Part shown: positions 1-64,000 of the stretch, one piece after another
How positions within the stretch are numbered: the first letter of the stretch is position 1
Layout: every line of letters begins with the position of its first letter
Source: a virus
IMG/VR virus record: IMGVR_UViG_3300028908_000006
Location: 1 to 64,000 of that record
Reading direction: 5' to 3' (one strand)
DNA: 64,000 bases
Made by a program: the position numbers and the translations under genes
The notes under the pieces: generated by a model
Told to the model about the DNA's origin: nothing
What the model saw: the letters and a program-made list of their open reading frames with translations, nothing else
The model's database searches: none

Positions 1-170
1 AACAAATCATATTTTACATTTAAAATTTTAAATTCTCTATTTATTTCTTCTATATCTTTTTTAAAAGATTTTATCTCATTCTTCAAAGATATTATCTCTT
101 CCTTAAGAAGGGATATTTCTCTTTCAATAACTTTTCTAAAATCAGCAATGTCAACCTTCCTTCTCTTCAT
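1..170 (-). CDS. partial coiled-coil protein running off the window edge
   Basis: ATG at 170, MKRRKVDIADFRKVIEREISLLKEEIISLKNEIK..., open to position 1. Confidence 0.55.
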   Translation of the reverse strand, partial: MKRRKVDIADFRKVIEREISLLKEEIISLKNEIKSFKKDIEEINREFKILNVKYDL

Positions 171-727
171 CACCGTCCCCCGCTAATCCTAAACTTACTA
201 GCTACACTATTAGCAACTTCAAATATTTCGTATTCATCATCAAAGAGTCTTCGTAACGTAACCCTCTTAGCATCAGAAACACCCCTATCGAAAGAAACAT
301 TGATAAATATCCCACTTTTTGGGAATGAATCATCGATTGGTATTCGGACCATTCCAATAGCTGGTGATAGGCTGTTAACGACAACTTTACAACGTGTGCA
401 AACTAGATAACTAGATAATGGAAACAGGATTTCACCACAGCATGGGCACTTTGGGATATGTTTATTTTGCAATACAATATTTTCAGTTACCGTAATTTTA
501 TCTTTTCCTAATAAGCTACAAATCAAAGATTCATCCAACCCTTCTTTATATGGTATAACAATAAGATTGTGTACTAGTATCTTGTCACCAAATGCTGAAA
601 TGTCACGATCATTCATTTGAGACATACTTGCGTTTACCAAAATAACAGGATACTCCTCTGGTAGATGCACCAACTTCATATCCTCATAAAATACAACAAT
701 GGCTACTGAGAAATCTTTATTCTTCAT
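170..727 (-). CDS. hypothetical protein with Zn-ribbon
   Basis: 185 aa; CPCC...CTRC; overlaps neighbours. Confidence 0.6.
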   Translation of the reverse strand: MKNKDFSVAIVVFYEDMKLVHLPEEYPVILVNASMSQMNDRDISAFGDKILVHNLIVIPYKEGLDESLICSLLGKDKITVTENIVLQNKHIPKCPCCGEILFPLSSYLVCTRCKVVVNSLSPAIGMVRIPIDDSFPKSGIFINVSFDRGVSDAKRVTLRRLFDDEYEIFEVANSVASKFRISGGR

Positions 728-1115
728 CTTCTTCCTCCGTTTCCAGGTTCCACAAAAAATCTACAAACACTTTTTCTACTTCATTTGGAGACAGTTCTAC
801 AAAAATATCACACAAATTGTCATATTTTACAGACTGTATAATACCTATTTGACGTAGAAAATCAACAAATGTAAAAATGGTTAAAGGGTATTTGTTCAGG
901 ATTGTATCATTTATTACATCGGAGATGAATTTAAACACTTCTTCTCTAAGTTCGTGATACCACAAAATATCATTCACAAGACCATTCCGGAGCCGCTCTG
1001 TTATTTTGTCAAAATCGTATTTTAAAAATGGATGATCCGCACAGGCTTCAGTCTTATACTTTTCTTCCATCCTGGAAACCATCATATTCCAGAGTTTCAA
1101 AATTATGTGTTCCAT
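717..1115 (-). CDS. hypothetical protein
   Basis: 132 aa; AGGAG RBS. Confidence 0.6.
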   Translation of the reverse strand: MEHIILKLWNMMVSRMEEKYKTEACADHPFLKYDFDKITERLRNGLVNDILWYHELREEVFKFISDVINDTILNKYPLTIFTFVDFLRQIGIIQSVKYDNLCDIFVELSPNEVEKVFVDFLWNLETEEEDEE

Positions 1116-1137
1116 CTTTCTCCTACCAAGACCAGGT

Positions 1138-1260
1138 TATGTCTGATTTTATGTATATCTGCTTTATGCCGTTTTTTATGCCTACATAAGATTTTATGTT
1201 ATGCCAATTTTTATGCCTATGCCAGTTATGTCTGTTTTTATGCCTGTATAAAATTTTATG
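1138..1260. repeat. intergenic TATG half-site array, mostly TTATG(C/T)C (array A)
   Basis: TATG at 1138,1150,1165,1177,1195,1200,1212,1218,1227,1239,1257; four pairs spaced 12 bp. Confidence 0.8.
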
Positions 1261-1261
1261 C

Positions 1262-3730
1262 TCATTCACAACTCCCGGTGGTGGAGCCACACTCATCGCA
1301 GTAGAAACAGGAACCGCGACGTCTCATCACGGCTCCGCACTTAGTACATAGAATACCATGAGATTCGTCTTCTTCAACTTCTTTTTCTTCCCTGGTAAGG
1401 AATTTCTTTTCAAGGTAGCGAGCAAGATAGTCCAGAATAGAAGAAGCAGAAGGGATCTCTGGATCTCCTGTAAACCCAGATGGATCAAAGCGCATTCCAC
1501 GAAACTTCCTTATGATGGTCTCTAGTGGGACTCCATGTTGGAGCGCTATCGAGAAGAGAACACAAAGCCCATCAAGAAGCCCGGAAAGAGTAGATCCTTC
1601 TTTGGCCACTTGAATAAACACTTCTCCAAGATCACCAGATGGATAGGTGCCGGTGATGACATAGAAGGAAGTGTCTGCTAGACGGGCTTTGTGTATCGTG
1701 GCATTTCTTTCTTTTGGGAGCGGAATACGTTTAGCTGGTTTGGGAGAGATAAGTCTTTTCTGGTTACCAGCATAAAGGGCCTGCACGGCCTTACTTCCAT
1801 CTCGATAGACCGTTACCCCCTTAAGTCCCAGTTTCCAGGCAAGAAGGTAAACATTTTCAATATCTTTCGGTGTTGCTGAGTTTGGTAAGTTTACCGTCTT
1901 TGAGATAGCCCCGGAGAGCCATTTCTGGGCGGCGGCTGAAACTCGCAAGTGTTCTTCAGCAGAGATAACATATTCAGGATTTGATGAGACTGCTACCTTA
2001 AATAATGCTTTAAGAGAAGAAGGAAGCCACTTTGGCGGCTCTCCAGTCTCAGAGAATATCTGGATGGCTTCTCGTGCCGTCCTACCATCAAAATGCTTTA
2101 TAAGCACCATTTCAAAAGCAGGTGTTGGGATAGTAATAGTCTCTCCATCCATGAGTCGCTTCTGGATCGTGTGGGCATAGAACGGTTCAATTCCAAAAGA
2201 TTCAGCTCCCATAATGAAAGAGATGGTTCCTGTGGGTGCCTGGAGAGTTACCTGCTCATTGGCAAACGGTTTCTCCGGATCTATACTATCCCAAACAGAT
2301 AATACCTGCTGGTCAAAGAGATCGTTTGAATCTGAAAAAGTCTCCTTTGCCTGGCCCTTCCAATAAAGGATAAGTTCTTTGTGATCTGGATTGTATCTTT
2401 CATAAGGTTGGAATTCTTCAGCAAGAGCGGCTGAATGTTTGAAAGCAAGACCATGCAGAAGAGCATAAAAACGTTCCACCTGTCGTAGCATCTCAGGAGA
2501 TCCATGAGCTAGTCCAAGATCAAGACAGGCCTTTACGACATTCGTAAACCCGATCCCAATCGCTGCGTATTTCTTCGTCTCCTTTGAGATTCTCTTATCA
2601 GGATAATAGGCATTGTAACAGATAGCTGTCATTGCATAGACGAGCGTCTTTACAACCTTATCAAATGTCTTAAAGTCAAAGTTATTGTTATCATCGTAAA
2701 ACTTTGCTATGTTAATAGAAGCTAAATTACACGAACTAAAGTTATGTCCACAGAATTCTGAGCATGGGTTAGTCGCATTTATTGTATTACTTTTGTCGCA
2801 GTTAAATCTATTAATTGTATCAATAAATACTAATCCTGGATCACCTGTTTTATGAGCCGCCTCTACAGCTCTCATCATTATATCTCTTGCTCGTACTACC
2901 TTGGTAATGTCTTTGTATTTAGAGCCCTGTAAGACCCACTCCTTATCATTTATTACAGCATTCATGAAATCGTCTGAAGCACCAATGGAAATGTTTACTG
3001 ACTGAAAGGCCACTTCTCCAAACGGATCCTTTATAACTTCGTTCTCAAGAAGGACTCTGGCCTTGTTCTCTTCATGGACTTTGCAGGAGATGAAGTCGAA
3101 GATGTCTAGATGGTCTGCATTCAAGATAACAAGCTTTGCGGCCCTTCTAAGCCTCCCACCTGATAAGACTACCTCTGCTCCCGTGGCAGAGAGTTTAAGG
3201 AATGAAACAGGCCCTGAAGCAGATCCACCTGAAGAGAGCGGTTCAAGTTTTGAACGCAAGGGAGAAGTGTTGTAGCCTGATCCTGCTCCAAGTTTGAATA
3301 TGCGGGACTCCAGAGAAAGGATGTCGTAGATGGAGTCAAGGGTGTCTTCTATGGCAAGGACATAGCAGGCAGAGCAGAGTTGCGGGCCAGGAAGTCCCAG
3401 GTTGAAATAGACAGGCGAGTTGAAGGCAAAATACCCATTTAACTGGAAATACATAAGAGCATCGTAGAAGGTTTTTACCTGCTCATCGTTCCACTTATAG
3501 AGCTTTTTGGCCCAGGAAGAGAGTGCACGGGAGACACGATCAAACATCTCAACTACTGATGTCTCTGTCTTCTTAGCGGAGTTACAGAGATAACGGGATG
3601 CTACTATCTTTGCCTGGGTTTCATTCCACCACGATGGAACTTCTATCTCCCTGGTTACAAGATTTCCATTGTTGTCGTAGAATGACACGCTTCTCTTTAC
3701 CAGATGAACTCCATAAAGAGAATCCGGCAT
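1262..3730 (-). CDS. nrdJ: class II (B12-dependent) ribonucleotide reductase with C-terminal TSCPD/Zn domain
   Basis: FNSP, CSAC, GGRLRRAAK, GDPG, TNPCSEF, APTGTIS, ISKTVNLP, KGVTVYRDGS; terminal CxxC...CxxC. Confidence 0.95.
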   Translation of the reverse strand: MPDSLYGVHLVKRSVSFYDNNGNLVTREIEVPSWWNETQAKIVASRYLCNSAKKTETSVVEMFDRVSRALSSWAKKLYKWNDEQVKTFYDALMYFQLNGYFAFNSPVYFNLGLPGPQLCSACYVLAIEDTLDSIYDILSLESRIFKLGAGSGYNTSPLRSKLEPLSSGGSASGPVSFLKLSATGAEVVLSGGRLRRAAKLVILNADHLDIFDFISCKVHEENKARVLLENEVIKDPFGEVAFQSVNISIGASDDFMNAVINDKEWVLQGSKYKDITKVVRARDIMMRAVEAAHKTGDPGLVFIDTINRFNCDKSNTINATNPCSEFCGHNFSSCNLASINIAKFYDDNNNFDFKTFDKVVKTLVYAMTAICYNAYYPDKRISKETKKYAAIGIGFTNVVKACLDLGLAHGSPEMLRQVERFYALLHGLAFKHSAALAEEFQPYERYNPDHKELILYWKGQAKETFSDSNDLFDQQVLSVWDSIDPEKPFANEQVTLQAPTGTISFIMGAESFGIEPFYAHTIQKRLMDGETITIPTPAFEMVLIKHFDGRTAREAIQIFSETGEPPKWLPSSLKALFKVAVSSNPEYVISAEEHLRVSAAAQKWLSGAISKTVNLPNSATPKDIENVYLLAWKLGLKGVTVYRDGSKAVQALYAGNQKRLISPKPAKRIPLPKERNATIHKARLADTSFYVITGTYPSGDLGEVFIQVAKEGSTLSGLLDGLCVLFSIALQHGVPLETIIRKFRGMRFDPSGFTGDPEIPSASSILDYLARYLEKKFLTREEKEVEEDESHGILCTKCGAVMRRRGSCFYCDECGSTTGSCE

Positions 3731-3741
3731 GGGCGTTCTCC

Positions 3742-4026
3742 TTATTCTGATTTTTTCTCAATAGCTTTTTCAATAGCTGATTTGAGAACTTTTAGGGTCT
3801 CAAGGGATAGTTTATCAAGATAGAAAGAAATGTTCGCTTCTTCGATAAGAAGATCAACTGCAGAAGGCTCCAGTTCAATAGTCACTCTAGGAATCAAGTC
3901 ATCGGAATCCACCTCAATTGCAAGCCGTCTAACACACGGCATTGAATACCCATCTACATCAAATTCCACATCAGGATACTTACCAGAAAACACTCTTTTA
4001 AAACGGATAGTTGGAAATTTAGACAT
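3742..4026 (-). CDS. hypothetical protein
   Basis: 94 aa; GGAGG RBS. Confidence 0.65.
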   Translation of the reverse strand: MSKFPTIRFKRVFSGKYPDVEFDVDGYSMPCVRRLAIEVDSDDLIPRVTIELEPSAVDLLIEEANISFYLDKLSLETLKVLKSAIEKAIEKKSE

Positions 4027-4037
4027 AGCAACCCTCC

Positions 4038-5105
4038 TTATTGTGCTGTGCTATATTGATGAAAGTTGTATTTTTGGGCGTATTCCTCTGCCTTGGTGAT
4101 GAGCCAATCAGGAATGCCAAGGGCAGGGCCGTATTCCTTAAGTATCCTTAGCTCCTTCTCATAGTCTGTATCTATGCGGAAGCGGATCATTTTATCCACT
4201 ATCTCCTTTGGAAGAACTACCGTAGGATGTTCAGCGGCAGAAGGATGCCTAAACTTGTTCTTGTCTCCTACCTGATACTTTCCCCAAACAGCAAGGAAGT
4301 AGGAAAGGCCTGATAGCGGGTGAATTCCTTTCCCGCCCTTATCCAGGTAAAGAACTGTCTTTGATGGTTTGTCTCCTTTAAGCATTCTTGTTTTGTCTGC
4401 CACGGCAAAGAGGAAAAACCCTGGGAGATCAGGGTTTGTTACTTCAGACTCCCTTGTAGCTTGCAAGGCCAACCCACATGTTCGCAGGAATGTTATTCCC
4501 GTCCCACCTGATTTCTTAGGAGTGGAACTCATAGAGTTAGGGTCAAGGTAGAGATGATTGGCTGCAAGAATGAATGAAGATTCAGTCCTGTCTAGATAAG
4601 GCCCTATCTTTCGTAGGTAGTCTTTCACTCCCTTTGCTACCCTTCCCATATCAGCTGAAGTGGAAGTAAGAGACTTCTCATCCTTTACATAGGCCCCAAT
4701 GGAGTCAATGGCTATCATGATGTTAGGCGGCGCATCTGATTCAAATATCTTAAGGGAGTGCTCCATCAGCTGATCTACTGTGGCACACTCATAGGGCGGG
4801 ACATAGATGAATCTCTCAGGGGCTATTCCAAGGGAAAGAAGGTGGGGTTCTTCAAGGGCCCCTTCTCTGTCAAACCAGAGGATAAGATTTTCTGGATTGA
4901 GGTCTAGAAAGACACGGGCGGTGCGTAACATGATGTACGTCTTACCAGTAAGTGACCAACCGTAGAGTTCAGATATTCGGCGGACAGGAAAGCCGCCGCC
5001 AAGGATGAGATCAAGAGAAAGGATACCAGTTGATACCCTGGGGAGTTTCTCTACTTTGGTGGATAGTTTCAGAAGTTTCTTTATTTCCTCAGCTGTCTTC
5101 GCCAT
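4038..5105 (-). CDS. recA: RecA/UvsX-like recombinase
   Basis: STGILSLDLILGGGFP, ELYGWSLTGKT (Walker A), FDREGA, IAIDSI, SGG. Confidence 0.9.
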   Translation of the reverse strand: MAKTAEEIKKLLKLSTKVEKLPRVSTGILSLDLILGGGFPVRRISELYGWSLTGKTYIMLRTARVFLDLNPENLILWFDREGALEEPHLLSLGIAPERFIYVPPYECATVDQLMEHSLKIFESDAPPNIMIAIDSIGAYVKDEKSLTSTSADMGRVAKGVKDYLRKIGPYLDRTESSFILAANHLYLDPNSMSSTPKKSGGTGITFLRTCGLALQATRESEVTNPDLPGFFLFAVADKTRMLKGDKPSKTVLYLDKGGKGIHPLSGLSYFLAVWGKYQVGDKNKFRHPSAAEHPTVVLPKEIVDKMIRFRIDTDYEKELRILKEYGPALGIPDWLITKAEEYAQKYNFHQYSTAQ

Positions 5106-5697
5106 ACTTTATCTCCTGAGCTATGTTTTCAATATCAAACCCATACCTGTCTATCAGGTGGGCTATCTTCTGGAATCCAAGATGTGGGAAGGCTTTTTCT
5201 GTTCTGTGGAAGAAGTAGGGATAGAAATAACCTGAGAAAGAAGGAGAGTTGATATAGTAAAGAGTCCCTTCCTGGCTATGGAATTCCTTGATGGATCCTT
5301 TCAAGATAGCAGGGATGATTGTTTGGTAGTTTGCTATGATTGGCTTGTTTATGTATACCTGGTAAGTCTCTCGTATGATGGCCCGGATTGGCTCTTCGAC
5401 ATCTATGATGGAGAAAGAAATAGATTTTCCTGTATTGCCAGAGGCAACAATGGCTGTCATGATGGCCCGTGCTATGGTTGTTGAGACAAGACACACCTTC
5501 TTGTCTATGACACATACATACCGTGTCGTTATCATGGAATTGAAAGATTCAGGAGACACTAGAATGTTGTAGCATACAGGGCACGAAGCCAAATGCCTCA
5601 TAGATGGTGTATTTGTATGTCTCCATAGACACGGTATGAGATGTGTCTCACTCCAGAAGGATTTGATAAGGCTTGAAAGATTACCCTGGTCAAGCAT
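5089..5697 (-). CDS. hypothetical protein (Cys/His-rich N-terminus)
   Basis: 202 aa; start abuts the csx3 stop; HLASCPVC. Confidence 0.65.
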   Translation of the reverse strand: MLDQGNLSSLIKSFWSETHLIPCLWRHTNTPSMRHLASCPVCYNILVSPESFNSMITTRYVCVIDKKVCLVSTTIARAIMTAIVASGNTGKSISFSIIDVEEPIRAIIRETYQVYINKPIIANYQTIIPAILKGSIKEFHSQEGTLYYINSPSFSGYFYPYFFHRTEKAFPHLGFQKIAHLIDRYGFDIENIAQEIKYGEDS

Positions 5698-5988
5698 TTA
5701 CCGAATCTCCACTACATCTCCTGGGTTTACTCCACGGATGTGAGACTCAACTACAACCGCTCCATCAAGTCTCGGATCATATACTCCTACCCAAGCACAA
5801 GGATGGTAGTGGTGAATTAGGTAGCCATATAGCCAGATAGGACCACGGCCAGAAAGAACCACGCCCTTAGTGGTCCCAACAGAAGGCGGAGAGATCTTCT
5901 TTAGATCCTGCGGGATGATAGGTTCTTCAGGAAGGGCAAACTCTACAAGAGTGAATCCGTTCTTATCGGTGGTTTTGAACTTTATCAT
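5698..5988 (-). CDS. csx3: Csx3/Crn3-family CRISPR ring nuclease (cA4 degradation)
   Basis: Likely start 5988 (AAGGAG RBS); FTLVEF, KGVVLSGRGPIWLY, HHYH, VYDPRL, AVVVESH, GDVV match the Csx3 signature. Confidence 0.9.
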   Translation of the reverse strand: MIKFKTTDKNGFTLVEFALPEEPIIPQDLKKISPPSVGTTKGVVLSGRGPIWLYGYLIHHYHPCAWVGVYDPRLDGAVVVESHIRGVNPGDVVEIR

Positions 5989-6023
5989 GGAAGCTTCTCC
6001 TTTTTTGATGGGCTTGCTCCTTC

Positions 6024-6052
6024 TCTTTACCACGAAGAAAGGGAGATGTCAA
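6024..6052 (-). promoter_or_regulatory. sigma70-like promoter for the csx3-recA-nrdJ operon
   Basis: TTGACA-17 bp-TAAAGA with TG extension. Confidence 0.65.
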
Positions 6053-6431
6053 CTGGACAGGTGAATGGAAAGGTTGGCTCAAAAATAAAGTTTTTCTATT
6101 TGTTGGAAAAGTTTGTTGATTCCATTTTTCTTCTTTCCTTTCTTTATCAGGTAAAAAGAATGAAATTTTGGGGATCGTGTCTGTGCCCTGTCTGAAGCAT
6201 CAATGAGACCCAAAACCAGGCCAGAAGAGATGGTATTTAAGTGTCTAATTTGGAATCGTTTTAAGTCTTATTGAAGATGAATTGCAATAGTGAAGGAAAG
6301 GAAAAGGCAAGAAGGCAGGAAATGGTCACAGAAATAGCGTGTTTTGTGGGCTGATCCCTATCTTTGGGCAGACTGGTAGCGTTTAAGGTAAGGAAGTTAT
6401 TTAGAACTTTTTTAGACTGGCTTAAGTTTTA

Positions 6432-9400
6432 CTAGCCTGACATATTTAGTAGTGCGTAAGCTCTTGGAACTATTACAAGTCCAAGGTATTTCCTTACCTT
6501 GCTTGGTGAATCTGTATCGAAAGCAATGACATCGGTTCCAAGTGGTTTGTATCCCAGAGCTACCAGTATATCTTTTACGATGTTGATTAGCTTTGAGCGT
6601 TCCATTCTAATGATAGCTTCCTTGCTTCCGAGTCTCTTAACGAGCTCCCGCTCTATCTTCTTGAGTTCCTCTTTGTTTCTAATGAACTTTATTCCTGTAA
6701 TGACAGGCTTCATTTCTTTGGTAGTGGGAGTGACGAGCCAGAACTTGTAGTAGGTTCTTCTTTCACCACCTACATACCGCCTGAATGATTCATATTTGAT
6801 TCCAAGCCTTTCCAGGTCTTCCTTGTGAACTTGTAAGAACTTCCCAATAGCCACCCGAGACATCTCTTTTCCGTGTGCTTCAAATAATTGCTCGAGTTTC
6901 TTGGATGACACAAGCACGAAATCACGTTCATCTTTCATGTTCTTGTTTATTATTTTTTCGAGTACTTCATAAGCCTCTGGATCTGAGAACGCTCTAAGAT
7001 CTTCATCTATTTCGAAGCCATCATCCGCTTCATCACACCCTGCTATGATCTCTTTGGCTGTATCCAGGGAGATGTATCTCGTGAGAGAAGTTTCTCCGTT
7101 CTTTTCAACCACCCGCTCAGCTATTAACTGAATCATCTTACATACCACCTTGAACACGGCCATCCTGTCATCCGGATCAACCTTTATCTCAGCCACCTTC
7201 CGACACAACCAGTCCTTATCTGGATCACTTGATCCAACGATCTCTTCTGTCACTTCTATCTCATAATCCGGATTACAATACATCTTTGTTCTTAGCTTGG
7301 CCTTATACTTGACCACGGGATTGTTCAGGGCAACGCTTGCAAGCTCCATGATAGCCCCAACTATCTCGCCGGCCATCTTGCTGGCAATGTAGGCCGGAGA
7401 GATAGAGCCTGCTTCAGCCTTCTTGAGCGTGATATGGACCAGCCTGTTGTTGAAATCCTGAGAATCTTTCCTCCAGACTCCGTAATGGGAAAGAATGATA
7501 GTAGTTCTGTCTGGATCAATTGTAATCTCTTCCACTTCTGAGTTGGTGTAGAGCCTTCTCATGATAACTGTCCCACCAAGAGATTGAGTATTAAGCAGGT
7601 TTATGGTATTCCTTCTTATCTTGTCAACTTCATCCATAATCAGCCCGTTGCTGTTGTGGACGATGGCAAGAAAGTCTCTCTTCTTGCATGAACCACCAAC
7701 GTGAGTGGGGAATCCAAATAGAGTGGTAAACACCCGTCCCATATCTGATTTACCCACACCAGTTGCTCCCTGATAGACGAAGATAGGCTTCTCTACCGAA
7801 GGAAGCCCTGTCATGACCAGGCAACCAGCATGAGCCACCCTTCCCTTTGGAGAGTAGCACCTTGTATTCTCGACAAGAAGCGCAAATCCGTTTCCATCTG
7901 AAACCGGCATGGGAATTCTTCTTCTTTCTTCCTTGTAGAGAAAGTATATGTTGTCCGGAAAGCTCTTCTCGACTCCATCAGGAGTCACCTTGACCACACC
8001 ATCTCTTGTGTAGTAGTAGATGTGGTCCGCTATCTCGAGTTTGTCTGTCTTGCAGATGAAGACATCAGCACTCTCTTCAGCCGCATCTTCAAGAAGGTAT
8101 TCCACATAGACGAGAGAGTTTGGGTTTGGATTGAGATCTATCCCGGACTCAACGATAGCCTTAACCATCATCCCACGAGCTTTCCTGGTATCGAGCTTGA
8201 CTGCTTCGTGAGTATCTTTATCCAGCAAAAAGATCTCTCCAAAAGCCTTAACCACCCGATACTTCTTAATAACAGCTTCAAATAGTTCCTTTACCAGTAT
8301 CTTTCCTTTCTTGCTCCGCTTCTCTTTAACATCCCTGGTGAACTCAACTATGTCAGCTCCTTCTACTTCTTCAAAGGAGACCTTCATCCCTTCCTTGAAA
8401 TGGGAGTCAGGATCAGCACCATCAGGAAGCCTTGCAATCCTTACTTCTATCCCGGCATCAACCAGCTTCTCAGCAGAAGCAATACTTCCATCCCGGCCAG
8501 CCTTGTCTCCATCGAACATGAGAAGGGCTTTCTTTATTCCTTCTCTCTTCAGCAACTCCACTTCTTCTTTGGTAAGCCTTGAAGTGCAGGTAGCAACAAC
8601 ATTCCGATGCCCAATCTCCCGCAACCGCAACATATCAAACGGGCCCTCTACTACGATAAGGAATCCAGCCTTTCTGGCTTCCTCAAGCCCACCATCGTAG
8701 AAACCAAGAAGGAGTTCTTTCTTCCTAAAGAATCTATTGTTTGAGAGACAGACATACTTCTTGTCTCCATCTCCTTCTGGCTTCCGATAACCTATGACTC
8801 CAACTATATTCCCATTCTTGTCATAGAAGGGAAAGATGAGCCGGTCACAGAGACTCTGGTGGGGATAAAGATAAGTCTTGACATCTGTCTCTTTCTTTGT
8901 TACTATCTTGAGAGATATGAGATCAGCTAGGAGCTTTTCTCCGTATCTCTCAATTAGTTTGTTTATTATTTCTTTTATTCTGGTGGCTGGGATGTAGAAA
9001 GTCCCAGCCACTTCTTTTTTGATCCCACGGGAAGCCAAAACTCCCACCTTCTTCTCTTCATCGTTTCCTTTTTCAATAATGCCGCTCATAAGCCTTGCAT
9101 ACTTGTCGTAATTGAGAATCTGCATAGATTTTTCCTCCTTTCTTACTTCTTTCCTGTTTCCTTTCCTGGTCTCTATCCTGGTGTAATCTCCAGCGATCTC
9201 CCTGAGGACTTTCAGGGCCTCCTTGTAGTCACAGGCCCGGAAGTGTTTGATGAACTCAATGGCATCAGCTGCCTTCCCACAACCGAAACAATAAGCCGTA
9301 TGATCTCCTTCCTTCCAGGCAAGGGAAGGCTCGTGGTCGTCATGCATGAAACACACCATCTTATACCACTCGCCTTCCTTCCTGTATTCGACACCAAGAA

Positions 9401-9455
9401 AATCGGCAACTTCAGTAAGTCTTACCTTTTCTTTGATTTCTTTTACGGTTTCCAT
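6432..9455 (-). CDS. DnaG-type primase (CHC2 Zn finger + TOPRIM) fused to a P-loop ATPase/helicase-like region
   Basis: CFMHDDHEPS...YCFGCG; IVVEGPFD; FDGDKAG; DPD; then GATGVGKS, LIMDE, RRLYTN. Confidence 0.85.
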   Translation of the reverse strand: METVKEIKEKVRLTEVADFLGVEYRKEGEWYKMVCFMHDDHEPSLAWKEGDHTAYCFGCGKAADAIEFIKHFRACDYKEALKVLREIAGDYTRIETRKGNRKEVRKEEKSMQILNYDKYARLMSGIIEKGNDEEKKVGVLASRGIKKEVAGTFYIPATRIKEIINKLIERYGEKLLADLISLKIVTKKETDVKTYLYPHQSLCDRLIFPFYDKNGNIVGVIGYRKPEGDGDKKYVCLSNNRFFRKKELLLGFYDGGLEEARKAGFLIVVEGPFDMLRLREIGHRNVVATCTSRLTKEEVELLKREGIKKALLMFDGDKAGRDGSIASAEKLVDAGIEVRIARLPDGADPDSHFKEGMKVSFEEVEGADIVEFTRDVKEKRSKKGKILVKELFEAVIKKYRVVKAFGEIFLLDKDTHEAVKLDTRKARGMMVKAIVESGIDLNPNPNSLVYVEYLLEDAAEESADVFICKTDKLEIADHIYYYTRDGVVKVTPDGVEKSFPDNIYFLYKEERRRIPMPVSDGNGFALLVENTRCYSPKGRVAHAGCLVMTGLPSVEKPIFVYQGATGVGKSDMGRVFTTLFGFPTHVGGSCKKRDFLAIVHNSNGLIMDEVDKIRRNTINLLNTQSLGGTVIMRRLYTNSEVEEITIDPDRTTIILSHYGVWRKDSQDFNNRLVHITLKKAEAGSISPAYIASKMAGEIVGAIMELASVALNNPVVKYKAKLRTKMYCNPDYEIEVTEEIVGSSDPDKDWLCRKVAEIKVDPDDRMAVFKVVCKMIQLIAERVVEKNGETSLTRYISLDTAKEIIAGCDEADDGFEIDEDLRAFSDPEAYEVLEKIINKNMKDERDFVLVSSKKLEQLFEAHGKEMSRVAIGKFLQVHKEDLERLGIKYESFRRYVGGERRTYYKFWLVTPTTKEMKPVITGIKFIRNKEELKKIERELVKRLGSKEAIIRMERSKLINIVKDILVALGYKPLGTDVIAFDTDSPSKVRKYLGLVIVPRAYALLNMSG

Positions 9456-9472
9456 ACGACGGCTCCCTCCTC

Positions 9473-9784
9473 TTACTTGGTTTCTTTCTTTTCTTCCCTG
9501 GCTACCAGTATAGCCAGAAGACAGTAATTTGCCAGATCTAACAGAGTATCCTCAAGTGTTTCTTCTTTCACTTGAGCCTCACCTTTCTTTACCAGATTAC
9601 AGGCCCGACTGAACTTATCAGATATTCTTACCATGATCCCTTGAAGTGGTGTGAGACTAAGTAACTTAGCCTGCTTGAAGTTTCCCAGGTAATCGTCTCC
9701 GGCATAGTCTGCATTCTTGGCATCGTGTATCCTTCCTATCTTTTGAAGAAGACGGTCAAACTCTTCCTTCTTGCTGTAAGGCAT
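9473..9784 (-). CDS. nucleotide-modification-associated domain 1 (DUF1599/MazG-like) protein
   Basis: KNADYA, RISDKFSR, ETLEDTLLDLANY; start 9784 with GGAGG. Confidence 0.75.
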   Translation of the reverse strand: MPYSKKEEFDRLLQKIGRIHDAKNADYAGDDYLGNFKQAKLLSLTPLQGIMVRISDKFSRACNLVKKGEAQVKEETLEDTLLDLANYCLLAILVAREEKKETK

Positions 9785-9803
9785 CTCCCAACCCTCCATC
9801 TTC

Positions 9804-9850
9804 CTTGACATGGTCTGGATATTATGATACGTTACGGACATCATGTCAAG
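9804..9850. promoter_or_regulatory. overlapping divergent sigma70 promoters inside a 9-bp inverted repeat
   Basis: + strand TTGACA(9805)-17-TACGTT(9828); - strand TTGACA(9849)-17-CATAAT(9826); flanked by CTTGACATG/CATGTCAAG. Confidence 0.75.
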
Positions 9851-10742
9851 CACGATCATCTTTACAGGTGACTGGCATTTCAAACAGGCGAGCTACCGAA
9901 AGAGAGAACTCCTCGCTTTCTTTTCCTTCCTTGAGAAAAAACATGATCTCCATGATACCTACCTCGTTCTCCTGGGAGACATATTCGATTCAGCTACCGG
10001 CATAGACTGGGAATTCTTTATAACACTATACAAGTTTCTCTCATCGTTCAAAGGAGTTCAGATAGTAGTTGGAAATCATGATTGTGTCCTTCGTGACCAC
10101 TCTCCCAGGGGTCCCATGAAGATGTTGTTCACTCTACCAAACATCACCTACCTGTTCCCATACTGGGACTATTATGCCTCCTCATACATAAAAAAAGGCA
10201 TAAACATACATAAAAATAGACATAAAATACTTGTATGTCATAAAGACATAAAGGACATAAATTTTTATTCAGATGAGGAGTATGCTATTTCACTTGCTGC
10301 ACTCTCTGAGTTCCATCTGGTAATCAATGGCCATCTTCATGTAACGGCCCGTCATGGGAACGTCATCTTACCTGGCCCGCCGTTTCCAACATCATTTTCA
10401 GACACCTGTAAAGGAGGCTATCTTGTATTCGATGGGAAAAATATTGATTTCGTTGAAACGAACGTATCAATCTATCTTACGCATGATAATGACCTCCCGC
10501 TTGATGGATTTCTATCTCCGTATCTTAGAAGGTATGAGATCATCCATGTGAGAACCGATCAGGAGTTCTTGCATAGCAGGGTTGTGTTACATAGTAGGAA
10601 ACGGGAACATCGAGCTACTCCATCAAGCACGGCTTCAGTTCCTGATTTTGATACCGTGCTTGAAATGTCGAATCTCTCCAGTAGAGAGAAGAGGATCTTG
10701 AGGGCTATATATGGTAAAGAAAAAATACGTGCCGGCTATTGA
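9843..10742 (+). CDS. SbcD/Mre11/gp47-like nuclease
   Basis: GDWH, LGDIFD, GNHD, NGHLH; upstream of SbcC-like gene. Confidence 0.85.
   Translation: MSSTIIFTGDWHFKQASYRKRELLAFFSFLEKKHDLHDTYLVLLGDIFDSATGIDWEFFITLYKFLSSFKGVQIVVGNHDCVLRDHSPRGPMKMLFTLPNITYLFPYWDYYASSYIKKGINIHKNRHKILVCHKDIKDINFYSDEEYAISLAALSEFHLVINGHLHVTARHGNVILPGPPFPTSFSDTCKGGYLVFDGKNIDFVETNVSIYLTHDNDLPLDGFLSPYLRRYEIIHVRTDQEFLHSRVVLHSRKREHRATPSSTASVPDFDTVLEMSNLSSREKRILRAIYGKEKIRAGY
10183..10260. repeat. CATA half-site array embedded in the SbcD CDS (array B)
   Basis: CATA at 10183,10187,10199,10205,10209,10221,10239,10247,10256; 12-bp pairs. Confidence 0.65.
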
Positions 10743-11733
10743 TGCTTACTTTTCAAGACTCCTTGATAAGTCTCCCGATCTATCTCCTGATGAAAGAAGG
10801 AGGCTTGCCTGCTATCTATATGACAACCTTCAAGATCTCATCTCCCTGGTTGACAGTCTCCACAAGATATACGACTTCCCTGAACTTGCTGAATTACAGC
10901 AGCGGGTAAAGAATCGCGAGCTGTCACCAAAGCTTGTAGCTTCTCCTTATTTCGTGAAGGATGTAAAAAGCTTATTGATGAAATATGACATAGATGAGGA
11001 TCTCAAACGCAGGGGAATCCTTCTTTGTGATGAGATCCTGGCCACGGCAGATATTCTCATCATGTATAACCTTCGCCTGGTGAGAAACATACTGACTTCC
11101 ATGTTATACACCTCACCTGAGCGAGCTGATGAGAAGGTAATGTCTGAAGGTATCTGGGCGGCCATCCATGCCATCTATTCTTATAACCCTTACAAGGGAA
11201 CTGAGATGTCCACCTATATTGCCTGGTGGATAAAGTCTATCGTTGGCGAAGTGCTTGATAGGCGGAAATTCTCTCAGGCTGCTCCTGAACCATTCTGGGT
11301 GAGGAAACCGGCCGCTGCCTTTGGTAAGGTCCCCTTCAGGAAGATAATGGCTCTCAAACGTTTCCCAACGGTAGAAGAGCTTGAGAAGATAACCGGGGTC
11401 AACATAACTTCTTTCTTCTCTTCCATGTATGAGAAGACAGACAAGGTATCTCTCTTTGATAGGAACGTGATAGATGAGGAAGTGGAGAAAACGTTACACG
11501 ATGACACAGATGTTGAGATGGAGTTCATTTCTGATGATCTCAGGGAGAAGCTGTATGAATGTCTTGAGATGCTTCCTGAGGATGAAAGAAACATCATCTC
11601 TCTGTATTACGGCCTCAATGGTCCTTCTCTTCCATTGCGTAGTGTGGCTACCAGGATAAAACGTTCTTATGAATACACCAGAAAGAAACTCATCTCTGCC
11701 CAGGAGAAGCTGAAGAGATGTTTGAGCGAGTAA
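10711..11733 (+). CDS. phage sigma70-family sigma factor (middle/late transcription)
   Basis: YNLRLV; region 2 SEG...YNPYKGTEMSTYIAWWIK; region 4 LPEDERNIISLYYGL + HTH. Confidence 0.9.
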   Translation: MVKKKYVPAIDAYFSRLLDKSPDLSPDERRRLACYLYDNLQDLISLVDSLHKIYDFPELAELQQRVKNRELSPKLVASPYFVKDVKSLLMKYDIDEDLKRRGILLCDEILATADILIMYNLRLVRNILTSMLYTSPERADEKVMSEGIWAAIHAIYSYNPYKGTEMSTYIAWWIKSIVGEVLDRRKFSQAAPEPFWVRKPAAAFGKVPFRKIMALKRFPTVEELEKITGVNITSFFSSMYEKTDKVSLFDRNVIDEEVEKTLHDDTDVEMEFISDDLREKLYECLEMLPEDERNIISLYYGLNGPSLPLRSVATRIKRSYEYTRKKLISAQEKLKRCLSE

Positions 11734-13439
11734 CGATAGATGAAGTGAAACTGAGAAACTTTCGCAAGTATAAAAAATTCTCTCTTTCTATCCCAAAAGG
11801 ACTAATCCTGTTTTATGGGCCGAATGGGAGTGGGAAGTCAACCATCCCCATGGCCATTCAATATCTTCTGTTTGGTAGAGTGGGTGGAATCTCGAAGTCG
11901 GATCTTCTTTTCTGGGGGGCTGATGAAGGAGACGTTCCAGTAGTATCTGCCTTATTTTCAAATGGTGTTTCCATCACTCGTGGCAAGAAATTATCACTTA
12001 CTGAAGATGGGGAGCGAAAGTCTGTAAGGGATCACAAGTTCTTTTCCTTTCTTACCGAGAACACACGTTATTCCTTCCTCACCCCTGAACATTCCACTTT
12101 TGTGGATCTATCTCCAACAGAGAAGCGTAATCTTCTTGTGAAGATCATCCCAGACCTGAAACTCATCTCCACTTCCGTTGATAAGACCGTAAGTTCGATT
12201 TCATCTTTTTTCATCTCGAAGATACGCCAGGAAGAGAACAGAAAAGCCTCTCTTGAGGGAGAGTTGAAAAGCCTCAAATACACCATAGACGAGTTGAAGC
12301 ACTCCATAGAGGAGGCCAGGGCTACGGTATCCTCTCTTGAGGAGAAGGTGAAAAGCCTTGAGGCCCAGAAGATGGCCATCGAGGATGATCTTTCGAACTA
12401 TGATGCTTCACATATAAAGGCTCTTATAGAGGAGGAAAAGAAGCTCACTTCATCTATCGTAGTGGCCAGGGAGAAGATCAGGGCCCTCGAGGATGAGATT
12501 GAGAGGTTACGCAATAAACGGATGCTGATACCAACTCTGAAACAGAAGATTGATTCCCTTCTTCTTGAAACGGAGCAGGTTTCCAGATCAATTGAAACAA
12601 AGGTGTGCTCCTGGTGTGGTTCGAAGCTGAAGATTGAAAATATCGAGAAGCTTGAAAGGGAAGCTGAAAATAGATCAAGGAAGATAGACCAGCTCAGGGA
12701 GCAGATGAAAAAGCTCAATGATGATATTAAGCTTCTTGATGTAAAAGAGGAGCATCTCGAGGAACTCAAGAACTCTATTGACAAGATGACTTCCAGACTG
12801 TCTGAGATTCAGGAATTCCTCTCAGCCTATCGTGACCTTGAGAGGCGGCTTGATAATATAAACGAAGCCATAGAGACGACAAGAAGCGCCCATAATAGGT
12901 TGCTATCAGTCATAAACAAGCAATCTCTCCTTAGAGAGCACAAGAGAAAATATTCTGCCGTCAAGGAGAGGCTAGATAGAACATCCTCCAGGATAGGGGC
13001 CTTTTATGGTTCTCTGAAGAGGTTTGAAAATATCCAGTCTTTTATCAGGGGCTCTCTTGTTGACATATACCTTGACGGTATCTGTGCTTCTCTTACAGAC
13101 GCCACGAACAGGCTCCTATCGGAAACTGAGTTTGAGGTGGCTATCATATCTGATGGCGGCCGTATCAAATTCCTTGTGAACGACCATCCCTTCAATCATT
13201 TCTCGTCTGGAGAGCGACAGCGTATCAGAATAGCCACAACACTCGCTTTCACCATGATGGCTAACCAATCGGGTTTCGTGTTCATAGATGAGGTGTTTGA
13301 CAGCCATCTCGATCCAGATGGGATCGATTTCTTGGCCAGGACAATATCATCGCTTCCGTTTGAGCAGATCGGCATCACTACCCACAATCCCCTTTTGCTT
13401 GATTGTCTATCCCCGGCCGAGGTGATATACTTTGGCTAA
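11718..13439 (+). CDS. SbcC/Rad50/gp46-like ATPase
   Basis: LRNFRKY, GPNGSGKST, coiled coils, Zn hook CSWC, FSSGE, FIDE, ITTH. Confidence 0.9.
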   Translation: MFERVTIDEVKLRNFRKYKKFSLSIPKGLILFYGPNGSGKSTIPMAIQYLLFGRVGGISKSDLLFWGADEGDVPVVSALFSNGVSITRGKKLSLTEDGERKSVRDHKFFSFLTENTRYSFLTPEHSTFVDLSPTEKRNLLVKIIPDLKLISTSVDKTVSSISSFFISKIRQEENRKASLEGELKSLKYTIDELKHSIEEARATVSSLEEKVKSLEAQKMAIEDDLSNYDASHIKALIEEEKKLTSSIVVAREKIRALEDEIERLRNKRMLIPTLKQKIDSLLLETEQVSRSIETKVCSWCGSKLKIENIEKLEREAENRSRKIDQLREQMKKLNDDIKLLDVKEEHLEELKNSIDKMTSRLSEIQEFLSAYRDLERRLDNINEAIETTRSAHNRLLSVINKQSLLREHKRKYSAVKERLDRTSSRIGAFYGSLKRFENIQSFIRGSLVDIYLDGICASLTDATNRLLSETEFEVAIISDGGRIKFLVNDHPFNHFSSGERQRIRIATTLAFTMMANQSGFVFIDEVFDSHLDPDGIDFLARTISSLPFEQIGITTHNPLLLDCLSPAEVIYFG

Positions 13440-13668
13440 GGACAGAAACCCAATCAAATATTTCTTGATAGAGAGATTCAATTTCAATCCTGATCTAGCA
13501 GAGACTATTGTAGAGGAGCTTGTGGAATTCATCATAGAGACTGTCATCACCAAAGGTGAAATTACCGTTCCAGGGATTGGTAAGCTTTATATAAGGTCTA
13601 GTAAGATTGCCCACTCTGGCTTGAGAGTAGCGTTCAAACCTGCAAGGAAACTCAAAGATGCCCTGTAA
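13432..13668 (+). CDS. HU/IHF-like DNA-binding protein
   Basis: ITVPGIGKL...VAFKPARKLKDAL. Confidence 0.8.
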   Translation: MAKDRNPIKYFLIERFNFNPDLAETIVEELVEFIIETVITKGEITVPGIGKLYIRSSKIAHSGLRVAFKPARKLKDAL

Positions 13669-14191
13669 AGGTTGTATTGGTGGTGAAATCTGCTTCATGG
13701 ATGGTCCCTGTGAGTTCTTCCTTGAAGAGAAGGAAGATCCCAGGTATAATGAGATCAAGAAACAGGCCAATGAGCTTGCCGAAAATCTTTATCAAATAAT
13801 TACAAAGGAGGTAAATATGTCTCTCTTAGATACCCACATCAACGTTGAGGAACTTTCCGTTTCTCTTGACGATTTGGTCTCTGAAGAGGAGACCACTAAT
13901 GAGGCCCCTGCCCCGGAACCGGCCAAGGAAGAATCCCATTCTACTGATATTGCTTCTCCCCCTGATGAGGTGGTGGAAGAGACTCATGTTGAGGAAGAGG
14001 TAAAAGCTGAAGAGCCGGCTGTTCAGCCCGAATCCAGGAAATGCTCTTGTGGGAATGAGGTGGATGAAACTATCAAGACTGTAATCAATGTCCTCTACAC
14101 CATAAGAGGGGCAGAAGTTTCTTCGTCTACTAAGGCCAAGCTTGCCCAGGTCGCCTGCGAGGCTTTTGCTGAGGTTTTTAGTGACCTATGA
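13658..14191 (+). CDS. acidic hypothetical protein (possible internal start at 13817)
   Basis: Cys-rich N-terminus; AAGGAGG before MSLLD. Confidence 0.55.
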   Translation: MPCKGCIGGEICFMDGPCEFFLEEKEDPRYNEIKKQANELAENLYQIITKEVNMSLLDTHINVEELSVSLDDLVSEEETTNEAPAPEPAKEESHSTDIASPPDEVVEETHVEEEVKAEEPAVQPESRKCSCGNEVDETIKTVINVLYTIRGAEVSSSTKAKLAQVACEAFAEVFSDL

Positions 14192-14451
14192 ACTTCGAAA
14201 AGGCCTTCTTAAGAGCAGTTGCGAATGTGTATAGAGCGAGGGAGTGGAATAAGTTTCTTCCTCGCCTTGATACCTTCGATGAGCGTGAGCGGGTGGTTGT
14301 CGAGATTCCAAAAGGGGTCTGGGAGGTGTTTGAATCGCTTGCTGCTTTCTATGGGGTTCCACCTAATATGCTACTGGTATCTATGGCCTCTGCTGTAGCT
14401 GTGGAGTTTCTCCATCATGTTGAAGAGCTACGAGAGAAATCCGATAGATGA
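14188..14451 (+). CDS. ribbon-helix-helix-like protein
   Basis: RVVVEIPKGVWEVFESLAAFYGVPPNMLL beta-alpha-alpha pattern. Confidence 0.5.
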   Translation: MNFEKAFLRAVANVYRAREWNKFLPRLDTFDERERVVVEIPKGVWEVFESLAAFYGVPPNMLLVSMASAVAVEFLHHVEELREKSDR

Positions 14452-15250
14452 CATTATCATCCCACTCCACCAGGAGATCTTTGGACGGCCTCTCTTCCTG
14501 TCTCCACCACAAAGAGGCCGCATATTGGTTTTCATTGAAGAGCTTAATCTATCGCTTGAAGAACTTGAGAATTTTTATAGATATGTCTTGGAGTATTACA
14601 AGGATAAGGGATATTATGTTCGCCCCGGCCACCTGTGCTCCAGGAGAATCAAATCTTTTGTGGAGCTGGTCAAGGGTGGCCCAGCAAAGATCATAAACTA
14701 TAAGCTTTATTACCATCCCTTATATAGGAGACGCCCTGCCAGTCTGTCTCCACCCTATGAGGAAACGTTATTCAAGTATCTAAAATTTGCCCGTCATATC
14801 ATGGAGGCTTCCCGTCTCATTTACGTTCCCAAAGCTGGCCTTGTTATGGAGACGGGATTTGTTTTCTATAAACAGGCAGTTGCTGAGACTTCTCATTTTA
14901 GAGATAGCTTCAGAGAGTATTCAGAAGCCTTTTCATACTTCCTGAGCCTGGCTGATAAATTCAGGCATAGAGACACCTCCAGGATATGGAGGTCAAAACC
15001 GTTCTGGAAGATCCTCATCCCGAGGGAATACTTCAATTCTCTGATCGGCTCCCTTACTTATGAAGAGGCCCTTCTTTTTGTTGATATGGCAAGATTCATG
15101 AATCTCACGAAACGCGAAATGAGTGCTGTTTCAGCACTCAGTAGTAAACTTGAGCGCTTTAGAGAGCAGTATGGTGAATATTTGTGGCTCTTACCAAAAC
15201 CAAGGACACGAATAGTGAGGGTGATAAATAGTCTATGCAGGCACCGATAG
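14417..15250 (+). CDS. hypothetical protein upstream of the primase-helicase
   Basis: 277 aa; overlaps both neighbours. Confidence 0.6.
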   Translation: MLKSYERNPIDDIIIPLHQEIFGRPLFLSPPQRGRILVFIEELNLSLEELENFYRYVLEYYKDKGYYVRPGHLCSRRIKSFVELVKGGPAKIINYKLYYHPLYRRRPASLSPPYEETLFKYLKFARHIMEASRLIYVPKAGLVMETGFVFYKQAVAETSHFRDSFREYSEAFSYFLSLADKFRHRDTSRIWRSKPFWKILIPREYFNSLIGSLTYEEALLFVDMARFMNLTKREMSAVSALSSKLERFREQYGEYLWLLPKPRTRIVRVINSLCRHR

Positions 15251-16947
15251 AATTTGTCCGTGGCCAGAAGTGGCCTTACAAAGTTGACAAGAACGACATC
15301 ATCACTTTCTGTCCGCTCTGTAACACTCAGCAATCTCTCCAGATGAACTTCTTTACTGGCCGCTGGAAGTGCCATTCCTGTAACCAGGAAGGAACTCTCT
15401 ATGACCTCAAGAAGAAGATAGGTTTGATAAATCCGATAACTTCAGTTTCTTCCCTTGAGCCGCTTGATGACTACCATGTAAGAAAGATAGAAGAGGCGCA
15501 CAACCTTCTCATCTCTTCTCCTTCTCTTCTTGAAGAATTGCTTTCCTGGCGCCCCTGGACTATAGAAGCCGTAAAGCATTTCAGGCTCGGCTATACTGAG
15601 GTCCGCTTTGAAGACGGCACCATCAAAAAGTTTCTTACCATTCCTCACTCCTATCAGGGAAAGTTCTACAATGTGAAGTTTCGTTCCTGGCCGGGAGAAC
15701 CAAAAGAGTTCCAGCGTATCCCAAACGCGCCTACTATTCTCTTCAATACTGATGTCTGTCTCTCTTCTGAGACCAACGAAATCATGATTGTTGAAGGGGA
15801 ACTTGATTGCATCACGGCCTGGTGTTGTGGTTATCGAAATGTAGTAGCCACCACGGGCGGAGCGAAATCATCAATTCCATCTCCTTTCCTTGATCTCCTG
15901 GAGCAGTTTGAGAGGGTGGTGATAGCTTTCGATGGTGATGAGGCAGGAAGGGTCGGGGCAAAGAAACTTGCCAGACAATTAGGAATACATCGCTGTTTCC
16001 TGATAGACTTCCCGGATGGCTTCGATCTTACTGATTATGTGAAGGTTTATTCTTGTGAGAAGTTGAAGGAACTATCCCCAACTCCACTCTATCTTTCAGA
16101 TATAGAGAACTTTTCAGCCATTGTTGAACGAATTTCCATTGCTGGGGGAGAAGAAGATCTTCTTTCAACAGGCTTTAAGAACCTAGATGAGATAGTAGGC
16201 GGTTATGCTCCTGATGGGTTTTTGCTCACCATTGCATCTCCGCCAAAATCAGGGAAAACAACCTTCTCCTGCGCCCTGGCTTTAAACTTTGCCCGCAACC
16301 ACGGCCCGGCCCTTATCTATTGTCTTGAGATGAACAAGGAAAAGATTGCTTCTATTATTGTTTCTCAGTTGCTACATTCATCAAGAAAGCCTTCAACGAT
16401 AGAAGCCTCTCTTGTGAAAGAGAATTTTTCTAACCTTCCGCTCTATCATGCCTTCATGGCAAATGCCCAGCCAGAAGTAGTGTATGAAACCATAAGGGAG
16501 GCCTTCTATCGTTTTGGAGTGCGTTTTGTTGTATTTGATAACATTCATTATCTCGTGCGCGGGGTGGACAACAAGGCCTCTGTGCTTGCTGATGTGGTGA
16601 AGAATTTTTCTCTGCTCACAAAGGAGCTTGGCATCACCATCCTACTCATAGCTCAGCCCAGGAAACTTCCGAGGCAGAAAGGCCAACCTACTGAAATGAC
16701 TGCTTCAGATATAGCCTGGACATCTGCTCTTGAATCTGATTCAGATCTCTTGCTCATCATCAACCGGCCACGAATCTACTCCAAGCAGAAAACATTTTCT
16801 CCCTTCTTCAAGGTGATAGCAGAGGCATCCCGTTATGCCCCTGGGGGAGTGGCGTACTTTTTATTGGATGAGTTTTCTGCTACTGTAATCCCGTGTTCAG
16901 ACTTGGTTTCAAAATACTTCACAAAATTTGAGCAAGGAGAGAATTGA
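15235..16947 (+). CDS. T7 gp4/Twinkle-like primase-helicase (Zn finger, TOPRIM, SF4 helicase)
   Basis: CPLC...CHSC; IVEGELD; FDGDEAG; SPPKSGKTT; LEM; FDNIH; LIAQPRK. Confidence 0.92.
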   Translation: MQAPIEFVRGQKWPYKVDKNDIITFCPLCNTQQSLQMNFFTGRWKCHSCNQEGTLYDLKKKIGLINPITSVSSLEPLDDYHVRKIEEAHNLLISSPSLLEELLSWRPWTIEAVKHFRLGYTEVRFEDGTIKKFLTIPHSYQGKFYNVKFRSWPGEPKEFQRIPNAPTILFNTDVCLSSETNEIMIVEGELDCITAWCCGYRNVVATTGGAKSSIPSPFLDLLEQFERVVIAFDGDEAGRVGAKKLARQLGIHRCFLIDFPDGFDLTDYVKVYSCEKLKELSPTPLYLSDIENFSAIVERISIAGGEEDLLSTGFKNLDEIVGGYAPDGFLLTIASPPKSGKTTFSCALALNFARNHGPALIYCLEMNKEKIASIIVSQLLHSSRKPSTIEASLVKENFSNLPLYHAFMANAQPEVVYETIREAFYRFGVRFVVFDNIHYLVRGVDNKASVLADVVKNFSLLTKELGITILLIAQPRKLPRQKGQPTEMTASDIAWTSALESDSDLLLIINRPRIYSKQKTFSPFFKVIAEASRYAPGGVAYFLLDEFSATVIPCSDLVSKYFTKFEQGEN

Positions 16948-17912
16948 TGCATCCAAAGATAAGAAGCTTCCTTGGTAAGCGTGCGGCTATCCTTAAGGTA
17001 TCAGGCCAAGCGGCCAGGTTTTCAGGAGATACCATTGAGATTGTTGGGATAGACTTTATTTACAGGCTTAAGGTTCCTGGTGTGAGCATAGTCCCTTCCA
17101 TCTTTATCAACATCCAGGACCTGACATCGGTCCTCTCTATTCTTGGAGAGATTGAAGAAGCAAAGAGAGTGGATCGCAGGCTCCTTCTGAGACAGTCTTT
17201 CATCCAGGCAGAAATACCGGTAATGGAAGGAGATGTAAGCACGACTGTCTCTCAGATAACAGAAGGGGATACCATTTTATTTCCCGATGATTTCTATGAA
17301 TCGCTGGTCTCCCTTTCAAAGATCTTTTCCCTGGCCATGATCTACTTTCCAAGAAAGGACAGAGTGATTGTGCATGATGAAGGGGCCCGCTTCCTGGCCG
17401 TGATAGAGACAGAAGTCCCTGAAGATGTGATAGGCTCTTATGGCACCTGTTCTTCAAGTACTATCTTCATAGATTCTTTTTCTCCATCCTGGCAAGTCAT
17501 CCCTTCTACCTGGCACATCGTCTTAGGCCAGCATGGAGAACGGGAAGATTTTTACTTCATCTTCTCTTCCATGAAAGCGATTGAACTTGAACAGTTTGCT
17601 CCGCTTGCAAACCTTCTAGACGAACTCCTTTCTGAAGAAAGGATAGCCATAAAGACAGAGCCAAAACTTTTTTCAGCATCCTCTTTCCCCATAACCGATG
17701 TTATATTCAGGAATAAAGACATCATCATTTCATCTGACTCCTTCTCTCTTACCTTTGAAGGGGCCCTTTCTTCACCGATTGAAGCAACCATCCTCTCTTC
17801 TTCTTGGCAGGATTTAATTCCAAAGGCGAAGGGATACAGGCTTTTCTATCTCCCTGGCAGAAAGTTTTTGTGTGCTGAATCTGATCGTTTCAAGATCTTC
17901 CTACCTGCATAA
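16944..17912 (+). CDS. hypothetical protein, possibly a divergent sliding clamp
   Basis: 322 aa, beta-rich, between helicase and polymerase; clamp loader present downstream (inference). Confidence 0.4.
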   Translation: MMHPKIRSFLGKRAAILKVSGQAARFSGDTIEIVGIDFIYRLKVPGVSIVPSIFINIQDLTSVLSILGEIEEAKRVDRRLLLRQSFIQAEIPVMEGDVSTTVSQITEGDTILFPDDFYESLVSLSKIFSLAMIYFPRKDRVIVHDEGARFLAVIETEVPEDVIGSYGTCSSSTIFIDSFSPSWQVIPSTWHIVLGQHGEREDFYFIFSSMKAIELEQFAPLANLLDELLSEERIAIKTEPKLFSASSFPITDVIFRNKDIIISSDSFSLTFEGALSSPIEATILSSSWQDLIPKAKGYRLFYLPGRKFLCAESDRFKIFLPA

Positions 17913-20353
17913 TGAAGACCATAGATCTTCGCTTTGAAAAGCCAGAGAAGTGTGAGAAGTGTCAGTTTTTTCGGGCAGAGAGTGCCAAGTATGAATTTCC
18001 AGATAATCCAAAACTTGTTATCGTTGGAGAGTCCCTGGGTTATCGAGAAGTCCAGGAAGGGTCTCCATTTGTAGGAAAATCAGGAGCCTTCCTGAACACT
18101 CTTCTTTCCTTCTTTGATCTTACAAGAGACCAGGTTCATGTTACCAATGCTATCAAGTGTTTCCCTGGTGCTGGGAAGAACAAGGAGAAGATCAAGAAGC
18201 CGTCCATCAAGAAGTGCCTCTCCATCTTCCTTTCCCAGGAACTAGAAGAAACCAATCCCACACCGGTTCTTGTCCTTGGAGATCATGCCACCTACGCCAT
18301 CACCTTCTATCTATTTGGGAAAGGAAGAACCATCAAGGAGCTTGATGGGCGTGTAATTCAGAAGGATGGCCGGAAATATGCTTTCATGCGCCATCCTTCT
18401 TTCTATATGCGTCGCTATGGTGAAGGGAAGGCTGAAAAGGAATTTTACAACCATGGAAAGAAACTTCTTAAGGCCCTTTTTTCAGATGGTGCGGGAGACC
18501 TGAACTTTGACGATCCTCCACTCCCATTCACTTATCATGTTGGTGAGAGCCATCTTCTCTCCTTCCTATCTTCTCTTCCAGACAATGAAATCCTCATCTT
18601 TGACATTGAGACCAACGGCCTTCATTTCACCAACAAGGACATGGAGATAACCCTCATTGGTGTTTCAGACACCAGGGGAAACATCTTTGTGAACAAGCCA
18701 AGCAGGAAGATAATTGATGGTCTTTCCAGATTTCGTCTTGTGGCTCACAATGGAAAGTTTGACATCAACTTTATCAGGGCCAAGTATGGTATCAGGCTCA
18801 ATCTTTACTTTGACACCTTGCTTGCTGGTTATGCCATTGACCAGGGAAGAAAAGAGTATTCTCTTGAATCACTTACCTATACCTATGCACCAGACGCTGC
18901 TCTCTGGCGTGGAACTACCAAGTCAAAGAAGAAAGCGTCAACTCTTGATTTCGAGACTCTTGTTGAATACAACGCCATAGATGTCTATGCCACCTATCGG
19001 CTTTACCAGGAACTTTCACCAAAGCTGGAGTCTTCCTTCTTTTTCTGGGAAATTCTCATGCCAGCAACTGATATTTTTGCGGATGTAGAATTTCATGGCG
19101 CTTATGTAGATATTGAGCGTCTGCGATATATTGGAAACCTATGCCTTCACCTTAAATCTGTGGTGGAGAGAGACATCCGTTCTCTTCCTGAAGTTAACCA
19201 GCTTGAAGAAGAAAGAGGGACAAAATACAATCCAAGATCTTCCCAGCACAATCTTTTCATTCTCCAGCAAATAAAGAAACTGCAATATACAGATCCAAGA
19301 ACGAAGAAGACCTATCTTATTCCTTCGTCTAACAAGAAGATCCTGGCCAGGTTTAAGGATGATCGTTTTTGTAGTCTTCTTTTAAAGTATAGGAAGTATC
19401 AGAAGGCGTCCTCAACCTATGCTAAGGGTATAGAGAAGAAACTCATTCCAACCAAGTATCAAAACATCTTTAGAGGCTATCCATCCTTCTTTCTACATAG
19501 GACAGCAACGGGAAGGACTGCTTCAGGATCCCTTTTGACTGATTCTGCTTCCCCCATCACCCGCACGAAAGACGACATTTCTTTCAACTTCCAGAACTTC
19601 CCTCGTGGGAGGCTTATCCGTGGGATGATTATCCCACCGCCAGGATATATCATTGTATCGTTTGACTACTCCACCCTTGAAATGCGTATAGCAGCTGGCA
19701 TAGCCAACGAGCAACACCTAATTAAGGCCTTCATGGAAGGGCTTGATTTCCACACCTATATGGCTTCTCTTACCTTTGATGTGCCCTATGAAGAAGTAAC
19801 CAAAGAACAGCGTCAGCTGGCAAAGACCGTTTCGTTTGGGCTCCTCTATGGTGCATCTCCACTCTTGCTGGTGGAGAATTTTGGAATTTCAGAAGAGAGG
19901 GCTTATGAGATATACGACCGCTATTTTTCATCGGTGCCAAACATAAAAGCCTGGATAGACTCAACGATTGCCTTCATTGAAGAACACCATTATGTAGAAA
20001 CTCCCTTTGGTAGGAGAAGATATTTTTATGACCTTTCAAACAATGCTTACAAGCGTGAAGGTCCAAACATGGTGGTTCAATCTGTAGCCTCGGATCTCAT
20101 GCTCATTACGCTTTCTCTTATCAAGAAGGAACTACTTTCTCTTTCCTGGTGGGAGAGGGAAGTGATCTTCTTCTGTGCCGTCCATGATTCAGCTTCTTTC
20201 TATATCAAGGAAGACCAGGAAGTTATCGAAAAAGCAATTGACATATTCATCGATTGTGCTATGCTTAAGGTAGCAAGGATACCTGAAGTAGCTAGAGTAC
20301 TTTCAGGCTGCCCATTGCTGATAGATTTCAAGGTGGGGAAAAGATGGGAATAG
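17912..20353 (+). CDS. polA: family A DNA polymerase with N-terminal family-4 uracil-DNA glycosylase and 3'-5' exonuclease
   Basis: UDG: CEKC, IVGE, PFVGKSG, TNAIKC, HPS; exo: FDIET, HNGKFD, YNAID; pol: TATGR, DYSTLEMR, KTVSFGLLYG, VHD. Confidence 0.95.
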   Translation: MKTIDLRFEKPEKCEKCQFFRAESAKYEFPDNPKLVIVGESLGYREVQEGSPFVGKSGAFLNTLLSFFDLTRDQVHVTNAIKCFPGAGKNKEKIKKPSIKKCLSIFLSQELEETNPTPVLVLGDHATYAITFYLFGKGRTIKELDGRVIQKDGRKYAFMRHPSFYMRRYGEGKAEKEFYNHGKKLLKALFSDGAGDLNFDDPPLPFTYHVGESHLLSFLSSLPDNEILIFDIETNGLHFTNKDMEITLIGVSDTRGNIFVNKPSRKIIDGLSRFRLVAHNGKFDINFIRAKYGIRLNLYFDTLLAGYAIDQGRKEYSLESLTYTYAPDAALWRGTTKSKKKASTLDFETLVEYNAIDVYATYRLYQELSPKLESSFFFWEILMPATDIFADVEFHGAYVDIERLRYIGNLCLHLKSVVERDIRSLPEVNQLEEERGTKYNPRSSQHNLFILQQIKKLQYTDPRTKKTYLIPSSNKKILARFKDDRFCSLLLKYRKYQKASSTYAKGIEKKLIPTKYQNIFRGYPSFFLHRTATGRTASGSLLTDSASPITRTKDDISFNFQNFPRGRLIRGMIIPPPGYIIVSFDYSTLEMRIAAGIANEQHLIKAFMEGLDFHTYMASLTFDVPYEEVTKEQRQLAKTVSFGLLYGASPLLLVENFGISEERAYEIYDRYFSSVPNIKAWIDSTIAFIEEHHYVETPFGRRRYFYDLSNNAYKREGPNMVVQSVASDLMLITLSLIKKELLSLSWWEREVIFFCAVHDSASFYIKEDQEVIEKAIDIFIDCAMLKVARIPEVARVLSGCPLLIDFKVGKRWE

Positions 20354-20928
20354 GTCATATCTGCCCCAAATGTAAGTCAGGAAAGGTTGAAATCAGCCAG
20401 AAGGCATTTACTTGCCTTGAGTGTGGCTTTAGCCTTAATTTCAATACCAGAAAGGAGAGTGATAGTGTGGAAGCCCAGAAGAAACTAAAGAAGACAGACA
20501 TCATTAGAAAGATGATCTCTGAAGGTAAATCCCTTCATGAGATCCAGGCGTGGTTTGATGAGCATTTCAACCTCACGCCACGCCAGCGCCAGTATATCAA
20601 GGAAGCCTACAATGACATCATCTCCCGCGGAAAAACCACTCGCCCAGCCCAGCTCAAACCGAAGATGGAAGTTACTCCTACACCCAAGCAATCTCTTCCT
20701 GAGAAGAAATCTCCTATTGAGTCGGAAATAGAAAGACTCAAGTTTGAATTAGAAGTAGAAAAGATCAAGCAGGAACTTGATTCCCTTCCTATTGGCCTTG
20801 AAAAGGCTGATGTGGTCCTTAAGAGACTTCACCTTTATGTGTCTGTCATGCGGAATATTTTAGACCGCCTGGCAGATGTTTTAGCCACACTTATTCTGAA
20901 GGAGGCTACCAAACATGAAAGCAAATGA
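20344..20928 (+). CDS. Zn-ribbon/coiled-coil hypothetical protein
   Basis: CPKC...CLECG. Confidence 0.6.
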   Translation: MGIGHICPKCKSGKVEISQKAFTCLECGFSLNFNTRKESDSVEAQKKLKKTDIIRKMISEGKSLHEIQAWFDEHFNLTPRQRQYIKEAYNDIISRGKTTRPAQLKPKMEVTPTPKQSLPEKKSPIESEIERLKFELEVEKIKQELDSLPIGLEKADVVLKRLHLYVSVMRNILDRLADVLATLILKEATKHESK

Positions 20929-21397
20929 AGTAAATCCATCCCTTGTATTATCCTGGCTCAAGATTGAGGAAGGGTCTGTTGATGACCTCAAGCGTGACCT
21001 TGCTAAGCAACCCTTGAGAACGGCCCTGGTTCAGGCCAGGGTGGATACTGAAAGGCAGAAATTGGCGGATCTTGAGAATGAACTCCGTATGAAGCAGCTT
21101 GATCTTGACACCTATGTATCGAAAAGAGTTGTGGAGTTTAGGGAGTCCGGCAAGGCAAAGTCTGAAACAGCGGTTACAAACTATAGGAAATTTGATTTGG
21201 AGGCTGATCCAAAGGTAATCAACTATAAAACCAAGATAAATGAACTTCGTAAGGCTGTAGCAGACCAAGAAAACCTTGTTCGATCTTGGGAAGGTCTCAT
21301 GGCTCGTCTGAGGGAAAAGACAATGATTCTTCTTTCCAGGATCAAGCTTGAGATTTATCTAGCAAAGGGTGTAGATTCTATAATGGAAGAAATATAA
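20915..21397 (+). CDS. helical protein, possibly UvsY-like recombination mediator
   Basis: coiled-coil 160 aa next to SSB; AAGGAGG RBS. Confidence 0.45.
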   Translation: MKANEVNPSLVLSWLKIEEGSVDDLKRDLAKQPLRTALVQARVDTERQKLADLENELRMKQLDLDTYVSKRVVEFRESGKAKSETAVTNYRKFDLEADPKVINYKTKINELRKAVADQENLVRSWEGLMARLREKTMILLSRIKLEIYLAKGVDSIMEEI

Positions 21398-21418
21398 AAA
21401 GATGGAGGTGATTGGTTT

Positions 21419-22255
21419 ATGACTTGGTGGATTAGAAAGGAAAAAGGTGTAGAAGATGTCGATTTAAAAAAGGGGATCGATGCATTGGGCTCTCCTTGCC
21501 TTTGGTATTTTTTCAAGCTTGAGTGCCCGTTATGTCAGAGAGCTGCTGAGCTTTACAGGAAGTATGACATGACTAAAGATGAAAAGGTGAAGCAGAAGGC
21601 CCAATCTGTCTACGCTAAGCGAACTCCCATGGCTTTTGCTATCTTCTCGTCTGAACACGAAGACCTTCAACATCTCAAAAACAAACCTGTGGTGATAGTT
21701 CTTCCTATTGACCATGTAGTGGGAGCGATTTCGAATCGTCTTGTAAGTAAGGAATGGGAAGGCGATCCCACCGATATTGAAAACGGTTACATTGTTACCA
21801 TTTGGCGGAAATACAAGCAGGGAGAGCGATTTGCTAATTGGTATGTCAAGCGTGGTAAGCCCCTGCCACTTACCAAGGAAAAAGTGAAGACACTTTACAA
21901 GAAACTTGCTCTTCCAAATCCCAAGCAGGATAAAGGAGCCTTTTTGAACTGGCTCTATAACAAACATCCAGAGTTGGTAGTGGTTTCCTGGGCGGATATT
22001 CCAGCCGATACAGAGGTAGATCTCAGGATTCTTCCTTGGCCTTGGAAGACTGCAAGTGGCGAATATATACCTGAGAATGAAGTTGACCAGGAAGCTTCTC
22101 CTTTCAAGGTCATGCGCTTCCATTGGCGGCTGGGAGAAGATGTAGTAGGCCGCCTTAAGGAAGCTGAATTTGACATCTCTCGATTCAACCCATCCAAGGA
22201 AGAAGAAGATATTCCACTTAGTAGTGAGTCTGGAGACCTGCTGGATGAAGTCTAG
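21419..22255 (+). CDS. gp32-like single-stranded DNA-binding protein
   Basis: CPLCQ...LY...KAQSVYAKR; D..NGY; acidic C-terminal tail. Confidence 0.7.
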   Translation: MTWWIRKEKGVEDVDLKKGIDALGSPCLWYFFKLECPLCQRAAELYRKYDMTKDEKVKQKAQSVYAKRTPMAFAIFSSEHEDLQHLKNKPVVIVLPIDHVVGAISNRLVSKEWEGDPTDIENGYIVTIWRKYKQGERFANWYVKRGKPLPLTKEKVKTLYKKLALPNPKQDKGAFLNWLYNKHPELVVVSWADIPADTEVDLRILPWPWKTASGEYIPENEVDQEASPFKVMRFHWRLGEDVVGRLKEAEFDISRFNPSKEEEDIPLSSESGDLLDEV

Positions 22256-23180
22256 ACCAGCACTTGAGTCATTCGTTGGCAACACGCAGGCAGTTGGTCA
22301 CGTGAGAGCGATTATAGAATCAGGCCAGCTGCCTGCTACCACTCTCTTCATTGGTCCTCCCGGAACTGGGAAAACCACCTTGGCTAGAATCCTTGCTTCA
22401 AATTTTGCTCCACCGCAGTCAATAGTTGAACACGACTCTGCCAATCTTTCTGGCGTGGAATATGGAAGGCAGCTTGCCAAGTTAGCAGAGACTCCGCCAT
22501 TTGCGGGGGACTTTCGCGTCTTCATTCTGGATGAAGTTCAGAGAGCCACTCCACACTTCTTTGACGCTCTTCTCAAGCCAATGGAAGAAGCAAGATATGC
22601 CAGGTTTATTCTTTGCACGACGGACTTTTCGTTCCCTTCAAAATTCCCAACCATCTCTTCAAGGGCAGTCAAGATAAAGACTCGAACCCTTACCAAAGAA
22701 GAGACTCGTGTTCTAATTGCCCGTAAACTTGGTAAGAAGAGAGCCACACCACAACTTACTTCCCTTGTCTGGGAGCTTACAGGTGGATCTCCCAGGGACA
22801 TCATTCTTGCCTGTGGTGAGATAGACCGTCTTGGACCGGAGAAGGGCCTGATATATCTTCAGGAGCAGTTCTTTATCAAGAAGGGTGGAAACGTCTCAAA
22901 GTTTGCCCTGGCTCTTCTGTCTTCCAAGACAACAGATGAAGAGCTGGAAAAACTTTTCTACTCCATCCAAGACAAGATTCAGGCGAGGCCTGAGGAGGTT
23001 CGCCTTGTAATCAAACAAAAACTAGAGGAGGCGATAAGAACTAAAACGCTTCCGATTTCAAAACTTTTTTCACTTGCTCCAGCCATTCCTATTCTTGATG
23101 AGCTAACACGAGAATGGTATAGTTACCTTGACGCTGTCAAGGCAATAGTGAAGATAAGGAGAAGTATCTATGGTGGATGA
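22245..23180 (+). CDS. clamp-loader AAA+ subunit (DnaX/RFC-like)
   Basis: SRP..LESFVG, GPPGTGKTT, VFILDEVQ, LLKPMEE, ISSRA, GSPRD. Confidence 0.85.
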   Translation: MKSRPALESFVGNTQAVGHVRAIIESGQLPATTLFIGPPGTGKTTLARILASNFAPPQSIVEHDSANLSGVEYGRQLAKLAETPPFAGDFRVFILDEVQRATPHFFDALLKPMEEARYARFILCTTDFSFPSKFPTISSRAVKIKTRTLTKEETRVLIARKLGKKRATPQLTSLVWELTGGSPRDIILACGEIDRLGPEKGLIYLQEQFFIKKGGNVSKFALALLSSKTTDEELEKLFYSIQDKIQARPEEVRLVIKQKLEEAIRTKTLPISKLFSLAPAIPILDELTREWYSYLDAVKAIVKIRRSIYGG

Positions 23181-23367
23181 TTTTATTGTAGCCGGTGTAA
23201 CCCATATAGGGGAAGCCATTAAGCGACTGAAGGACGGTGAGACTGTTCTTGTTTCCCCGCCTTACTTGAATCCTCTGGTCTTAAAAGCTGCTGAAGAAGG
23301 GTTGGAATTACAAGTTACAGATGGAGGTATGTTTTATTATGCAGAAGTTAAAAGTGATAGAGATTAA
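23170..23367 (+). CDS. hypothetical protein
   Basis: 65 aa; coupled to neighbours. Confidence 0.5.
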   Translation: MVDDFIVAGVTHIGEAIKRLKDGETVLVSPPYLNPLVLKAAEEGLELQVTDGGMFYYAEVKSDRD

Positions 23368-23605
23368 GTCCTCTCCCCTTGAAGAGCGCCTCAGAGAGTT
23401 GATCGAAAAGCATAAGGATGAGATAAAGAATATCGAAGCAGACGATATAATCGTATTGTCATTCAACAAGAAGAGTGGTGAGCTGTCGGTTATAGCCGAT
23501 CCTGACGAGTTACCTGTAAGGCATATATGTTCTCGTCTAATGGAGGCCTATCAACATCTGTTTGCAGCCATGGTTGTCAGGGCAGCGGTGGAATCTCTAA
23601 CATGA
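23321..23605 (+). CDS. hypothetical protein
   Basis: GGAGG RBS before MQKL. Confidence 0.55.
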   Translation: MEVCFIMQKLKVIEIKSSPLEERLRELIEKHKDEIKNIEADDIIVLSFNKKSGELSVIADPDELPVRHICSRLMEAYQHLFAAMVVRAAVESLT

Positions 23606-24423
23606 GAATCATTTCATCTGATAGACAATTTTACCTTATAAAACGAAACAATAGAGCATTTTACGTTCTCGGGACTGATATATATGATGTAGCCCATGTA
23701 GAACTTCCCTCTTATGATCTATCATGGCATGAAACAGTAATTCACCATAGAAGAGAGATGCCTGTTACTTTGTATGGCCATGAAACAACGATAGGCCATT
23801 TTACGATCCAGGAAAATCTGGAGAACATAAGGCTGTGGGGAGTGATAACCGGGACAGCTGAGCTTACAGAAGGAAAGCAGGGAAAACCAGATGACGGACT
23901 TGCCATTGCATTTGCTGCTTTCATGATGTATTCCTCTCGAAGAACTTTAGCGGCCTCCAAGCACAATAAGGTGCGGGAAGTTGCTGCGGCCTATATTGAT
24001 GAGCCTCCGCAAGAGTTCATGGATTCTATCATGGATCTGACTGTGTCAGCCAGGAAGAAGTTTGTCATCAAGGTCTTTGATTGGCTCCAAGTATTGGGAG
24101 CATTCTCATATAAAAAGAGAAAAATCATAATTACTGTCAGAAACAATATTTACCGCCTCATATTTCAGGCGTTACTATATGACATTGGATCTCAGTTTAC
24201 AATGAAACTCACCAGAGATTATACGAAGTTTGTATTCCCCTGGGGATATGAGATTTCAAAGCTCAGGAAGCCTGATTACAGGCCGAAACTGGAAGTCAAG
24301 ACGACACGATTGAAGGGGACGGAGCCTGTGCTGGATCGCAACCTCCTGATTTACAGAGGGGATTATCTCGGCAACAATATGGTTCTTCGGAGCGGATCTG
24401 GTGAAGAAGTATCCAGCAACTAA
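23602..24423 (+). CDS. stand-alone degenerate intein-like protein (Hint + LAGLIDADG-like fold)
   Basis: Intein block-like segments in canonical order, without Cys1, TxxH or His-Asn. Confidence 0.5.
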   Translation: MRIISSDRQFYLIKRNNRAFYVLGTDIYDVAHVELPSYDLSWHETVIHHRREMPVTLYGHETTIGHFTIQENLENIRLWGVITGTAELTEGKQGKPDDGLAIAFAAFMMYSSRRTLAASKHNKVREVAAAYIDEPPQEFMDSIMDLTVSARKKFVIKVFDWLQVLGAFSYKKRKIIITVRNNIYRLIFQALLYDIGSQFTMKLTRDYTKFVFPWGYEISKLRKPDYRPKLEVKTTRLKGTEPVLDRNLLIYRGDYLGNNMVLRSGSGEEVSSN

Positions 24424-24781
24424 GGAAGGGATTGAGCAATTCCTTGACGATCTGGTCACAAGAGAGATAGCTATACTTATTGAAGGTGAAGGATCATATA
24501 GAGCAATTATTTCTTTTTTAGACAAGATGGATATTAAGTGGGCTTCTGGAAGTAATATTGATGATCCTTCCCGCAATTACCAATTATGGATACCTATTGT
24601 TGGTCGTAGATTTCTTCTCTTTATCTATGCTGGTGAAAAAGGATTTAGGGCCTTGGTAGGCGGTCTCGAAAGAAGCGAAGACTACTTTGGAGTGGAAGAA
24701 TTCATGGCAAAATTCGAAGATATAGACTACAAGCCTGTCCGTAGCGAATATGATGGACTTATAGAAAAGTTTCTCCTATGA
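24401..24781 (+). CDS. hypothetical protein, paralog family P
   Basis: IKWASG motif; ends IEKFLL. Confidence 0.6.
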   Translation: MKKYPATKEGIEQFLDDLVTREIAILIEGEGSYRAIISFLDKMDIKWASGSNIDDPSRNYQLWIPIVGRRFLLFIYAGEKGFRALVGGLERSEDYFGVEEFMAKFEDIDYKPVRSEYDGLIEKFLL

Positions 24782-24794
24782 TAATATCCGTCCC

Positions 24795-25193
24795 ATGGAT
24801 AAGAAGGGTTTGAAACATCTTATTAAGCACCTTGCCAAGATTCATGGCGGCGAATACGTTGTATCGGTTAAAAATAAAGGCCAGTTTGACAGATTAAAGG
24901 AAATTTTAAGTGGCACCGGGATTAAAACCGTCTCTGGAACTAGTATTGAAGATCTTGATTATTTCGCTCTATATAAATATTTTAGCCAGTTCTATCCTAC
25001 TCTTTTTCATTTGAAGAAAACACTTTACATTCATTTCGCCCTTAATAGGGGCAAAGACGAAATTGAAGTGTCACTATCATGCTTATCTCTTAATCATGTT
25101 GATTTGTCAGTTTTCATACAGACAATAGGACAACTTGGAACCTACCCATCTGAGCAACTAGGTGATAATGTTATTGAGACACTATTTCTATGA
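24795..25193 (+). CDS. hypothetical protein, paralog family P
   Basis: IKTVSG motif; ends IETLFL. Confidence 0.6.
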   Translation: MDKKGLKHLIKHLAKIHGGEYVVSVKNKGQFDRLKEILSGTGIKTVSGTSIEDLDYFALYKYFSQFYPTLFHLKKTLYIHFALNRGKDEIEVSLSCLSLNHVDLSVFIQTIGQLGTYPSEQLGDNVIETLFL

Positions 25194-25552
25194 AGACAAG
25201 ATCTTGTAAAGCCAAAGGAAGAAGACTTCAGAACAAGATTGCAAAAGAGCTTGCCGAGTTGTTTGGCCTGGAGCTTGGCAAAGAAAAGGACATCTGGCCC
25301 AGGGTGATGGGAGAGGATGGACCAGATATAGCCCTAGCCAAGCATATAAGGGAGATTATTCCGCTTTCTATCGAATGCAAGAACCAGGAGAAGTGGAATG
25401 TCCATTCTTTTGTGGAGCAGGCTAAAAAACAAGCCTACCCAAACACAGAATGGGTTGTTATAATGAGTAGGAACTACCAGCGGGAACCTTTTGTAGTGGT
25501 ATCTTGGAAGTTTTTTAAATTCCTTCTCAAAAAGGCTTATGGCAATAAGTAA
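25190..25552 (+). CDS. Holliday junction resolvase (Hjc-like PD-(D/E)xK)
   Basis: KAKGRRLQ, GPDI, IECKNQEKW. Confidence 0.8.
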   Translation: MKTRSCKAKGRRLQNKIAKELAELFGLELGKEKDIWPRVMGEDGPDIALAKHIREIIPLSIECKNQEKWNVHSFVEQAKKQAYPNTEWVVIMSRNYQREPFVVVSWKFFKFLLKKAYGNK

Positions 25553-26075
25553 AGAGAGAGCAAAAGAGCTTGCAGGCCGGTTTGTGCAGGTGGTGCAAGA
25601 GCATGAATTTCCAGCAACTGACGAATTTTTTGAGATATTTCCCAGTTTTAAACACGATTCAAGAGCGCCGTCAATCTTTCCCGTGAAGGTATCTACCTTG
25701 GAAGAGCACGGTCTCTTTGTAGCTTTAGTAAAACGCTTGGTTGCTGATCGTAAACCATTTAGTTACGATTTTGGGTATAGATCTTACTTAATACGTAGTT
25801 TACTAGAAGAGTTGCCTTACTATCTTATTTTTGTTCATGTCCATACTCCAGAGGAAGGATATGCTATCAGAACATCTTCTTCTTGGGTAGGCCGGTTCTT
25901 TTGTGCAGAGGATATTATAACTCTGCTTGAAGATCAAGAGTTTGATCCTAAACTGCTTGTCGCTAGGGTATCTATAACCAAGGTAGGGAATAAGCAGAAT
26001 GAAGAGATACATCCCAATGAGGAGAAGTCAGTTGTATGTAACGACTATACCGTAATAAAGACAATCTTCCTATAG
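25539..26075 (+). CDS. hypothetical protein, paralog family P
   Basis: FPATDEF...IFPVKVSTLEEH; clear paralog of 26110. Confidence 0.65.
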   Translation: MAISKERAKELAGRFVQVVQEHEFPATDEFFEIFPSFKHDSRAPSIFPVKVSTLEEHGLFVALVKRLVADRKPFSYDFGYRSYLIRSLLEELPYYLIFVHVHTPEEGYAIRTSSSWVGRFFCAEDIITLLEDQEFDPKLLVARVSITKVGNKQNEEIHPNEEKSVVCNDYTVIKTIFL

Positions 26076-26109
26076 TAAGGAATTTTTAAATTTTTTCTCA
26101 AGAAGGCTT

Positions 26110-26637
26110 ATGGCAGATAAAATAACCATGTATGAGATCACTAGAAGGTTTGAAAGGCTCCTGCGGGAGTATGGGTTTCCTGCAACCTCAGAATTCCTGG
26201 ATCTGTTTCCAGGGTTTCGGGCCGCTTCAAGATATCCTTTGATCTTTCCTGTGCGGATTTCCAATGAAGAAGAGCACGCTTTCTTCTTTTCTTTGTTTAA
26301 GGCGTTGGTAAATAACGGCATAATTATAACGCATGATATTGGAGCTAAGCTATTCTCTTCAAATCCGCCAGAGAGCACGCCTTACTGCCTGTTTTTTATC
26401 AATGTCGTAACGCTTAAGGACGCTTTTACAGTTCGGACCTCTACTTTCTGGTGGGGCCGGACTTTTCAAGCCAGCGAAGTGATGGAAATCCTTGCTAGTG
26501 ACGATTTTATGCCAAGCTCTTTGGTCGCTACGACGCCTATAGGGAATGAAGCACCTAAGGGGGATACAAAAACCATTAAGGAAGATAAGATTGATGGCTA
26601 CGATGAAAATGCTGTTGTAAGGAGTATTTTCTTGTGA
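26110..26637 (+). CDS. hypothetical protein, paralog family P
   Basis: FPATSEF...IFPVRISNEEEH. Confidence 0.65.
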   Translation: MADKITMYEITRRFERLLREYGFPATSEFLDLFPGFRAASRYPLIFPVRISNEEEHAFFFSLFKALVNNGIIITHDIGAKLFSSNPPESTPYCLFFINVVTLKDAFTVRTSTFWWGRTFQASEVMEILASDDFMPSSLVATTPIGNEAPKGDTKTIKEDKIDGYDENAVVRSIFL

Positions 26638-26960
26638 TGGTAGATTTAGAGAAATGTCTTGCTGACTTTTTCTTTATTGTTTTTGATAAAAAACTTTCTT
26701 GTGTAATTAAAATTCAGACTCAAGAAGAATACGGTGACTTTGTCAAGTTTCTTGAGCCAATTAAAGCAGTTGGGTTTATTGGAAATTATAGTATCACGGA
26801 TAATAAGTCTTGCGGCTTTCCTACAGCCCTAAAACTTTTTATAGATTTTAATCCTGGGCGGATGAAATTAAATGTCGTTCCAACGCAGGAAGTCTGTGAT
26901 GCTATTTCCATCTCCGCTTTTTTTGAAAAAGTTACAGATGTTCTGAAGTTAGAGCTATGA
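26634..26960 (+). CDS. hypothetical protein, possible family P
   Basis: VIKIQTQEEY motif. Confidence 0.55.
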   Translation: MMVDLEKCLADFFFIVFDKKLSCVIKIQTQEEYGDFVKFLEPIKAVGFIGNYSITDNKSCGFPTALKLFIDFNPGRMKLNVVPTQEVCDAISISAFFEKVTDVLKLEL

Positions 26961-27265
26961 ATCTTTCTTACCGCATGGTCTATAAGGGAACCACTTATCT
27001 CCGCTATGGTTATATCGTAGTGGGCTCATCTTTTCTTGAGAAACGGCCAGAACTTCTTTTTGAAGCCTTCTCGAAAATAAAGTTCTTGCCCACCAAGGTA
27101 GTTCATGATATTATAGAGCAGAAACTTACCTACTACGGTCTGTCACCACATTTTGATTTTATCAAGGTTGGAGAGAAGGCACCGCAGTATGAGATCTTTA
27201 TTTCTCCTGCTTCCTTCCTTGGAAGCAAGGAGACAATTGTAAAAGTAGTCAAGAAAGGAGAATAG
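26957..27265 (+). CDS. hypothetical protein
   Basis: 102 aa; LTYYGLSPHFD...P.Y. Confidence 0.6.
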   Translation: MNLSYRMVYKGTTYLRYGYIVVGSSFLEKRPELLFEAFSKIKFLPTKVVHDIIEQKLTYYGLSPHFDFIKVGEKAPQYEIFISPASFLGSKETIVKVVKKGE

Positions 27266-27268
27266 CCT

Positions 27269-27817
27269 ATGGTTGAACTATCTCCACAACAACTAGCCTA
27301 TGATCTTACAGAGTCTCTCTTCACCAAGAATATTATCATAAGGGACTGTGAGGTTATCCTACGTGGTGGAGAGAAATCAAACTTCTATATTGACTTCAAG
27401 TCCTCTGCTATGACTTCTCCTGAGATATTGAACGCTATAAACTATGAGCTACACAAACAGCTCACAACGATGTTCTTCCAAAGACCCATCCAGCTGGTAG
27501 GAAAAGGGCTTTCTGGTGCCATCATGGTAACCTCACTTCTTTCTTTTGCCCCCTATATATTTAAGGGTATAATAATCCGTCCTGAAGTAAAATCTCATGG
27601 CTATGTCTCCCAAATAGTAGGCGACATAAATCCAACCGCACCCATTGTTATTTTGGATGATGTTGTGACTACGGGCGGGACTATCAAGGAAATTGCTTCC
27701 TTCCTGCCAAGGAAGCCAGACTGCGCTTTCGTTCTTGTAAGAAGGAATAGTATTGACCATGTGGAAGGAGTACCTGTCTATTCTCTCTTTGAAGTTAAGG
27801 AACTTGACACGAACTAG
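27269..27817 (+). CDS. pyrE: orotate phosphoribosyltransferase
   Basis: LRGGEKSNFYID, IIRPEVKSHG, VILDDVVTTGGT PRPP motif. Confidence 0.85.
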   Translation: MVELSPQQLAYDLTESLFTKNIIIRDCEVILRGGEKSNFYIDFKSSAMTSPEILNAINYELHKQLTTMFFQRPIQLVGKGLSGAIMVTSLLSFAPYIFKGIIIRPEVKSHGYVSQIVGDINPTAPIVILDDVVTTGGTIKEIASFLPRKPDCAFVLVRRNSIDHVEGVPVYSLFEVKELDTN

Positions 27818-27831
27818 AAGGAGGTTCCTCA

Positions 27832-28737
27832 ATGCCATCTCTCAAAGACTTTCTAGAAGAGTCCAGAGCAGGTGTTGATGTTTCAATGTTTTATCCAAAC
27901 GACAACTTCATTCTCTCGGCCCTTGGTGCCCGTGTTTGTTACTCGGACACCAATGATTTCTGTGTCCTTTATGCTGATCCCAGGGTGTCTGATCTTGGTG
28001 AAAGGAAGGCTTTCCTTGAGAGACTTCGTAAGGCAGGTCATTTCTCTGTCTTTGCTCATTCTCCTGTGGAATTTATGACGGTTGATCCACAACCCTATAG
28101 GAAGTTATATAAAGCGTTCATATATCGAAACGAGGTCTGTCTCAATGGCAGGCATTTGGTCGAGCTTACAGGAAAGCTCAACTTCTTTGAAGAAGATCCA
28201 AGAATAGACGGGTTCTTCTTCGCTGATCTTGAGTCTGGATTCGCCTTTAAGGCTTCCTCCCTGGCGGAACTCTCTCCATATACGGAAAAGGCTGATTCCT
28301 ATCTTGTAGGTATTCCTATTCCTGGTATCTTTAACTGGCTTTCTGTTACAGCGTTTGGAATTTCAAGAGTTACATCCCATCAATGGGTAAGGCACACTTG
28401 GCAAAATTTTAGCCAGCGCTCCCACCGCTATACTGCTGTTGATGGGTTTGTAATACCGCCTTCTTTTGATAAGCTCAGGTTCAGGGATATTCCGGGAAGA
28501 TTGTTTGTTGAAAACATCTACACGGAAACGGCCACGGCGTATCAGATTGCTGTCAATCAGGGAATTCCAAAGGAAGATGCCAGGTATTTAATTCCCAACG
28601 GAGCAAGGACTACTTTGATGTCTTCAGGGCCGTATTTTGTCTGGGAAGACTTTGTAGCAAAGCGGGCTGTGAAGGGTGCTCAATGGGAGATTAGGAGAGT
28701 GGCTGAAGCAATCTGTAGGTTTCTTTCTTTCATCTAA
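27832..28737 (+). CDS. thyX: flavin-dependent thymidylate synthase
   Basis: ARVCY, GHFSVFAH, HQWVRH...SQRSHRY, EDARYLIP, AQWEIR. Confidence 0.92.
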   Translation: MPSLKDFLEESRAGVDVSMFYPNDNFILSALGARVCYSDTNDFCVLYADPRVSDLGERKAFLERLRKAGHFSVFAHSPVEFMTVDPQPYRKLYKAFIYRNEVCLNGRHLVELTGKLNFFEEDPRIDGFFFADLESGFAFKASSLAELSPYTEKADSYLVGIPIPGIFNWLSVTAFGISRVTSHQWVRHTWQNFSQRSHRYTAVDGFVIPPSFDKLRFRDIPGRLFVENIYTETATAYQIAVNQGIPKEDARYLIPNGARTTLMSSGPYFVWEDFVAKRAVKGAQWEIRRVAEAICRFLSFI

Positions 28738-28751
28738 AGGAGGGTCTAAAA

Positions 28752-29411
28752 ATGACAATACAGGAGCTGGTAGAAGAACAGATTGCTCCCTGGGAGTATA
28801 GTTTTGCTGGCGAGCCCAAGAACATCTTCTCTATTCCAGAACCAACTAAAAACTTTAGCCGTGAATGGTTCAAGGCCCTTGAAAAGCCAGGCCAAAACTG
28901 GTGGTTGGAATTTTCTGATGACACATTTCCTGATGGGTGGGAAGATAAAATGCTTGTTGTTCTTGACAAAGCAGGTTTCAAGCCAAGAAAGAAAAGCAGT
29001 CTCAAACATTTTTTCCTCATTTTCCTGAAAAGAATGAGTGCCACTATATCAATCGCCATGCCAGTAAGCTACCTCTACTATATAGCTACTGGAAAATCCA
29101 TCTTTTCTATGAGATATATGCTTGAGCTTGATAACTTCCTTGCTTGGTGGAAGGAAATACGCAACAGGCCAGCGGATGAAACTCTTGTTGAGCCGCTATC
29201 CAAGCTTTCGCTTTACATAGCCATTATCTTCGCCAAGGCGATAGACCTCCGCTTCCTTTCACGGGATCGTTGGATCTTCAAAGGGCTAATCTATGTCAGC
29301 CGTAATCGCGGAGCTGAAACGCTTCTTCCTGAATTTGGTGCTTGTGATCCTTACTTTCCCTATATCCTTGAACTTTTGGAATATAGAAAAAGACTTGACA
29401 TCCATTTGTAG
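28752..29411 (+). CDS. hypothetical protein
   Basis: 219 aa; AAGGAGG RBS. Confidence 0.6.
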   Translation: MTIQELVEEQIAPWEYSFAGEPKNIFSIPEPTKNFSREWFKALEKPGQNWWLEFSDDTFPDGWEDKMLVVLDKAGFKPRKKSSLKHFFLIFLKRMSATISIAMPVSYLYYIATGKSIFSMRYMLELDNFLAWWKEIRNRPADETLVEPLSKLSLYIAIIFAKAIDLRFLSRDRWIFKGLIYVSRNRGAETLLPEFGACDPYFPYILELLEYRKRLDIHL

Positions 29412-29423
29412 GTTGGTTATATT
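29395..29423 (+). promoter_or_regulatory. sigma70 promoter driving a non-coding RNA
   Basis: TTGACA-17-TATATT. Confidence 0.75.
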
Positions 29424-29429
29424 GAAAAG

Positions 29430-29632
29430 TGAGGGGTAGCGGGCGGCCTTGGTGAGAGGTCACTACAATCAAGGCTACGGGAGAGGGCTCTAGAGCCCTC
29501 TCCCACTTAATGGGGTTTAGTTTTTCTTGGGAAAAAAGAGAAGAGCTAAGGCAATGATTATAAATTTCATATAAACCTCCTGATAGGTTTTAGTTTTGAA
29601 GGGAAGCTGGCACTCAGCTTCCCTTTTTTATT
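29430..29632 (+). ncRNA. putative structured sRNA antisense to the small hydrophobic ORF (type I antitoxin-like)
   Basis: Bounded by promoter and terminator; stems GCCTTG/CAAGGC and GTGA/TCAC; 26-bp palindrome at 29479-29504. Confidence 0.55.
29517..29570 (-). CDS. 17-aa hydrophobic peptide MKFIIIALALLFFPKKN (type I toxin-like)
   Basis: AGGAGG RBS 5 nt upstream, within hairpin AAACCT/AGGTTT; too short for the ORF track. Confidence 0.6.
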   Translation of the reverse strand: MKFIIIALALLFFPKKN

Positions 29633-29637
29633 TTTTT
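29599..29637 (+). terminator. intrinsic terminator
   Basis: AAGGGAAGCTG-gcact-CAGCTTCCCTT followed by T-tract. Confidence 0.85.
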
Positions 29638-29651
29638 AACAATTGGTTGAT

Positions 29652-29945
29652 ATGGCCAAGAAATATGTTGATCGAAAACACAAGCTATATGTCTATACCG
29701 GTGGAAAGTATCTAAGGCAAGAGCTTTCTTCTGCCCGTGGATGTAAGGCTTACCGTGTGAAAACAATTGACCCGCAGACGAAACTTCTTGTCTGTGTTAC
29801 CAGCAAGAAGGGAAAGCGTGGTGGGAAAACAAAGGCAGTTGCTATCCTTCGGTCGCCAAATAAAGATCTAAGGCGTTACAACAAGCGTGGCAGAAAGTAT
29901 TTGAAGAGAGCCCTTAAGAAGGCCAGGAAACTTCTCAAAAACTAA
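29652..29945 (+). CDS. highly basic small protein, probably nucleic-acid binding
   Basis: K/R-rich; KKGKRGGKTK. Confidence 0.6.
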   Translation: MAKKYVDRKHKLYVYTGGKYLRQELSSARGCKAYRVKTIDPQTKLLVCVTSKKGKRGGKTKAVAILRSPNKDLRRYNKRGRKYLKRALKKARKLLKN

Positions 29946-31459
29946 CCAACGGCAATCTTAGCGAGTTCCTTCCTTAATACCCTAGCCGTAACCCTTCCTT
30001 TACTCTTGGCTGTCTTTAAGATTCTATCATCCATCAGCCCCTTAGTAAGGAAGAAATCTACATACACCTTCCTGGTCTGTCCTATCCGGTTAACCCGCCC
30101 CACAGCCTGTTCTATGCTTGCTGGAGTCCAGTCATATTCCACGAACACGACCCGCCTAGCATTCTGAAGATTGAGAGCAAACTCTCCTTTCTGTATCTGT
30201 ATCACAATAACATCTATCTTTCCATTCTGGAATTGATCAATCACAGCATCAGCAAGTTTGTCTCTTATCCTTCCAGTAAAGGCTTCAACCTTTATTCCTT
30301 TTTTATGGAGCCCTTCAACTATTCTTCCTATGGTCTCTAAGAACTTAGCGAACACCACAACCTGATCTCCATTTTTTACTACATACTTCTCTATCGTCTC
30401 TATAGCTTTCTCTATCTTTGGAGACTCAAACCTTTCTACTATATCTCTTTCATAGACCAGGAAGCCAGAGCTCACCTGTTGAAGTTTCATGATCGTGTTC
30501 TTGATCTCAATAAGGGTTCCGTTTCTTTCCACAATTTCTGAAGAGATGTCTCTGGCCAGGTCTACCTGCTTATCCGTGGGATTGACGTATATTTTATTGA
30601 ACACAACATTTTCTTGCTCTTTCTCTTCCTTTGGAACTTTTATTGTGTTCTCATCTACTATAGCTTGGATTTCAGCAAGCCTTTGTGGTCTTGGCTCATA
30701 TTTGACATAATTCTTCCCTTCTATCTTGATGAAGTATCGGTTGAGGAAGTGCCACCAAGACATCCTAAAGGCCCAGGGATTTATCACAGACAGCTGGAAG
30801 AAAAGATCGTTTGGCTGATTTCTGATTGGGGTTCCTGTCATCAAGATTCTGTAGCGAGCAGTCTTCATTATCTCAGCTACCACAGCTGCTCTAACCGAAT
30901 ATGGGTTTTTTATCAGATGAGCTTCATCACAGACGATCATATCTACATTTCTATACTCTGGCCGAATAAGATCAGCCAGATCTCCTTCTTGGTGGAAATA
31001 AAGACCATCGTAATTTGTGACTATGATCTTATCTCCAAACCAGGATTCTGGAATATCGAAGAATTTCTTTAGCTCAGCTATCATCTGCGTAATTCCTGCC
31101 TTTGGGACTACTATCAACGCTTTTCTTATCTTTCCTGTAATGAGCCTTCTTATGACTACATATCCGGCCATGTATGTCTTACCACGCCCAACTTCACCAA
31201 AGAGAAAGGCTCTTCTGAATGAGAGCAGGATCTTTATAGGCAGCTCCTGGTGTGGCTTTGGTGGATATTTACAGAATGAGAGATCAAGCGGCCTTTCATC
31301 TTTCAGCAGCCCTTGATTAAACAACTTACAAACCTTCTTATATTTTTGGCACTCGTTATAGAGAGCTTTTATGTCTTCTATCTTCTCACCACGTATAAAA
31401 TTGCTGGCGTGCTTCATTGAAAATATGAGTGGAAATTCTTTCTTTACACGCTTCTTCAT
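29942..31459 (-). CDS. SNF2-family helicase
   Basis: EVGRGKT, CDEAH, MTGTP, LNLQ, QAVGRVNRIGQ; start 31459 with GGAGAGG. Confidence 0.9.
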   Translation of the reverse strand: MKKRVKKEFPLIFSMKHASNFIRGEKIEDIKALYNECQKYKKVCKLFNQGLLKDERPLDLSFCKYPPKPHQELPIKILLSFRRAFLFGEVGRGKTYMAGYVVIRRLITGKIRKALIVVPKAGITQMIAELKKFFDIPESWFGDKIIVTNYDGLYFHQEGDLADLIRPEYRNVDMIVCDEAHLIKNPYSVRAAVVAEIMKTARYRILMTGTPIRNQPNDLFFQLSVINPWAFRMSWWHFLNRYFIKIEGKNYVKYEPRPQRLAEIQAIVDENTIKVPKEEKEQENVVFNKIYVNPTDKQVDLARDISSEIVERNGTLIEIKNTIMKLQQVSSGFLVYERDIVERFESPKIEKAIETIEKYVVKNGDQVVVFAKFLETIGRIVEGLHKKGIKVEAFTGRIRDKLADAVIDQFQNGKIDVIVIQIQKGEFALNLQNARRVVFVEYDWTPASIEQAVGRVNRIGQTRKVYVDFFLTKGLMDDRILKTAKSKGRVTARVLRKELAKIAVG

Positions 31460-31469
31460 TCTACCTCTC

Positions 31470-32015
31470 CTAGATCTTGTAGAAACTTGATCTGATAGCG
31501 TATGCACAAATATTTTTAAGTGCTTCTTGCACGTCACTTATTTTCCATAAGACTGAAAGGCAGCATATAAACATACCACTATCAGTAATGACAATATAAG
31601 CTTTCTCTATTCCTGGCTTGCCATATCTATCAGGAAGCATCAGCATATTTACAGTCCCTATCTGTTTTGGCTCCAGTCCGTAATCAATTATATGATCTAT
31701 CATAATCTCGTGTATAAACTTCTCATCTTCGTAGAAATCTTCTATTGTGGTCAAAATCTCACCACGATACAGTATCGGAAAATCGAACCACAACCCCAAT
31801 GTCCCGCATCCCTCTATGTATCTTTCATTGATTTTATAATGTGTATCACAGAAAAGTATGTAACAATCTTTTTCTTTTATTAGCACCATATCTGGCCTTG
31901 TTTTTTGTGTTTCAATATCAGGAATACGGCCTTCTCTTATAATAATGTATGCCGGATGAAGGAATGGCTCCTTCGCTGGTATGGTAAAGAACTTTTTATC
32001 GTATTCAAGTATCAT
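31470..32015 (-). CDS. hypothetical protein
   Basis: 181 aa in operon. Confidence 0.55.
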   Translation of the reverse strand: MILEYDKKFFTIPAKEPFLHPAYIIIREGRIPDIETQKTRPDMVLIKEKDCYILFCDTHYKINERYIEGCGTLGLWFDFPILYRGEILTTIEDFYEDEKFIHEIMIDHIIDYGLEPKQIGTVNMLMLPDRYGKPGIEKAYIVITDSGMFICCLSVLWKISDVQEALKNICAYAIRSSFYKI

Positions 32016-32368
32016 AATGCCTTCTTTATTACCTTTATATACGGTGTTTCTTCATAGTATCCCAGTTCATCTAGAGGCACCTCAGCTATCTTCGCTATTG
32101 CTTTCAGATCACCAACCTTTACGCCCACAACTTTAAGAAATAAGTCCCATCCTAGCTTCCTATATACGACTGTGGTTATTGGCCTGAAATTTGTCTTGCA
32201 TTTCTTCACAACTTCAATATCACCTAAGTCAACATCTCCCTCTATATTTAGGAACAACTCTTCTATCTTCTTCTTTTCATCTCTGAGTTTTTTTAGCTCA
32301 GTATTCAAAAATTTGATCTTGTTTTCAATTTCAAGGTATCTTTCAGCCTTTTTCTTTAAATTGTCCAT
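32012..32368 (-). CDS. coiled-coil phage protein
   Basis: 118 aa; GGAGG RBS. Confidence 0.65.
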   Translation of the reverse strand: MDNLKKKAERYLEIENKIKFLNTELKKLRDEKKKIEELFLNIEGDVDLGDIEVVKKCKTNFRPITTVVYRKLGWDLFLKVVGVKVGDLKAIAKIAEVPLDELGYYEETPYIKVIKKAL

Positions 32369-32372
32369 AGCT

Positions 32373-32606
32373 TTACCTCCTCTTTTTTGGTTTTACACAA
32401 ACTCTGTAACCTTCACCAATCTTATCTCCTTTTATCGGATATACGATCCACTCGTGGCGCCCAACACGCTCCATCCATATCCCTTGGCTCTTCTTTAATG
32501 CTCCGGCCCTTTTTAGGGCCTTCTTTACAGCCTGTATATAGTCCCTTGCATATACAACTTCCACAACAGTATCATTTCTGTATTTGGCTTCAACTTTTAC
32601 CAGCAC
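32373..32606 (-). CDS. hypothetical protein
   Basis: 77 aa; GAGGAGG RBS. Confidence 0.55.
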   Translation of the reverse strand: MLVKVEAKYRNDTVVEVVYARDYIQAVKKALKRAGALKKSQGIWMERVGRHEWIVYPIKGDKIGEGYRVCVKPKKRR

Positions 32607-32826
32607 AGTATGTTACCTCCTCAAATCGGATTATATTTTTATTTGAAGTCCATGGAATACAATGTCGCTTCCCACAGGTCTTGCATTCAAACGGGCGCAA
32701 TACAGCTCCTGATCTAGCCCTGAATGGTCTTCCAACAACGGTTCCAATATGCTCTCCATTTAACTTGCTACGTCCCCAACTGATAACAGCCCTTACCATT
32801 TGTCCTTCTTTTGGATAGGCTTTCAT
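32590..32826 (-). CDS. hypothetical protein with CxxC
   Basis: 78 aa; AGGAGG RBS. Confidence 0.6.
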   Translation of the reverse strand: MKAYPKEGQMVRAVISWGRSKLNGEHIGTVVGRPFRARSGAVLRPFECKTCGKRHCIPWTSNKNIIRFEEVTYCAGKS

Positions 32827-32845
32827 AGCCCTACCTCCTTTCCTT

Positions 32846-33244
32846 TTAGTTTTCGCTTACATCAATCTCTATGGCTTTGGTCATCTTGTTCTCTATGGAA
32901 GCTATTACAACAATATCTACCAATGCAGACTTATAAAGGAAGAGTGTCTTATAGTTTTCCTTTATCCTTTCCACCAGCTCTTCTAGCTCTCCTATATCCC
33001 TTGGATAGAAGAGATACCCGCCAGCCTGAGCCACATAATCGCAAATATCCTTAAACATTTTTGTTTCTGCATTGTTTACGGCTGTATATGCAGTTATGGC
33101 AAGCGATCTTGCTAGCTCTTCTGGAGACATTGTCTGTATCAGCACCAAGGCGTCTATAGGCTTATCTTCAAGGAGACACTTAAGAAACATCCTTATCTTG
33201 GCTGTTTCTTCATATCTTTGAATCTGGTCTTGTTGCTTAAGCAT
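32846..33244 (-). CDS. hypothetical protein, paralog of 34476-34910
   Basis: GGYLFYPRDIGEL. Confidence 0.65.
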   Translation of the reverse strand: MLKQQDQIQRYEETAKIRMFLKCLLEDKPIDALVLIQTMSPEELARSLAITAYTAVNNAETKMFKDICDYVAQAGGYLFYPRDIGELEELVERIKENYKTLFLYKSALVDIVVIASIENKMTKAIEIDVSEN

Positions 33245-33247
33245 GGG

Positions 33248-34501
33248 TTACACCTCCGCTCCACAGAATGTGCATTTTCCTTCCTTTATTACCGTCTCAT
33301 ATCCGCAATTCTTGCACTTATGCAGGTCTCCTTTGATGAGACCTTTCAGATATGAGATATAGGAAGTCTTTGAAGGCTTCCTTCTCGTCTTCTGTTTCTT
33401 GGGAACCATCAGCTTTTCAGGCGGGAGCCAGCCTACCTTCTGTTCTAATCTCCAATCAGAAAGTTCTGTATTTGTGTAAGGCATAAGAAGTCCCTTGAAA
33501 TATGGCTTTCCATAGACCTGAACCCCTATCTGTTCTTCCTTTCCCTTTACATGGAATACAACATTTTCGATTTCTTTATCATTGAAAATCCTTATAAGTA
33601 GGCGTGGATTTACTGCTAAAGGATATTTTCCATGATGGTCTGTATGGATTCCATCTTCATCAAGGTATACGACTGGGTTATATGTTTGTGTTTTTACTAT
33701 TGTTTTTAGCTTGTTTACAAGTTCTCTGGTTACTGTTACATTGACGCTATATGCAAATGTTTCAGGAATGACACATTCATATTGTGGAAAATCATAACCT
33801 ACATTAAAATACAGATAATTATTTATGTTAATTGTGTTTTCTGCGTATGAATATCTAAATACAAACTCTTCATCACTACTGTTTATCAGCGCCTTAACCA
33901 AGTAATGAGGTATGGTGAACGGTTCATTTACCGTGAATGTATATGTTGTATCTTCTAACCCAAGAATATGTCCATCCGTAGCTACTACACGCAATTTACC
34001 ATCAACTTCATCAAATAATATCTCATCTAACCTTCTACCTAATACTATTCCGTCATAGTAATTCATAATGTATCTCAGGTTTCTCTTTACAAATCCTTTT
34101 GGAAATGTAAGAATCTTATCCCAATCAATAGGTTGTTCGCATTCCTCAATGTGAGGTTTCCTTGAATGGATCGTAATTCCGTTAATCAAAAACCTACCTT
34201 CGTCTTTATTGTAGTGGAAAGCATTCTCTTCAAGAATAACATCCTTGAGCTTATTGAATTCTATTTCAACATCAAAAACATCTCCGCTGTATGGAACTTC
34301 CTTGATAAAGAAGACGTTGTAACATCTGGCCATAAACTTAAGGCTCTTTCCATTGGCCTTAAGTCTTACATACCTGTGTTGTGTGTATGCTTCCTTCATG
34401 ATAGGTTTCAGAGGGTTAACAATATTTTCCTTGATCCATTTGCCGGAAATCTTTTGTACCATAACTTTACCTCCTTTAGTGTTTTGTTTCCTTGGTCTCA
34501 A
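33248..34501 (-). CDS. DNA polymerase III beta-clamp (DnaN)-like protein with C-terminal Zn ribbon
   Basis: LRVVATDGHILG, DFPQYECVIP, VNPRLL, LLMP; CKNC...CTFC; start probably at MVQK. Confidence 0.7.
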   Translation of the reverse strand: MRPRKQNTKGGKVMVQKISGKWIKENIVNPLKPIMKEAYTQHRYVRLKANGKSLKFMARCYNVFFIKEVPYSGDVFDVEIEFNKLKDVILEENAFHYNKDEGRFLINGITIHSRKPHIEECEQPIDWDKILTFPKGFVKRNLRYIMNYYDGIVLGRRLDEILFDEVDGKLRVVATDGHILGLEDTTYTFTVNEPFTIPHYLVKALINSSDEEFVFRYSYAENTININNYLYFNVGYDFPQYECVIPETFAYSVNVTVTRELVNKLKTIVKTQTYNPVVYLDEDGIHTDHHGKYPLAVNPRLLIRIFNDKEIENVVFHVKGKEEQIGVQVYGKPYFKGLLMPYTNTELSDWRLEQKVGWLPPEKLMVPKKQKTRRKPSKTSYISYLKGLIKGDLHKCKNCGYETVIKEGKCTFCGAEV

Positions 34502-34910
34502 GAATCTCCATTCCAGTTATGGCTTCTATGATCTTTCCTTCTATCCTTTCAAGAACTTCCATATTTCCTTCTATCTCTTTTGCCAGCCTATCAAGATCAC
34601 CCATATCCCGTGGAAACCAGAACTGGCCTCCTATCTCTTTGGCTATTTCTGAAAAAATCCCACCTTCACCACTCATGGCTAGTGCTATCGCACCTATTTC
34701 AGCTATATACCTGTCATCCATCTCTTCCACAATATCAATAGCTTCCGAATATTGGCGATTATATACAGCCACAACTATCTCTGCTAACATTCTCGTTGAT
34801 TCCGGAAATTTTTTAATGATTTCTCCATATTCCATGTTTCTATTCCTCCGTTGAAACCACTCATGAATATCTTCTCTTGAAGAGTCTTCTAAAATTTCAT
34901 AATCACCCAC
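34476..34910 (-). CDS. hypothetical protein, paralog of 32846-33244
   Basis: GGQFWFPRDMGDL. Confidence 0.65.
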   Translation of the reverse strand: MGDYEILEDSSREDIHEWFQRRNRNMEYGEIIKKFPESTRMLAEIVVAVYNRQYSEAIDIVEEMDDRYIAEIGAIALAMSGEGGIFSEIAKEIGGQFWFPRDMGDLDRLAKEIEGNMEVLERIEGKIIEAITGMEILETKETKH

Positions 34911-34928
34911 AACATTACCTCCTTTCTT

Positions 34929-35345
34929 TTAAAGCTTGATTTGGGCAATACTGTCTATTCCACCATATACTTGTTCTGCGTGTGTCTTTGCAGTTTCTAT
35001 TGCTTCTTCAGGAGTATCGCTCCCAAAGATATAACGCCCACGCGATCTTCCTTCTTTAAGAACTTCATATGCCCATGTTTCATTATCTACTCGCCATAAA
35101 ACTATAATTTCGCCGCCATTTGTGGTGATTATATACAGCTTTAATTTTCTATAATACAGACCATCTTTTATGAGGTTCTCGACTTCTTTTTTAAGACCTT
35201 CCTTAGCAGTCTTTTCCTTATGTGAATATTCATAAATCTCGTCAAATTCTGGATGATCTATCGAGGCCATATATAACTCGCCATACTTTGGATCATATTG
35301 TTTCTTAATGACTCCTTTAATAACTGTAAACCTCTTTTCCTTCAT
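34929..35345 (-). CDS. hypothetical protein
   Basis: 138 aa; AGGAGG RBS. Confidence 0.6.
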   Translation of the reverse strand: MKEKRFTVIKGVIKKQYDPKYGELYMASIDHPEFDEIYEYSHKEKTAKEGLKKEVENLIKDGLYYRKLKLYIITTNGGEIIVLWRVDNETWAYEVLKEGRSRGRYIFGSDTPEEAIETAKTHAEQVYGGIDSIAQIKL

Positions 35346-35410
35346 TTCTCCTCCTTTTTACATTTCACATAAATGTTTTTCTTATCAAGCAGTATTATTG
35401 AGAATGATTA

Positions 35411-35653
35411 TCATTTGTCATTATGGTCTTCTGGGTCCCACAATGGGACCAATTTCCCGTTTCGTATGAAATAATATTTCCCATCCTTAACAATCACTAT
35501 TCTTGTTCCGTGGTATCTCATTAGTCTTGATACTTTTTTTATATCAACTTCTATTCCAGATACTAGTGCAGTTCTTGCTCTATGCATTATATAGCAGTAA
35601 CTTGCTATCAAGAATAATATTGATAATACAATAACTACTATACTAGTTTTCAT
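35411..35653 (-). CDS. small membrane-anchored protein
   Basis: N-terminal transmembrane segment. Confidence 0.55.
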   Translation of the reverse strand: MKTSIVVIVLSILFLIASYCYIMHRARTALVSGIEVDIKKVSRLMRYHGTRIVIVKDGKYYFIRNGKLVPLWDPEDHNDK

Positions 35654-35924
35654 CTTTATCCTCCAATAACTTCATCAATTCAGCCATATTTCTAGCTTTT
35701 TCGTATTTCTCAATATTTTTTCTATCTATTCTAGCAATAATTTTGAAATCTCTCCTTTTCATGTATGTGGGCTTGAAGAGATATATAAGGAATCCTTTAT
35801 GTTCGCACCACCAACAACCTCTTCCTCTGCATATACAGCATTCTACTATGAACGCTCTATTGGATCTTGTGAGCTTCTCAAGTCTTTCAATATCTCTTAG
35901 TATTTTTTGATCTGGATGTGGCAC
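35643..35924 (-). CDS. Zn-finger protein (CxxCxGxG)
   Basis: CCICRGRGCWWCEHKG; AGGAGG RBS. Confidence 0.6.
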   Translation of the reverse strand: MPHPDQKILRDIERLEKLTRSNRAFIVECCICRGRGCWWCEHKGFLIYLFKPTYMKRRDFKIIARIDRKNIEKYEKARNMAELMKLLEDKDEN

Positions 35925-35944
35925 GTAACAATCCCTCCTTTTTC

Positions 35945-36610
35945 TTAAGTTTTCTCAAAAACATCAATAAAGACTATACATCCGTCTTTTCGCTTTACGT
36001 ATTTTACTATGAACCACGGGCAGTCCATAATTATCATATATTTATTTCTTTTGTTTATCACTTTATTACCCATATTTATCTGCTGTATCACGCATCTTGG
36101 AGAGAATTCCGCTAGAATTCTCTCTTTCCACTTTTCTATGAACCTCTGTGTAAAGTAATATCTATCGTTGTATTTGAAACCAAGTATAGTCTTTTTATTT
36201 ATCTGAATCTTTCCGGCGCTATCACTCGTTTTTCTATAGATGTCTTCCCAAGATTTCTCTCCTTCATCTATGTCTGTCTTGGCTATGTCACATAACTTCT
36301 CAAGAAATCCAGTATGTTGCCCTATCGCTATATCTGAAATATAAAAACCAGCATATTTTGGGCGTTTAAATCCGTATTTAACTAGGAATTTATGCCATGC
36401 GTTATATATGAACCCAGGTAATGCCTTATCACCATATTTTAAACCTTCACTGGCGGCCTCAAGGGCAATGCAATAGCCCTCGTGCCGCCAGTCCTGGATT
36501 AACCCTCTCTCTCGCAGGCGTGGCCAGACGTGGAAGAATCGTTGTTTCCAGATTCTGAAAACCACGCCTGCGAGGCCATTTACAGGCTCGGAGAGGGCGT
36601 AGTGCTTCAT
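35945..36610 (-). CDS. hypothetical protein
   Basis: 221 aa in operon. Confidence 0.6.
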   Translation of the reverse strand: MKHYALSEPVNGLAGVVFRIWKQRFFHVWPRLRERGLIQDWRHEGYCIALEAASEGLKYGDKALPGFIYNAWHKFLVKYGFKRPKYAGFYISDIAIGQHTGFLEKLCDIAKTDIDEGEKSWEDIYRKTSDSAGKIQINKKTILGFKYNDRYYFTQRFIEKWKERILAEFSPRCVIQQINMGNKVINKRNKYMIIMDCPWFIVKYVKRKDGCIVFIDVFEKT

Positions 36611-37372
36611 CTATTTACTCTCCCCTTCTTTCCTCATGGAGAGAACCGGATATATAAAGATTCTATCTTCAATCCCGGCTACTGGTGGTCCATCTGGAGG
36701 CCGGGATACGAACGCACCTTCATATCTGTTCACAAAGATGCGCATATATGTATAATCAGGGTTGAACTGGAGCATCCTGACCCGGAAGCGCTTGATTGGT
36801 TCTCCACTTTTTCGTGGAAACTCGTACATGAATCCGTAAGAAGAGAGGAGTTGTTTCTTCAGCCAGTTTTCTTCATGATAAACCTGAAGCTTTTGGTTGA
36901 TGGCCCTAGCAAGCTCCAGGGCCAGCTGATCACGGGTGCGAGCGATGGATAGAGTGATTACCTCCATACCGTTTGAATCTAGTATCTGTTCTCCAAGAGG
37001 GCTGGAGAACTTAAGGATGCCTGCTTCTTTTATTTCATCCAAGTGGTCGCAAATCCACCATATCACATATTCTGCAATTGTGAGTGGCATATCATTTATT
37101 GGGAGGCCGCCATCATACCACCTACGCAGGTGGTTAATATCTTCGATCTTTAGTTTATCAGGTACTCCACCACGGCAAAGCTCATCTATATCCGCTTTAT
37201 CTAGCGGTATTTCAAACTTCCATGTATCATCTTCCTGGATATCAAAATATTCTGAGATATAAGAGTGAGAGTCTGGGTTTTCTCCTTCGATAATGGCTAT
37301 CTCACGCTCTTCAGCAAGGAGAGCATATACATGACCGCCCTTGTCTACGGAGAAACTAAAGAATTGACACAT
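36611..37372 (-). CDS. hypothetical protein (MCQFFS...DSH N-terminus)
   Basis: 253 aa; AGGAGG RBS. Confidence 0.65.
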   Translation of the reverse strand: MCQFFSFSVDKGGHVYALLAEEREIAIIEGENPDSHSYISEYFDIQEDDTWKFEIPLDKADIDELCRGGVPDKLKIEDINHLRRWYDGGLPINDMPLTIAEYVIWWICDHLDEIKEAGILKFSSPLGEQILDSNGMEVITLSIARTRDQLALELARAINQKLQVYHEENWLKKQLLSSYGFMYEFPRKSGEPIKRFRVRMLQFNPDYTYMRIFVNRYEGAFVSRPPDGPPVAGIEDRIFIYPVLSMRKEGESK

Positions 37373-37395
37373 AACCTTTACCTCCTTTTTTAGTT

Positions 37396-37824
37396 TTAAT
37401 AAATTTCTACAGCTTCCAATGGAAGCCTATGTCCTTCCGCATTGTATGCGGAAGTTATACAACCGCCACATATAATTACTATCCCACAACACCCAGCGAA
37501 GTCCAAATATCCAAGATCTTGTTTGCTTGGCAAAATATGAGGGCATGGGTGCTTATGGACGATTATGAAATGAGTTGATGGGAAATCGTTGAAATGTATG
37601 GCAGTATCGTCTGAGCTTGTAATTTGTTCTGGAACTGCTATCTCGTCTCCTATGAATGTTTTGGTATTTGTGTCTATATGACCAAGAATGAAGAAGACCC
37701 ACTCGTTATCTTTTCCATATTCATTTTCCATTGCATCTGCTATCTCCAGCATTCTAGCTGGAAGTTTATATTTCTTTATCCCTTTTTTATCTTCAAGGAT
37801 TTTTTTGAGATCAAGGCTGGTCAC
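37396..37824 (-). CDS. JAB/MPN+ (JAMM) metalloisopeptidase
   Basis: EW...HKHPCPHILPSKQD = E...HxH-x7-S-x2-D; GTG start 37824 likely (ORF open to 37902). Confidence 0.75.
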   Translation of the reverse strand: MTSLDLKKILEDKKGIKKYKLPARMLEIADAMENEYGKDNEWVFFILGHIDTNTKTFIGDEIAVPEQITSSDDTAIHFNDFPSTHFIIVHKHPCPHILPSKQDLGYLDFAGCCGIVIICGGCITSAYNAEGHRLPLEAVEIY

Positions 37825-38128
37825 TATCACCGCCAACGATTTCAAAATTTTCCATATCGTAGTAGTCCCACAGGGCGTTATCTGGATTGTCAGGCTCTCC
37901 ATCCCAACAGGCTTTGAAGTCTCCTATCAACTCTGCATTATTTGGGACGCCCAAGTATTCAGCAAAGTCTTTTTTTGCTATCACCATTGCCTTACATTTG
38001 TAGCAATGTTCATATCTTGTTATACAATTGTGTGGTTCCCAATCAGATAGTCTGTACACTTTACTACCATCAAGTAAATCATAGCTATTTTTTACTTTTT
38101 CCCTCTCTATGGTTTCAGTTTTCTGCAT
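37811..38128 (-). CDS. hypothetical protein
   Basis: 105 aa; AGGAGG RBS. Confidence 0.6.
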   Translation of the reverse strand: MQKTETIEREKVKNSYDLLDGSKVYRLSDWEPHNCITRYEHCYKCKAMVIAKKDFAEYLGVPNNAELIGDFKACWDGEPDNPDNALWDYYDMENFEIVGGDSDQP

Positions 38129-38130
38129 AT

Positions 38131-38592
38131 CTACACCTCCTTTTTATACGCTTCAATCATTTTTTCTAGAACTTTAATACTATTCTCAGCATCTTCGTTA
38201 CTACTTTTAATAGTATCTACCAATGCTTCCATAAATTCAGGAAGCATTTTGGCTGCTTCTCTATATATCTTTGGCGTGCCAGTATATAACCTGCAGTTGT
38301 AATCGTTCATATAATACCAAACATCATTTGGTGGTCTATCTCCTGTAATTATATAATCATATACATCAACTACCCACGCGAATACTGGTCCGTATGACCA
38401 CCTTGGATTATGCCCCAAAACATCTCTATACCACATTAGTCTTTTGTATCTAAACGAGTTGTATGGGATATGTTTACCAATAATGTCGGCTATCTCATCC
38501 ATCAGTTCTCCGATTCTCCGGAGAGACGAATTATAGCGCTCTCCAAGAGCGCGGATATTTTCTAGAATGGTTTTTTGGTGTTTGTTTTTCAT
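38131..38592 (-). CDS. hypothetical protein
   Basis: 153 aa; AGGAGG RBS. Confidence 0.65.
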   Translation of the reverse strand: MKNKHQKTILENIRALGERYNSSLRRIGELMDEIADIIGKHIPYNSFRYKRLMWYRDVLGHNPRWSYGPVFAWVVDVYDYIITGDRPPNDVWYYMNDYNCRLYTGTPKIYREAAKMLPEFMEALVDTIKSSNEDAENSIKVLEKMIEAYKKEV

Positions 38593-38606
38593 AGCCTCTA
38601 CCTCCT

Positions 38607-39266
38607 TTAACTGTAGAAACTACATTGTTTTTCGCCTGTTATGCGCCACTTATTGTATAGCTCATGTAAGTATTCAATCACACCTTCTGTAAAATGCTCC
38701 ATTATTTTGTTAACTGCCTTGGCGTAGATCAAGTTTAGTTTATCAATTATTTGTTGTATAATCTCATCATCGTCTGGCGGAGGTACTGGAGGTGGAGGCC
38801 CTATCGTGCTTGATATAGATGGGGTGATGATCTCTACTACAACTGGATATTTTTCTTTATATTCTCTTAACTTTTCCAAGTATTTTCTTCTATCTGAAGA
38901 CATATCATAATGCTTTCCATGATAGTAATATTCTGAATAATACCAGCCAGATTTATGAACTTTACCGTTCTCGTCCATTGCTACTATATATTTCAGTCTA
39001 CCACTAGCAAATAAGATATTGTTTCTACCATTTTTATTGAGTTTATTTAAGCATTCGTAAAGAATTTCGTCTATTTCTTCGAGAACTTCTTCATCAATGA
39101 ACTCTTCATCTACTGTTTTGGCAATCCAGTTTACTGTGTCTGATATTAAGCATAATTCCAATTCATCGAAATCTTCATCAATGTTGTTTATAGTCCTGCT
39201 GAGCGATTCTACCGCACTTATAACCATTTTTTCTTTATTGTTGTCCATCACCATGCCTCCTTTCAT
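38607..39266 (-). CDS. hypothetical protein with Pro-rich linker
   Basis: GPPPPVPPPD. Confidence 0.6.
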   Translation of the reverse strand: MKGGMVMDNNKEKMVISAVESLSRTINNIDEDFDELELCLISDTVNWIAKTVDEEFIDEEVLEEIDEILYECLNKLNKNGRNNILFASGRLKYIVAMDENGKVHKSGWYYSEYYYHGKHYDMSSDRRKYLEKLREYKEKYPVVVEIITPSISSTIGPPPPVPPPDDDEIIQQIIDKLNLIYAKAVNKIMEHFTEGVIEYLHELYNKWRITGEKQCSFYS

Positions 39267-39269
39267 ATT

Positions 39270-39755
39270 CTAATAACCCAAATCTTCAATGTATTCTTCA
39301 AGTCTTTGCCTATCTTCTTGTCTCCAGCTATTCAAGATTTCTCCGACAATCTTATCAAGGCTATACGCTTCTCTATATGCGCCGCCTACCTTGCATATTA
39401 GTTTTGTACATTTAAGAAGATCATGCACAAATTCTTGACTATAGCTTGATAACCCACCTATCCCAAAATTATAATCCAGCCAGAATAAGAACTTATCCGG
39501 ATCTTTTGGCGGTGTATCTTTTATAAGCCATTCAGGATAGATCCTTATGGTTCTTGTATCATTATATATTTCTATAACATATCCTCTATCCTTGGCTATT
39601 TCTACGGCTTCATCTCTATTTTCAAATATAGCTTCATATTTATCGGCTTCCTGTTTTATTGTTTGATATTCCGGAATATCTGCCTGCTCCATATAGGTGA
39701 TTACTTTTTCTATGAGTTCGTTTATAAGCTTTTCTAAAGCTTTCTTGTTTTCCAT
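39270..39755 (-). CDS. hypothetical protein
   Basis: start MENK at 39755 after AAGGAGG. Confidence 0.6.
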   Translation of the reverse strand: MENKKALEKLINELIEKVITYMEQADIPEYQTIKQEADKYEAIFENRDEAVEIAKDRGYVIEIYNDTRTIRIYPEWLIKDTPPKDPDKFLFWLDYNFGIGGLSSYSQEFVHDLLKCTKLICKVGGAYREAYSLDKIVGEILNSWRQEDRQRLEEYIEDLGY

Positions 39756-39868
39756 AATCTCTTCCTCCTTAGAATAAATAGATTTCAATCTCTGTGATAT
39801 TAAGTAACCTATGACCGAACCAAGGAAGAGCCTTCTTTCTTCATCATTGGTATCATTGAAAGGTTCAT

Positions 39869-40123
39869 TTAAGCCCTCCTTATTCTCAGGAGTGCGTCCA
39901 TATAAGATCGGCGTATTTCCTCCCACTCGCATATTTTCTCAATATCTTCATCTCGCATATTGACAAACGCATAGTGATCTTCTTTTATGAAAGTTTCTAT
40001 CACTTCTTTTGCTAAGTCCATAGCGTATATGGCTGTATCTATAACTTGCTCAGCGGCAAGCCTTCTATCAGCGCCTTTTGTGCGTATAGCAATATCTGCA
40101 AGGCTTTTAAGGACCTCTTTCAT
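39869..40123 (-). CDS. hypothetical protein
   Basis: 84 aa; AAGGAG RBS. Confidence 0.6.
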   Translation of the reverse strand: MKEVLKSLADIAIRTKGADRRLAAEQVIDTAIYAMDLAKEVIETFIKEDHYAFVNMRDEDIEKICEWEEIRRSYMDALLRIRRA

Positions 40124-40232
40124 TGTCCACTCTCCTTTCCCTGATTTTCTTGCAGTCCCCGAGAATATCCCAGAGACTCCAGGAAAACCAGAGATTTTTC
40201 TATAGCTGTATCTGGCCGCATATAGGGCTCGT

Positions 40233-40385
40233 TCATTTATTTTTCCTTATTTCAGCTAAACATTTTTCGCATATTCCATGGCTTATTCCAAGAACACCGT
40301 GTCCGGGCTTTATGCCCAGGAATATTCCACACTTTATGCAAAAACGGAATATAACCTTATCTCGCAACAAGTCTCTTATTGGCAT
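40233..40385 (-). CDS. 50-aa Zn-finger protein
   Basis: FCIKCG...SHGICEKC; below the ORF-track cutoff. Confidence 0.6.
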   Translation of the reverse strand: MPIRDLLRDKVIFRFCIKCGIFLGIKPGHGVLGISHGICEKCLAEIRKNK

Positions 40386-40522
40386 ATTCTAGTCTCCACT
40401 ATCGTCAAATAAATCTATATTATTTTCTACGATATATGAGATTATTGCTCTTTCTATAGTCTCAATTATGAAACGTTTCTTATTAGCTATGAATTTTACA
40501 ATACAGATCAATATATCAAACA

Positions 40523-40906
40523 TTATCTCAGGTCCCCTCTAATAATATCTTGAATTCTATAGAAGAAACTCTTCTTATACTCGCAGGCATTGTTATATTG
40601 CTCGATAATCAGAGTCCTAATTGCCTTTATGGTTTCGATATCGGCTAGGATAGAAATAGTATCGGTGGGCAGGTTATTGGCTGGAACATATTTACTTTTC
40701 TTGGGACTATAGCGTCTGAATATAATCTTCTTTCTATTGGGATCATATTTAATTTCTATATCGTTGAACGCGCTTGATATTTCTTGAGACAATATGTCGC
40801 TATCAAGGACTATTGTCTGGTTTATGCCAATATTATCACGGATATCTTGTGCTAAGGCCGCATAGGCGGCCTTAATATCGCTAAAAGACAAGATCGTGTT
40901 TTTCAT
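40523..40906 (-). CDS. first gene of the early operon, hypothetical
   Basis: start MKNT after AGGAGG. Confidence 0.65.
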   Translation of the reverse strand: MKNTILSFSDIKAAYAALAQDIRDNIGINQTIVLDSDILSQEISSAFNDIEIKYDPNRKKIIFRRYSPKKSKYVPANNLPTDTISILADIETIKAIRTLIIEQYNNACEYKKSFFYRIQDIIRGDLR

Positions 40907-40941
40907 AGGTTTTTCCTCCTTTTTTTGTTTTTTGACCAAAG

Positions 40942-41020
40942 AAAAACCCCTACAGGCCCGATTATGAGCCTATAGGGGTTATAAGACAAAAAAAGGGAGA
41001 CTCCTTAGTAGGAGTCTCCC
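40942..41020 (-). terminator. tandem intrinsic terminators; the second contains a promoter
   Basis: GGGAGACTCC/GGAGTCTCCC + T7; AACCCCTATAGGC...GCCTGTAGGGGTT + T-tract; TTGTCT(40989)-17-CATAAT(40966). Confidence 0.75.
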
Positions 41021-41027
41021 CTAGGCG

Positions 41028-41348
41028 TTACTTAGAAGTAAGGTCGGCGAGAAGGAAACCGTGCCTTCTTGGTTTAGGCTCGCGTACAAAAGCTTTCGGT
41101 AGTGTTACGTTACCAGAGAAGAAATCGTCGCGTTGGTAACCGTACTCAGCAAGCTTGCCGAGTACAACGTCGCGGACATAAAAACCGAGACTAGCCAGTT
41201 CTTTTTTCATAAACTGGCGGATCATCTTTTTACCGGCGAAACTGAGCCTTAAAAACTTCTCAAACTCAACGACGGCGAGATTGCCGTCTACCTTAAACCA
41301 GAACTTGGTTCCATCTTTACTTTGTTCCTGTTTCTTTTGTTCTGCCAT
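41028..41348 (-). CDS. hypothetical (immediate-early?) protein
   Basis: 106 aa; AAGGAGGT RBS; own terminator. Confidence 0.7.
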   Translation of the reverse strand: MAEQKKQEQSKDGTKFWFKVDGNLAVVEFEKFLRLSFAGKKMIRQFMKKELASLGFYVRDVVLGKLAEYGYQRDDFFSGNVTLPKAFVREPKPRRHGFLLADLTSK

Positions 41349-41732
41349 CTTCTTACCTCCTTTATCTTTTTTCTCTTCCTAAGTAACTTGATTTAAGCGT
41401 CAAAAATTTGACACCTTGAAAATTTTTCTTCGATGCAAGGGTAACTTACAAAAACAAGAACAAAAAACGCAATGCGCAAGAACCAAAACAAACTTTAGTC
41501 AATTATACAAGCAAAGCAATTAAATCTCTCACGCAGACTGTAAAATTAAACTTTTTTCTTGAAATTTCTTGCCAAACGAAAAAGTTTCGCTTAGTGATTT
41601 AGACTAAGTCTCAGTAGTGAATGCAACGTAAAGAATAAGAATGAAGGAAAAGTGCTACTGGTAGGCAAAAAAAAGAAAAGGGCCTAAGCGGCCCCAAAGG
41701 AAAAAGAAGAAAAGAGAACCTAGTTAGCCAGC

Positions 41733-42182
41733 CTAGACCTTACAGCCCAGACTGGCTAATTTCTTTTCTACTAGCGAGACCTTCTTGGTCTCGCCCTTCT
41801 TCTTATACTCACGCAGGAGATCTCTAAGATAGATCTCTTGCGCAAGCGTGCTCATGTGGGAAAGGCTTTTATCTATGTAGGCCTTGCCGGTGCCGGCTTG
41901 GGAAAGAATAACTCCAAGCTGCTCAAAAACTTGTCGGCACGCTTGTTTCTCTTTCCATGCTGACAAGTCGCGGTAGCTATCCTCCAAGAATGTTTGATAT
42001 ATCTCTAAAGACTTCTTGACAAAAAAAGGCAAACGCTTTCGGTGCCGCTTGCCTCTTGCGTGTTCCGCAAGGCTTTCTTCAAGGCTTTGCGGAAGATTAA
42101 AACCGTTGTCAATCAGGGTGACGTCCTTTTCGATGTTGTCGTCTTGGTTCCAAGGATACAAGCTTCTTTCAAACTCTCTCAT
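41733..42182 (-). CDS. hypothetical (immediate-early?) protein
   Basis: start MREF after GGGAGG; promoter TTGACA(42251)-17-TAGAAA. Confidence 0.65.
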   Translation of the reverse strand: MREFERSLYPWNQDDNIEKDVTLIDNGFNLPQSLEESLAEHARGKRHRKRLPFFVKKSLEIYQTFLEDSYRDLSAWKEKQACRQVFEQLGVILSQAGTGKAYIDKSLSHMSTLAQEIYLRDLLREYKKKGETKKVSLVEKKLASLGCKV

Positions 42183-42251
42183 AGTCTCTTCCTCCCTATT
42201 TTTGGTTTTATCCTTTATTTCCTTTCTATCTCTCCTCATCGTCTTTGTCAA

Positions 42252-43340
42252 GTTAAAACTTTACTCATTTCCCCTCGTTACAATCGAAACTTATGCCACA
42301 TGCATCCTATCATCCTAGCCATCTTAGCCACACCACCACAACGACAAAAAGCGTACTTACAAAACACCACTATTATCCTTCCCTACCAAACAAGCAAGTG
42401 AGAATGAGTCTCAGTAGCTAGTTAAGTGTGTTGGTCCTTAGTTACTTAGAGACGTAGAAGGCAAGAAGCGCACCCAAAAGAAAGAGAGACAAGCTACAAA
42501 ACAGGCCAGACAAGAAGGAAGTGTGTAGCTGCTAGTGAATCTGAGATACAGTAGAGGCAAGGCGTTTTTGTGGGAGTGGCGAATTTTTCTGGGAGAAGGG
42601 GAGGGGCGTGTCTGGGCCATAGCTCCATACAAGTATTTACAAGTATTTTATGCAGGTATATTTTATCCTGTAACTGTATCCTACAATCACATAATAATCC
42701 CTTTATATATTGTATAGATGGTATCCTGGATGTAAAACAGTTTTATTGTGGTTTGGCGTGTGGGAAATCTCTTGTCTCTGTGGTGTGGGTGATGGTTTGG
42801 GAGTAATTTTTCTGGGGCAGGGGTAGGGGGGATGTTTTTTAGAATAGTTTTAATTTCATTGTGGTGGCGTGGTGTTGATAGGCTATTATTTCTGGTTATC
42901 TGTTGTTATTGGTTATTATTTGCTGTTATGGCGGATTATTGGTAGCGGAGCTGGTTTGGGGGTGGTTAGTGGTGTGGGAGAGGGTTGTGAATGGTAATTT
43001 GGCTGAAAGTGTTGATAGAGTAGGGAAAGAATAGAATTTGTCATTTGAATTCTCCTAGGGGGAAAGTAAAGGGAGAGGGCTGGAATTTTGTGCAGTATAG
43101 TGCGTGGAGTGCTCAAAATTTCTTTCGAAATCTATTGTTTTCTGCTTGGTGGCTATGGGTGTGATTTCACGATGGTCCATTTTTCTGCTAGGGATTGGAA
43201 TAAGCTGGAACCATTGATAGCCAACGGATTGCTGGAAATGTAGTAAAATGAATGGCGATTCAGTTATGATCTGCTTGGGTAGATAAGATAACAAACAAGA
43301 GATGGTTAGTCTATACCTGGGTATTCTTGGTAGTGGTATA
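42252..43340. other. long non-coding divergence region (origin or genome terminus candidate)
   Basis: CA-rich to GT-rich skew switch; AT-rich core with short repeats; two G-run clusters; transcription diverges from it. Confidence 0.55.
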
Positions 43341-43344
43341 TCCT

Positions 43345-43580
43345 TATGGGCATAATTATGCCCATAGAGGAAATGGTCATTTTTATGCACATAAAACCAT
43401 GACCAACAATATGGGCAATAATATGCCCATAAGCTATGTAGGTATTTTTATGGATGCTTTTATGCCCATAATCCGTATGGGTAATATTATGCCCATAAAG
43501 TTAATGGCCGTAAAAATGCCCATACTTGACAAGGGGTATAATTATGGGTATTTTAAGGTATGGGCATAAAAATGGTCATA
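43345..43580. repeat. array of about nine 22-bp quasi-palindromes TATGnnCATAnnTATGnnCATA with about 27-bp period (array C)
   Basis: units at 43345 (perfect TATGGGCATAATTATGCCCATA), 43372, 43398, 43410, 43449, 43476, 43503, 43531, 43559. Confidence 0.9.
43526..43554 (+). promoter_or_regulatory. sigma70 promoter embedded in array C
   Basis: TTGACA-17-TATTTT. Confidence 0.7.
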
Positions 43581-43607
43581 GATACCACATAAAAGGAGGG
43601 TCTGTTT

Positions 43608-43898
43608 ATGAAACCATACAAGGTATTGATTGATGAGAATCTGGTTCGGTTGGTTCCAAGAAGGAAGCTGAGTGAGTGGGTGCGGGAAGGGCTACTCTGG
43701 CGGATTGGTGTGGCTTATGGGATTTCTGATTTTGGGAAACTGCTCGAGATGGTGGAAAGTGATGCTGCGTTTCAGGGAGTGCCTGAAGAGTTGCGGGCCA
43801 GGCTTTGTGTTTTAGCCACTAAGCTCTTGCTCAAGAAGTATGGTGCTGATAAACTTATGTCTATGCTTGGAATCGAAAAGGAGGTAAGCCATGATTAA
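43608..43898 (+). CDS. ribbon-helix-helix-like DNA-binding protein
   Basis: KPYKVLIDENLVRLVPRRKLSEWVREGL; directly downstream of the array; AAGGAGG RBS. Confidence 0.6.
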   Translation: MKPYKVLIDENLVRLVPRRKLSEWVREGLLWRIGVAYGISDFGKLLEMVESDAAFQGVPEELRARLCVLATKLLLKKYGADKLMSMLGIEKEVSHD

Positions 43899-44316
43899 GC
43901 CTGGAGACCTGGTTGTTTTTGATGGTTACTATTATGACAATAAGGAAAAGAAGGTTGGGGCCTATCTTGGAGAAGCTACGGTATCTGGTACAGAATCTCC
44001 CAAGTATCATGTCGTGGTTCCACTCTCAGGTTTTGTAGAAGAGAAAGACCTTTCAAAAGTCCTTGTTGAAAAGAAAGTGGATTTAAATACCTGCAAAAAG
44101 CTCAACGATAGAGAAGTGTATTACCGTACTTTGTTAGTTCCAGAGATCTGGCCGATTGACGATTTTGATGTCCAGATTCGTGTAAGAGTTTATGGCACGG
44201 TAAATATTCCTCTGGAAAGAGCCCATGAGTTACCTTCTTTGGATCTTCTTGCTGATGTCTGTGAGCTTAAGGTCTTGGTCAAAGACAAACTTACTTCTCA
44301 AGGCCAAGAGAGCTAG
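43891..44316 (+). CDS. hypothetical protein
   Basis: IKPGDLV; AGGAGG RBS. Confidence 0.6.
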   Translation: MIKPGDLVVFDGYYYDNKEKKVGAYLGEATVSGTESPKYHVVVPLSGFVEEKDLSKVLVEKKVDLNTCKKLNDREVYYRTLLVPEIWPIDDFDVQIRVRVYGTVNIPLERAHELPSLDLLADVCELKVLVKDKLTSQGQES

Positions 44317-44432
44317 TGATTGGAGGTGGCCAAAATGAAACCCAATGAGTGGTTTGAAAGAAAACTTTCCGAGGCCCGTGAAACTATAGAAAACAAAACA
44401 GAAAAAGTTAAAGAAAAAAATGGAGGTGAATA

Positions 44433-44804
44433 ATGGAAAAGTTTGTAAGCTACAAATGGTTTGGTGGGAAAGTATCAGGCACCAGGGATTGGGAGCTTGA
44501 AACGTTTATGGGAGCAGTCCCATTCATGGGGACGACATCGTTTGATTCTGGTTTTGAGACAATACAGATAGATTTCCCTGTATCCATGTTGATTCATGTT
44601 AAGCTCGAATTCGGATGTCTCGTGTTCGTTTTCAAAGACAAACTTCAGTTCCTGTATGCAGAAACAGAAAACAGCAGGACCACCGTGCGATCCATGATGG
44701 TGTTCAATAAGATAACAGTCCCGGTTGTAAGGGATATTAAAGGCCTCGAAAAAGAATTGTCTTCTCTTGGGATACAGTTTGTTGGGAGGATAAAAGATGG
44801 CTAG
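44433..44804 (+). CDS. hypothetical protein
   Basis: GGAGGTG RBS. Confidence 0.6.
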   Translation: MEKFVSYKWFGGKVSGTRDWELETFMGAVPFMGTTSFDSGFETIQIDFPVSMLIHVKLEFGCLVFVFKDKLQFLYAETENSRTTVRSMMVFNKITVPVVRDIKGLEKELSSLGIQFVGRIKDG

Positions 44805-44970
44805 TCTCAAGGATCTCCCATGTCGTGTATGTGGGGAGGAGGTAAAAGTTGACCGTAAGGCAATTTCTGTGATATGTGGTTCTTGCTCACAAAAGCTTGT
44901 CAATTATATCAGGCGCAAAGAGGAAGAAGCCCTTGAAAAACAAAAAAGGAAAAGGAGATCCGCCAGATGA
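44797..44970 (+). CDS. 57-aa Zn-finger protein
   Basis: CRVC...CGSC; GGAGG RBS. Confidence 0.6.
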   Translation: MASLKDLPCRVCGEEVKVDRKAISVICGSCSQKLVNYIRRKEEEALEKQKRKRRSAR

Positions 44971-45194
44971 CCATCCAGGAGATCAAGAAGCTTCTGTGGC
45001 AGGCTACCAGAGAGAAATTCCTGATGTCAGGGAAGACGTATGAGGAGATAGCCAGAGAGATGGGTGTTACTAGACAATGGGTATGGCAGGTCATCGGCCC
45101 TCACTTCAAGGAAAATATCTTGCTTGAAACCCTGGATGAGTTTGCATCCCATTTTGGGATCAAATGTAATTACAAAATTGAAATGGAGGGGTGA
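44967..45194 (+). CDS. XRE-like HTH regulator
   Basis: TYEEIAREMGVTRQWVWQV. Confidence 0.75.
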   Translation: MTIQEIKKLLWQATREKFLMSGKTYEEIAREMGVTRQWVWQVIGPHFKENILLETLDEFASHFGIKCNYKIEMEG

Positions 45195-45535
45195 GAATGA
45201 GAAGTGTTATGCTTGCTTTGTTATTTATGGTATTGTGTATCGGTCAAGGATTCTGTGGTCCGTATTGTGAGATTGTGGGTGACTTTGTAACAAACGCATA
45301 CCGTATGGGCTACAACACGAATAGAGACTGTGCTCGTTTTGGGGAGTTCTTTTACAGAAGCTTGAGGAGAGCGTCTATTGAGGATGCGGCTTATTTTTCT
45401 GACCTTGCAAGCAAGGCCTGTGCAATGGGCCGGCTCGATAGGATAGCTGGCCGTGGTTCCAGGGAAGACTACGTTAGGATGGTCGTTGTTGATAGATGCA
45501 ATATGATCGAAGCAGCCAAGAACAAGAAGAAATAA
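45191..45535 (+). CDS. secreted Cys-containing protein
   Basis: N-terminal signal peptide; four Cys in the mature part. Confidence 0.55.
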   Translation: MRMRSVMLALLFMVLCIGQGFCGPYCEIVGDFVTNAYRMGYNTNRDCARFGEFFYRSLRRASIEDAAYFSDLASKACAMGRLDRIAGRGSREDYVRMVVVDRCNMIEAAKNKKK

Positions 45536-45536
45536 C

Positions 45537-45565
45537 TTGACATTTGTTTTGCTGGTTATTATTCT
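45537..45565 (+). promoter_or_regulatory. sigma70 promoter
   Basis: TTGACA-17-TATTCT. Confidence 0.7.
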
Positions 45566-45596
45566 TTGTAGAAAAACACGAGAAGGAGGTTTGGTT

Positions 45597-45827
45597 ATGG
45601 GTAGGAAGAGGTCTCGTAACATCACCAAGGATGATGTCAGGTTTGTTTACGAAAACTATGGCAGGATGACCCATCGCCAGATGGCTGAGCAGCTTGGTAT
45701 CTCCTACTATCAGGTGGCCAGGATTGTTAATAGTTTGCGGCAAAAAGGAGTCGACCTTCCCACACTCAGGGCGTCCAGGAACCCAATAGATGAGTTTGTG
45801 GCCGAGTTGAAGTCTGAGCAGATGTAA
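45597..45827 (+). CDS. HTH DNA-binding protein
   Basis: MTHRQMAEQLGISYYQVARIV; AAGGAGG RBS. Confidence 0.75.
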   Translation: MGRKRSRNITKDDVRFVYENYGRMTHRQMAEQLGISYYQVARIVNSLRQKGVDLPTLRASRNPIDEFVAELKSEQM

Positions 45828-45852
45828 TCCTGGTGAGGTTGAAGGGATGTGG

Positions 45853-45886
45853 AAAGGCCCGGGGCATCTCTTCCCGGGCCTTTTTT
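45853..45886 (+). terminator. intrinsic terminator between convergent genes
   Basis: AAAGGCCCGGG...CCCGGGCCTTTTTT. Confidence 0.85.
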
Positions 45887-45888
45887 GT

Positions 45889-46197
45889 TTATGCTTTTCC
45901 CGGTTTGATGATTGGCTTTGATTCGATTACAAGCCCGCTGGTGATCTTGACGTATTCCTTTACAAGCTCCTTGTTTATATCTGGTTCTCTCACAATAGCT
46001 GTCACATGATCTTTGTTCACCTTGATGGTTGTATTTTGTTCTGCTCCAACTATAAAACTCTGAAATGCAATCCCAATCCTCCCATCCGGTGTTGGTTGCA
46101 AGAAGATGGACATGGGTTGTTTGAGCTTATAAATATCACCCTCTGTCCTGCCAATAACTGTCTCCCCTGAAATAAGCCTTAGCAAAACAAACATCAA
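45889..46197 (-). CDS. Sm-like-fold phage protein
   Basis: LLRLISGETVIG...LKQP...ELVKEY..ITSGLV pattern. Confidence 0.55.
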   Translation of the reverse strand: MMFVLLRLISGETVIGRTEGDIYKLKQPMSIFLQPTPDGRIGIAFQSFIVGAEQNTTIKVNKDHVTAIVREPDINKELVKEYVKITSGLVIESKPIIKPGKA

Positions 46198-46799
46198 AAC
46201 CTCCTTGTATCTAATTTGAATTGTATTGTAAAGTTACCTGAAAACAGGTTATAGATGACGTTTACAATGCTATCGGTAATGTGTTTTCTCTTGTAGTCTA
46301 TCAAGAACGGGTATTCATCTGCTATCTTTCTGACGAAATCGTCAAATGTGATGTCTGAAACGAGTTTATTGCCTGTATGCTCCAGAAGCAAGCAGGATCT
46401 GATGAATCCGAATCCAAGCCCAATGAGGGGCCCGTATCCAGGATTTCTGGCCTCTTCTTCAGACTCAAATACAATCTCTATCGTAAGCAATGACCACAAG
46501 GCGCTATTGTGTAGATGAGTGCTTTCGTGGTCTATGTAAAAATCATAGGAAGCAAAGGCGTCCCTGGCCATCATTCTCAGAATATCGAGGGTTGCCTCAT
46601 CATCCCTGTAACTCATTACTTTCTTTTCATCCACTCGAATTTCTATCATCTTGTTTTCCTCATAGTGTCGATGACTGGTTGCCACGTATATTATTTGAGA
46701 AAATTCCCTTTCATTGTTTAAATCAAGTCTTGATCCAACATAAAGCCTGTTATTTACCTTACTTACTATTTCTGAGACTTTGTTCTGTATAGGAGTCAT
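46194..46799 (-). CDS. hypothetical protein
   Basis: 201 aa; AGGAGG RBS. Confidence 0.6.
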   Translation of the reverse strand: MTPIQNKVSEIVSKVNNRLYVGSRLDLNNEREFSQIIYVATSHRHYEENKMIEIRVDEKKVMSYRDDEATLDILRMMARDAFASYDFYIDHESTHLHNSALWSLLTIEIVFESEEEARNPGYGPLIGLGFGFIRSCLLLEHTGNKLVSDITFDDFVRKIADEYPFLIDYKRKHITDSIVNVIYNLFSGNFTIQFKLDTRRF

Positions 46800-46825
46800 T
46801 TGGAAACCTCCTTTGTCCCGATCGT

Positions 46826-46902
46826 TGGAGCCGGTGGAGGGACTCGAACCCTCAACCTATGGATTACAAATCCATTGCTCTACCAAATTGAGCTACACCG
46901 GC
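46826..46902 (-). tRNA. tRNA-Thr(TGT)
   Basis: GCCGGTG...ATGGA-TT-TGT-AA-TCCAT...GTTCGAGT...CACCGGC-TCCA. Confidence 0.93.
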
Positions 46903-46955
46903 TTTTCAAACGCTGAATAACATTTTATAATCCAATCAAAAACGGAGGTGATCTT

Positions 46956-47318
46956 ATGGTGCGTGGCGAAACAATAACAGTATCAGCCATTGGATGTTCT
47001 TATTTTCCTCTCACTTCCATCGATGTCATCAAAAACTTCCTTATTAACACAGTTAAACTGCTTGGTATGACTCCTGTAGATGACACTCTCACCATAAGAA
47101 CCTTTCCAACCCTTGATGGTAGAGGAGACTATGGTATCTCTGGATTTTTGATTTTAACAGAATCCCACATCTCTGTCCATACATGGCCCCAGGAAAAATT
47201 CATCAGGGTAGAGTTCTCGTCCTGTAAACCTCAGGATGAAAGTGAAAAGATCATAGAATCGTGCATAGAGGCTACATTCATCCCGGATTCCATGAAAACC
47301 ATGAAATTGAGATGGTGA
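46956..47318 (+). CDS. speD: S-adenosylmethionine decarboxylase proenzyme
   Basis: GISGFLILTESHISVHTWPQ, FSSC. Confidence 0.88.
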   Translation: MVRGETITVSAIGCSYFPLTSIDVIKNFLINTVKLLGMTPVDDTLTIRTFPTLDGRGDYGISGFLILTESHISVHTWPQEKFIRVEFSSCKPQDESEKIIESCIEATFIPDSMKTMKLRW

Positions 47319-47527
47319 CTCAATCGTCATTATTCAGAAACTCTCTCTGTAAGAACTTTTCATGGCGTTCAAGGGCTGTAATGAATTTCTTGTTTCTTTT
47401 GAGATGTTGTATCTTGACATGAGACCGATGTCCTAGTAAATTGAAGAGGTAACGAGGAAGCTTCTTTTTTGATCTTGGGCTCCTGTATTTAGGCATCACA
47501 AAAAATGAGTTAGCATAGGAGGATTCG

Positions 47528-47992
47528 ATGCAGCAGGATGTTTCTATCATTGAAAGGTTCAATTTTTCTGGGAGTGACATCCCAAAGACGTTCATGGATC
47601 TTGAGAAGTGTATCGGCAAGAGCTATGAGAATGAGAGGGAACGTGCACTTGTCTCCATTGTTTTGACTGTAAGTTTTTCAGTTGCATCCAACAAGCACCC
47701 ATCTTTCATCCTCATGAAGGGGCTCCTCTCAAAGGATGGCGTGACCTACACCTACAATGATATTGCCTGGCGTATCTATGATTTTTTGACGAAATGTATC
47801 TCTTATCTTCGGAAAAGAGAATATGAGCGTTATGTCGTTTCCATCATACAGGAGCTTCTTGCCCTTGATGACATGGATTTCCAGCAGCTGATTAGCGTAG
47901 CTCAGTTGCTGGGGGCAATTAAGGAAGACCTCAACATCAATGATAAGATGGATTTGAATAGGGTCTTTACTGAAAACAAGAAACCAATCTAA
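47528..47992 (+). CDS. hypothetical protein
   Basis: AGGA RBS; 154 aa. Confidence 0.6.
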   Translation: MQQDVSIIERFNFSGSDIPKTFMDLEKCIGKSYENERERALVSIVLTVSFSVASNKHPSFILMKGLLSKDGVTYTYNDIAWRIYDFLTKCISYLRKREYERYVVSIIQELLALDDMDFQQLISVAQLLGAIKEDLNINDKMDLNRVFTENKKPI

Positions 47993-48005
47993 TCTATTCT
48001 CGTGT

Positions 48006-48079
48006 GGGCCTGTAGCTCAGCTGGTTAGAGCCACCGGCTCATAACCGGTAGGTCCCTGGTTCAAGTCCAGGCAGGCCCA
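48006..48079 (+). tRNA. tRNA with CAT anticodon, probably Ile2 (lysidine); CCA not encoded
   Basis: GGGCCTG...ACCGG-CT-CAT-AA-CCGGT...GTTCAAGT...CAGGCCC-A; Ile-type acceptor stem. Confidence 0.88.
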
Positions 48080-48080
48080 C

Positions 48081-48899
48081 TCAAGTCAAAAACCTTACAT
48101 TAGCATCTAAATTATCACCACGTCTGAAGAATTCGATAGCCACCGTCCCTGTCACGTTTGGTGGGTAACCGGCCTTTTCTTCATAATCACTTGCATCTGA
48201 TCTTGATTTTCTGAAACCAGCTATCCTTATCAACCAGCGTGTTTTTTCAATAAGAGATGTGCCGTTGAGGTTAAGAGAAACTACCCTTTCAGGGGCGGCC
48301 ATCATATCGTGGGCATGGCCGGCTATGTATATGTCAGCATCAAAATTTTTACTCATGAGGGATAATCTGTTGAGTTTGTTGCCTTTGTATAACCCACCTC
48401 CGAAGCCGTGGCTCAGATAAAGGCTTGCTGAAAATCTGCTTTTCTTTCCAAAGAAGAGCTTTACAAGGGCCTCGTATGGATATGAGTTTTGTTTTATTCC
48501 CAGACGTTCCGCTATTATAGCTACTATATCAACCCCGACAGTTTTCCTGTATTTGTCATCATGGTTTCCACTTAACATCAGAAGCAGCTTGTCCTTTATA
48601 GGGGAGAACTCCTCTACGATGAGATCTATGGTGGCTGTAATTATATCCCCTGCTCTGTTCTTGAGATAGCGATTCAATAACTTGCCATCATATCTGCGGT
48701 CCCCAGGGGGGATGAACTCTCCCATATCACCAAGACAGATCCAGTAACAGGATGGTGTCTCTTTGATGAATGTCTTTACCCTCTCCCAGGATTGATGGTC
48801 GTGGGCTATACTGCCAAAGTGAGTGTCTGATACAGGCACTATGGTTATAGGCTTGGTGGTGGTTGGCGTTTCTGGTATCCTTATCTGAAAGCAATCCAT
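48081..48899 (-). CDS. calcineurin-like metallophosphoesterase
   Basis: SDTHFG, LGD, GNHD, SHG, GHAHD. Confidence 0.85.
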   Translation of the reverse strand: MDCFQIRIPETPTTTKPITIVPVSDTHFGSIAHDHQSWERVKTFIKETPSCYWICLGDMGEFIPPGDRRYDGKLLNRYLKNRAGDIITATIDLIVEEFSPIKDKLLLMLSGNHDDKYRKTVGVDIVAIIAERLGIKQNSYPYEALVKLFFGKKSRFSASLYLSHGFGGGLYKGNKLNRLSLMSKNFDADIYIAGHAHDMMAAPERVVSLNLNGTSLIEKTRWLIRIAGFRKSRSDASDYEEKAGYPPNVTGTVAIEFFRRGDNLDANVRFLT

Positions 48900-48911
48900 T
48901 TGTGAGGGGGA

Positions 48912-49196
48912 ATGTTAGTGAAGGAGAAGATACTTTCCTTGATACCAAAGGAAAAGCAAGGAGCTATTGTTGGTGATGAATTGTTTTTCGAATGCCCCAA
49001 TCCTGAACATGATGATGAAAACTATACGAACTGTTCTATAAACTTGAAAACAGGCCTGTATTATTGCTTTGTGTGTGGAGAGAAAGGCAACTTGAAGAAA
49101 CTAAGTCGCATTTACAAATCGTCATCTAACAATATGGAGTATGATCCATTCAAGCCCGCTAAACAGGGCGTCAAACGAAGCTGGAGAATATGGTGA
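48912..49196 (+). CDS. stand-alone CHC2 primase-type Zn-finger protein
   Basis: CPNPEHDD...SIN...YYCFVCGEKG. Confidence 0.7.
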   Translation: MLVKEKILSLIPKEKQGAIVGDELFFECPNPEHDDENYTNCSINLKTGLYYCFVCGEKGNLKKLSRIYKSSSNNMEYDPFKPAKQGVKRSWRIW

Positions 49197-50656
49197 GTGA
49201 TCCCAGAATCGAAGTAAGTGACGTAGCCCACCCATACCACACCAGTAACGTGTCTTTGTGGCGTGAGTGCCACCTCGCTTTTAGAGGTGGTAAGGAGTTT
49301 ATAGAGTATGTGATCTCACGCCATCAGCTTGAACTTGATGATGATTTTTACATCCGTAAAAAGAGAGCCTTCTACCTGAATTTCGTGAAACGGATCGTAA
49401 ATACGATGACGGACATCATTTTCGATAATATGATAGTCCGTCCAACGATTGATAAATACAAAGTTTTAAAACCTTTTTACAAGAAAGCGTCTTTCTATGG
49501 CGAATCGTATGAGACCTTCATAAGGAGAGTTTCAAAACTCTCCTCTGTTTTTGGTTGGGTAGTGGTGGCCGTTGATTTCTTCGGGACAAAGGTACCCACT
49601 CTTGCTGATGTTGAAAATGGTGTTGCATACCCGCGTTTGAGGCTCTTCACTCCCCTTGAATTTGTTGATTGGCAGAGAAATGGTGATGGGTTCAAGTATG
49701 GGGTGGTGAAGAGAGAGGTCTATGTGAAGGAAGATCCTGACAATCCGTTTTCTGAGACAAAGAACATAGATGAATATATCCTTTATACCGATAAAGAAGT
49801 CGTTGTAATCAGAGAGGATGTAATTTCAGCACGTTACAAGCATAACCTCGGATTCGCTCCTTTGATCCTGGTAAATGATTCCACAGTTGACGAGTTTGGG
49901 TTCTCTGAACCCCTCATCAAGGATGCCTCTCGAATAGCGGCCACAATAGTAAACTGGTCGTCTGTTCTTGATGAGGTCTTTTCAAGACAGACATTGTCCC
50001 AGCTTGTCTATCCCAATGAAGGGTCAATTGAAGAGGAAGCAGCAAGGCTCCTGGATCGTAGCAACATCCAGGGCCAGATCTCAAACCTGGATGATCTGGC
50101 TAACTTCGAGAAACTAGTGTTGAAGAAGATAGGGACGGCCAAAGTATTTACATATCCGGCAAATGCCGGCCACCCTCCACAATATATCTCACCACCGGCT
50201 TCTGATATGAGGATTGGCTGGGAGATAATAATGCAGCTTGCCCAGGTGATGTTCTTCCTTGTTGGTCTTGGTAGTGTGAGAGAAGATATTTATACAGCAT
50301 CTTCCAAGGCCAGAGAGTCTGCTCTTTCTTTGATGAAGTCATACCTTAAGGATAAGGCAAACAATCTTCAAACAGCAGAAGAGAATATTCTTCAAACATT
50401 CTTTGCCTATATGCCGCCAAGCATTTGCCCTGCATCTATTGAAGTTAAGTATCCAGCCGAGATAGATCCTGGTCCTTATATTGATTTCTTTAACGCTACT
50501 GTTCAGTCTCTCATTAAACCGAACATATCAACGGAATTCAACAAGGCAATTCTTAAGAAGCTCGTAGATAAGTGCCCATACTTGACAGATGAAGAGAAGA
50601 GTGTTATAAAAGACGAAATAGATGCTTCTTCTGGCATATTCAACATTCCAAAATAA
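49190..50656 (+). CDS. portal protein
   Basis: HP.Y...W..C...F.GG..F, R.KRA.YLN, YISP; 488 aa at the start of the head module. Confidence 0.8.
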   Translation: MVSDPRIEVSDVAHPYHTSNVSLWRECHLAFRGGKEFIEYVISRHQLELDDDFYIRKKRAFYLNFVKRIVNTMTDIIFDNMIVRPTIDKYKVLKPFYKKASFYGESYETFIRRVSKLSSVFGWVVVAVDFFGTKVPTLADVENGVAYPRLRLFTPLEFVDWQRNGDGFKYGVVKREVYVKEDPDNPFSETKNIDEYILYTDKEVVVIREDVISARYKHNLGFAPLILVNDSTVDEFGFSEPLIKDASRIAATIVNWSSVLDEVFSRQTLSQLVYPNEGSIEEEAARLLDRSNIQGQISNLDDLANFEKLVLKKIGTAKVFTYPANAGHPPQYISPPASDMRIGWEIIMQLAQVMFFLVGLGSVREDIYTASSKARESALSLMKSYLKDKANNLQTAEENILQTFFAYMPPSICPASIEVKYPAEIDPGPYIDFFNATVQSLIKPNISTEFNKAILKKLVDKCPYLTDEEKSVIKDEIDASSGIFNIPK

Positions 50657-50690
50657 AGAGCCAAATAAATCCTAATAAAGGAGGTTTTGT

Positions 50691-51572
50691 ATGCCTGATA
50701 AGGACAAGGATAAAGATGTGCAGAAAGATGTCCATGATGGACAACAGCCAAACGTGAATGACGATGATGGTCGTTCAACGACTGATGCCGTTAAGAAAGG
50801 TATTGACGACATAAAGAAACAGGCTGCATCTACCAATGATCCTGAAGTGTTGAAGATCCTGCTGGACAAAATAACCTCTCTTGAAGAGCGTTTGTTGGAG
50901 TTACAACGACAGGAGGCTGAGAGGAAGGAACGAGAGGAGCAGGAAATACTGAAGCGTATGTCTGAGACTGAGAGGTTACGTTATGAGCTTGAGAAGAAGG
51001 AAAAGGAAATTGAGAAGGTTAAGAAGGAGCTTGAGGAGAGCCTTGGGAAGAAAGCGAGGGAGCTTGAAGAGCGTCTCAAGAAATATGAAGAGGATCGCAA
51101 AAAGCTTGCTGAAGCAGCGGCCAGGGCAAAAGCATTAGAGGCCGCTTCAAGATTTGGAGCATACAATCCTGAGCAGGTTTATCTCCTTATCAAGGACAAT
51201 CTTGTGGCTGGAGAAGACGGAAGCGTATTTGTAAGAGTGCGTGATGGTGAGCAATTCAAGCAGGTTCCTGTGGATGAGTATCTTAAAGAATTTCTTGCCC
51301 GTCCAGAAAACAAGAACCTCCTCAAAACCAATGCTGCTATTGGGGACAGGGATATAAGGCCCGAGGAAGGGGTAAAGACTTCCGCCCCATCTGCTGAAGG
51401 ACTCACTCCAGAGGTCGAGAAATTCTGGCGTGGTCTGTCTGAGCGTCAAAAGGAAAACATCATGAACAAAGCTATGATTATGAAGCGGCCGTGGCAGGAA
51501 CTGGCTCACCTGGAGTATATCAAATATACAAAGGCCAAACAATACAAGGAAAAATATATGAAGCGATCTTAA
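50691..51572 (+). CDS. head scaffolding protein
   Basis: long charged coiled coil; GAYNPEQV. Confidence 0.7.
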   Translation: MPDKDKDKDVQKDVHDGQQPNVNDDDGRSTTDAVKKGIDDIKKQAASTNDPEVLKILLDKITSLEERLLELQRQEAERKEREEQEILKRMSETERLRYELEKKEKEIEKVKKELEESLGKKARELEERLKKYEEDRKKLAEAAARAKALEAASRFGAYNPEQVYLLIKDNLVAGEDGSVFVRVRDGEQFKQVPVDEYLKEFLARPENKNLLKTNAAIGDRDIRPEEGVKTSAPSAEGLTPEVEKFWRGLSERQKENIMNKAMIMKRPWQELAHLEYIKYTKAKQYKEKYMKRS

Positions 51573-51601
51573 CTCCTGATTCAGAAATGACGAGTCAGGA
51601 G
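51573..51601 (+). promoter_or_regulatory. hairpin partly sequestering the RBS of 51612
   Basis: CTCCTGATTC...GAGTCAGGAG. Confidence 0.55.
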
Positions 51602-51611
51602 GGAAGCTATT

Positions 51612-51857
51612 ATGGCCAGAAAGAAGTCCAAGTTTAGAGTCCAGGAAGCTATCAAGCGTCCTGGTCGTGTTAGGAGCTACATCAAGAGACTTTATGGTGA
51701 CAGGGCATTTACCAAGCAGGGCACGATCAAGCAGGAGTATCTCATGCGTGCCATTGAACGTGTCAAGAATTCCAGAATGCCTAAGGAAAAGAAGAAGTCG
51801 TTACTTTCTGCACTAAATCTGGCAAGGAATCTCAAGTCTTGGGCAAAGAAGAGATAA
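51612..51857 (+). CDS. basic DNA-binding virion protein resembling fusellovirus (SSV1) VP2
   Basis: VQEAIKRPGRV..Y..RLYG.RAFTK.G.IK..YL..AI..VK....PKEKK.SLLSAL.LA..LK. Confidence 0.75.
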   Translation: MARKKSKFRVQEAIKRPGRVRSYIKRLYGDRAFTKQGTIKQEYLMRAIERVKNSRMPKEKKKSLLSALNLARNLKSWAKKR

Positions 51858-52276
51858 ACGAAATTGTCGAGCTTTCAGAGGTTATAGAAGAGGCTCAGGA
51901 TGATATGGTTGACATTCCTGAGCCTCTTCATGCTGGTGAAATAACAGATCCCCATGAGATTGAAGAGAAGCTGGCTGAACTTCCGGAGGAGCTAAAAACC
52001 CATGCTGCTCAGGGGATATTGAAGAAGATTGATGAGGGGCTTGAGTGGGCTGAGAGAGGAGTGAGACAGTTCTTCAATACCTCTCCGAAGAGAGCTGTAG
52101 AGTTCCAGCAAAACTACATTTCATTCCTGGAACTTAAAGCCAAAATCCTGAAACTCATCTCTGATACCGGTAGCACGAAACAACAGGCTGTTAGTGCACA
52201 ACAGAATAACATCATTGTAGATCCTGAATCGGCAAAGGAACTTGTTAACAAGCTGGTAAAGAAGCTCTATGAATAA
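51839..52276 (+). CDS. hypothetical protein, possibly terminase small subunit
   Basis: immediately upstream of TerL; QQNNIIV tail. Confidence 0.45.
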   Translation: MGKEEINEIVELSEVIEEAQDDMVDIPEPLHAGEITDPHEIEEKLAELPEELKTHAAQGILKKIDEGLEWAERGVRQFFNTSPKRAVEFQQNYISFLELKAKILKLISDTGSTKQQAVSAQQNNIIVDPESAKELVNKLVKKLYE

Positions 52277-53849
52277 CATTGATGTCTCAAGTCTTTCAGA
52301 CAATGAAAGGAAACTTCTCGGATATGCTTGTTCACTTGATTTCAAGGCTTTTATAGCCGTCTGTCTGAGAGACCAACTCAACTATCCTTTTTCGCCCTTC
52401 CATGATTTCATTTGTGACCTTATAACCCATAAGCTTGGGAGCAGGATGCGATATGTGGTAGCAGCTCCCCGTGGATTTGGAAAGAGCTCCATCATAACGG
52501 AAGCTGCTGCCTTATGGCTTATCTGTCGTAGAGAATACATTTCTCTGTCCGATAGAGATCCAAGGAATAAAAACTACATCATAGTGATTTCAGACACCAT
52601 AGATCAGGCCGTGGAGCACCTGGCAAACGTAAAAGAGTTGCTTGTGAACAATGATACGATACGGATGTTGTTTCCAAATGCTTCTGGTGAGGGGCGGGTA
52701 TGGAAATCAGACATGATTGTTTCAAGATCCGGGGTTGTGGTGAGATCTCTTGGAACGACATCCAAGATAAGAGGACGGAGATTTGGGTTTGCAAGGCCGG
52801 ATCTTGTCCTTGCGGATGATATAGAGAATCTTGAAATGGTGCAATCTGAATCTATGAGGAACTATCTCTATGAGTGGTTCACGCGTGACGTGTTGAAAGC
52901 AGTTGATCCGGAACGCTCAGATGTCATCGTGGTTGGAACGATAATATCCAAGAATGCTTTACTATACAAGTTGTTTCACTCTGAAGAATTTGCAGGGTGG
53001 GATGGTAGGAAGTTCAAAGCCATTATTTCCTGGCCAAAGAGGATGGATCTGTGGGATGCCTTTGGTGAGATCATAAAAGATCGCAGAGATCCGAATAGAT
53101 TCCAGAAAGCTATGGAATTTTATGAAGCGCACAAAGAGGAGATGGACGAGGGTGCTGAGATACTATGGCCTCAGAGATTTACTCTTGTTGACCACATGAC
53201 AGAGTTCTATCTCGAAGGCAAAAAAACGTTCATGCTGGAAAGACAGAATGAGGTTGTGGAAGATGTAGATCGTGTCTTTGAGATTGATAAATACTACTAT
53301 TATCAGGATGAGGAGCTGGAAGAAATACCAAAATCAAGACTCCTTTTCTATATGTATGTAGATCCAGCCACGGGCAAGAAGAAAGGCAGATCACGAAAAC
53401 AATCAACTGATATGTTTGCCTGTGTGGTGATAGCAAAGGACATTGGAACGAACGTGTATTATCTGATAGATTACTACGCTGATATTATATCACCCAACAG
53501 GCAATTCGCTGTAATAAAGAAATTCATAAACACATATCCGATATACAGGTTCTTCGTGGAATCAAATACAAGCCAGTTCTACTACTACGAGTCGTTGAGA
53601 GATTGGTTGTTGAGGTCCGGGATACATCGCCCGATACCGAGACCTCATGTGAACAAGGAAAACAAAGAAAGAAGGATTGAGGCTCTGGCACCGTATCTTG
53701 AGAACTGGACATTGAGACTGTCTCCAAACCACAGACAGATGATAAGGGATCTTGAGGATTATCCGGCAGTAGAATACGATGACCTTCTTGATTGCCTTTC
53801 ATCCTGTTTCTTCAATGCATACAAACAAAGGAGATTGGTTATTGCCTGA
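52269..53849 (+). CDS. terminase large subunit
   Basis: APRGFGKS, RGRR..ARPDLVLADDIE, VVGT, YVDPA, FVESN, YDDLLD. Confidence 0.93.
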   Translation: MNNIDVSSLSDNERKLLGYACSLDFKAFIAVCLRDQLNYPFSPFHDFICDLITHKLGSRMRYVVAAPRGFGKSSIITEAAALWLICRREYISLSDRDPRNKNYIIVISDTIDQAVEHLANVKELLVNNDTIRMLFPNASGEGRVWKSDMIVSRSGVVVRSLGTTSKIRGRRFGFARPDLVLADDIENLEMVQSESMRNYLYEWFTRDVLKAVDPERSDVIVVGTIISKNALLYKLFHSEEFAGWDGRKFKAIISWPKRMDLWDAFGEIIKDRRDPNRFQKAMEFYEAHKEEMDEGAEILWPQRFTLVDHMTEFYLEGKKTFMLERQNEVVEDVDRVFEIDKYYYYQDEELEEIPKSRLLFYMYVDPATGKKKGRSRKQSTDMFACVVIAKDIGTNVYYLIDYYADIISPNRQFAVIKKFINTYPIYRFFVESNTSQFYYYESLRDWLLRSGIHRPIPRPHVNKENKERRIEALAPYLENWTLRLSPNHRQMIRDLEDYPAVEYDDLLDCLSSCFFNAYKQRRLVIA

Positions 53850-54436
53850 TGTTTACCATAGCTGTCAAGCAAAGAAATCCCATCACAAAAGAACCAGCTC
53901 TATGGTTTTATTCACCAAGATGTTCTCTATGTTGCCGTGATTGCATAGTTCCGTTCAAGACGCAGACAGATTACACGAAACTCGATATTGTGCCTGTCAC
54001 AGAGAGATACAGGAACGAAATATCAAGTCTCGTTCTCTATCTTGGTAACATGACACAGAAGCCACATATCATTATAAAATATCTAAACGTGTTCAAATCT
54101 AGGTGGCCTGGGCTGAAACGCTACATTGCCTTCGCTGTCCCAAGCCTTGGTTATCTCTGGAAGTATTTCACCTACAATCTTGCTGATGGGCTTATATTTG
54201 ATCTCCATGCCCCGGCAGTAGTGCCAAGATCAGGGAAGCCTCCCCTCATGAAAGAAACCTGCTGCAATGAAAGACAGTTTATCCAAGCTCTCATTTTGTT
54301 GAGAGCGCTTGAAACGGACCCAAAGTCACCTCCTCATGTAATACGGGTGATGTTTGATCCCAGAAGATACAAGGCTAACCATGTTAAGGAATGGATGGGC
54401 TGGCTTAAAAATACATTTCCATTGGAGATGCCGTGA
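53849..54436 (+). CDS. degenerate radical-SAM-like protein (CxxxCxxC)
   Basis: PALWFYSPRCSLCCRDC; ADGLIFDLHAP; no GGEP. Confidence 0.4.
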   Translation: MFTIAVKQRNPITKEPALWFYSPRCSLCCRDCIVPFKTQTDYTKLDIVPVTERYRNEISSLVLYLGNMTQKPHIIIKYLNVFKSRWPGLKRYIAFAVPSLGYLWKYFTYNLADGLIFDLHAPAVVPRSGKPPLMKETCCNERQFIQALILLRALETDPKSPPHVIRVMFDPRRYKANHVKEWMGWLKNTFPLEMP

Positions 54437-54690
54437 AGGATAATATCATTTCCCTTTCAGAAAAGAGGAAAGAGAAAAAGGAGTTTGAAAAGGTTGTTCT
54501 TTCTGGTATCTGGGAAGCTATCTTCCAGAACATCCTGAAAGTGATTGAAAAAGATCCAGACGCAGTCTCATTCGTTCTCATCACCTGGGACAAGAACTCA
54601 AACACGATAGACTGTCAGGCACACTCAGAGGGACCAGCTGATGTCCTGGTGATGATTGAGAAGGTGAAACACTACTTGATGGAAGACTAG
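54433..54690 (+). CDS. hypothetical protein
   Basis: 85 aa; coupled start. Confidence 0.6.
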   Translation: MKDNIISLSEKRKEKKEFEKVVLSGIWEAIFQNILKVIEKDPDAVSFVLITWDKNSNTIDCQAHSEGPADVLVMIEKVKHYLMED

Positions 54691-54696
54691 TTTACT

Positions 54697-55227
54697 TTAG
54701 GTTATTCCAAGTTTTTCTACAAACCAGGGAATATTTGGGATTACTTCTTCCGGATGCATCTCTTCCATTTTCTTCCTCAGGCTTAAAATAATATCTTCTC
54801 TTGCAAACCTGAACGTCTCTAAATCATCCAAAAACCTCAGAAGCCCAAGATAGCAGAAATCTGCAGGAAGGGGTGCCTTTGGGGAGATGAATCCATGCGG
54901 ATAAGTCTGTTTTATTTCTTTGTTTTTGATGGTGGTGATGTGGTAGAATAATTCGCTGCGCCATTGAACAAAATAAGGAACTCTGATAACTCGCATTCCA
55001 TATTCTCTTAGAAGGCTTGATTTACTCTTATCGTTGAGAATCACTTTTGCCTTCGTGTAATGTAACGGACCATCGAACTCTACGACAGTATCAAGGTCTG
55101 GGATATAAATATCTGGAATAACTACTCTTCCAGCAACCTTTATCCTTTTGTTTCTTTCAATTTTTAATTCACATTCTCTTTTTAAGTATCTGTATAACCT
55201 TTCTTCCGTTAGAAACTTTTCTCTCAT
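54697..55227 (-). CDS. DUF559/Vsr-like PD-(D/E)xK endonuclease (free-standing homing endonuclease candidate)
   Basis: IPDIYI...VVEFDGPLHY...GMRVIRVPY; real start near MREK. Confidence 0.75.
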   Translation of the reverse strand: MREKFLTEERLYRYLKRECELKIERNKRIKVAGRVVIPDIYIPDLDTVVEFDGPLHYTKAKVILNDKSKSSLLREYGMRVIRVPYFVQWRSELFYHITTIKNKEIKQTYPHGFISPKAPLPADFCYLGLLRFLDDLETFRFAREDIILSLRKKMEEMHPEEVIPNIPWFVEKLGIT

Positions 55228-55276
55228 AGCGATGTATCTACCACAGAAGCTTGTTGTAGTCAAGATTAAAAATTTT

Positions 55277-55324
55277 AGCCTAACTACTTCCTCCCAAAAT
55301 AACAAGGATAGGAGGAAGTAGTTA
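55277..55324 (+). promoter_or_regulatory. late leader: 22-bp conserved element and 14-bp RBS-sequestering hairpin
   Basis: TAACTACTTCCTCC/GGAGGAAGTAGTTA perfect stem. Confidence 0.75.
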
Positions 55325-56331
55325 TGCCCTACGATATTACAACCTTTAAAGAGTATATAGAGAAAGAGGCGTATTCGATCTTCTTCGACTCGCTTCCTGC
55401 CCCGGACCAGCCTTACTATCAGTTCGTTGAGGTGGATGAGGATACCGGTAAGATTCTCCACCAGACAGATTCTCTTGCTTACTCCGGGACTCTTGATACC
55501 TGGGAAGAGGGAGACACCCTCACTTATGAAGAGCCTCAGTTCGGTTATCCGGTGTATGGCCGAGTGAGGTTCTTCAGGAAGGGACGTAAGCTTACCTGGC
55601 ATCAGCAGCAGATTCAGTCCCTCGCGGACCAGCTTCTGGCTCAGGTGCGTGATTGGGCCTGGGCTTATACCAGGACTAAGAATGAGTGGATTCGCCGGAT
55701 GATCGAGGAAGGCGCTTTGACGGCTGGTTCTGCAGTATTCAACCAGTCCATTGCTGGTTCCGATCCCTGGACAGACCCAACTGGTAACTTTATCTATGAT
55801 AACAAGCCTTTCTTTGCCAATGACCTGTCTGGGACGGGTGGAAGCGACAATCGTCACCCTCTCAAGACAGATCCTACTAAGCTTTATGAGAACTATGCGG
55901 CTCTTCCGCTTACTTATGATAATTTGCTCACGGTTTACAACAAGATGGTCCAGAACAATGTTGACGACTGGGGCCGTAAGATAGAGGTGCGACCTGATAT
56001 TCTCCTGGTGCCAACTGCTCTTGAAGTAACTGCTCGTCAGCTGGTGGAAGCCGACTTCGCGCCTCATGATGATACCACTCCATCCAAGCCTAACCCGTTC
56101 AAGAATGTGCTTCGGGTAGTGGTATGGCCTGAGCTTCAGGTAAGTGATGGGTGGTGTTTGATCGATTCCAAGATGAAGGGAATCGTGGTGCTTGAGAATC
56201 CGGCTGACGTTGACATCAACGTTTGGATTGATGAGAAGGAGCGGGCGCTTTACTGTGACATCGTGTGTAAGTTTGGTGCCTATGTAAGGAACTGGCGTCC
56301 GTTCTTTGGTTGTAACTATCCTCAGAGCTAA
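55324..56331 (+). CDS. major capsid protein (Mu gpT-like HK97 fold)
   Basis: YDNKPFFA...HP, RPDILLVPTALEVTARQL, NPFK, WRPFFG. Confidence 0.85.
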   Translation: MPYDITTFKEYIEKEAYSIFFDSLPAPDQPYYQFVEVDEDTGKILHQTDSLAYSGTLDTWEEGDTLTYEEPQFGYPVYGRVRFFRKGRKLTWHQQQIQSLADQLLAQVRDWAWAYTRTKNEWIRRMIEEGALTAGSAVFNQSIAGSDPWTDPTGNFIYDNKPFFANDLSGTGGSDNRHPLKTDPTKLYENYAALPLTYDNLLTVYNKMVQNNVDDWGRKIEVRPDILLVPTALEVTARQLVEADFAPHDDTTPSKPNPFKNVLRVVVWPELQVSDGWCLIDSKMKGIVVLENPADVDINVWIDEKERALYCDIVCKFGAYVRNWRPFFGCNYPQS

Positions 56332-56345
56332 TCCCTGAGATTATA

Positions 56346-56393
56346 GGGGTGGCGCTGGGCTTCCGTCTCATGGTGGGTGCCTGGCGCTGCCCT
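56346..56393 (+). other. GU-rich 15-bp RNA hairpin after the MCP gene
   Basis: GGGGTGGCGCTGGGC...GCCTGGCGCTGCCCT; no U-tract. Confidence 0.55.
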
Positions 56394-56422
56394 TCATCAT
56401 ATTATCATAGGAGGATAATAAA

Positions 56423-56584
56423 ATGCCAAGGGGCAAGCGAAGTGAACCAAAGTTTAAGGACTTTGATGTCTTTACTAAGGAAGTTGCTGAGGCTGTTAGA
56501 GAAGGCCGTGTGTTGAAAATCAAAAATGGCTGGAGAGTGTTCTATGGCGAAGAAAAAGGGAAGAAAGAAGAAGAAAAAGTGTAA
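56423..56584 (+). CDS. 53-aa hypothetical protein
   Basis: AGGAGG RBS; MPRGKRSEPK. Confidence 0.55.
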   Translation: MPRGKRSEPKFKDFDVFTKEVAEAVREGRVLKIKNGWRVFYGEEKGKKEEEKV

Positions 56585-56603
56585 AAAGAAGAAGTGATGA
56601 AAG

Positions 56604-57575
56604 ATGTTAATTTCTACACCATGCCATCCAAAGGCAAATTCCTATGTTTCGTATGAGGAACTTGAAGACGCCCTCTCTGTTTTTGATTGGTGGGAAGCTT
56701 TAACACCAAAACGGAAAGAAAACGCCGCCATATTAGCCGCAAGTGCTATAGACGCCGTCCCGTATATTGGGAGGAAGCTCCTTTTAGGACAAAGGCTTCA
56801 GTTTCCAAGAGCAGACCATCCTGTTCTAAAAATAGAGGGAAACATACTTCTGCTTGTGGAAAACTATGAAGGTGTTGGGGCAGAAGTAACAGAGCCTTCT
56901 ACGAGCTTTTCATTTGATATAGACATCTTCCCAACCTCTCTCACTATCAAGTATAAGATAGGCGGGAATGATTATTCTGTTGGTATGGATGACGATGGAA
57001 GCATAAATGATTCCTACGTCTCGGGGTATTGTGATCGCAACCGTGGCCGTGTCGAATTGACATTCACGGTCTCTCCTGATGTTGGGTCTTCGATTACATA
57101 TAGCGGTGATGGTTACCATAGAAAGAAGGTGAAACACGAGACTCTTGAGGCCGATCCTGAAAATGTCATGGAAGGGTTCATGAACACCGGGGCCGTTAGA
57201 TGTGTTGGAGATGACTTTGACATCATTTCAAGTATCACGGCATCACACCCCAGGAGTGGTATTCTGGAATTTGAGAACCTCATCCCTGGGCTACCTGATA
57301 CAGAGACGCATTTTTACATAATTGCACCAATACATGAAGACATAAAGATTGCTCAGCTCATTCAGACTGCTCATATAATAAACCCAACCGGGGTATTTCC
57401 AGTTGAGGGTATCAGGATAAGGAAGATAGCCGATACTATGGTTTCATTTTCAGATCGTATTCTTGGTTATTCTCGCTATGTAAGAATGGCCTCCAGGTAT
57501 GGGCTTCACCCTGCTGCTTTCACCAGATTGATACCTTATTCAATATACGGAAAGGCTGAAGTGGGTGTCGCATGA
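56604..57575 (+). CDS. head-tail adaptor with a large beta-rich insertion
   Basis: ANSYVS...QRLQFPR ... IKIAQL. Confidence 0.65.
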   Translation: MLISTPCHPKANSYVSYEELEDALSVFDWWEALTPKRKENAAILAASAIDAVPYIGRKLLLGQRLQFPRADHPVLKIEGNILLLVENYEGVGAEVTEPSTSFSFDIDIFPTSLTIKYKIGGNDYSVGMDDDGSINDSYVSGYCDRNRGRVELTFTVSPDVGSSITYSGDGYHRKKVKHETLEADPENVMEGFMNTGAVRCVGDDFDIISSITASHPRSGILEFENLIPGLPDTETHFYIIAPIHEDIKIAQLIQTAHIINPTGVFPVEGIRIRKIADTMVSFSDRILGYSRYVRMASRYGLHPAAFTRLIPYSIYGKAEVGVA

Positions 57576-57937
57576 TCTCTCATATAAGCGATGACATTCT
57601 CGCCGGAGCATACAATAATTTTGTCGATATAATACTTGTCAAACGTGATGAATATCACAATGAAGAATCCGTGCAGGTTGCTCAGGATGTTCCGGCAAGG
57701 ATCATAAAAGAGTCCAGGTATGTAAGAACCTACCGCAGGGACAAAGGGATAGCTGAGACTCACGCTTTAATGTATGAGGTAATGATACGGATAGACGAAA
57801 CATCGCGCCATATACTGACCAAGATAAGAAAAGGAGATATAATAGTTTTCAATAACAAAGAACATTGTGTTATCGATTCGACAATACTATACTCTCTTTC
57901 AGGAAGAGAGGAATATGTCAGGATCATAGTAGCATGA
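57572..57937 (+). CDS. head closure/stopper protein
   Basis: position; IRKGDII. Confidence 0.55.
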   Translation: MISHISDDILAGAYNNFVDIILVKRDEYHNEESVQVAQDVPARIIKESRYVRTYRRDKGIAETHALMYEVMIRIDETSRHILTKIRKGDIIVFNNKEHCVIDSTILYSLSGREEYVRIIVA

Positions 57938-58344
57938 TAGTGGAATGTCTCCTGGAAAAACTAAAAACATTGCCAGATACACATTCAGCAATAGTGGCCT
58001 GGGGAGATAAACTGAAACCAGGCGAAACGTTGTTTGCTTACAGGGAAGGGGATGAAGAGCATGATTGTGTCTGGATTAGGGCTGATACAGCCTACTCCCC
58101 AGATATGACAGATTCAGGGATGTTTGATACGAGAGTATCTTTGTTTGCAAGAAGTTTCAATCTTCAGAAGGGAAAGAAGTTTATCGAGGCCATAATAAGT
58201 GACTGGGATGGAAGAGAAATGGTATGTGGAGACTATGTGTTTTTGGTTCGTGCTGAATCTGTTGAGGCGTATGCCTTCCTGCTGGATGCACTTGGAAGGA
58301 CTACCTGGACGATAACGTTCTATATAGAGGGTCGTCGTGCATAA
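57934..58344 (+). CDS. neck/tail completion protein
   Basis: position; ATGA-coupled start MIVE. Confidence 0.5.
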   Translation: MIVECLLEKLKTLPDTHSAIVAWGDKLKPGETLFAYREGDEEHDCVWIRADTAYSPDMTDSGMFDTRVSLFARSFNLQKGKKFIEAIISDWDGREMVCGDYVFLVRAESVEAYAFLLDALGRTTWTITFYIEGRRA

Positions 58345-58738
58345 GGTTATTGAGTATGTAAAAACAAAGCTTGAGACTTGTGTGGTTCCAGAGTTCCCTG
58401 GGACTACGATTTACACGTATGCTCCACAGGCAATGAAGTATGAAAGGCCATTTATAGGTATCCAGTATAAGGGCCACACCAATTCTACTATCATGAGGAC
58501 CATAGGACGGGTTCCAATAGAACATACTATTGATCTTGTTATAGGCGCGAAGGAGACATCACCATCCTCATCTGAGGATTGGTTTGTATCAGTTATAAGC
58601 AAGGTGAAGGATTGTTTCAGGCCGTGGGTGATAGAGAATGATCTCATGCCTATCTCCACAACATCCATGGTGGAAGACGACAACTATTCACGCCTGAAAG
58701 ATAGCGCCACCATCACGATACGCATACTCGAAATATAA
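58337..58738 (+). CDS. tail terminator-like protein
   Basis: position before the tail tube; RPFIGI. Confidence 0.5.
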   Translation: MHKVIEYVKTKLETCVVPEFPGTTIYTYAPQAMKYERPFIGIQYKGHTNSTIMRTIGRVPIEHTIDLVIGAKETSPSSSEDWFVSVISKVKDCFRPWVIENDLMPISTTSMVEDDNYSRLKDSATITIRILEI

Positions 58739-58750
58739 GCCAAAATAACA

Positions 58751-58797
58751 AGCCTAACTACTTCCTCCCAAACAAAATAGATGAGGGAGGAAGACTA
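58751..58797 (+). promoter_or_regulatory. second copy of the 22-bp late element, with RBS hairpin
   Basis: AGCCTAACTACTTCCTCCCAAA identical to 55277-55298; CTTCCTCCC/GGGAGGAAG. Confidence 0.75.
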
Positions 58798-59780
58798 TGC
58801 CACAGGTAACAGGCTCGTTCGGTAGAGTAGTAATAGACACTGAACAGACATATAAGACTGAAAAAACAACGAAGGCTGGATGGATTATACCATTCACTAC
58901 GTGTTCTCTCGGTAAGGATCAGAACCTGCTTGAGAGTAACACCATCTCTGCTTCTCGTAACCCACAACAGCCCGGTCTCGGGCAGATAAACGTATCCGGC
59001 GACCTGAGTGTTGAGCTTGGTGGAGCGGCCCACACTCGCCTTCTCTACCTGGCTCTTGGTGGTTACTCTGTAACCGGGACAGGGCCTTACACCCACACCA
59101 TCAAGGTTGGGTCGTCTATCCCATCCTTTATTACAGAGGTTCGTTTCTCTGATGGTGATGCTTTCACTCGTTATGCGAAATATGATGGTTGTAAGATCAA
59201 TCAATGGTCATTTGCTGTCAGGACTGATGCCTTTGTAGAGAGCACCTTCTCCATCATAGGATCTGAAGAGGTATTCGGCAGCACGGCTTACCAGGCTGAT
59301 ACAGATCTTGAAGATCCCGGCCTGAAGCCATTTACGAACTACAATGCTACTCTCTATCTTGGTGGTAGTGCGGTGGCCTTCATTACCGAGATTTCGTTTA
59401 CTGTTACCAATAACTTGGATGAAAATACATTTGCTATTGGGTCTGGCTCTGCCAGGACTTCGTTGCCAGAAGGCCGGGTGGCGGTCAATGGTAGCTTTAC
59501 TGCCCAGTTCGTAGAAGATGTTGAGACCTACATAAACATAGCTCAGAATTCTGATGAAACTCAGATTCAGATAGATCTTCAGCGTGGGACTGGTGATGGG
59601 ACCGATGGTAATGAGAAGATTTCCATTCTGTTTCCTGAAGTGAAGCTGCAACCGCCCCGTAAGGAAATCCCTGGGCCTCAGGGAGTATTCCTTACGTTTA
59701 ATTTCATTGCTTATGCTGATGATACTGATTCTGCTATACAGGTCACTTGTAACAACAGCATAGCTGATCTGTCCATCTAA
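58797..59780 (+). CDS. major tail tube protein
   Basis: VSGDLSVEL, YDGCKIN, FTVTNNL, PEG..VNGSFT, IPGPQG. Confidence 0.85.
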   Translation: MPQVTGSFGRVVIDTEQTYKTEKTTKAGWIIPFTTCSLGKDQNLLESNTISASRNPQQPGLGQINVSGDLSVELGGAAHTRLLYLALGGYSVTGTGPYTHTIKVGSSIPSFITEVRFSDGDAFTRYAKYDGCKINQWSFAVRTDAFVESTFSIIGSEEVFGSTAYQADTDLEDPGLKPFTNYNATLYLGGSAVAFITEISFTVTNNLDENTFAIGSGSARTSLPEGRVAVNGSFTAQFVEDVETYINIAQNSDETQIQIDLQRGTGDGTDGNEKISILFPEVKLQPPRKEIPGPQGVFLTFNFIAYADDTDSAIQVTCNNSIADLSI

Positions 59781-59795
59781 GCTTAGAACGAGTGG

Positions 59796-59872
59796 CGGGG
59801 AGTGGCGCAGTCAAGTAGCGCATCTGCCTTGGGAGCAGAAGGTCGGCGGTTCAAATCCGCCCTCCCCGACCA
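59796..59872 (+). tRNA. tRNA-Pro(TGG)
   Basis: CGGGGAG...TCTGC-CT-TGG-GA-GCAGA...GTTCAAAT...CTCCCCG-ACCA. Confidence 0.9.
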
Positions 59873-59911
59873 CTATCTAAACCAAAACACAAAAAAGGAG
59901 GTTTGTTTTAG

Positions 59912-60151
59912 ATGGCCACAACTTACAAGCCGAAGCACTACAAGGATGAGATTAAGGTAAGGAGGCTTTTGTGGAAGGAGGTGACAAAACTCCGTAAGCT
60001 CGAGGAAGATGCAAAGGACAATTTTGAAGTCATGCGTATTGTAATGGAATGTGTGGTTGAACCAAAAGAAGCGATTGATGAACTCGATGTCAAGGAGGTA
60101 AAGAACATAGTTGATTACGCATGGGGACTCATAGACGATTTGACAACCTAA
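59912..60151 (+). CDS. tail assembly chaperone (G-like)
   Basis: position; AAGGAGG RBS. Confidence 0.65.
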   Translation: MATTYKPKHYKDEIKVRRLLWKEVTKLRKLEEDAKDNFEVMRIVMECVVEPKEAIDELDVKEVKNIVDYAWGLIDDLTT

Positions 60152-60564
60152 CGAAGTATTGCGAATGGTATTTTTCAAGAGACCAGGAATACTGCTCTCA
60201 TTGTAAGAAGATCCACAAAGACAGCCCGCCATGTGATAACTGTAAGTGGGGGGAAAAGGCAGCCCCCCACTTATCTCCATTCGAGCGAGAAGTCTTCGAC
60301 ATCTACCTGATGATTTCAAATCAGGTGAGGACATCTTTCGGTGGTGTCGTTGGGCTTGACTACAATGTCCTTTTCAGTTTGTTTGACATCCTTGGAATAG
60401 ATATGGATGACAGACTGATGTATTTCAATGGAATAAGGGTAATAGAATCATATTATCTAAAGTCACTTGACGACAAGAGAAGGAAGATGGAAAGGCAGGT
60501 TACACAGGCAGATAGTAACACTACCAAACAACTAATACCAAAATCAATCTCTGGTAAGAGATAA
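60121..60564 (+). CDS. tail assembly chaperone extension (T-like, -1 frame)
   Basis: NQVRTSFGGVVGLDY motif; overlaps G in the -1 frame. Confidence 0.65.
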   Translation: MGTHRRFDNLTKYCEWYFSRDQEYCSHCKKIHKDSPPCDNCKWGEKAAPHLSPFEREVFDIYLMISNQVRTSFGGVVGLDYNVLFSLFDILGIDMDDRLMYFNGIRVIESYYLKSLDDKRRKMERQVTQADSNTTKQLIPKSISGKR

Positions 60565-60589
60565 TTTTCTGTTTAACAGATAGATACAC

Positions 60590-61030
60590 ATGAGGCTCCA
60601 TCACCCATCTATGCTGAAAAACATCATTCATGAAAAAGTATGCAATAGCATGACAAAGAAGCTTGAAGTGTTTATTGATAAGCTCCATAGTGAAGTCCAG
60701 CGCAGGACAAGATTCTCATTCCAGAGATGGAAAAAGGAATTTCATTTTTCAGGAAGCAATATAAGGGCTGCCGTGTATCTTCCGTTTGATACTGGAAACT
60801 CTGCTTCGAAGGTGAGATACACGGCGAACTTATACAACAACCCGTATTTTGAGGCGAAGTTTCCAGGAAAGATCCACCAGCCGTTACAGGAAGCCCTTGA
60901 GTCTCTTGGTATCAGGTGTGAACCGGCACGTGGGACTCCGATAAAGCCAACACCGTGGAAGGAAGGCGCTCCAAATCTTGGAGTGAGGATAAATATTCAT
61001 GATTTTGTAAGGATTCTTGAGGGGATGTAA
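60590..61030 (+). CDS. hypothetical protein
   Basis: 146 aa before TMP. Confidence 0.5.
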   Translation: MRLHHPSMLKNIIHEKVCNSMTKKLEVFIDKLHSEVQRRTRFSFQRWKKEFHFSGSNIRAAVYLPFDTGNSASKVRYTANLYNNPYFEAKFPGKIHQPLQEALESLGIRCEPARGTPIKPTPWKEGAPNLGVRINIHDFVRILEGM

Positions 61031-64000
61031 ATGGCCAGAGATACCGTAAGGACGGAAGTAGAGGTCCAGATAAACCCTCTAATTGATGGTCTCAATGACC
61101 TCATAAGGGCCCTTGAGATCTATAAGCAGGATATTCCTCGTGGTCTTGATGCATTCACACGGGCCCAGGAGCAGTTTGCTACCTCTCTGGAGAAGGCCAG
61201 CAAAGCGCAGCGTTCTGCTGCTGGAATGCTGATAAACCAGGTGAAGCGTGATGTAAACTCCGTCCTTAGGGAATTCGATAAACTGAAGGTAAAAGCCGGC
61301 CTGATTGCAAAGGAGCTATCGGATATTGCTCCAAAAATTGGCGGGGAGCAAGCAAAGGAGCTTGCCAGAGAACTCTCTATTGTTGAGAAGCAGGTCAAAA
61401 ATATTGCAAACGATTTTTCAACTGTTCTTCCGAAGGCTCTGAAAGAGAATCGCCAGATACTCACGACTCAGTTCACAACCGATCTCAGGAAGATAAGCAG
61501 AGAGTTTGATAACATCGTCAAGAAAGCTCGCCAACTAGCTGCTGAGAATGAAAGAGCCGAGCGAGCTGAGAGAAGGAGACTTATAGAGACTGAAAGGATA
61601 CGCGCTCGTTATCAAGACAGAGTATCACGCATAAGAACAGGCGAGGAATTCAGGAAGACAGCACGAGAAATATCCTCTGTAAGAAGGAATGTCCAGGCCC
61701 TGGGCAGGGAGATAGAGAAGGAAGCTTCCAGGCTTGATACTCTCAATAAGAAGATGATGGCTGGGGCACGGAGCCTTGAACAATTCGAGGCCCGTGTCGC
61801 AGCTAGAATGAAACAGCAGGAAAAACTCTATGCCATTCGTGGACGTGAGCTCTCTCTCATAGCAGAGAGAATGCGCACCTATCCATTTCAGGCCCATGAG
61901 CTTGCTCGACCAGCAGAGCAAGTAATAACATCGATGTGGATTGCCGGGCCAAGACAGACACTCAAGACGTGGTGGGCTGAGGCCGGTAAGATCGCAGAGA
62001 AAGAAGGGCGAAGGCAGGCCGGTGTCTTCATCCAATCCTTTGGGCAGTTCTTCAAACAAAACTTTGCAAGAGCATTTGGGGCCTGGTTGGGTGCCGCCAT
62101 TACAACCTTCCCAATCGCTTATGGTGTTATTTCTACAATTGGGGAGCTGAACCGGCAATATAACGTGCTGGTTGATGTCTCTCGTTATGTCCAGTCAGCA
62201 ACGGTTGGTGTGGCCGGGACGTTTGCTGATCTCTCCGGGATAATGAAGAACATCATATCCCTCTCTGTCAAAACAGGAAAGAGCTTCGAGGAAGTTGGTA
62301 AGGCTCTCTGGGAAATGAAATCTGCTGGTTTTGGTATGAGGGAAGCTCTTGCTGGGACAGAAGTGGCATTGAAACTCACCATGTTAGCTGGTGGCGGCAT
62401 AGACATAGGTAAGGCCACAAGAATAGTGGCTGGTATGTATAGATTGTTCAAAGATCAGTTTGCTGGGATCGCTGATGAAACGGAACGCTTCAAAAATATG
62501 TTTGGTGAAGTGGTCTATGTCCTTAACTCCAGCCAGATAGCATTAGACGAACTATTGAGATCATTTGAATACTTTGGTGCTACTGCCAAAGCAACAGGAA
62601 TGCCTCTTGAGCAGATGCTGGGCTATCTATCTGTGCTATCTGATGAGAGACTTCCAGGGGTAGGTAGGGCGGCCAGGCAGGCTGCGAACCAGATAGCCCA
62701 GGCCATTCCAATGATAGCAGCCAGGTATGGGATCGTTCTTGACTCATCTAAAAGCCTGGCTTCTGAAATGAACAAGGTGTTCGAAGCACTCAATGCCAGG
62801 ATAAAAGATGGGACGCTATCCCTTGAGGAATTTTCAGTCTGGATGAAAGAAGCCGGAGTGAGAGGCGGACCTGCTATCATAGCGCTCGCACGTAACTGGG
62901 ACAAGGTGAAGAGGACAATTGAATTGTTGAAAGACTCTCAGAAATCTCTCGCAATGGATTTCGATGAGTTCTTCGAAACCGTTGCTGAGATAAGAATGTC
63001 AACTTTTGAGATGCAATGGAACCGCCTCAAGAACGCCATCTTCGGTGTTACAGCAGAAGGGATACATCCTCTCAAGAACGAGATGGCCGATCTGTTCAAG
63101 ATAATGGCTGATGGATTTGAGACTTTATGGAAAGCTCTTGATAATACAAGTCTTGCCCTTGATGCCTTACTTGCAAGTGCCGGCGCCTTCATTGGAGCTC
63201 GAGTTGGTGCCGCCACAGGTGCAATGTTTGGTGGTCCGCTTGGAGCAATGATAGGCGGATCACTTGGTCTTGGTGCCGGTATAGGGCTTGGTAAGTTCCA
63301 GCATTGGTCTGAAGAACAGATCCAGAAACAAATAATAGGATTCACGTATGATGATCTGTCGAAAGCCATAAACAATCTCTTTGCCCCAGAACGTTTCGTG
63401 CCGCTCATAGAGGACGCTCTTTCAAATGTCAAGAAGAGCATGGACACCGTGGATGCCGCTTTTGGAGACGATCTCATAGAATCGTCATTTTCGTATGACG
63501 AAGCAAGCGTGAAGGCGGCAGCTGAGAGGATAGCAAGAGCATTCAACGCCCAGTTCGTGCTGGCTATATCAAGTTCTAATCTGAAAGACGAAATAAGTAA
63601 GAAGCTTAGTGAATCGTTCAGGATTGATCCAGATGTCATAGCCAATATGATACAGTCCGGGGCCACGACAGAGGAGATATGGAAGTATATAAACGATAGG
63701 TTACTTGAGGCCGCTGAAGCTGCTGGTGTAACTGAAGAACAGTTGCGATCTCTCACGACAACTTTAAAGGAAGGTTATACAGAGACAAAGAGATATGCCG
63801 ACAATCTGAAATATTTTGCTGAGACCCTTGTCTTGGCTTCCACAGGAAAGAAAGGGCTTGAAAACGCTGCCATTGGCATAAATGAGAATTACAAATCCCT
63901 TCTTGTTACTCTTGGGCGTCTGTCAGATAAGCTTTATGAAATAAAACAAATAGAAGCAAGAATTGCTGCCGGGGAATCTGGTGATGAATTGGCCCGGCAA
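61031..64000 (+). CDS. tape measure protein (TP901-type), truncated by the window
   Basis: MARDTVRTEV..., helical; KTGKSFEEVGKALWEMKSAG; Gly/Ala-rich hydrophobic segment; appears open to the window end. Confidence 0.85.
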   Translation, partial: MARDTVRTEVEVQINPLIDGLNDLIRALEIYKQDIPRGLDAFTRAQEQFATSLEKASKAQRSAAGMLINQVKRDVNSVLREFDKLKVKAGLIAKELSDIAPKIGGEQAKELARELSIVEKQVKNIANDFSTVLPKALKENRQILTTQFTTDLRKISREFDNIVKKARQLAAENERAERAERRRLIETERIRARYQDRVSRIRTGEEFRKTAREISSVRRNVQALGREIEKEASRLDTLNKKMMAGARSLEQFEARVAARMKQQEKLYAIRGRELSLIAERMRTYPFQAHELARPAEQVITSMWIAGPRQTLKTWWAEAGKIAEKEGRRQAGVFIQSFGQFFKQNFARAFGAWLGAAITTFPIAYGVISTIGELNRQYNVLVDVSRYVQSATVGVAGTFADLSGIMKNIISLSVKTGKSFEEVGKALWEMKSAGFGMREALAGTEVALKLTMLAGGGIDIGKATRIVAGMYRLFKDQFAGIADETERFKNMFGEVVYVLNSSQIALDELLRSFEYFGATAKATGMPLEQMLGYLSVLSDERLPGVGRAARQAANQIAQAIPMIAARYGIVLDSSKSLASEMNKVFEALNARIKDGTLSLEEFSVWMKEAGVRGGPAIIALARNWDKVKRTIELLKDSQKSLAMDFDEFFETVAEIRMSTFEMQWNRLKNAIFGVTAEGIHPLKNEMADLFKIMADGFETLWKALDNTSLALDALLASAGAFIGARVGAATGAMFGGPLGAMIGGSLGLGAGIGLGKFQHWSEEQIQKQIIGFTYDDLSKAINNLFAPERFVPLIEDALSNVKKSMDTVDAAFGDDLIESSFSYDEASVKAAAERIARAFNAQFVLAISSSNLKDEISKKLSESFRIDPDVIANMIQSGATTEEIWKYINDRLLEAAEAAGVTEEQLRSLTTTLKEGYTETKRYADNLKYFAETLVLASTGKKGLENAAIGINENYKSLLVTLGRLSDKLYEIKQIEARIAAGESGDELARQ

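Follow-up and report, generated by a model that had tools for sequence, protein, structure and literature searches.

A deep-sea vent phage genome (90,338 bp) contains a cassette of about 160 nt that combines the ORF of a 17-residue peptide with a predicted antisense RNA running along its full length. We put at roughly 45% the probability that this cassette is a type I toxin-antitoxin-like system of Ibs/Sib-type layout that falls within no known family, a reading based on sequence comparison and structure prediction. From the same material we infer transcription of both strands, translation and toxicity of the peptide, and a role in the phage. The first-pass annotation of the 64,000-nt stretch of phage DNA analysed here (the window) had described a short membrane-peptide ORF with a fully antisense small RNA at 29395-29637, and what it observed there is real.

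Architecture of the locus and the predicted antisense RNA

The plus strand carries, as first described, a sigma-70-like promoter (TTGACA-17-TATATT, 29395-29423) that matches the consensus at 11 of 12 positions and overlaps the stop codon of an upstream gene of 219 aa. Sites of this quality number six on both strands of the 90,338-bp genome, compared with 2.2 in 40 dinucleotide shuffles, and the chance expectation is about 0.0012 per given 100 nt of one strand. The antisense RNA is predicted to start near 29430 and to end at a strong intrinsic terminator (29598-29637, plus strand) composed of hairpin 1, a stem of 13 pairs at 29598-29626, and the U-tract TTTATTTTTT; seen from the peptide strand, this terminator lies immediately upstream of the ribosome-binding site. 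With its boundaries taken from promoter and terminator, the candidate antitoxin sRNA (29430-29637, plus strand) would be about 200 nt long and strongly structured, with a predicted fold of -80.8 kcal/mol (z = -5.3); the minus strand of the same interval also folds strongly (z = -5.26). Because the promoter comes first and the terminator after, the two bracket a unit, the reverse of the usual punctuation in which a promoter follows a terminator, and both the ORF (29517-29570) and its Shine-Dalgarno sequence (29576-29581) lie inside the bracket, so that antisense coverage is complete. The Ibs/Sib-type layout attributed to the locus, with an antisense RNA spanning the whole ORF and its ribosome-binding site, is thus confirmed in silico. 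The promoter-to-terminator unit contains no plus-strand ORF, and the cassette is single-copy within the 90,338-bp record.

Part of this unit is shared with a plasmid-like metagenome contig, L004 (see below). The shared cassette (29479-29637) comprises hairpin 1, the Shine-Dalgarno sequence, the ORF and hairpin 2, the last being a perfect 26-bp palindrome (13+13, 29479-29504), already noted in the first pass, that lies directly past the ORF stop when read on the minus strand. A 5' hairpin of the plus-strand RNA (29445-29477) is specific to the phage and lies outside the shared cassette, the homology with L004 ending before it. The segment separating the stop codon from hairpin 2, 92% identical between phage and L004, holds a small conserved plus-strand hairpin, CCCA-CTTAA-TGGG (29501-29515), followed by a T-rich stretch. 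Another plus-strand hairpin, of 13 pairs with the loop GGGAAAAAA (29516-29550), lies within the 3' half of the ORF. On the antisense strand it is predicted to be stable in both the phage (-14.2 kcal/mol) and L004 (-10.9 kcal/mol); on the peptide strand, where its G-U pairs turn into C-A mismatches, it is stable in L004 alone (-8.7 versus -1.6 kcal/mol in the phage). The ribosome-binding site had also been described as held in a hairpin (AAACCT/AGGTTT). Such a hairpin exists in the window, but it has only six AU-rich pairs and is absent from L004; the Shine-Dalgarno region of the peptide-strand mRNA has a modest probability of being unpaired, 0.22-0.42, that varies with the assumed start.

A scan of the 64,000-nt window at Rfam gathering scores returned three tRNAs and no antitoxin sRNA family, Sib included. 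An E-value scan of 29350-29700 gave 13 weak matches, all far under their gathering scores, including OrzO-P (20.3 against 60) and RatA (20.1 against 49), both on the minus strand. A tRNA or tmRNA identity for the structured RNA at 29430-29637 was tested and rejected.

The 17-codon ORF and the proposed mechanism

On the minus strand, 17 codons and a stop (read from 29570 to 29517) encode MKFIIIALALLFFPKKN, a candidate membrane toxin, and the AGGAGG that leads them (read from 29581 to 29576) lies 5 nt ahead of the ATG; ORF and ribosome-binding site are thus present as originally reported. Hydrophobic residues fill 12 of the first 15 positions, and the peptide ends in PKKN. The hydrophobic run of 11 residues is, to our knowledge, shorter than that of any type I toxin. 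The type I toxin search criteria of Fozo et al. comprise a length of 16-70 aa, at least 10 hydrophobic residues in 15 (counting I, V, L, F, C, M and A) and a polar or charged C-terminus (PMC2887945), and on these terms both MKFIIIALALLFFPKKN and the L004 allele qualify as candidates.

The peptide side of the phage copy looks poorly equipped for expression, given that the best minus-strand promoter candidate upstream of the ORF matches the consensus at 8 of 12 positions, in a sigma-70-type scoring that may miss phage middle and late promoters, and that hairpin 2 lacks a U-tract on the minus strand. Furthermore, small hydrophobic ORFs with a Shine-Dalgarno-like motif, loosely defined, are not rare in the genome (seven, against 2.5 in shuffles), which we count against the type I reading.

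Established knowledge of type I systems suggests how the cassette would operate. The antisense RNA would pair with the peptide mRNA, a reaction that might begin at the conserved GGGAAAAAA loop, and this pairing would both block ribosome binding and expose the duplex to RNase III. A drop in antisense RNA would then allow the peptide to be made, to insert in the inner membrane and to depolarise it.

A second copy on a plasmid-like contig and a third allele

L004 carries the cassette at 82% identity over 144 nt (BLASTN E 2e-30), phage positions 29496-29633 aligning with contig positions 5373-5231, and the cassette is the sole strong similarity between the two sequences. The gene order of the contig (integrase, RHH + ParE, HTH_36 Rep-like, DUF4258 + DUF2283, ParA + RHH, cassette, YafQ) marks it, as far as annotation by sequence goes, as plasmid-like, with the cassette lying in a maintenance region that contains partition genes and three toxin-antitoxin pairs of type II. 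Conservation on this unrelated replicon places the locus beyond chance, and 29479-29637 is, judged by the alignment, a horizontally mobile cassette. The L004-type allele is also present in the source run of the phage, at a contig depth of 18.7 versus 26.9 for the phage.

Two full alleles and one partial allele were compared. The ORF is among the best-conserved blocks between phage and L004 (89% identity, 6 of 54 positions differing). The spacer surrounding the Shine-Dalgarno sequence is only 52% identical, and the Shine-Dalgarno sequence and ATG are nonetheless kept in both full copies; the flanking hairpins (54-74% identity) retain their structure despite sequence drift. Comparison of the L004 peptide, MKFLIIILVFLFFPKKN, with MKFIIIALALLFFPKKN reveals four replacements (I>L, A>I, A>V and L>F), all still hydrophobic, and one further synonymous change, so that dN/dS carries no protein-level signal (one synonymous versus four replaced codons). 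In a third allele, from a contig of run X2 whose alignment begins at 29504, an in-frame deletion of 6 nt within the ORF would yield a 15-aa peptide; among the differences listed for this allele, that deletion is the sole indel within the ORF, and at least five indels outside it are each 1 or 2 nt. The high nucleotide conservation could instead reflect constraint at the RNA level, and of the two strands it is the antisense one on which the internal hairpin is the more stable.

The terminator at hairpin 1 is kept in L004, its stem shortened by one base in a paired change. In L004, hairpin 2 has a T-run behind it and, positioned directly after the stop codon, is scored as a terminator of the peptide strand. 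L004 therefore has canonical terminators on both strands, placed crosswise, which implies that the two RNAs must overlap across the ORF. Its antisense promoter candidate matches 9 of 12 positions, with a perfect TATAAT, and a peptide-strand candidate, also 9 of 12, lies 180 nt upstream. L004 has two tandem Shine-Dalgarno-like motifs, which would appear on the antisense RNA as two CUCCUU seeds.

A degenerate peptide-level pattern matched two JGI metagenome contigs, of which L004 is genuine and L005 a chance match, out of frame within a long ORF. In IMG/VR, neither this pattern nor the exact 26-nt palindrome had any match, a 21-mer from the 3' end of the ORF recovered two loci, both chance matches in an unrelated gene, and the ParA of L004 had no relatives. 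A looser pattern applied to 185,579 species genomes recovered 21 stretches, none of them cassette-like: 11 were out of frame, five had internal stops, and five were in frame, non-hydrophobic and without a Shine-Dalgarno sequence. In BLASTN the cassette had two partial matches among PLSDB plasmids (E 0.04 and 0.5) and three records among GenBank phages (E 0.05, 18% of the query), neither result being meaningful.

Genomic surroundings in the phage

The cassette had been placed at the point where two long operons converge. It lies near that point, but one gene short of it: the true convergence is at 29942-29945, and a 97-codon ORF (29652-29945, plus strand) with gene-like codon usage (0.232 versus a gene mean of 0.201) intervenes. 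This downstream gene, which encodes a very basic orphan protein, starts 15 nt past the plus-strand terminator with no visible Shine-Dalgarno sequence or promoter. The upstream 219-aa gene (28752-29411, plus strand) belongs to no family and has no homologue. Both genes are context outside the cassette, and their products have no relatives in IMG/VR; a search of 5.8 billion proteins retrieved nothing but the two themselves. No phage matched 28700-30000 in BLASTN, the phage helicase matched one locus (27% identity), and no GenBank phage exceeds 26.9% identity in the DNA polymerase.

An addiction module, one of the functions first proposed for the locus, would be awkward in the phage, since integrase, ParA and ParB were looked for in the genome and none was found. 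The other functions first proposed, lysis timing and superinfection exclusion, drew no support from the analysis. A search for lysis genes near 73-76 kb located none; of the six ORFs compared with PHROGs, a tail assembly chaperone was the one that received a name.

Weighing of the alternative readings

The type I reading thus keeps the support of the layout, of the copy in the L004 maintenance region and of the published toxin criteria (PMC2887945). We count for it the small peptide, the place of the cassette in the maintenance region, the retention of Shine-Dalgarno sequence, ATG and frame, and the hydrophobic replacements. We count against it the weak signals on the peptide strand (the promoter candidate of 8 of 12 and the lack of a U-tract), the lack of a match to any Rfam family, the single copy, the hydrophobic run of 11 residues, the failure to find integrase and partition genes in the phage, and the two tandem Shine-Dalgarno-like motifs of L004, which would equally suit an anti-Shine-Dalgarno seed.

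The last point leads to the main rival, which we regard as possible if doubtful: a stand-alone plus-strand sRNA gene, an RNA-encoding phage moron, whose antisense mini-ORF is untranslated and whose RNA would act in trans on host, plasmid or phage mRNAs, for example through the anti-Shine-Dalgarno motif CCUCC(U) that immediately precedes the terminator hairpin. Such a gene would explain why every strong expression signal in the phage is on the plus strand, why the 13-pair hairpin within the ORF is stable in phage and L004 alike on that strand alone, why conservation is nucleotide-level rather than codon-level, with one synonymous against four replaced codons, and why L004 has tandem motifs that would read as CUCCUU seeds on the antisense RNA. 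It leaves unexplained why AGGAGG and ATG, functionally spaced, are retained in the segment with the lowest conservation, the more so as AGGAGG-ATG marks gene starts with high specificity in the phage genome, where 34 of 36 such pairs open ORFs of at least 50 aa. The survival of the frame through a 6-nt deletion in the third allele, with indels of 1-2 nt outside the ORF among those listed, the exclusively hydrophobic replacements and the canonical terminator directly after the stop codon on the peptide strand of L004 likewise argue for a translated ORF. Even with an untranslated peptide, the locus would remain a candidate sRNA gene that is conserved, mobile and carried by a phage.

An unlikely but consequential alternative is that the cassette acts as an antitoxin decoy: a probably virulent vent phage would have captured the 160-nt type I cassette of a co-resident plasmid (or of its host) and rewired it so that the antidote RNA alone is strongly expressed and silences the toxin mRNA of the host, an anti-abortive-infection device for the time when infection stops host transcription. 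The signals in the phage are indeed one-sided, with a promoter of 11 of 12 and a strong terminator on the plus strand against at most 8 of 12 and no U-tract on the minus strand, whereas the plasmid-like copy has terminators on both strands; the L004-type allele accompanies the phage in its source run, integrase and partition genes were not found in the phage, and precedents are reported in pseudo-ToxI against type III ToxIN and in Dmd of T4. However, the ORF and its Shine-Dalgarno sequence are intact in the phage, the 6 of 54 ORF positions that differ from L004 would make pairing with the L004 allele imperfect, and the argument depends on no promoter having been detected, weak ground where phage middle or late promoters are concerned. 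Among the titles listed by a literature search (10 of 60), none concerned antisense decoys of type I carried by phages. Such a captured-cassette decoy, if true, would clearly exemplify the horizontal passage of a type I-like cassette between two mobile elements that are unrelated, and would take RNA-based anti-defence beyond type III systems into type I by disarming the abortive-infection or addiction toxin of a plasmid.

It is also rather improbable that the ORF is a non-toxic membrane or regulatory peptide gene lying in overlapping convergent 3' ends, the antisense RNA being the 3' UTR of the gene upstream of it (the 219-aa gene in the phage, yafQ in L004) and exerting at most a tuning effect. 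In both replicons the antisense strand does have a co-directional gene just upstream, with no intervening terminator; the ORF of L004 follows parA-RHH on the same strand, so that hairpin 2 could end that operon, and no minus-strand terminator was found after the helicase gene of the phage, so that read-through could reach the ORF. This account conflicts with the equal boundaries of the cassette beside unrelated upstream genes and with the dedicated near-consensus promoter ahead of the antisense RNA in the phage, and the three type II toxin-antitoxin pairs on L004 point to maintenance instead. Very unlikely is a 5' leader or attenuator of the 97-aa gene 15 nt past the terminator, which the order of promoter, 200-nt structured leader, terminator and gene without visible Shine-Dalgarno sequence or promoter would suit, as would the purine-rich arm at 29532-29550 that can alternatively pair with the terminator 3' arm (74% over 19 nt), because the L004 cassette has no homologue of the 97-aa gene, the only ORF in that position giving no BLASTP alignment at E <=100, and no Rfam cis-regulatory family matches (L20_leader 22.4 bits against a gathering score of 58.7).

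If the type I reading is true, the cassette would represent a new family of toxins, at the lower limit of membrane-toxin size, and its peptide (17 aa, 15 in one allele) would be the shortest type I toxin known to us. Type I systems had previously been found only in Proteobacteria, Firmicutes and Tenericutes, according to one report (PMC12390103), and have been argued in another to spread poorly by horizontal transfer (PMC2887945). The sharing of a 160-nt type I-like cassette by a phage and a plasmid-like element within a single vent community would directly contradict the view that they transfer poorly.

Comparison with known systems

Phage morons are promoter-gene-terminator units inserted between phage genes. 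The cassette resembles them as an autonomous unit that stands between co-directional phage genes and is common to an unrelated replicon; unlike morons, it has no ORF on the transcribed strand, its sole ORF being antisense. The pseudo-ToxI RNA of phage PhiTE reportedly counters the type III system ToxIN, and Dmd of T4 is said to be a phage-encoded antitoxin mimic of type II. The one-sided expression signals of the cassette fit a phage that similarly carries the antidote half of a host toxin-antitoxin system as a way out of abortive infection; in contrast to these type III and type II examples, the cassette is type I-like and its toxin ORF is intact.

Toxins of the hok/sok type and of the Clostridioides difficile prophage systems have about 30-55 aa, and their known antisense RNAs overlap only part of the mRNA. 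The hokW-sokW system of prophage Sp5 and the C. difficile prophage systems are described as type I systems tied to element maintenance (PMC8621323, PMC7699646). The cassette, like these, is carried by mobile elements, a phage and a plasmid-like contig; unlike these temperate phages, the phage studied here has no integrase or partition gene that could be found.

In the ibs/sib loci of Escherichia coli, the sRNA lies directly opposite the toxin ORF. The cassette differs from them in that its RNA matches no Rfam antitoxin family, in being single-copy whereas ibs/sib are tandem, and in residing on a phage and a plasmid-like element rather than on an enterobacterial chromosome. Its peptide has 17 aa (15 in one allele) against the 19 aa of IbsC, which is reported to be still toxic at 15 aa with 10 hydrophobic residues, and has a positive tail (PKKN) where IbsC, in the same source, has no positive C-terminal residues (PMC8309996). 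The cassette, in its predicted form, shares with ibs/sib (IbsC, SibC) a very short, very hydrophobic peptide and a cis-encoded structured sRNA that extends over both the ORF and its ribosome-binding site (PMC8309996, PMC2887945).

Genomic setting of the cassette

The phage record, from IMG/VR, comprises 90,338 bp with direct terminal repeats; its initial 64 kb form the window. The phage occurs in a hydrothermal-vent metagenome run (hereafter the source run) and is very distant from everything in GenBank, where no phage protein shares more than 26.9% identity with its DNA polymerase. This 813-aa family A enzyme (17912-20353, + strand) carries UDG-like and exonuclease domains at its N-terminus: a UDG-superfamily domain (residues 28-176) is fused to 3'-5' exonuclease and family A polymerase domains. 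The polymerase gene belongs to a + strand replication and nucleotide-metabolism module (9.8-29.9 kb of the window) that also encodes an SbcC-like ATPase, a primase-helicase, a clamp-loader-like ATPase and a 301-aa ThyX-like protein (27832-28737), the Thy1 match of which is confined to residues 175-297, leaving the N-terminal 170 residues without a family. A SNF2-type helicase gene (29942-31537, - strand) opens the - strand block. No tyrosine integrase, ParA or ParB was found in the phage.

The cassette (29479-29637) had been placed where the two operons converge; this holds only approximately, for it lies one gene short of the convergence point, with a 97-codon ORF (29652-29945, + strand) between. 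The other signals reported in the first-pass annotation are present: a - strand ORF of 17 codons (29570..29517) with AGGAGG 5 nt upstream; a + strand TTGACA-17-TATATT promoter (29395-29423) matching 11 of 12 positions of a sigma-70-like consensus; a + strand terminator (29598-29626) of 13 pairs followed by a long T-run; a perfect 26-bp palindrome (29479-29504); and a predicted + strand RNA of about 200 nt (29430-29637) that is structured (-80.8 kcal/mol, z -5.3). The hairpin of 6 pairs said to hold the RBS does form in the window sequence, but it is not conserved. Promoter sites of 11/12 quality number 6 in the genome versus 2.2 in 40 dinucleotide shuffles; for a given 100 nt of a single strand the expected number is about 0.0012. 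In this phage an AGGAGG ahead of an ATG marks gene starts specifically: 34 of 36 such pairs open ORFs of at least 50 aa, the exceptions being the 17-codon ORF and a 19-aa ORF at 39868 (- strand) that is not hydrophobic. The promoter-before-terminator order, together with conservation on a second replicon, rules out ordinary intergenic punctuation.

A second copy on a plasmid-like element

Metagenome contigs scanned with a pattern at the peptide level yielded a second complete copy, on the plasmid-like contig L004. By BLASTN, window positions 29633-29496 match L004 5231-5373 across 144 nt at 82% identity (E 2e-30), the sole strong similarity between phage and contig. In the two runs that contain the phage DNA, non-phage contigs align only to about 29496-29606. 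The cassette core, shared by phage and plasmid-like element, is a mobile unit, which is a new result. The listed differences and loose ends of record 3 of the source run agree with L004, indicating that an L004-type element (contig depth 18.7) co-occurs with the phage (26.9). Source-run contigs break at window 29588-29617 and their summed depth is about 105 at 29589, so that the hairpin-1 region occurs in several sequence contexts within the sample: in the phage, in the L004-type element, on a 372-nt contig (depth 6.3) and on short contigs of 45-46 nt.

By Pfam content, L004 encodes an integrase, an RHH+ParE pair, an HTH_36 Rep-like protein, DUF4258+DUF2283, ParA with an RHH protein ahead of the cassette, and a convergent YafQ toxin gene after it. 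A duplicated integrase 3' end forms a 300-nt direct repeat (8-307 and 948-1247; 97% identical) on either side of the RHH+ParE toxin-antitoxin pair, which looks as if it had been inserted as a cassette. Between parA/RHH and hairpin 1, at about 5199-5223, are two tandem copies of the 12-nt repeat ATCAAGGTAGGA, which may serve as an operator or a centromere-like site. A stretch within the Rep-like gene (L004 2964-3008) also resembles the phage terminal repeat (genome 57-101 and 90268-90312) over 46 nt (83%, E 2.4e-4), a similarity that may reflect low-complexity sequence.

Conservation and coding potential of the 17-codon ORF

On the peptide strand the cassette opens with an A-run and hairpin 1, the latter acting as a terminator on the opposite strand; an SD-bearing spacer, the ORF, a 12-nt linker and hairpin 2 follow. 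The comparison covers two alleles in full and a third in part. Identity between phage and L004 is 89% in the ORF and 92% from stop codon to hairpin 2, versus 52% in the spacer, 74% in the A-run plus hairpin 1 and 54% in hairpin 2. Both hairpins are equally stable in the two copies (about -19 and -20 to -26 kcal/mol) despite this low identity, indicating that stems were maintained while sequence drifted; against that drifting background the ORF region is under constraint.

The L004 peptide, MKFLIIILVFLFFPKKN, differs from that of the phage by four replacements, each hydrophobic to hydrophobic, alongside one synonymous change. The third allele, from run X2, has a 6-nt deletion within the ORF; every other indel among those listed is outside the ORF, measures 1 or 2 nt and affects the spacer ahead of the start codon, with the SD kept. 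The conservative replacements and indel pattern favour, without proving, a translated ORF: four replaced codons against one synonymous change give no dN/dS signal, the indel pattern is that of the differences listed, and small hydrophobic ORFs, loosely defined, are fairly common, the genome having 7 versus 2.5 in shuffles. A gene for the sRNA only is the strongest rival, and an unlikely one.

Predicted opposing transcripts

The 3' half of the ORF contains a hairpin of 13 pairs with a 9-nt loop that is stable on the antisense strand of phage (-14.2 kcal/mol) and L004 (-10.9 kcal/mol) alike, and on the peptide strand only in L004 (-8.7 versus -1.6 in the phage, where the G-U pairs of the antisense strand become C-A mismatches). 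A genuine + strand RNA is supported by this hairpin, by conservation of the antisense terminator and by the near-consensus promoter found in the phage some 50 nt before the cassette. The best antisense promoter candidate in L004 scores 9/12, with a perfect TATAAT and a poor -35 element. A terminator scan of L004 places the peptide-strand terminator (5365-5391, with T-run) and the antisense terminator (5266-5239) crosswise, which forces the transcripts to overlap over the ORF.

On the peptide strand the phage offers no promoter above 8/12 within 390 nt upstream and no U-tract at hairpin 2, which makes its signals one-sided. An antidote decoy, in which the antisense side alone stays active in the phage, is improbable. 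Since no - strand terminator follows the helicase gene, read-through antisense to the 97-aa gene could reach the 17-codon ORF, which is conjecture. Slightly less probable than the decoy is a non-toxic small peptide encoded in overlapping 3' ends of convergent transcripts.

The downstream 97-codon ORF resembles real genes in codon usage (0.232 versus a gene mean of 0.201, sd 0.07) and encodes an extremely basic protein whose sole match among 5.8 billion proteins is itself. It starts 15 nt past the strong terminator with no SD or promoter of its own visible, and may be expressed via read-through or antitermination. It is very doubtful that the cassette is its leader or attenuator, because nothing homologous to the 97-aa protein lies downstream of the cassette in L004.

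Comparison with known type I systems

The best-supported reading, with a probability of roughly 0.45, is a type I toxin-antitoxin-like cassette of Ibs/Sib layout, outside curated families and able to move between phage and plasmid-like element. Rfam returned no family at threshold, and a relaxed scan gave only far-sub-threshold matches. Of the putative roles suggested in the first-pass annotation (addiction, lysis timing or superinfection exclusion), addiction would suit plasmid-like L004 better than the phage. The 17-aa peptide falls within published search criteria for type I toxins as set out in PMC2887945. IbsC, of 19 aa, is reported in PMC8309996 to remain toxic at 15 aa with 10 hydrophobic residues, so that the small size of the cassette peptide is not disqualifying.

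Follow-up and report, generated by a model that had tools for sequence, protein, structure and literature searches.

A member of the fusellovirus VP2 family encoded beside the packaging genes of a tailed phage of bacteria

The VP2 protein of the archaeal spindle virus SSV1 was purified from virions and is described as a DNA-binding, putative DNA-packaging protein (PMC3367457; PMC4158269; PMC9351363); within the family, DNA binding and presence in virions are known from SSV1 VP2 only. Deletion of the vp2 gene in SSV1 gave a virus indistinguishable from the wild type, showing that the gene is dispensable (PMC3367457). Homologues of VP2 have been detected in the Thermus phage IN93 (ORF9) and in an integrated archaeal element (PMC4158269), and a VP2 gene is also recorded in a Bathyarchaeia spindle virus (PMC10541130). 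Another report (PMC9608457) cites Quemin et al. 2015 in connection with 'unrelated archaeal and bacterial viruses'. The structural-protein table for IN93 and P23-77 in PMC12154516 (Table 1) is without ORF9, and a VP2 homologue is likewise not found among the Thermus-virus structural proteins in the abstract of PMC12429598. The literature searched yielded no mention of the family in any tailed phage; such phages may already be among the viruses listed by Quemin et al. 2015.

Here we describe a VP2-family gene in the head and packaging region of a phage recovered from a metagenomic assembly. VP2 is one of very few proteins common to viruses of hyperthermophilic archaea and of bacteria. Earlier work has described the family, its binding to DNA and its occurrence across domains, and nothing in these accounts is overturned by our analysis. 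The tailed-phage setting itself has one precedent in GenBank, the Thermus phage phiFa, on which no remark had been made. What appears to be new is modest, namely a probable second bacterial-virus lineage of the family, much closer to the fusellovirus proteins and immediately adjoining the genes for packaging. Genetics in SSV1 could not settle the role of VP2, since that virus can do without the gene, and the tailed-phage copy offers a tractable way to ask whether VP2 acts on the DNA ahead of packaging or within the capsid.

The VP2-family gene, its neighborhood and its carrier

The DNA analysed here (the window) is a stretch of 64,000 nucleotides, which corresponds to bases 1-64000 of a 90,338-bp IMG/VR record. 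The record is classed as direct terminal repeats, its ends carry an exact 127-bp repeat, and the CheckV completeness estimate given for it is 72. The features of the region around the gene are as follows:

49190..50656, + strand: portal protein gene, the first of the head block shown here (phrog_145, E 1.3e-36)
50691..51572, + strand: head scaffolding protein gene (phrog_206, E 8.8e-11; Pfam Phage_scaffold, E 0.0015, below the cut-off)
51597..51603, + strand: Shine-Dalgarno-like AGGAGGG, 8 nt 5' of the ATG of the VP2-like gene, read from the letters
51612..51857, + strand: VP2-family gene (81 aa, pI 11.6, 27 K+R, 5 D+E; PF25632, E 4.6e-29)
51839..52276, + strand: acidic 145-aa ORF (ORF145), candidate small terminase subunit (pI 4.7; TTG start)
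52269..53849, + strand: terminase large subunit (TerL) gene (phrog_38, E 2.3e-84)
55324..56331, + strand: major capsid protein gene of the HK97 / Mu gpT type (Pfam Mu-like_gpT, E 1.2e-6; Phage_capsid_4, E 3.5e-6)

The VP2-like ORF extends on the + strand from an ATG at 51612 to a stop codon at 51855-51857 and encodes a protein of 81 aa, residues 10-75 of which constitute the peptide cited in the initial annotation. Comparison with the Pfam family PF25632 (Fusello_VP2_Capsid; 'Fusellovirus capsid protein VP2 family') recovered this protein with 101.1 bits (E 4.6e-29) against a curated cut-off of 27 bits, with positions 4-74 of the 74-position profile covering its residues 10-80, and phrog_15706 matched it with an E of 2.9e-24. 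The initial annotation had put forward a near-full-length alignment with SSV1 VP2 and proposed a BLASTp comparison with fusellovirus VP2 as a check; the alignment was right, in that MAFFT gives 62% identity over the full protein length (64% across the 69 columns used in the tree), and the BLASTP comparison returned a significant match to SSV1 VP2 (CAA30204 of X07234; 28/42 identities, E 1e-18). The Thermus homologues are more distant, being 40-41% identical to the VP2-like protein in MAFFT alignments. Furthermore, the middle segment VKNSRMPKEKK has a counterpart in SSV1 VP2 (VKKAKIPKEKK), both following the pattern VK..(R/K)(M/I)PKEKK, and this segment is missing in the two Thermus homologues. 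The family motifs (W)IQxAIKRPGRV, YGxxAFxxxGxIK and SLxxAxxLAxRLK are all present save for one replacement, positions 9-10 being RV where the family has W-I/V, and the columns conserved in at least 90% of 70 family sequences (G18, R19, G29, F33, G37 and A71) are all kept. With a net charge of about +22 the protein also has the size and the charge typical of the family (about 65-95 aa, strongly basic). Judged by its sequence it is a true member of the VP2 family, and its resemblance to SSV1 VP2 is far beyond chance. A genome-wide six-frame search found a single VP2 copy. The gene has a G+C content of 45% vs 42% for the genome, and at the nucleotide level no similarity to SSV1 vp2 was detected (best blastn E 0.94).

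An AlphaFold2 model computed from a 70-sequence alignment predicts four helices (residues 9-13, 17-32, 41-53 and 58-80; mean pLDDT 79.8, pTM 0.64) and has helix 2 begin with the conserved G18-R19 pair. One may speculate that the conserved residues contact DNA. A Foldseek search of the PDB with this model gave 0 matches at E <= 0.001, the best VIA-align Z of 6.0 is within the noise for helical proteins, and a sequence-profile search of the PDB reached a best E of only 0.025. A search of BFVD recovered only uncharacterised viral proteins resembling family members or carriers of the domain, the best match being AMDV3_4 (38% identity, E 0.04, prob 1.00). As no solved structure resembles the model, the predicted fold does not by itself strengthen the case for DNA binding.

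The genes of the block are tightly spaced: 39 nt separate the scaffold stop from the VP2-like ATG, the end of the VP2-like gene shares 19 nt with ORF145, and a further overlap of 8 nt joins ORF145 to the TerL gene. The position between scaffold and terminase reported in the initial annotation is thus correct, with one small ORF, ORF145, intervening before TerL. In a consensus scan, positions 50230-54044 of the + strand were free of listed sites resembling promoters or terminators, and the promoter part of the scan yielded 26 sites vs 24.8 in shuffled sequence, which is not above the shuffles. As the promoter and terminator scan did no better than on shuffled sequence, it is from the spacing alone that the block, the VP2-like gene included, reads as one operon. 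Searches for small-terminase families in Pfam and PHROG found no match for either the VP2-like protein or ORF145, and ORF145 was also negative for such families in NCBIfam; indeed it matched no family of any kind in Pfam, PHROG or NCBIfam, and its one lead is a weak protein-atlas similarity to the T5 small-terminase cluster (score 0.91, 125/256 features).

This arrangement raises the possibility that the VP2-like protein and the acidic ORF145 together form a two-part small terminase, in which the VP2-like protein would bind or bend DNA at the site where packaging starts. The chain of overlaps leading into TerL, the opposite charges of the two products (pI 11.6 and 4.7), the lack of any other recognised small terminase in the block, the atlas lead of ORF145 and the location of the Tsatsa and IN93 homologues close upstream of a packaging ATPase gene would all be consistent with such a partnership. 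However, fuselloviruses keep VP2 without a known terminase, the phiFa gene does not adjoin packaging genes, the VP2 family is without a match to the small-terminase families, and site-specific recognition is an odd fit for a gene that moves among unrelated viruses. We accordingly regard a terminase partnership as unlikely.

The head module of a tailed bacteriophage, in which the initial annotation had set the gene, is borne out by the other genes of the genome. In addition to the portal, TerL and HK97-type capsid genes there are genes for a tape measure protein of 2299 aa, a head-tail adaptor and a tail protein that matches phrog_290 (E 2e-56), which together identify the carrier as a siphovirus-like tailed phage of the Caudoviricetes. 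The genome also codes for a sigma-70 family factor (TIGR02937 with 63.4 bits vs a cut-off of 42.9; Pfam regions 2 and 4), a primase of the DnaG type that bears a CHC2 zinc finger, a helicase of the Toprim-DnaB type, a family A polymerase (PolA) fused to UDG, RecA, a clamp-loader-like ATPase, a ribonucleotide reductase whose N-terminal part weakly matches class II, and an N-acetylmuramoyl-L-alanine amidase (Amidase_3, E 8.2e-18). The sigma-70 factor, DnaG, DnaB, PolA and the murein amidase indicate that the host is a bacterium. TerL is about 30% identical to the TerL of bacterial phages, with matches in 329 records; every host named in the summary and among the matches listed is a bacterium, and 45 of the 329 records name no host. 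Membership of the Fuselloviridae was also considered and does not hold: that family would call for further fusellovirus genes (VP1/VP3, B251, the D335 integrase) and an archaeal host, but no ORF of the phage other than VP2 matches an SSV1 ORF at E <= 1e-3, and the genes just named are of bacterial type. An archaeal tailed virus, which would remove the cross-domain point, was likewise considered and is ruled out by the sigma-70 factor, the DnaG-type primase with its CHC2 finger, DnaB, PolA and the murein amidase.

The phage may be thermophilic, to judge only from its composition and from the company kept by the VP2 family. The IVYWREL fraction of the proteome (0.425) translates to about 63 C, which is weak evidence because the same formula fails on the thermophilic IN93, for which it gives 20 C; the proteome (E+K)/(Q+H) is 3.47 and the three tRNAs have 52-65% G+C. 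Our searches turned up no close relative of the phage: TerL recovered only 4 IMG/VR loci with 24-30% identity, blastn of the head block found no match in the 'phages' collection, and a single-protein VP2 query of IMG/VR returned no locus.

Distribution and phylogeny of the VP2 family

In the 'phages' collection of 50,697 records, a tblastn search with the VP2-like protein recovered 19 records, comprising 15 fusellovirus records, two IN93 records, Tsatsa and the tailed Thermus phage phiFa. A reciprocal query with the phiFa protein (phiFa_82) recovered 12 records and no further tailed phage, leaving phiFa in both sets (19 and 12 records) as the sole match outside the fuselloviruses and the IN93/Tsatsa group. 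The family is small: when 1.84 billion cluster representatives were searched exhaustively with a profile, 209 clusters matched at E <= 0.001, of which 56 reached E <= 1e-10. Some of its members are fusions, in which one or two (tandem) VP2 domains lie at the C-terminus of proteins of 320-550 aa, or in which an N-terminal VP2 domain is followed by a further domain; the longer C-terminal part of one of the latter is tentatively read as radical-SAM-like.

Such fusions to unrelated parts suggest a general nucleic-acid-binding module, and with the size and charge that the protein shares with nucleoid-associated proteins they would fit a role unconnected to packaging, in which it silences or compacts host or phage DNA in the cell, or shields phage DNA from heat or nucleases. 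Against this, the VP2-like gene lies inside the head and packaging block and not among early genes, and its homologues also lie in late blocks, such that a cellular regulator or protector of this kind seems to us distinctly unlikely.

We also surveyed the context of 61 VP2-bearing loci from IMG/VR, GTDB genomes and JGI metagenomes by blastp; three further IMG/VR loci (L082-L084) lie outside this blastp survey. At least 10 ORFs matched IN93 in 8 of the 61 loci, a Thermus composti contig among them, and 4 others had 1-2 IN93 matches. Another SSV1 gene was found in 13 loci (B251 in 10, A79 in 2 and the integrase D335 in 1). Two of the loci, both IN93-like, share only the amidase with the window phage, none of the 61 has a head gene in common with it, and the remaining loci, which make up most of the survey, gave no blastp match. 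Six of the loci left unexplained, chosen as the best matching or the longest (L017, L054, L039, L028, L084 and L009), were scanned against protein families; no clear virion type emerged and none of the tailed-phage hallmarks was detected, the only hints being a weak tail-fibre-J match in L054 and a DnaA-like match in L028. One of them, L017, with 65% identity, looks cellular, encoding a TRAP transporter and a PurD with an intein.

A maximum-likelihood tree was computed from a short alignment of 79 rows and 71 columns. Its rows include 31 of 55 metagenome loci, short or partial sequences having been excluded (the L045 fusion was among the 31 and was then dropped), and 34 of 62 representatives (P0002-P0063), each under 200 aa and past a motif filter. 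The VP2-like protein groups with an unannotated VP2 ORF of the Sulfolobus super-elliptical virus (SSeV) and two metagenomic sequences with support of 90/83, inside a set of 37 rows (support 100/98) that contains all 8 named fuselloviruses and 0 Thermus-type sequences. A separate clade unites IN93, Tsatsa, phiFa, the Thermus composti provirus and a sequence from a Dehalococcoidia MAG. Forcing the VP2-like protein into the Thermus clade costs 26 log-likelihood units (p-AU 0.031), the Thermus group for this test having been named after a first tree had been inspected. The phylogenetic check proposed in the initial annotation hence places the window copy with the fuselloviruses and outside the clade of Thermus sequences. 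As its tree neighbors are mostly metagenomic sequences without a known host, the tree does not allow a direction to be assigned to the transfer. What can safely be said is that the copy does not descend from the known Thermus-virus lineage and that its nearest named relatives are Sulfolobales viruses. This position suggests a second, independent bacterial-virus lineage of VP2.

The VP2 ORF is the only ORF that the window phage has in common with SSV1 or IN93 at E <= 1e-3, and because there is also no nucleotide similarity to SSV1 vp2, the gene appears to have come by an old single-gene transfer, neither as a recent graft nor through a chimera. A chimeric assembly, or a passenger gene that is neutral and serves no function in the phage, might be entertained given that the record is a metagenomic assembly and that VP2 is the sole gene in common with fuselloviruses. 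Yet the gene is intact, lies on the same strand as its neighbors, is preceded by a Shine-Dalgarno motif and overlaps the next gene; its G+C content (45%) is near that of the genome (42%), it has kept the most conserved residues of the family, and the lack of DNA-level similarity to SSV1 vp2 shows that it is not a recent graft. Both of these explanations are therefore highly improbable.

The gene sharing between archaeal and bacterial viruses proposed in the initial annotation is supported by the VP2 homology together with the identity of the carrier as a tailed phage of bacteria, but such sharing had been reported before for the VP2 family (PMC4158269). With 62% identity to SSV1 VP2, the window copy is much nearer to the proteins of archaeal viruses than are the Thermus homologues in print. 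It places the family in a third virion architecture, the tailed head, right at the packaging genes, and contributes one more case to the question of how frequently individual genes of structural modules pass between archaeal and bacterial viruses.

Possible roles at the time of packaging

The family occurs in the late or structural blocks of viruses with three unrelated virion designs, namely spindle-shaped, membrane-containing icosahedral and tailed. Since VP2 survives transfer between unrelated capsids, its function would most simply depend on the DNA itself and not on capsid partners. In spindle-shaped and membrane-containing viruses a DNA-bound protein can be enclosed along with the DNA. 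In tailed phages the terminase threads DNA through the portal, and for this reason a protein bound to the DNA would be stripped from it and could not simply ride into the head. The protein-condensed genome envisaged in the initial annotation is hard to reconcile with packaging through a portal.

The sequence data show that the protein belongs to the VP2 family and is basic, that its gene lies in the head and packaging operon, that the virus is tailed and infects bacteria, and that a single gene is shared; we infer DNA binding by the protein in the window phage, as well as its timing, a part in packaging and its fate at the portal. We propose, tentatively and at rather less than even confidence, that it is a sequence-independent binder of dsDNA, made late, which compacts, neutralises or heat-stabilises replicated DNA as the substrate of the terminase. 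According to this proposal, a siphovirus-like phage infecting bacteria would have acquired VP2 as a single gene, which would be transcribed and translated together with the head-assembly and packaging genes. Late in infection its product would bind new phage dsDNA without sequence preference, and this binding would neutralise charge and compact or stabilise the DNA as a substrate for the terminase, which is encoded directly downstream. At the portal most of the protein would be stripped from the DNA, and any copies found in the virion would have been loaded into the procapsid beforehand. The protein would be an accessory and not a core part; indeed, its role may be marginal, vp2 being deletable in SSV1 without a visible defect, which counts against this proposal.

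If, on the other hand, the protein were loaded into the procapsid with the scaffold and stayed in the head, it might neutralise or condense the packaged genome in the manner of the basic internal proteins of T4, and so help a thermophilic phage to hold its DNA. SSV1 VP2 is itself a virion protein bound to DNA, and in the window phage the gene directly follows that of the scaffold and its product is extremely basic. However, as DNA enters through the portal, loading would need a targeting signal or a contact with the scaffold, which a horizontally acquired protein of 81 aa need not have. Moreover, the homologue is missing from the structural proteins of IN93 and P23-77 as listed in Table 1 of PMC12154516 and in the abstract of PMC12429598. 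By simple arithmetic, a genome of 90 kb carries roughly 180,000 phosphate charges, and of these only a few percent would be offset by hundreds of copies at about +22 each, making the protein a minor counter-ion and not chromatin. On balance we consider an internal head protein unlikely. A more elaborate version holds that a thermophilic tailed phage loads a DNA-binding protein of the spindle-virus type into its head, such that part of the genome is packaged with a protein counter-ion, and that the gene came from the side of the Sulfolobales viruses independently of the Thermus viruses. This combination is in our view rather unlikely; if it were true, VP2 would serve in hot habitats as a portable module for stabilising genomes, passed on from one virion architecture to another and from one host domain to another. 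Binding to replicated DNA ahead of packaging remains the role that we tentatively prefer.

Comparison with SSV1, Thermus phages and T4

SSV1 VP2 belongs to the same family over its full length, is as small and as basic, also contains the longer middle segment (VK..PKEKK) and is likewise encoded among structural genes, following VP3 in an annotated T1/T2 transcription unit (record X07234). The carriers are very different: SSV1 is a 15-kb spindle virus of Sulfolobales, whereas the window phage is a 90-kb tailed phage of a bacterium, which has no other SSV1 gene and whose VP2-like gene shows no similarity to SSV1 vp2 at the DNA level.

ORF9 of IN93 and its kin, Tsatsa_10 and the protein of the Thermus composti provirus (Matshushitaviridae), likewise provide a VP2-family protein in viruses of bacteria close upstream of a packaging ATPase. 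The homologue lies three genes upstream of the ATPase gene in Tsatsa and two in IN93, the packaging ATPase being annotated only in Tsatsa and its IN93 equivalent being our own assignment. In contrast to the window protein, to which it is 40% identical, ORF9 is without the middle segment of about 10 residues and falls in a separate clade, and the IN93 virion is tailless, icosahedral and membrane-containing whereas the window phage is tailed.

The protein phiFa_82 (AYJ74783, annotated as a hypothetical protein) comes from phiFa, which apart from the window phage is the sole tailed phage for which the 'phages' collection revealed a VP2 homologue; its genome, at 77.7 kb, is siphovirus-sized, and the phage can be cultured with its host Thermus thermophilus. 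The protein differs in being of the Thermus-clade type, with 41% identity to the window protein, and in its setting: its gene is the last of a block with a holin and a muramidase, next to replication genes, and not between scaffold and terminase.

The internal proteins IPI-III of phage T4 are small, basic proteins of the head that are encoded with head genes; a capsid-targeting signal loads them and the head protease cuts them. They offer the nearest functional analogy for a protein that is retained inside the head, the likeness to the VP2-like protein lying in their small size, their basic charge and the company of head genes.

Replication and tRNA genes of the phage

The replication genes recognized by family domain matches include two primase-type genes on opposite strands, and a gene for a single protein that joins a uracil-DNA-glycosylase-superfamily domain and a 3'-5' exonuclease to a family A DNA polymerase:

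6432-9455 (-), 1006-aa DnaG-type primase with CHC2 finger, DNAG_N and Toprim domains
15235-16947 (+), Toprim-DnaB helicase fusion
17912-20353 (+), 813-aa family A DNA polymerase fusion

The DnaG-type primase additionally has a long C-terminal part, beyond these three domains, to which no domain was assigned. Three tRNA genes are also found in the window:

46826-46902 (-), tRNA Thr(UGU)
48006-48080 (+), tRNA Met(CAU)
59796-59872 (+), tRNA Pro(UGG)

Their G+C content is 52-65%, as against 42% for the genome, and the CCA end is encoded in two of the three.

Endonuclease-like ORFs in the structural gene blocks

Two ORFs with endonuclease-type matches lie in the structural gene blocks, the second of them beyond the window:

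54697-56067 (-), 456-aa ORF overlapping the 5' end of the capsid gene in antisense
genome 71284-72474 (L005:11284-12471) (+), RRXRR + HNH endonuclease

In the first of these the C-terminal part (54697-55290, minus strand) matches DUF559, a Vsr/restriction-endonuclease-like family, in the family scan, scoring 21.1 bits (E 2.8e-4) where the cut-off is 20.6. This ORF may represent a homing-type endonuclease inserted between the genes for TerL (the terminase large subunit) and the capsid protein. Upstream of the matching part the ORF extends a long way over the capsid gene, and this stretch is probably a shadow ORF. The RRXRR + HNH gene, whose two domains were detected with E 6.4e-55 and 3.3e-13 respectively, lies within the tail gene block.

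VP2 domains on larger proteins

The VP2 domain also occurs at either end of larger proteins. It is C-terminal in a set of 320-550-aa proteins (P0020, P0141, P0151 and P0129 from the profile search, and those at loci L009, L045 and L084), which have in common a conserved N-terminal region (MRK..HYFTVRGRGF...); in one case the VP2 domains are in tandem. The contigs encoding these fusions are large (55, 130 and 230 kb), high in G+C, and viral or metagenomic. An N-terminal VP2 domain is joined to a conserved C-terminal domain of ~190 aa in P0050, P0126 and the protein of locus L030, and, in P0089, to a longer C-terminal part which we read, judging from its sequence alone, as radical-SAM-like.

Closest relatives of the window protein

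The nearest metagenomic VP2 relative of the 81-aa window protein (65% identity) is encoded at locus L017, on a cellular-looking contig that also carries the following gene, recognized by family signatures:

L017:2662-4893 (+), PurD (GARS) with Hint/LAGLIDADG intein signatures

The VP2-like gene of this contig lies immediately upstream of a gene for a 2364-aa protein, which had no match in the family scan. The top tblastn match of the window protein (E 5e-12) is a clear VP2-family ORF, at which the record has no annotated CDS, in Sulfolobus super-elliptical virus MN539721:

L074:2992-3219 (about 5493-5720 of the record) (+), 76-aa VP2-family ORF
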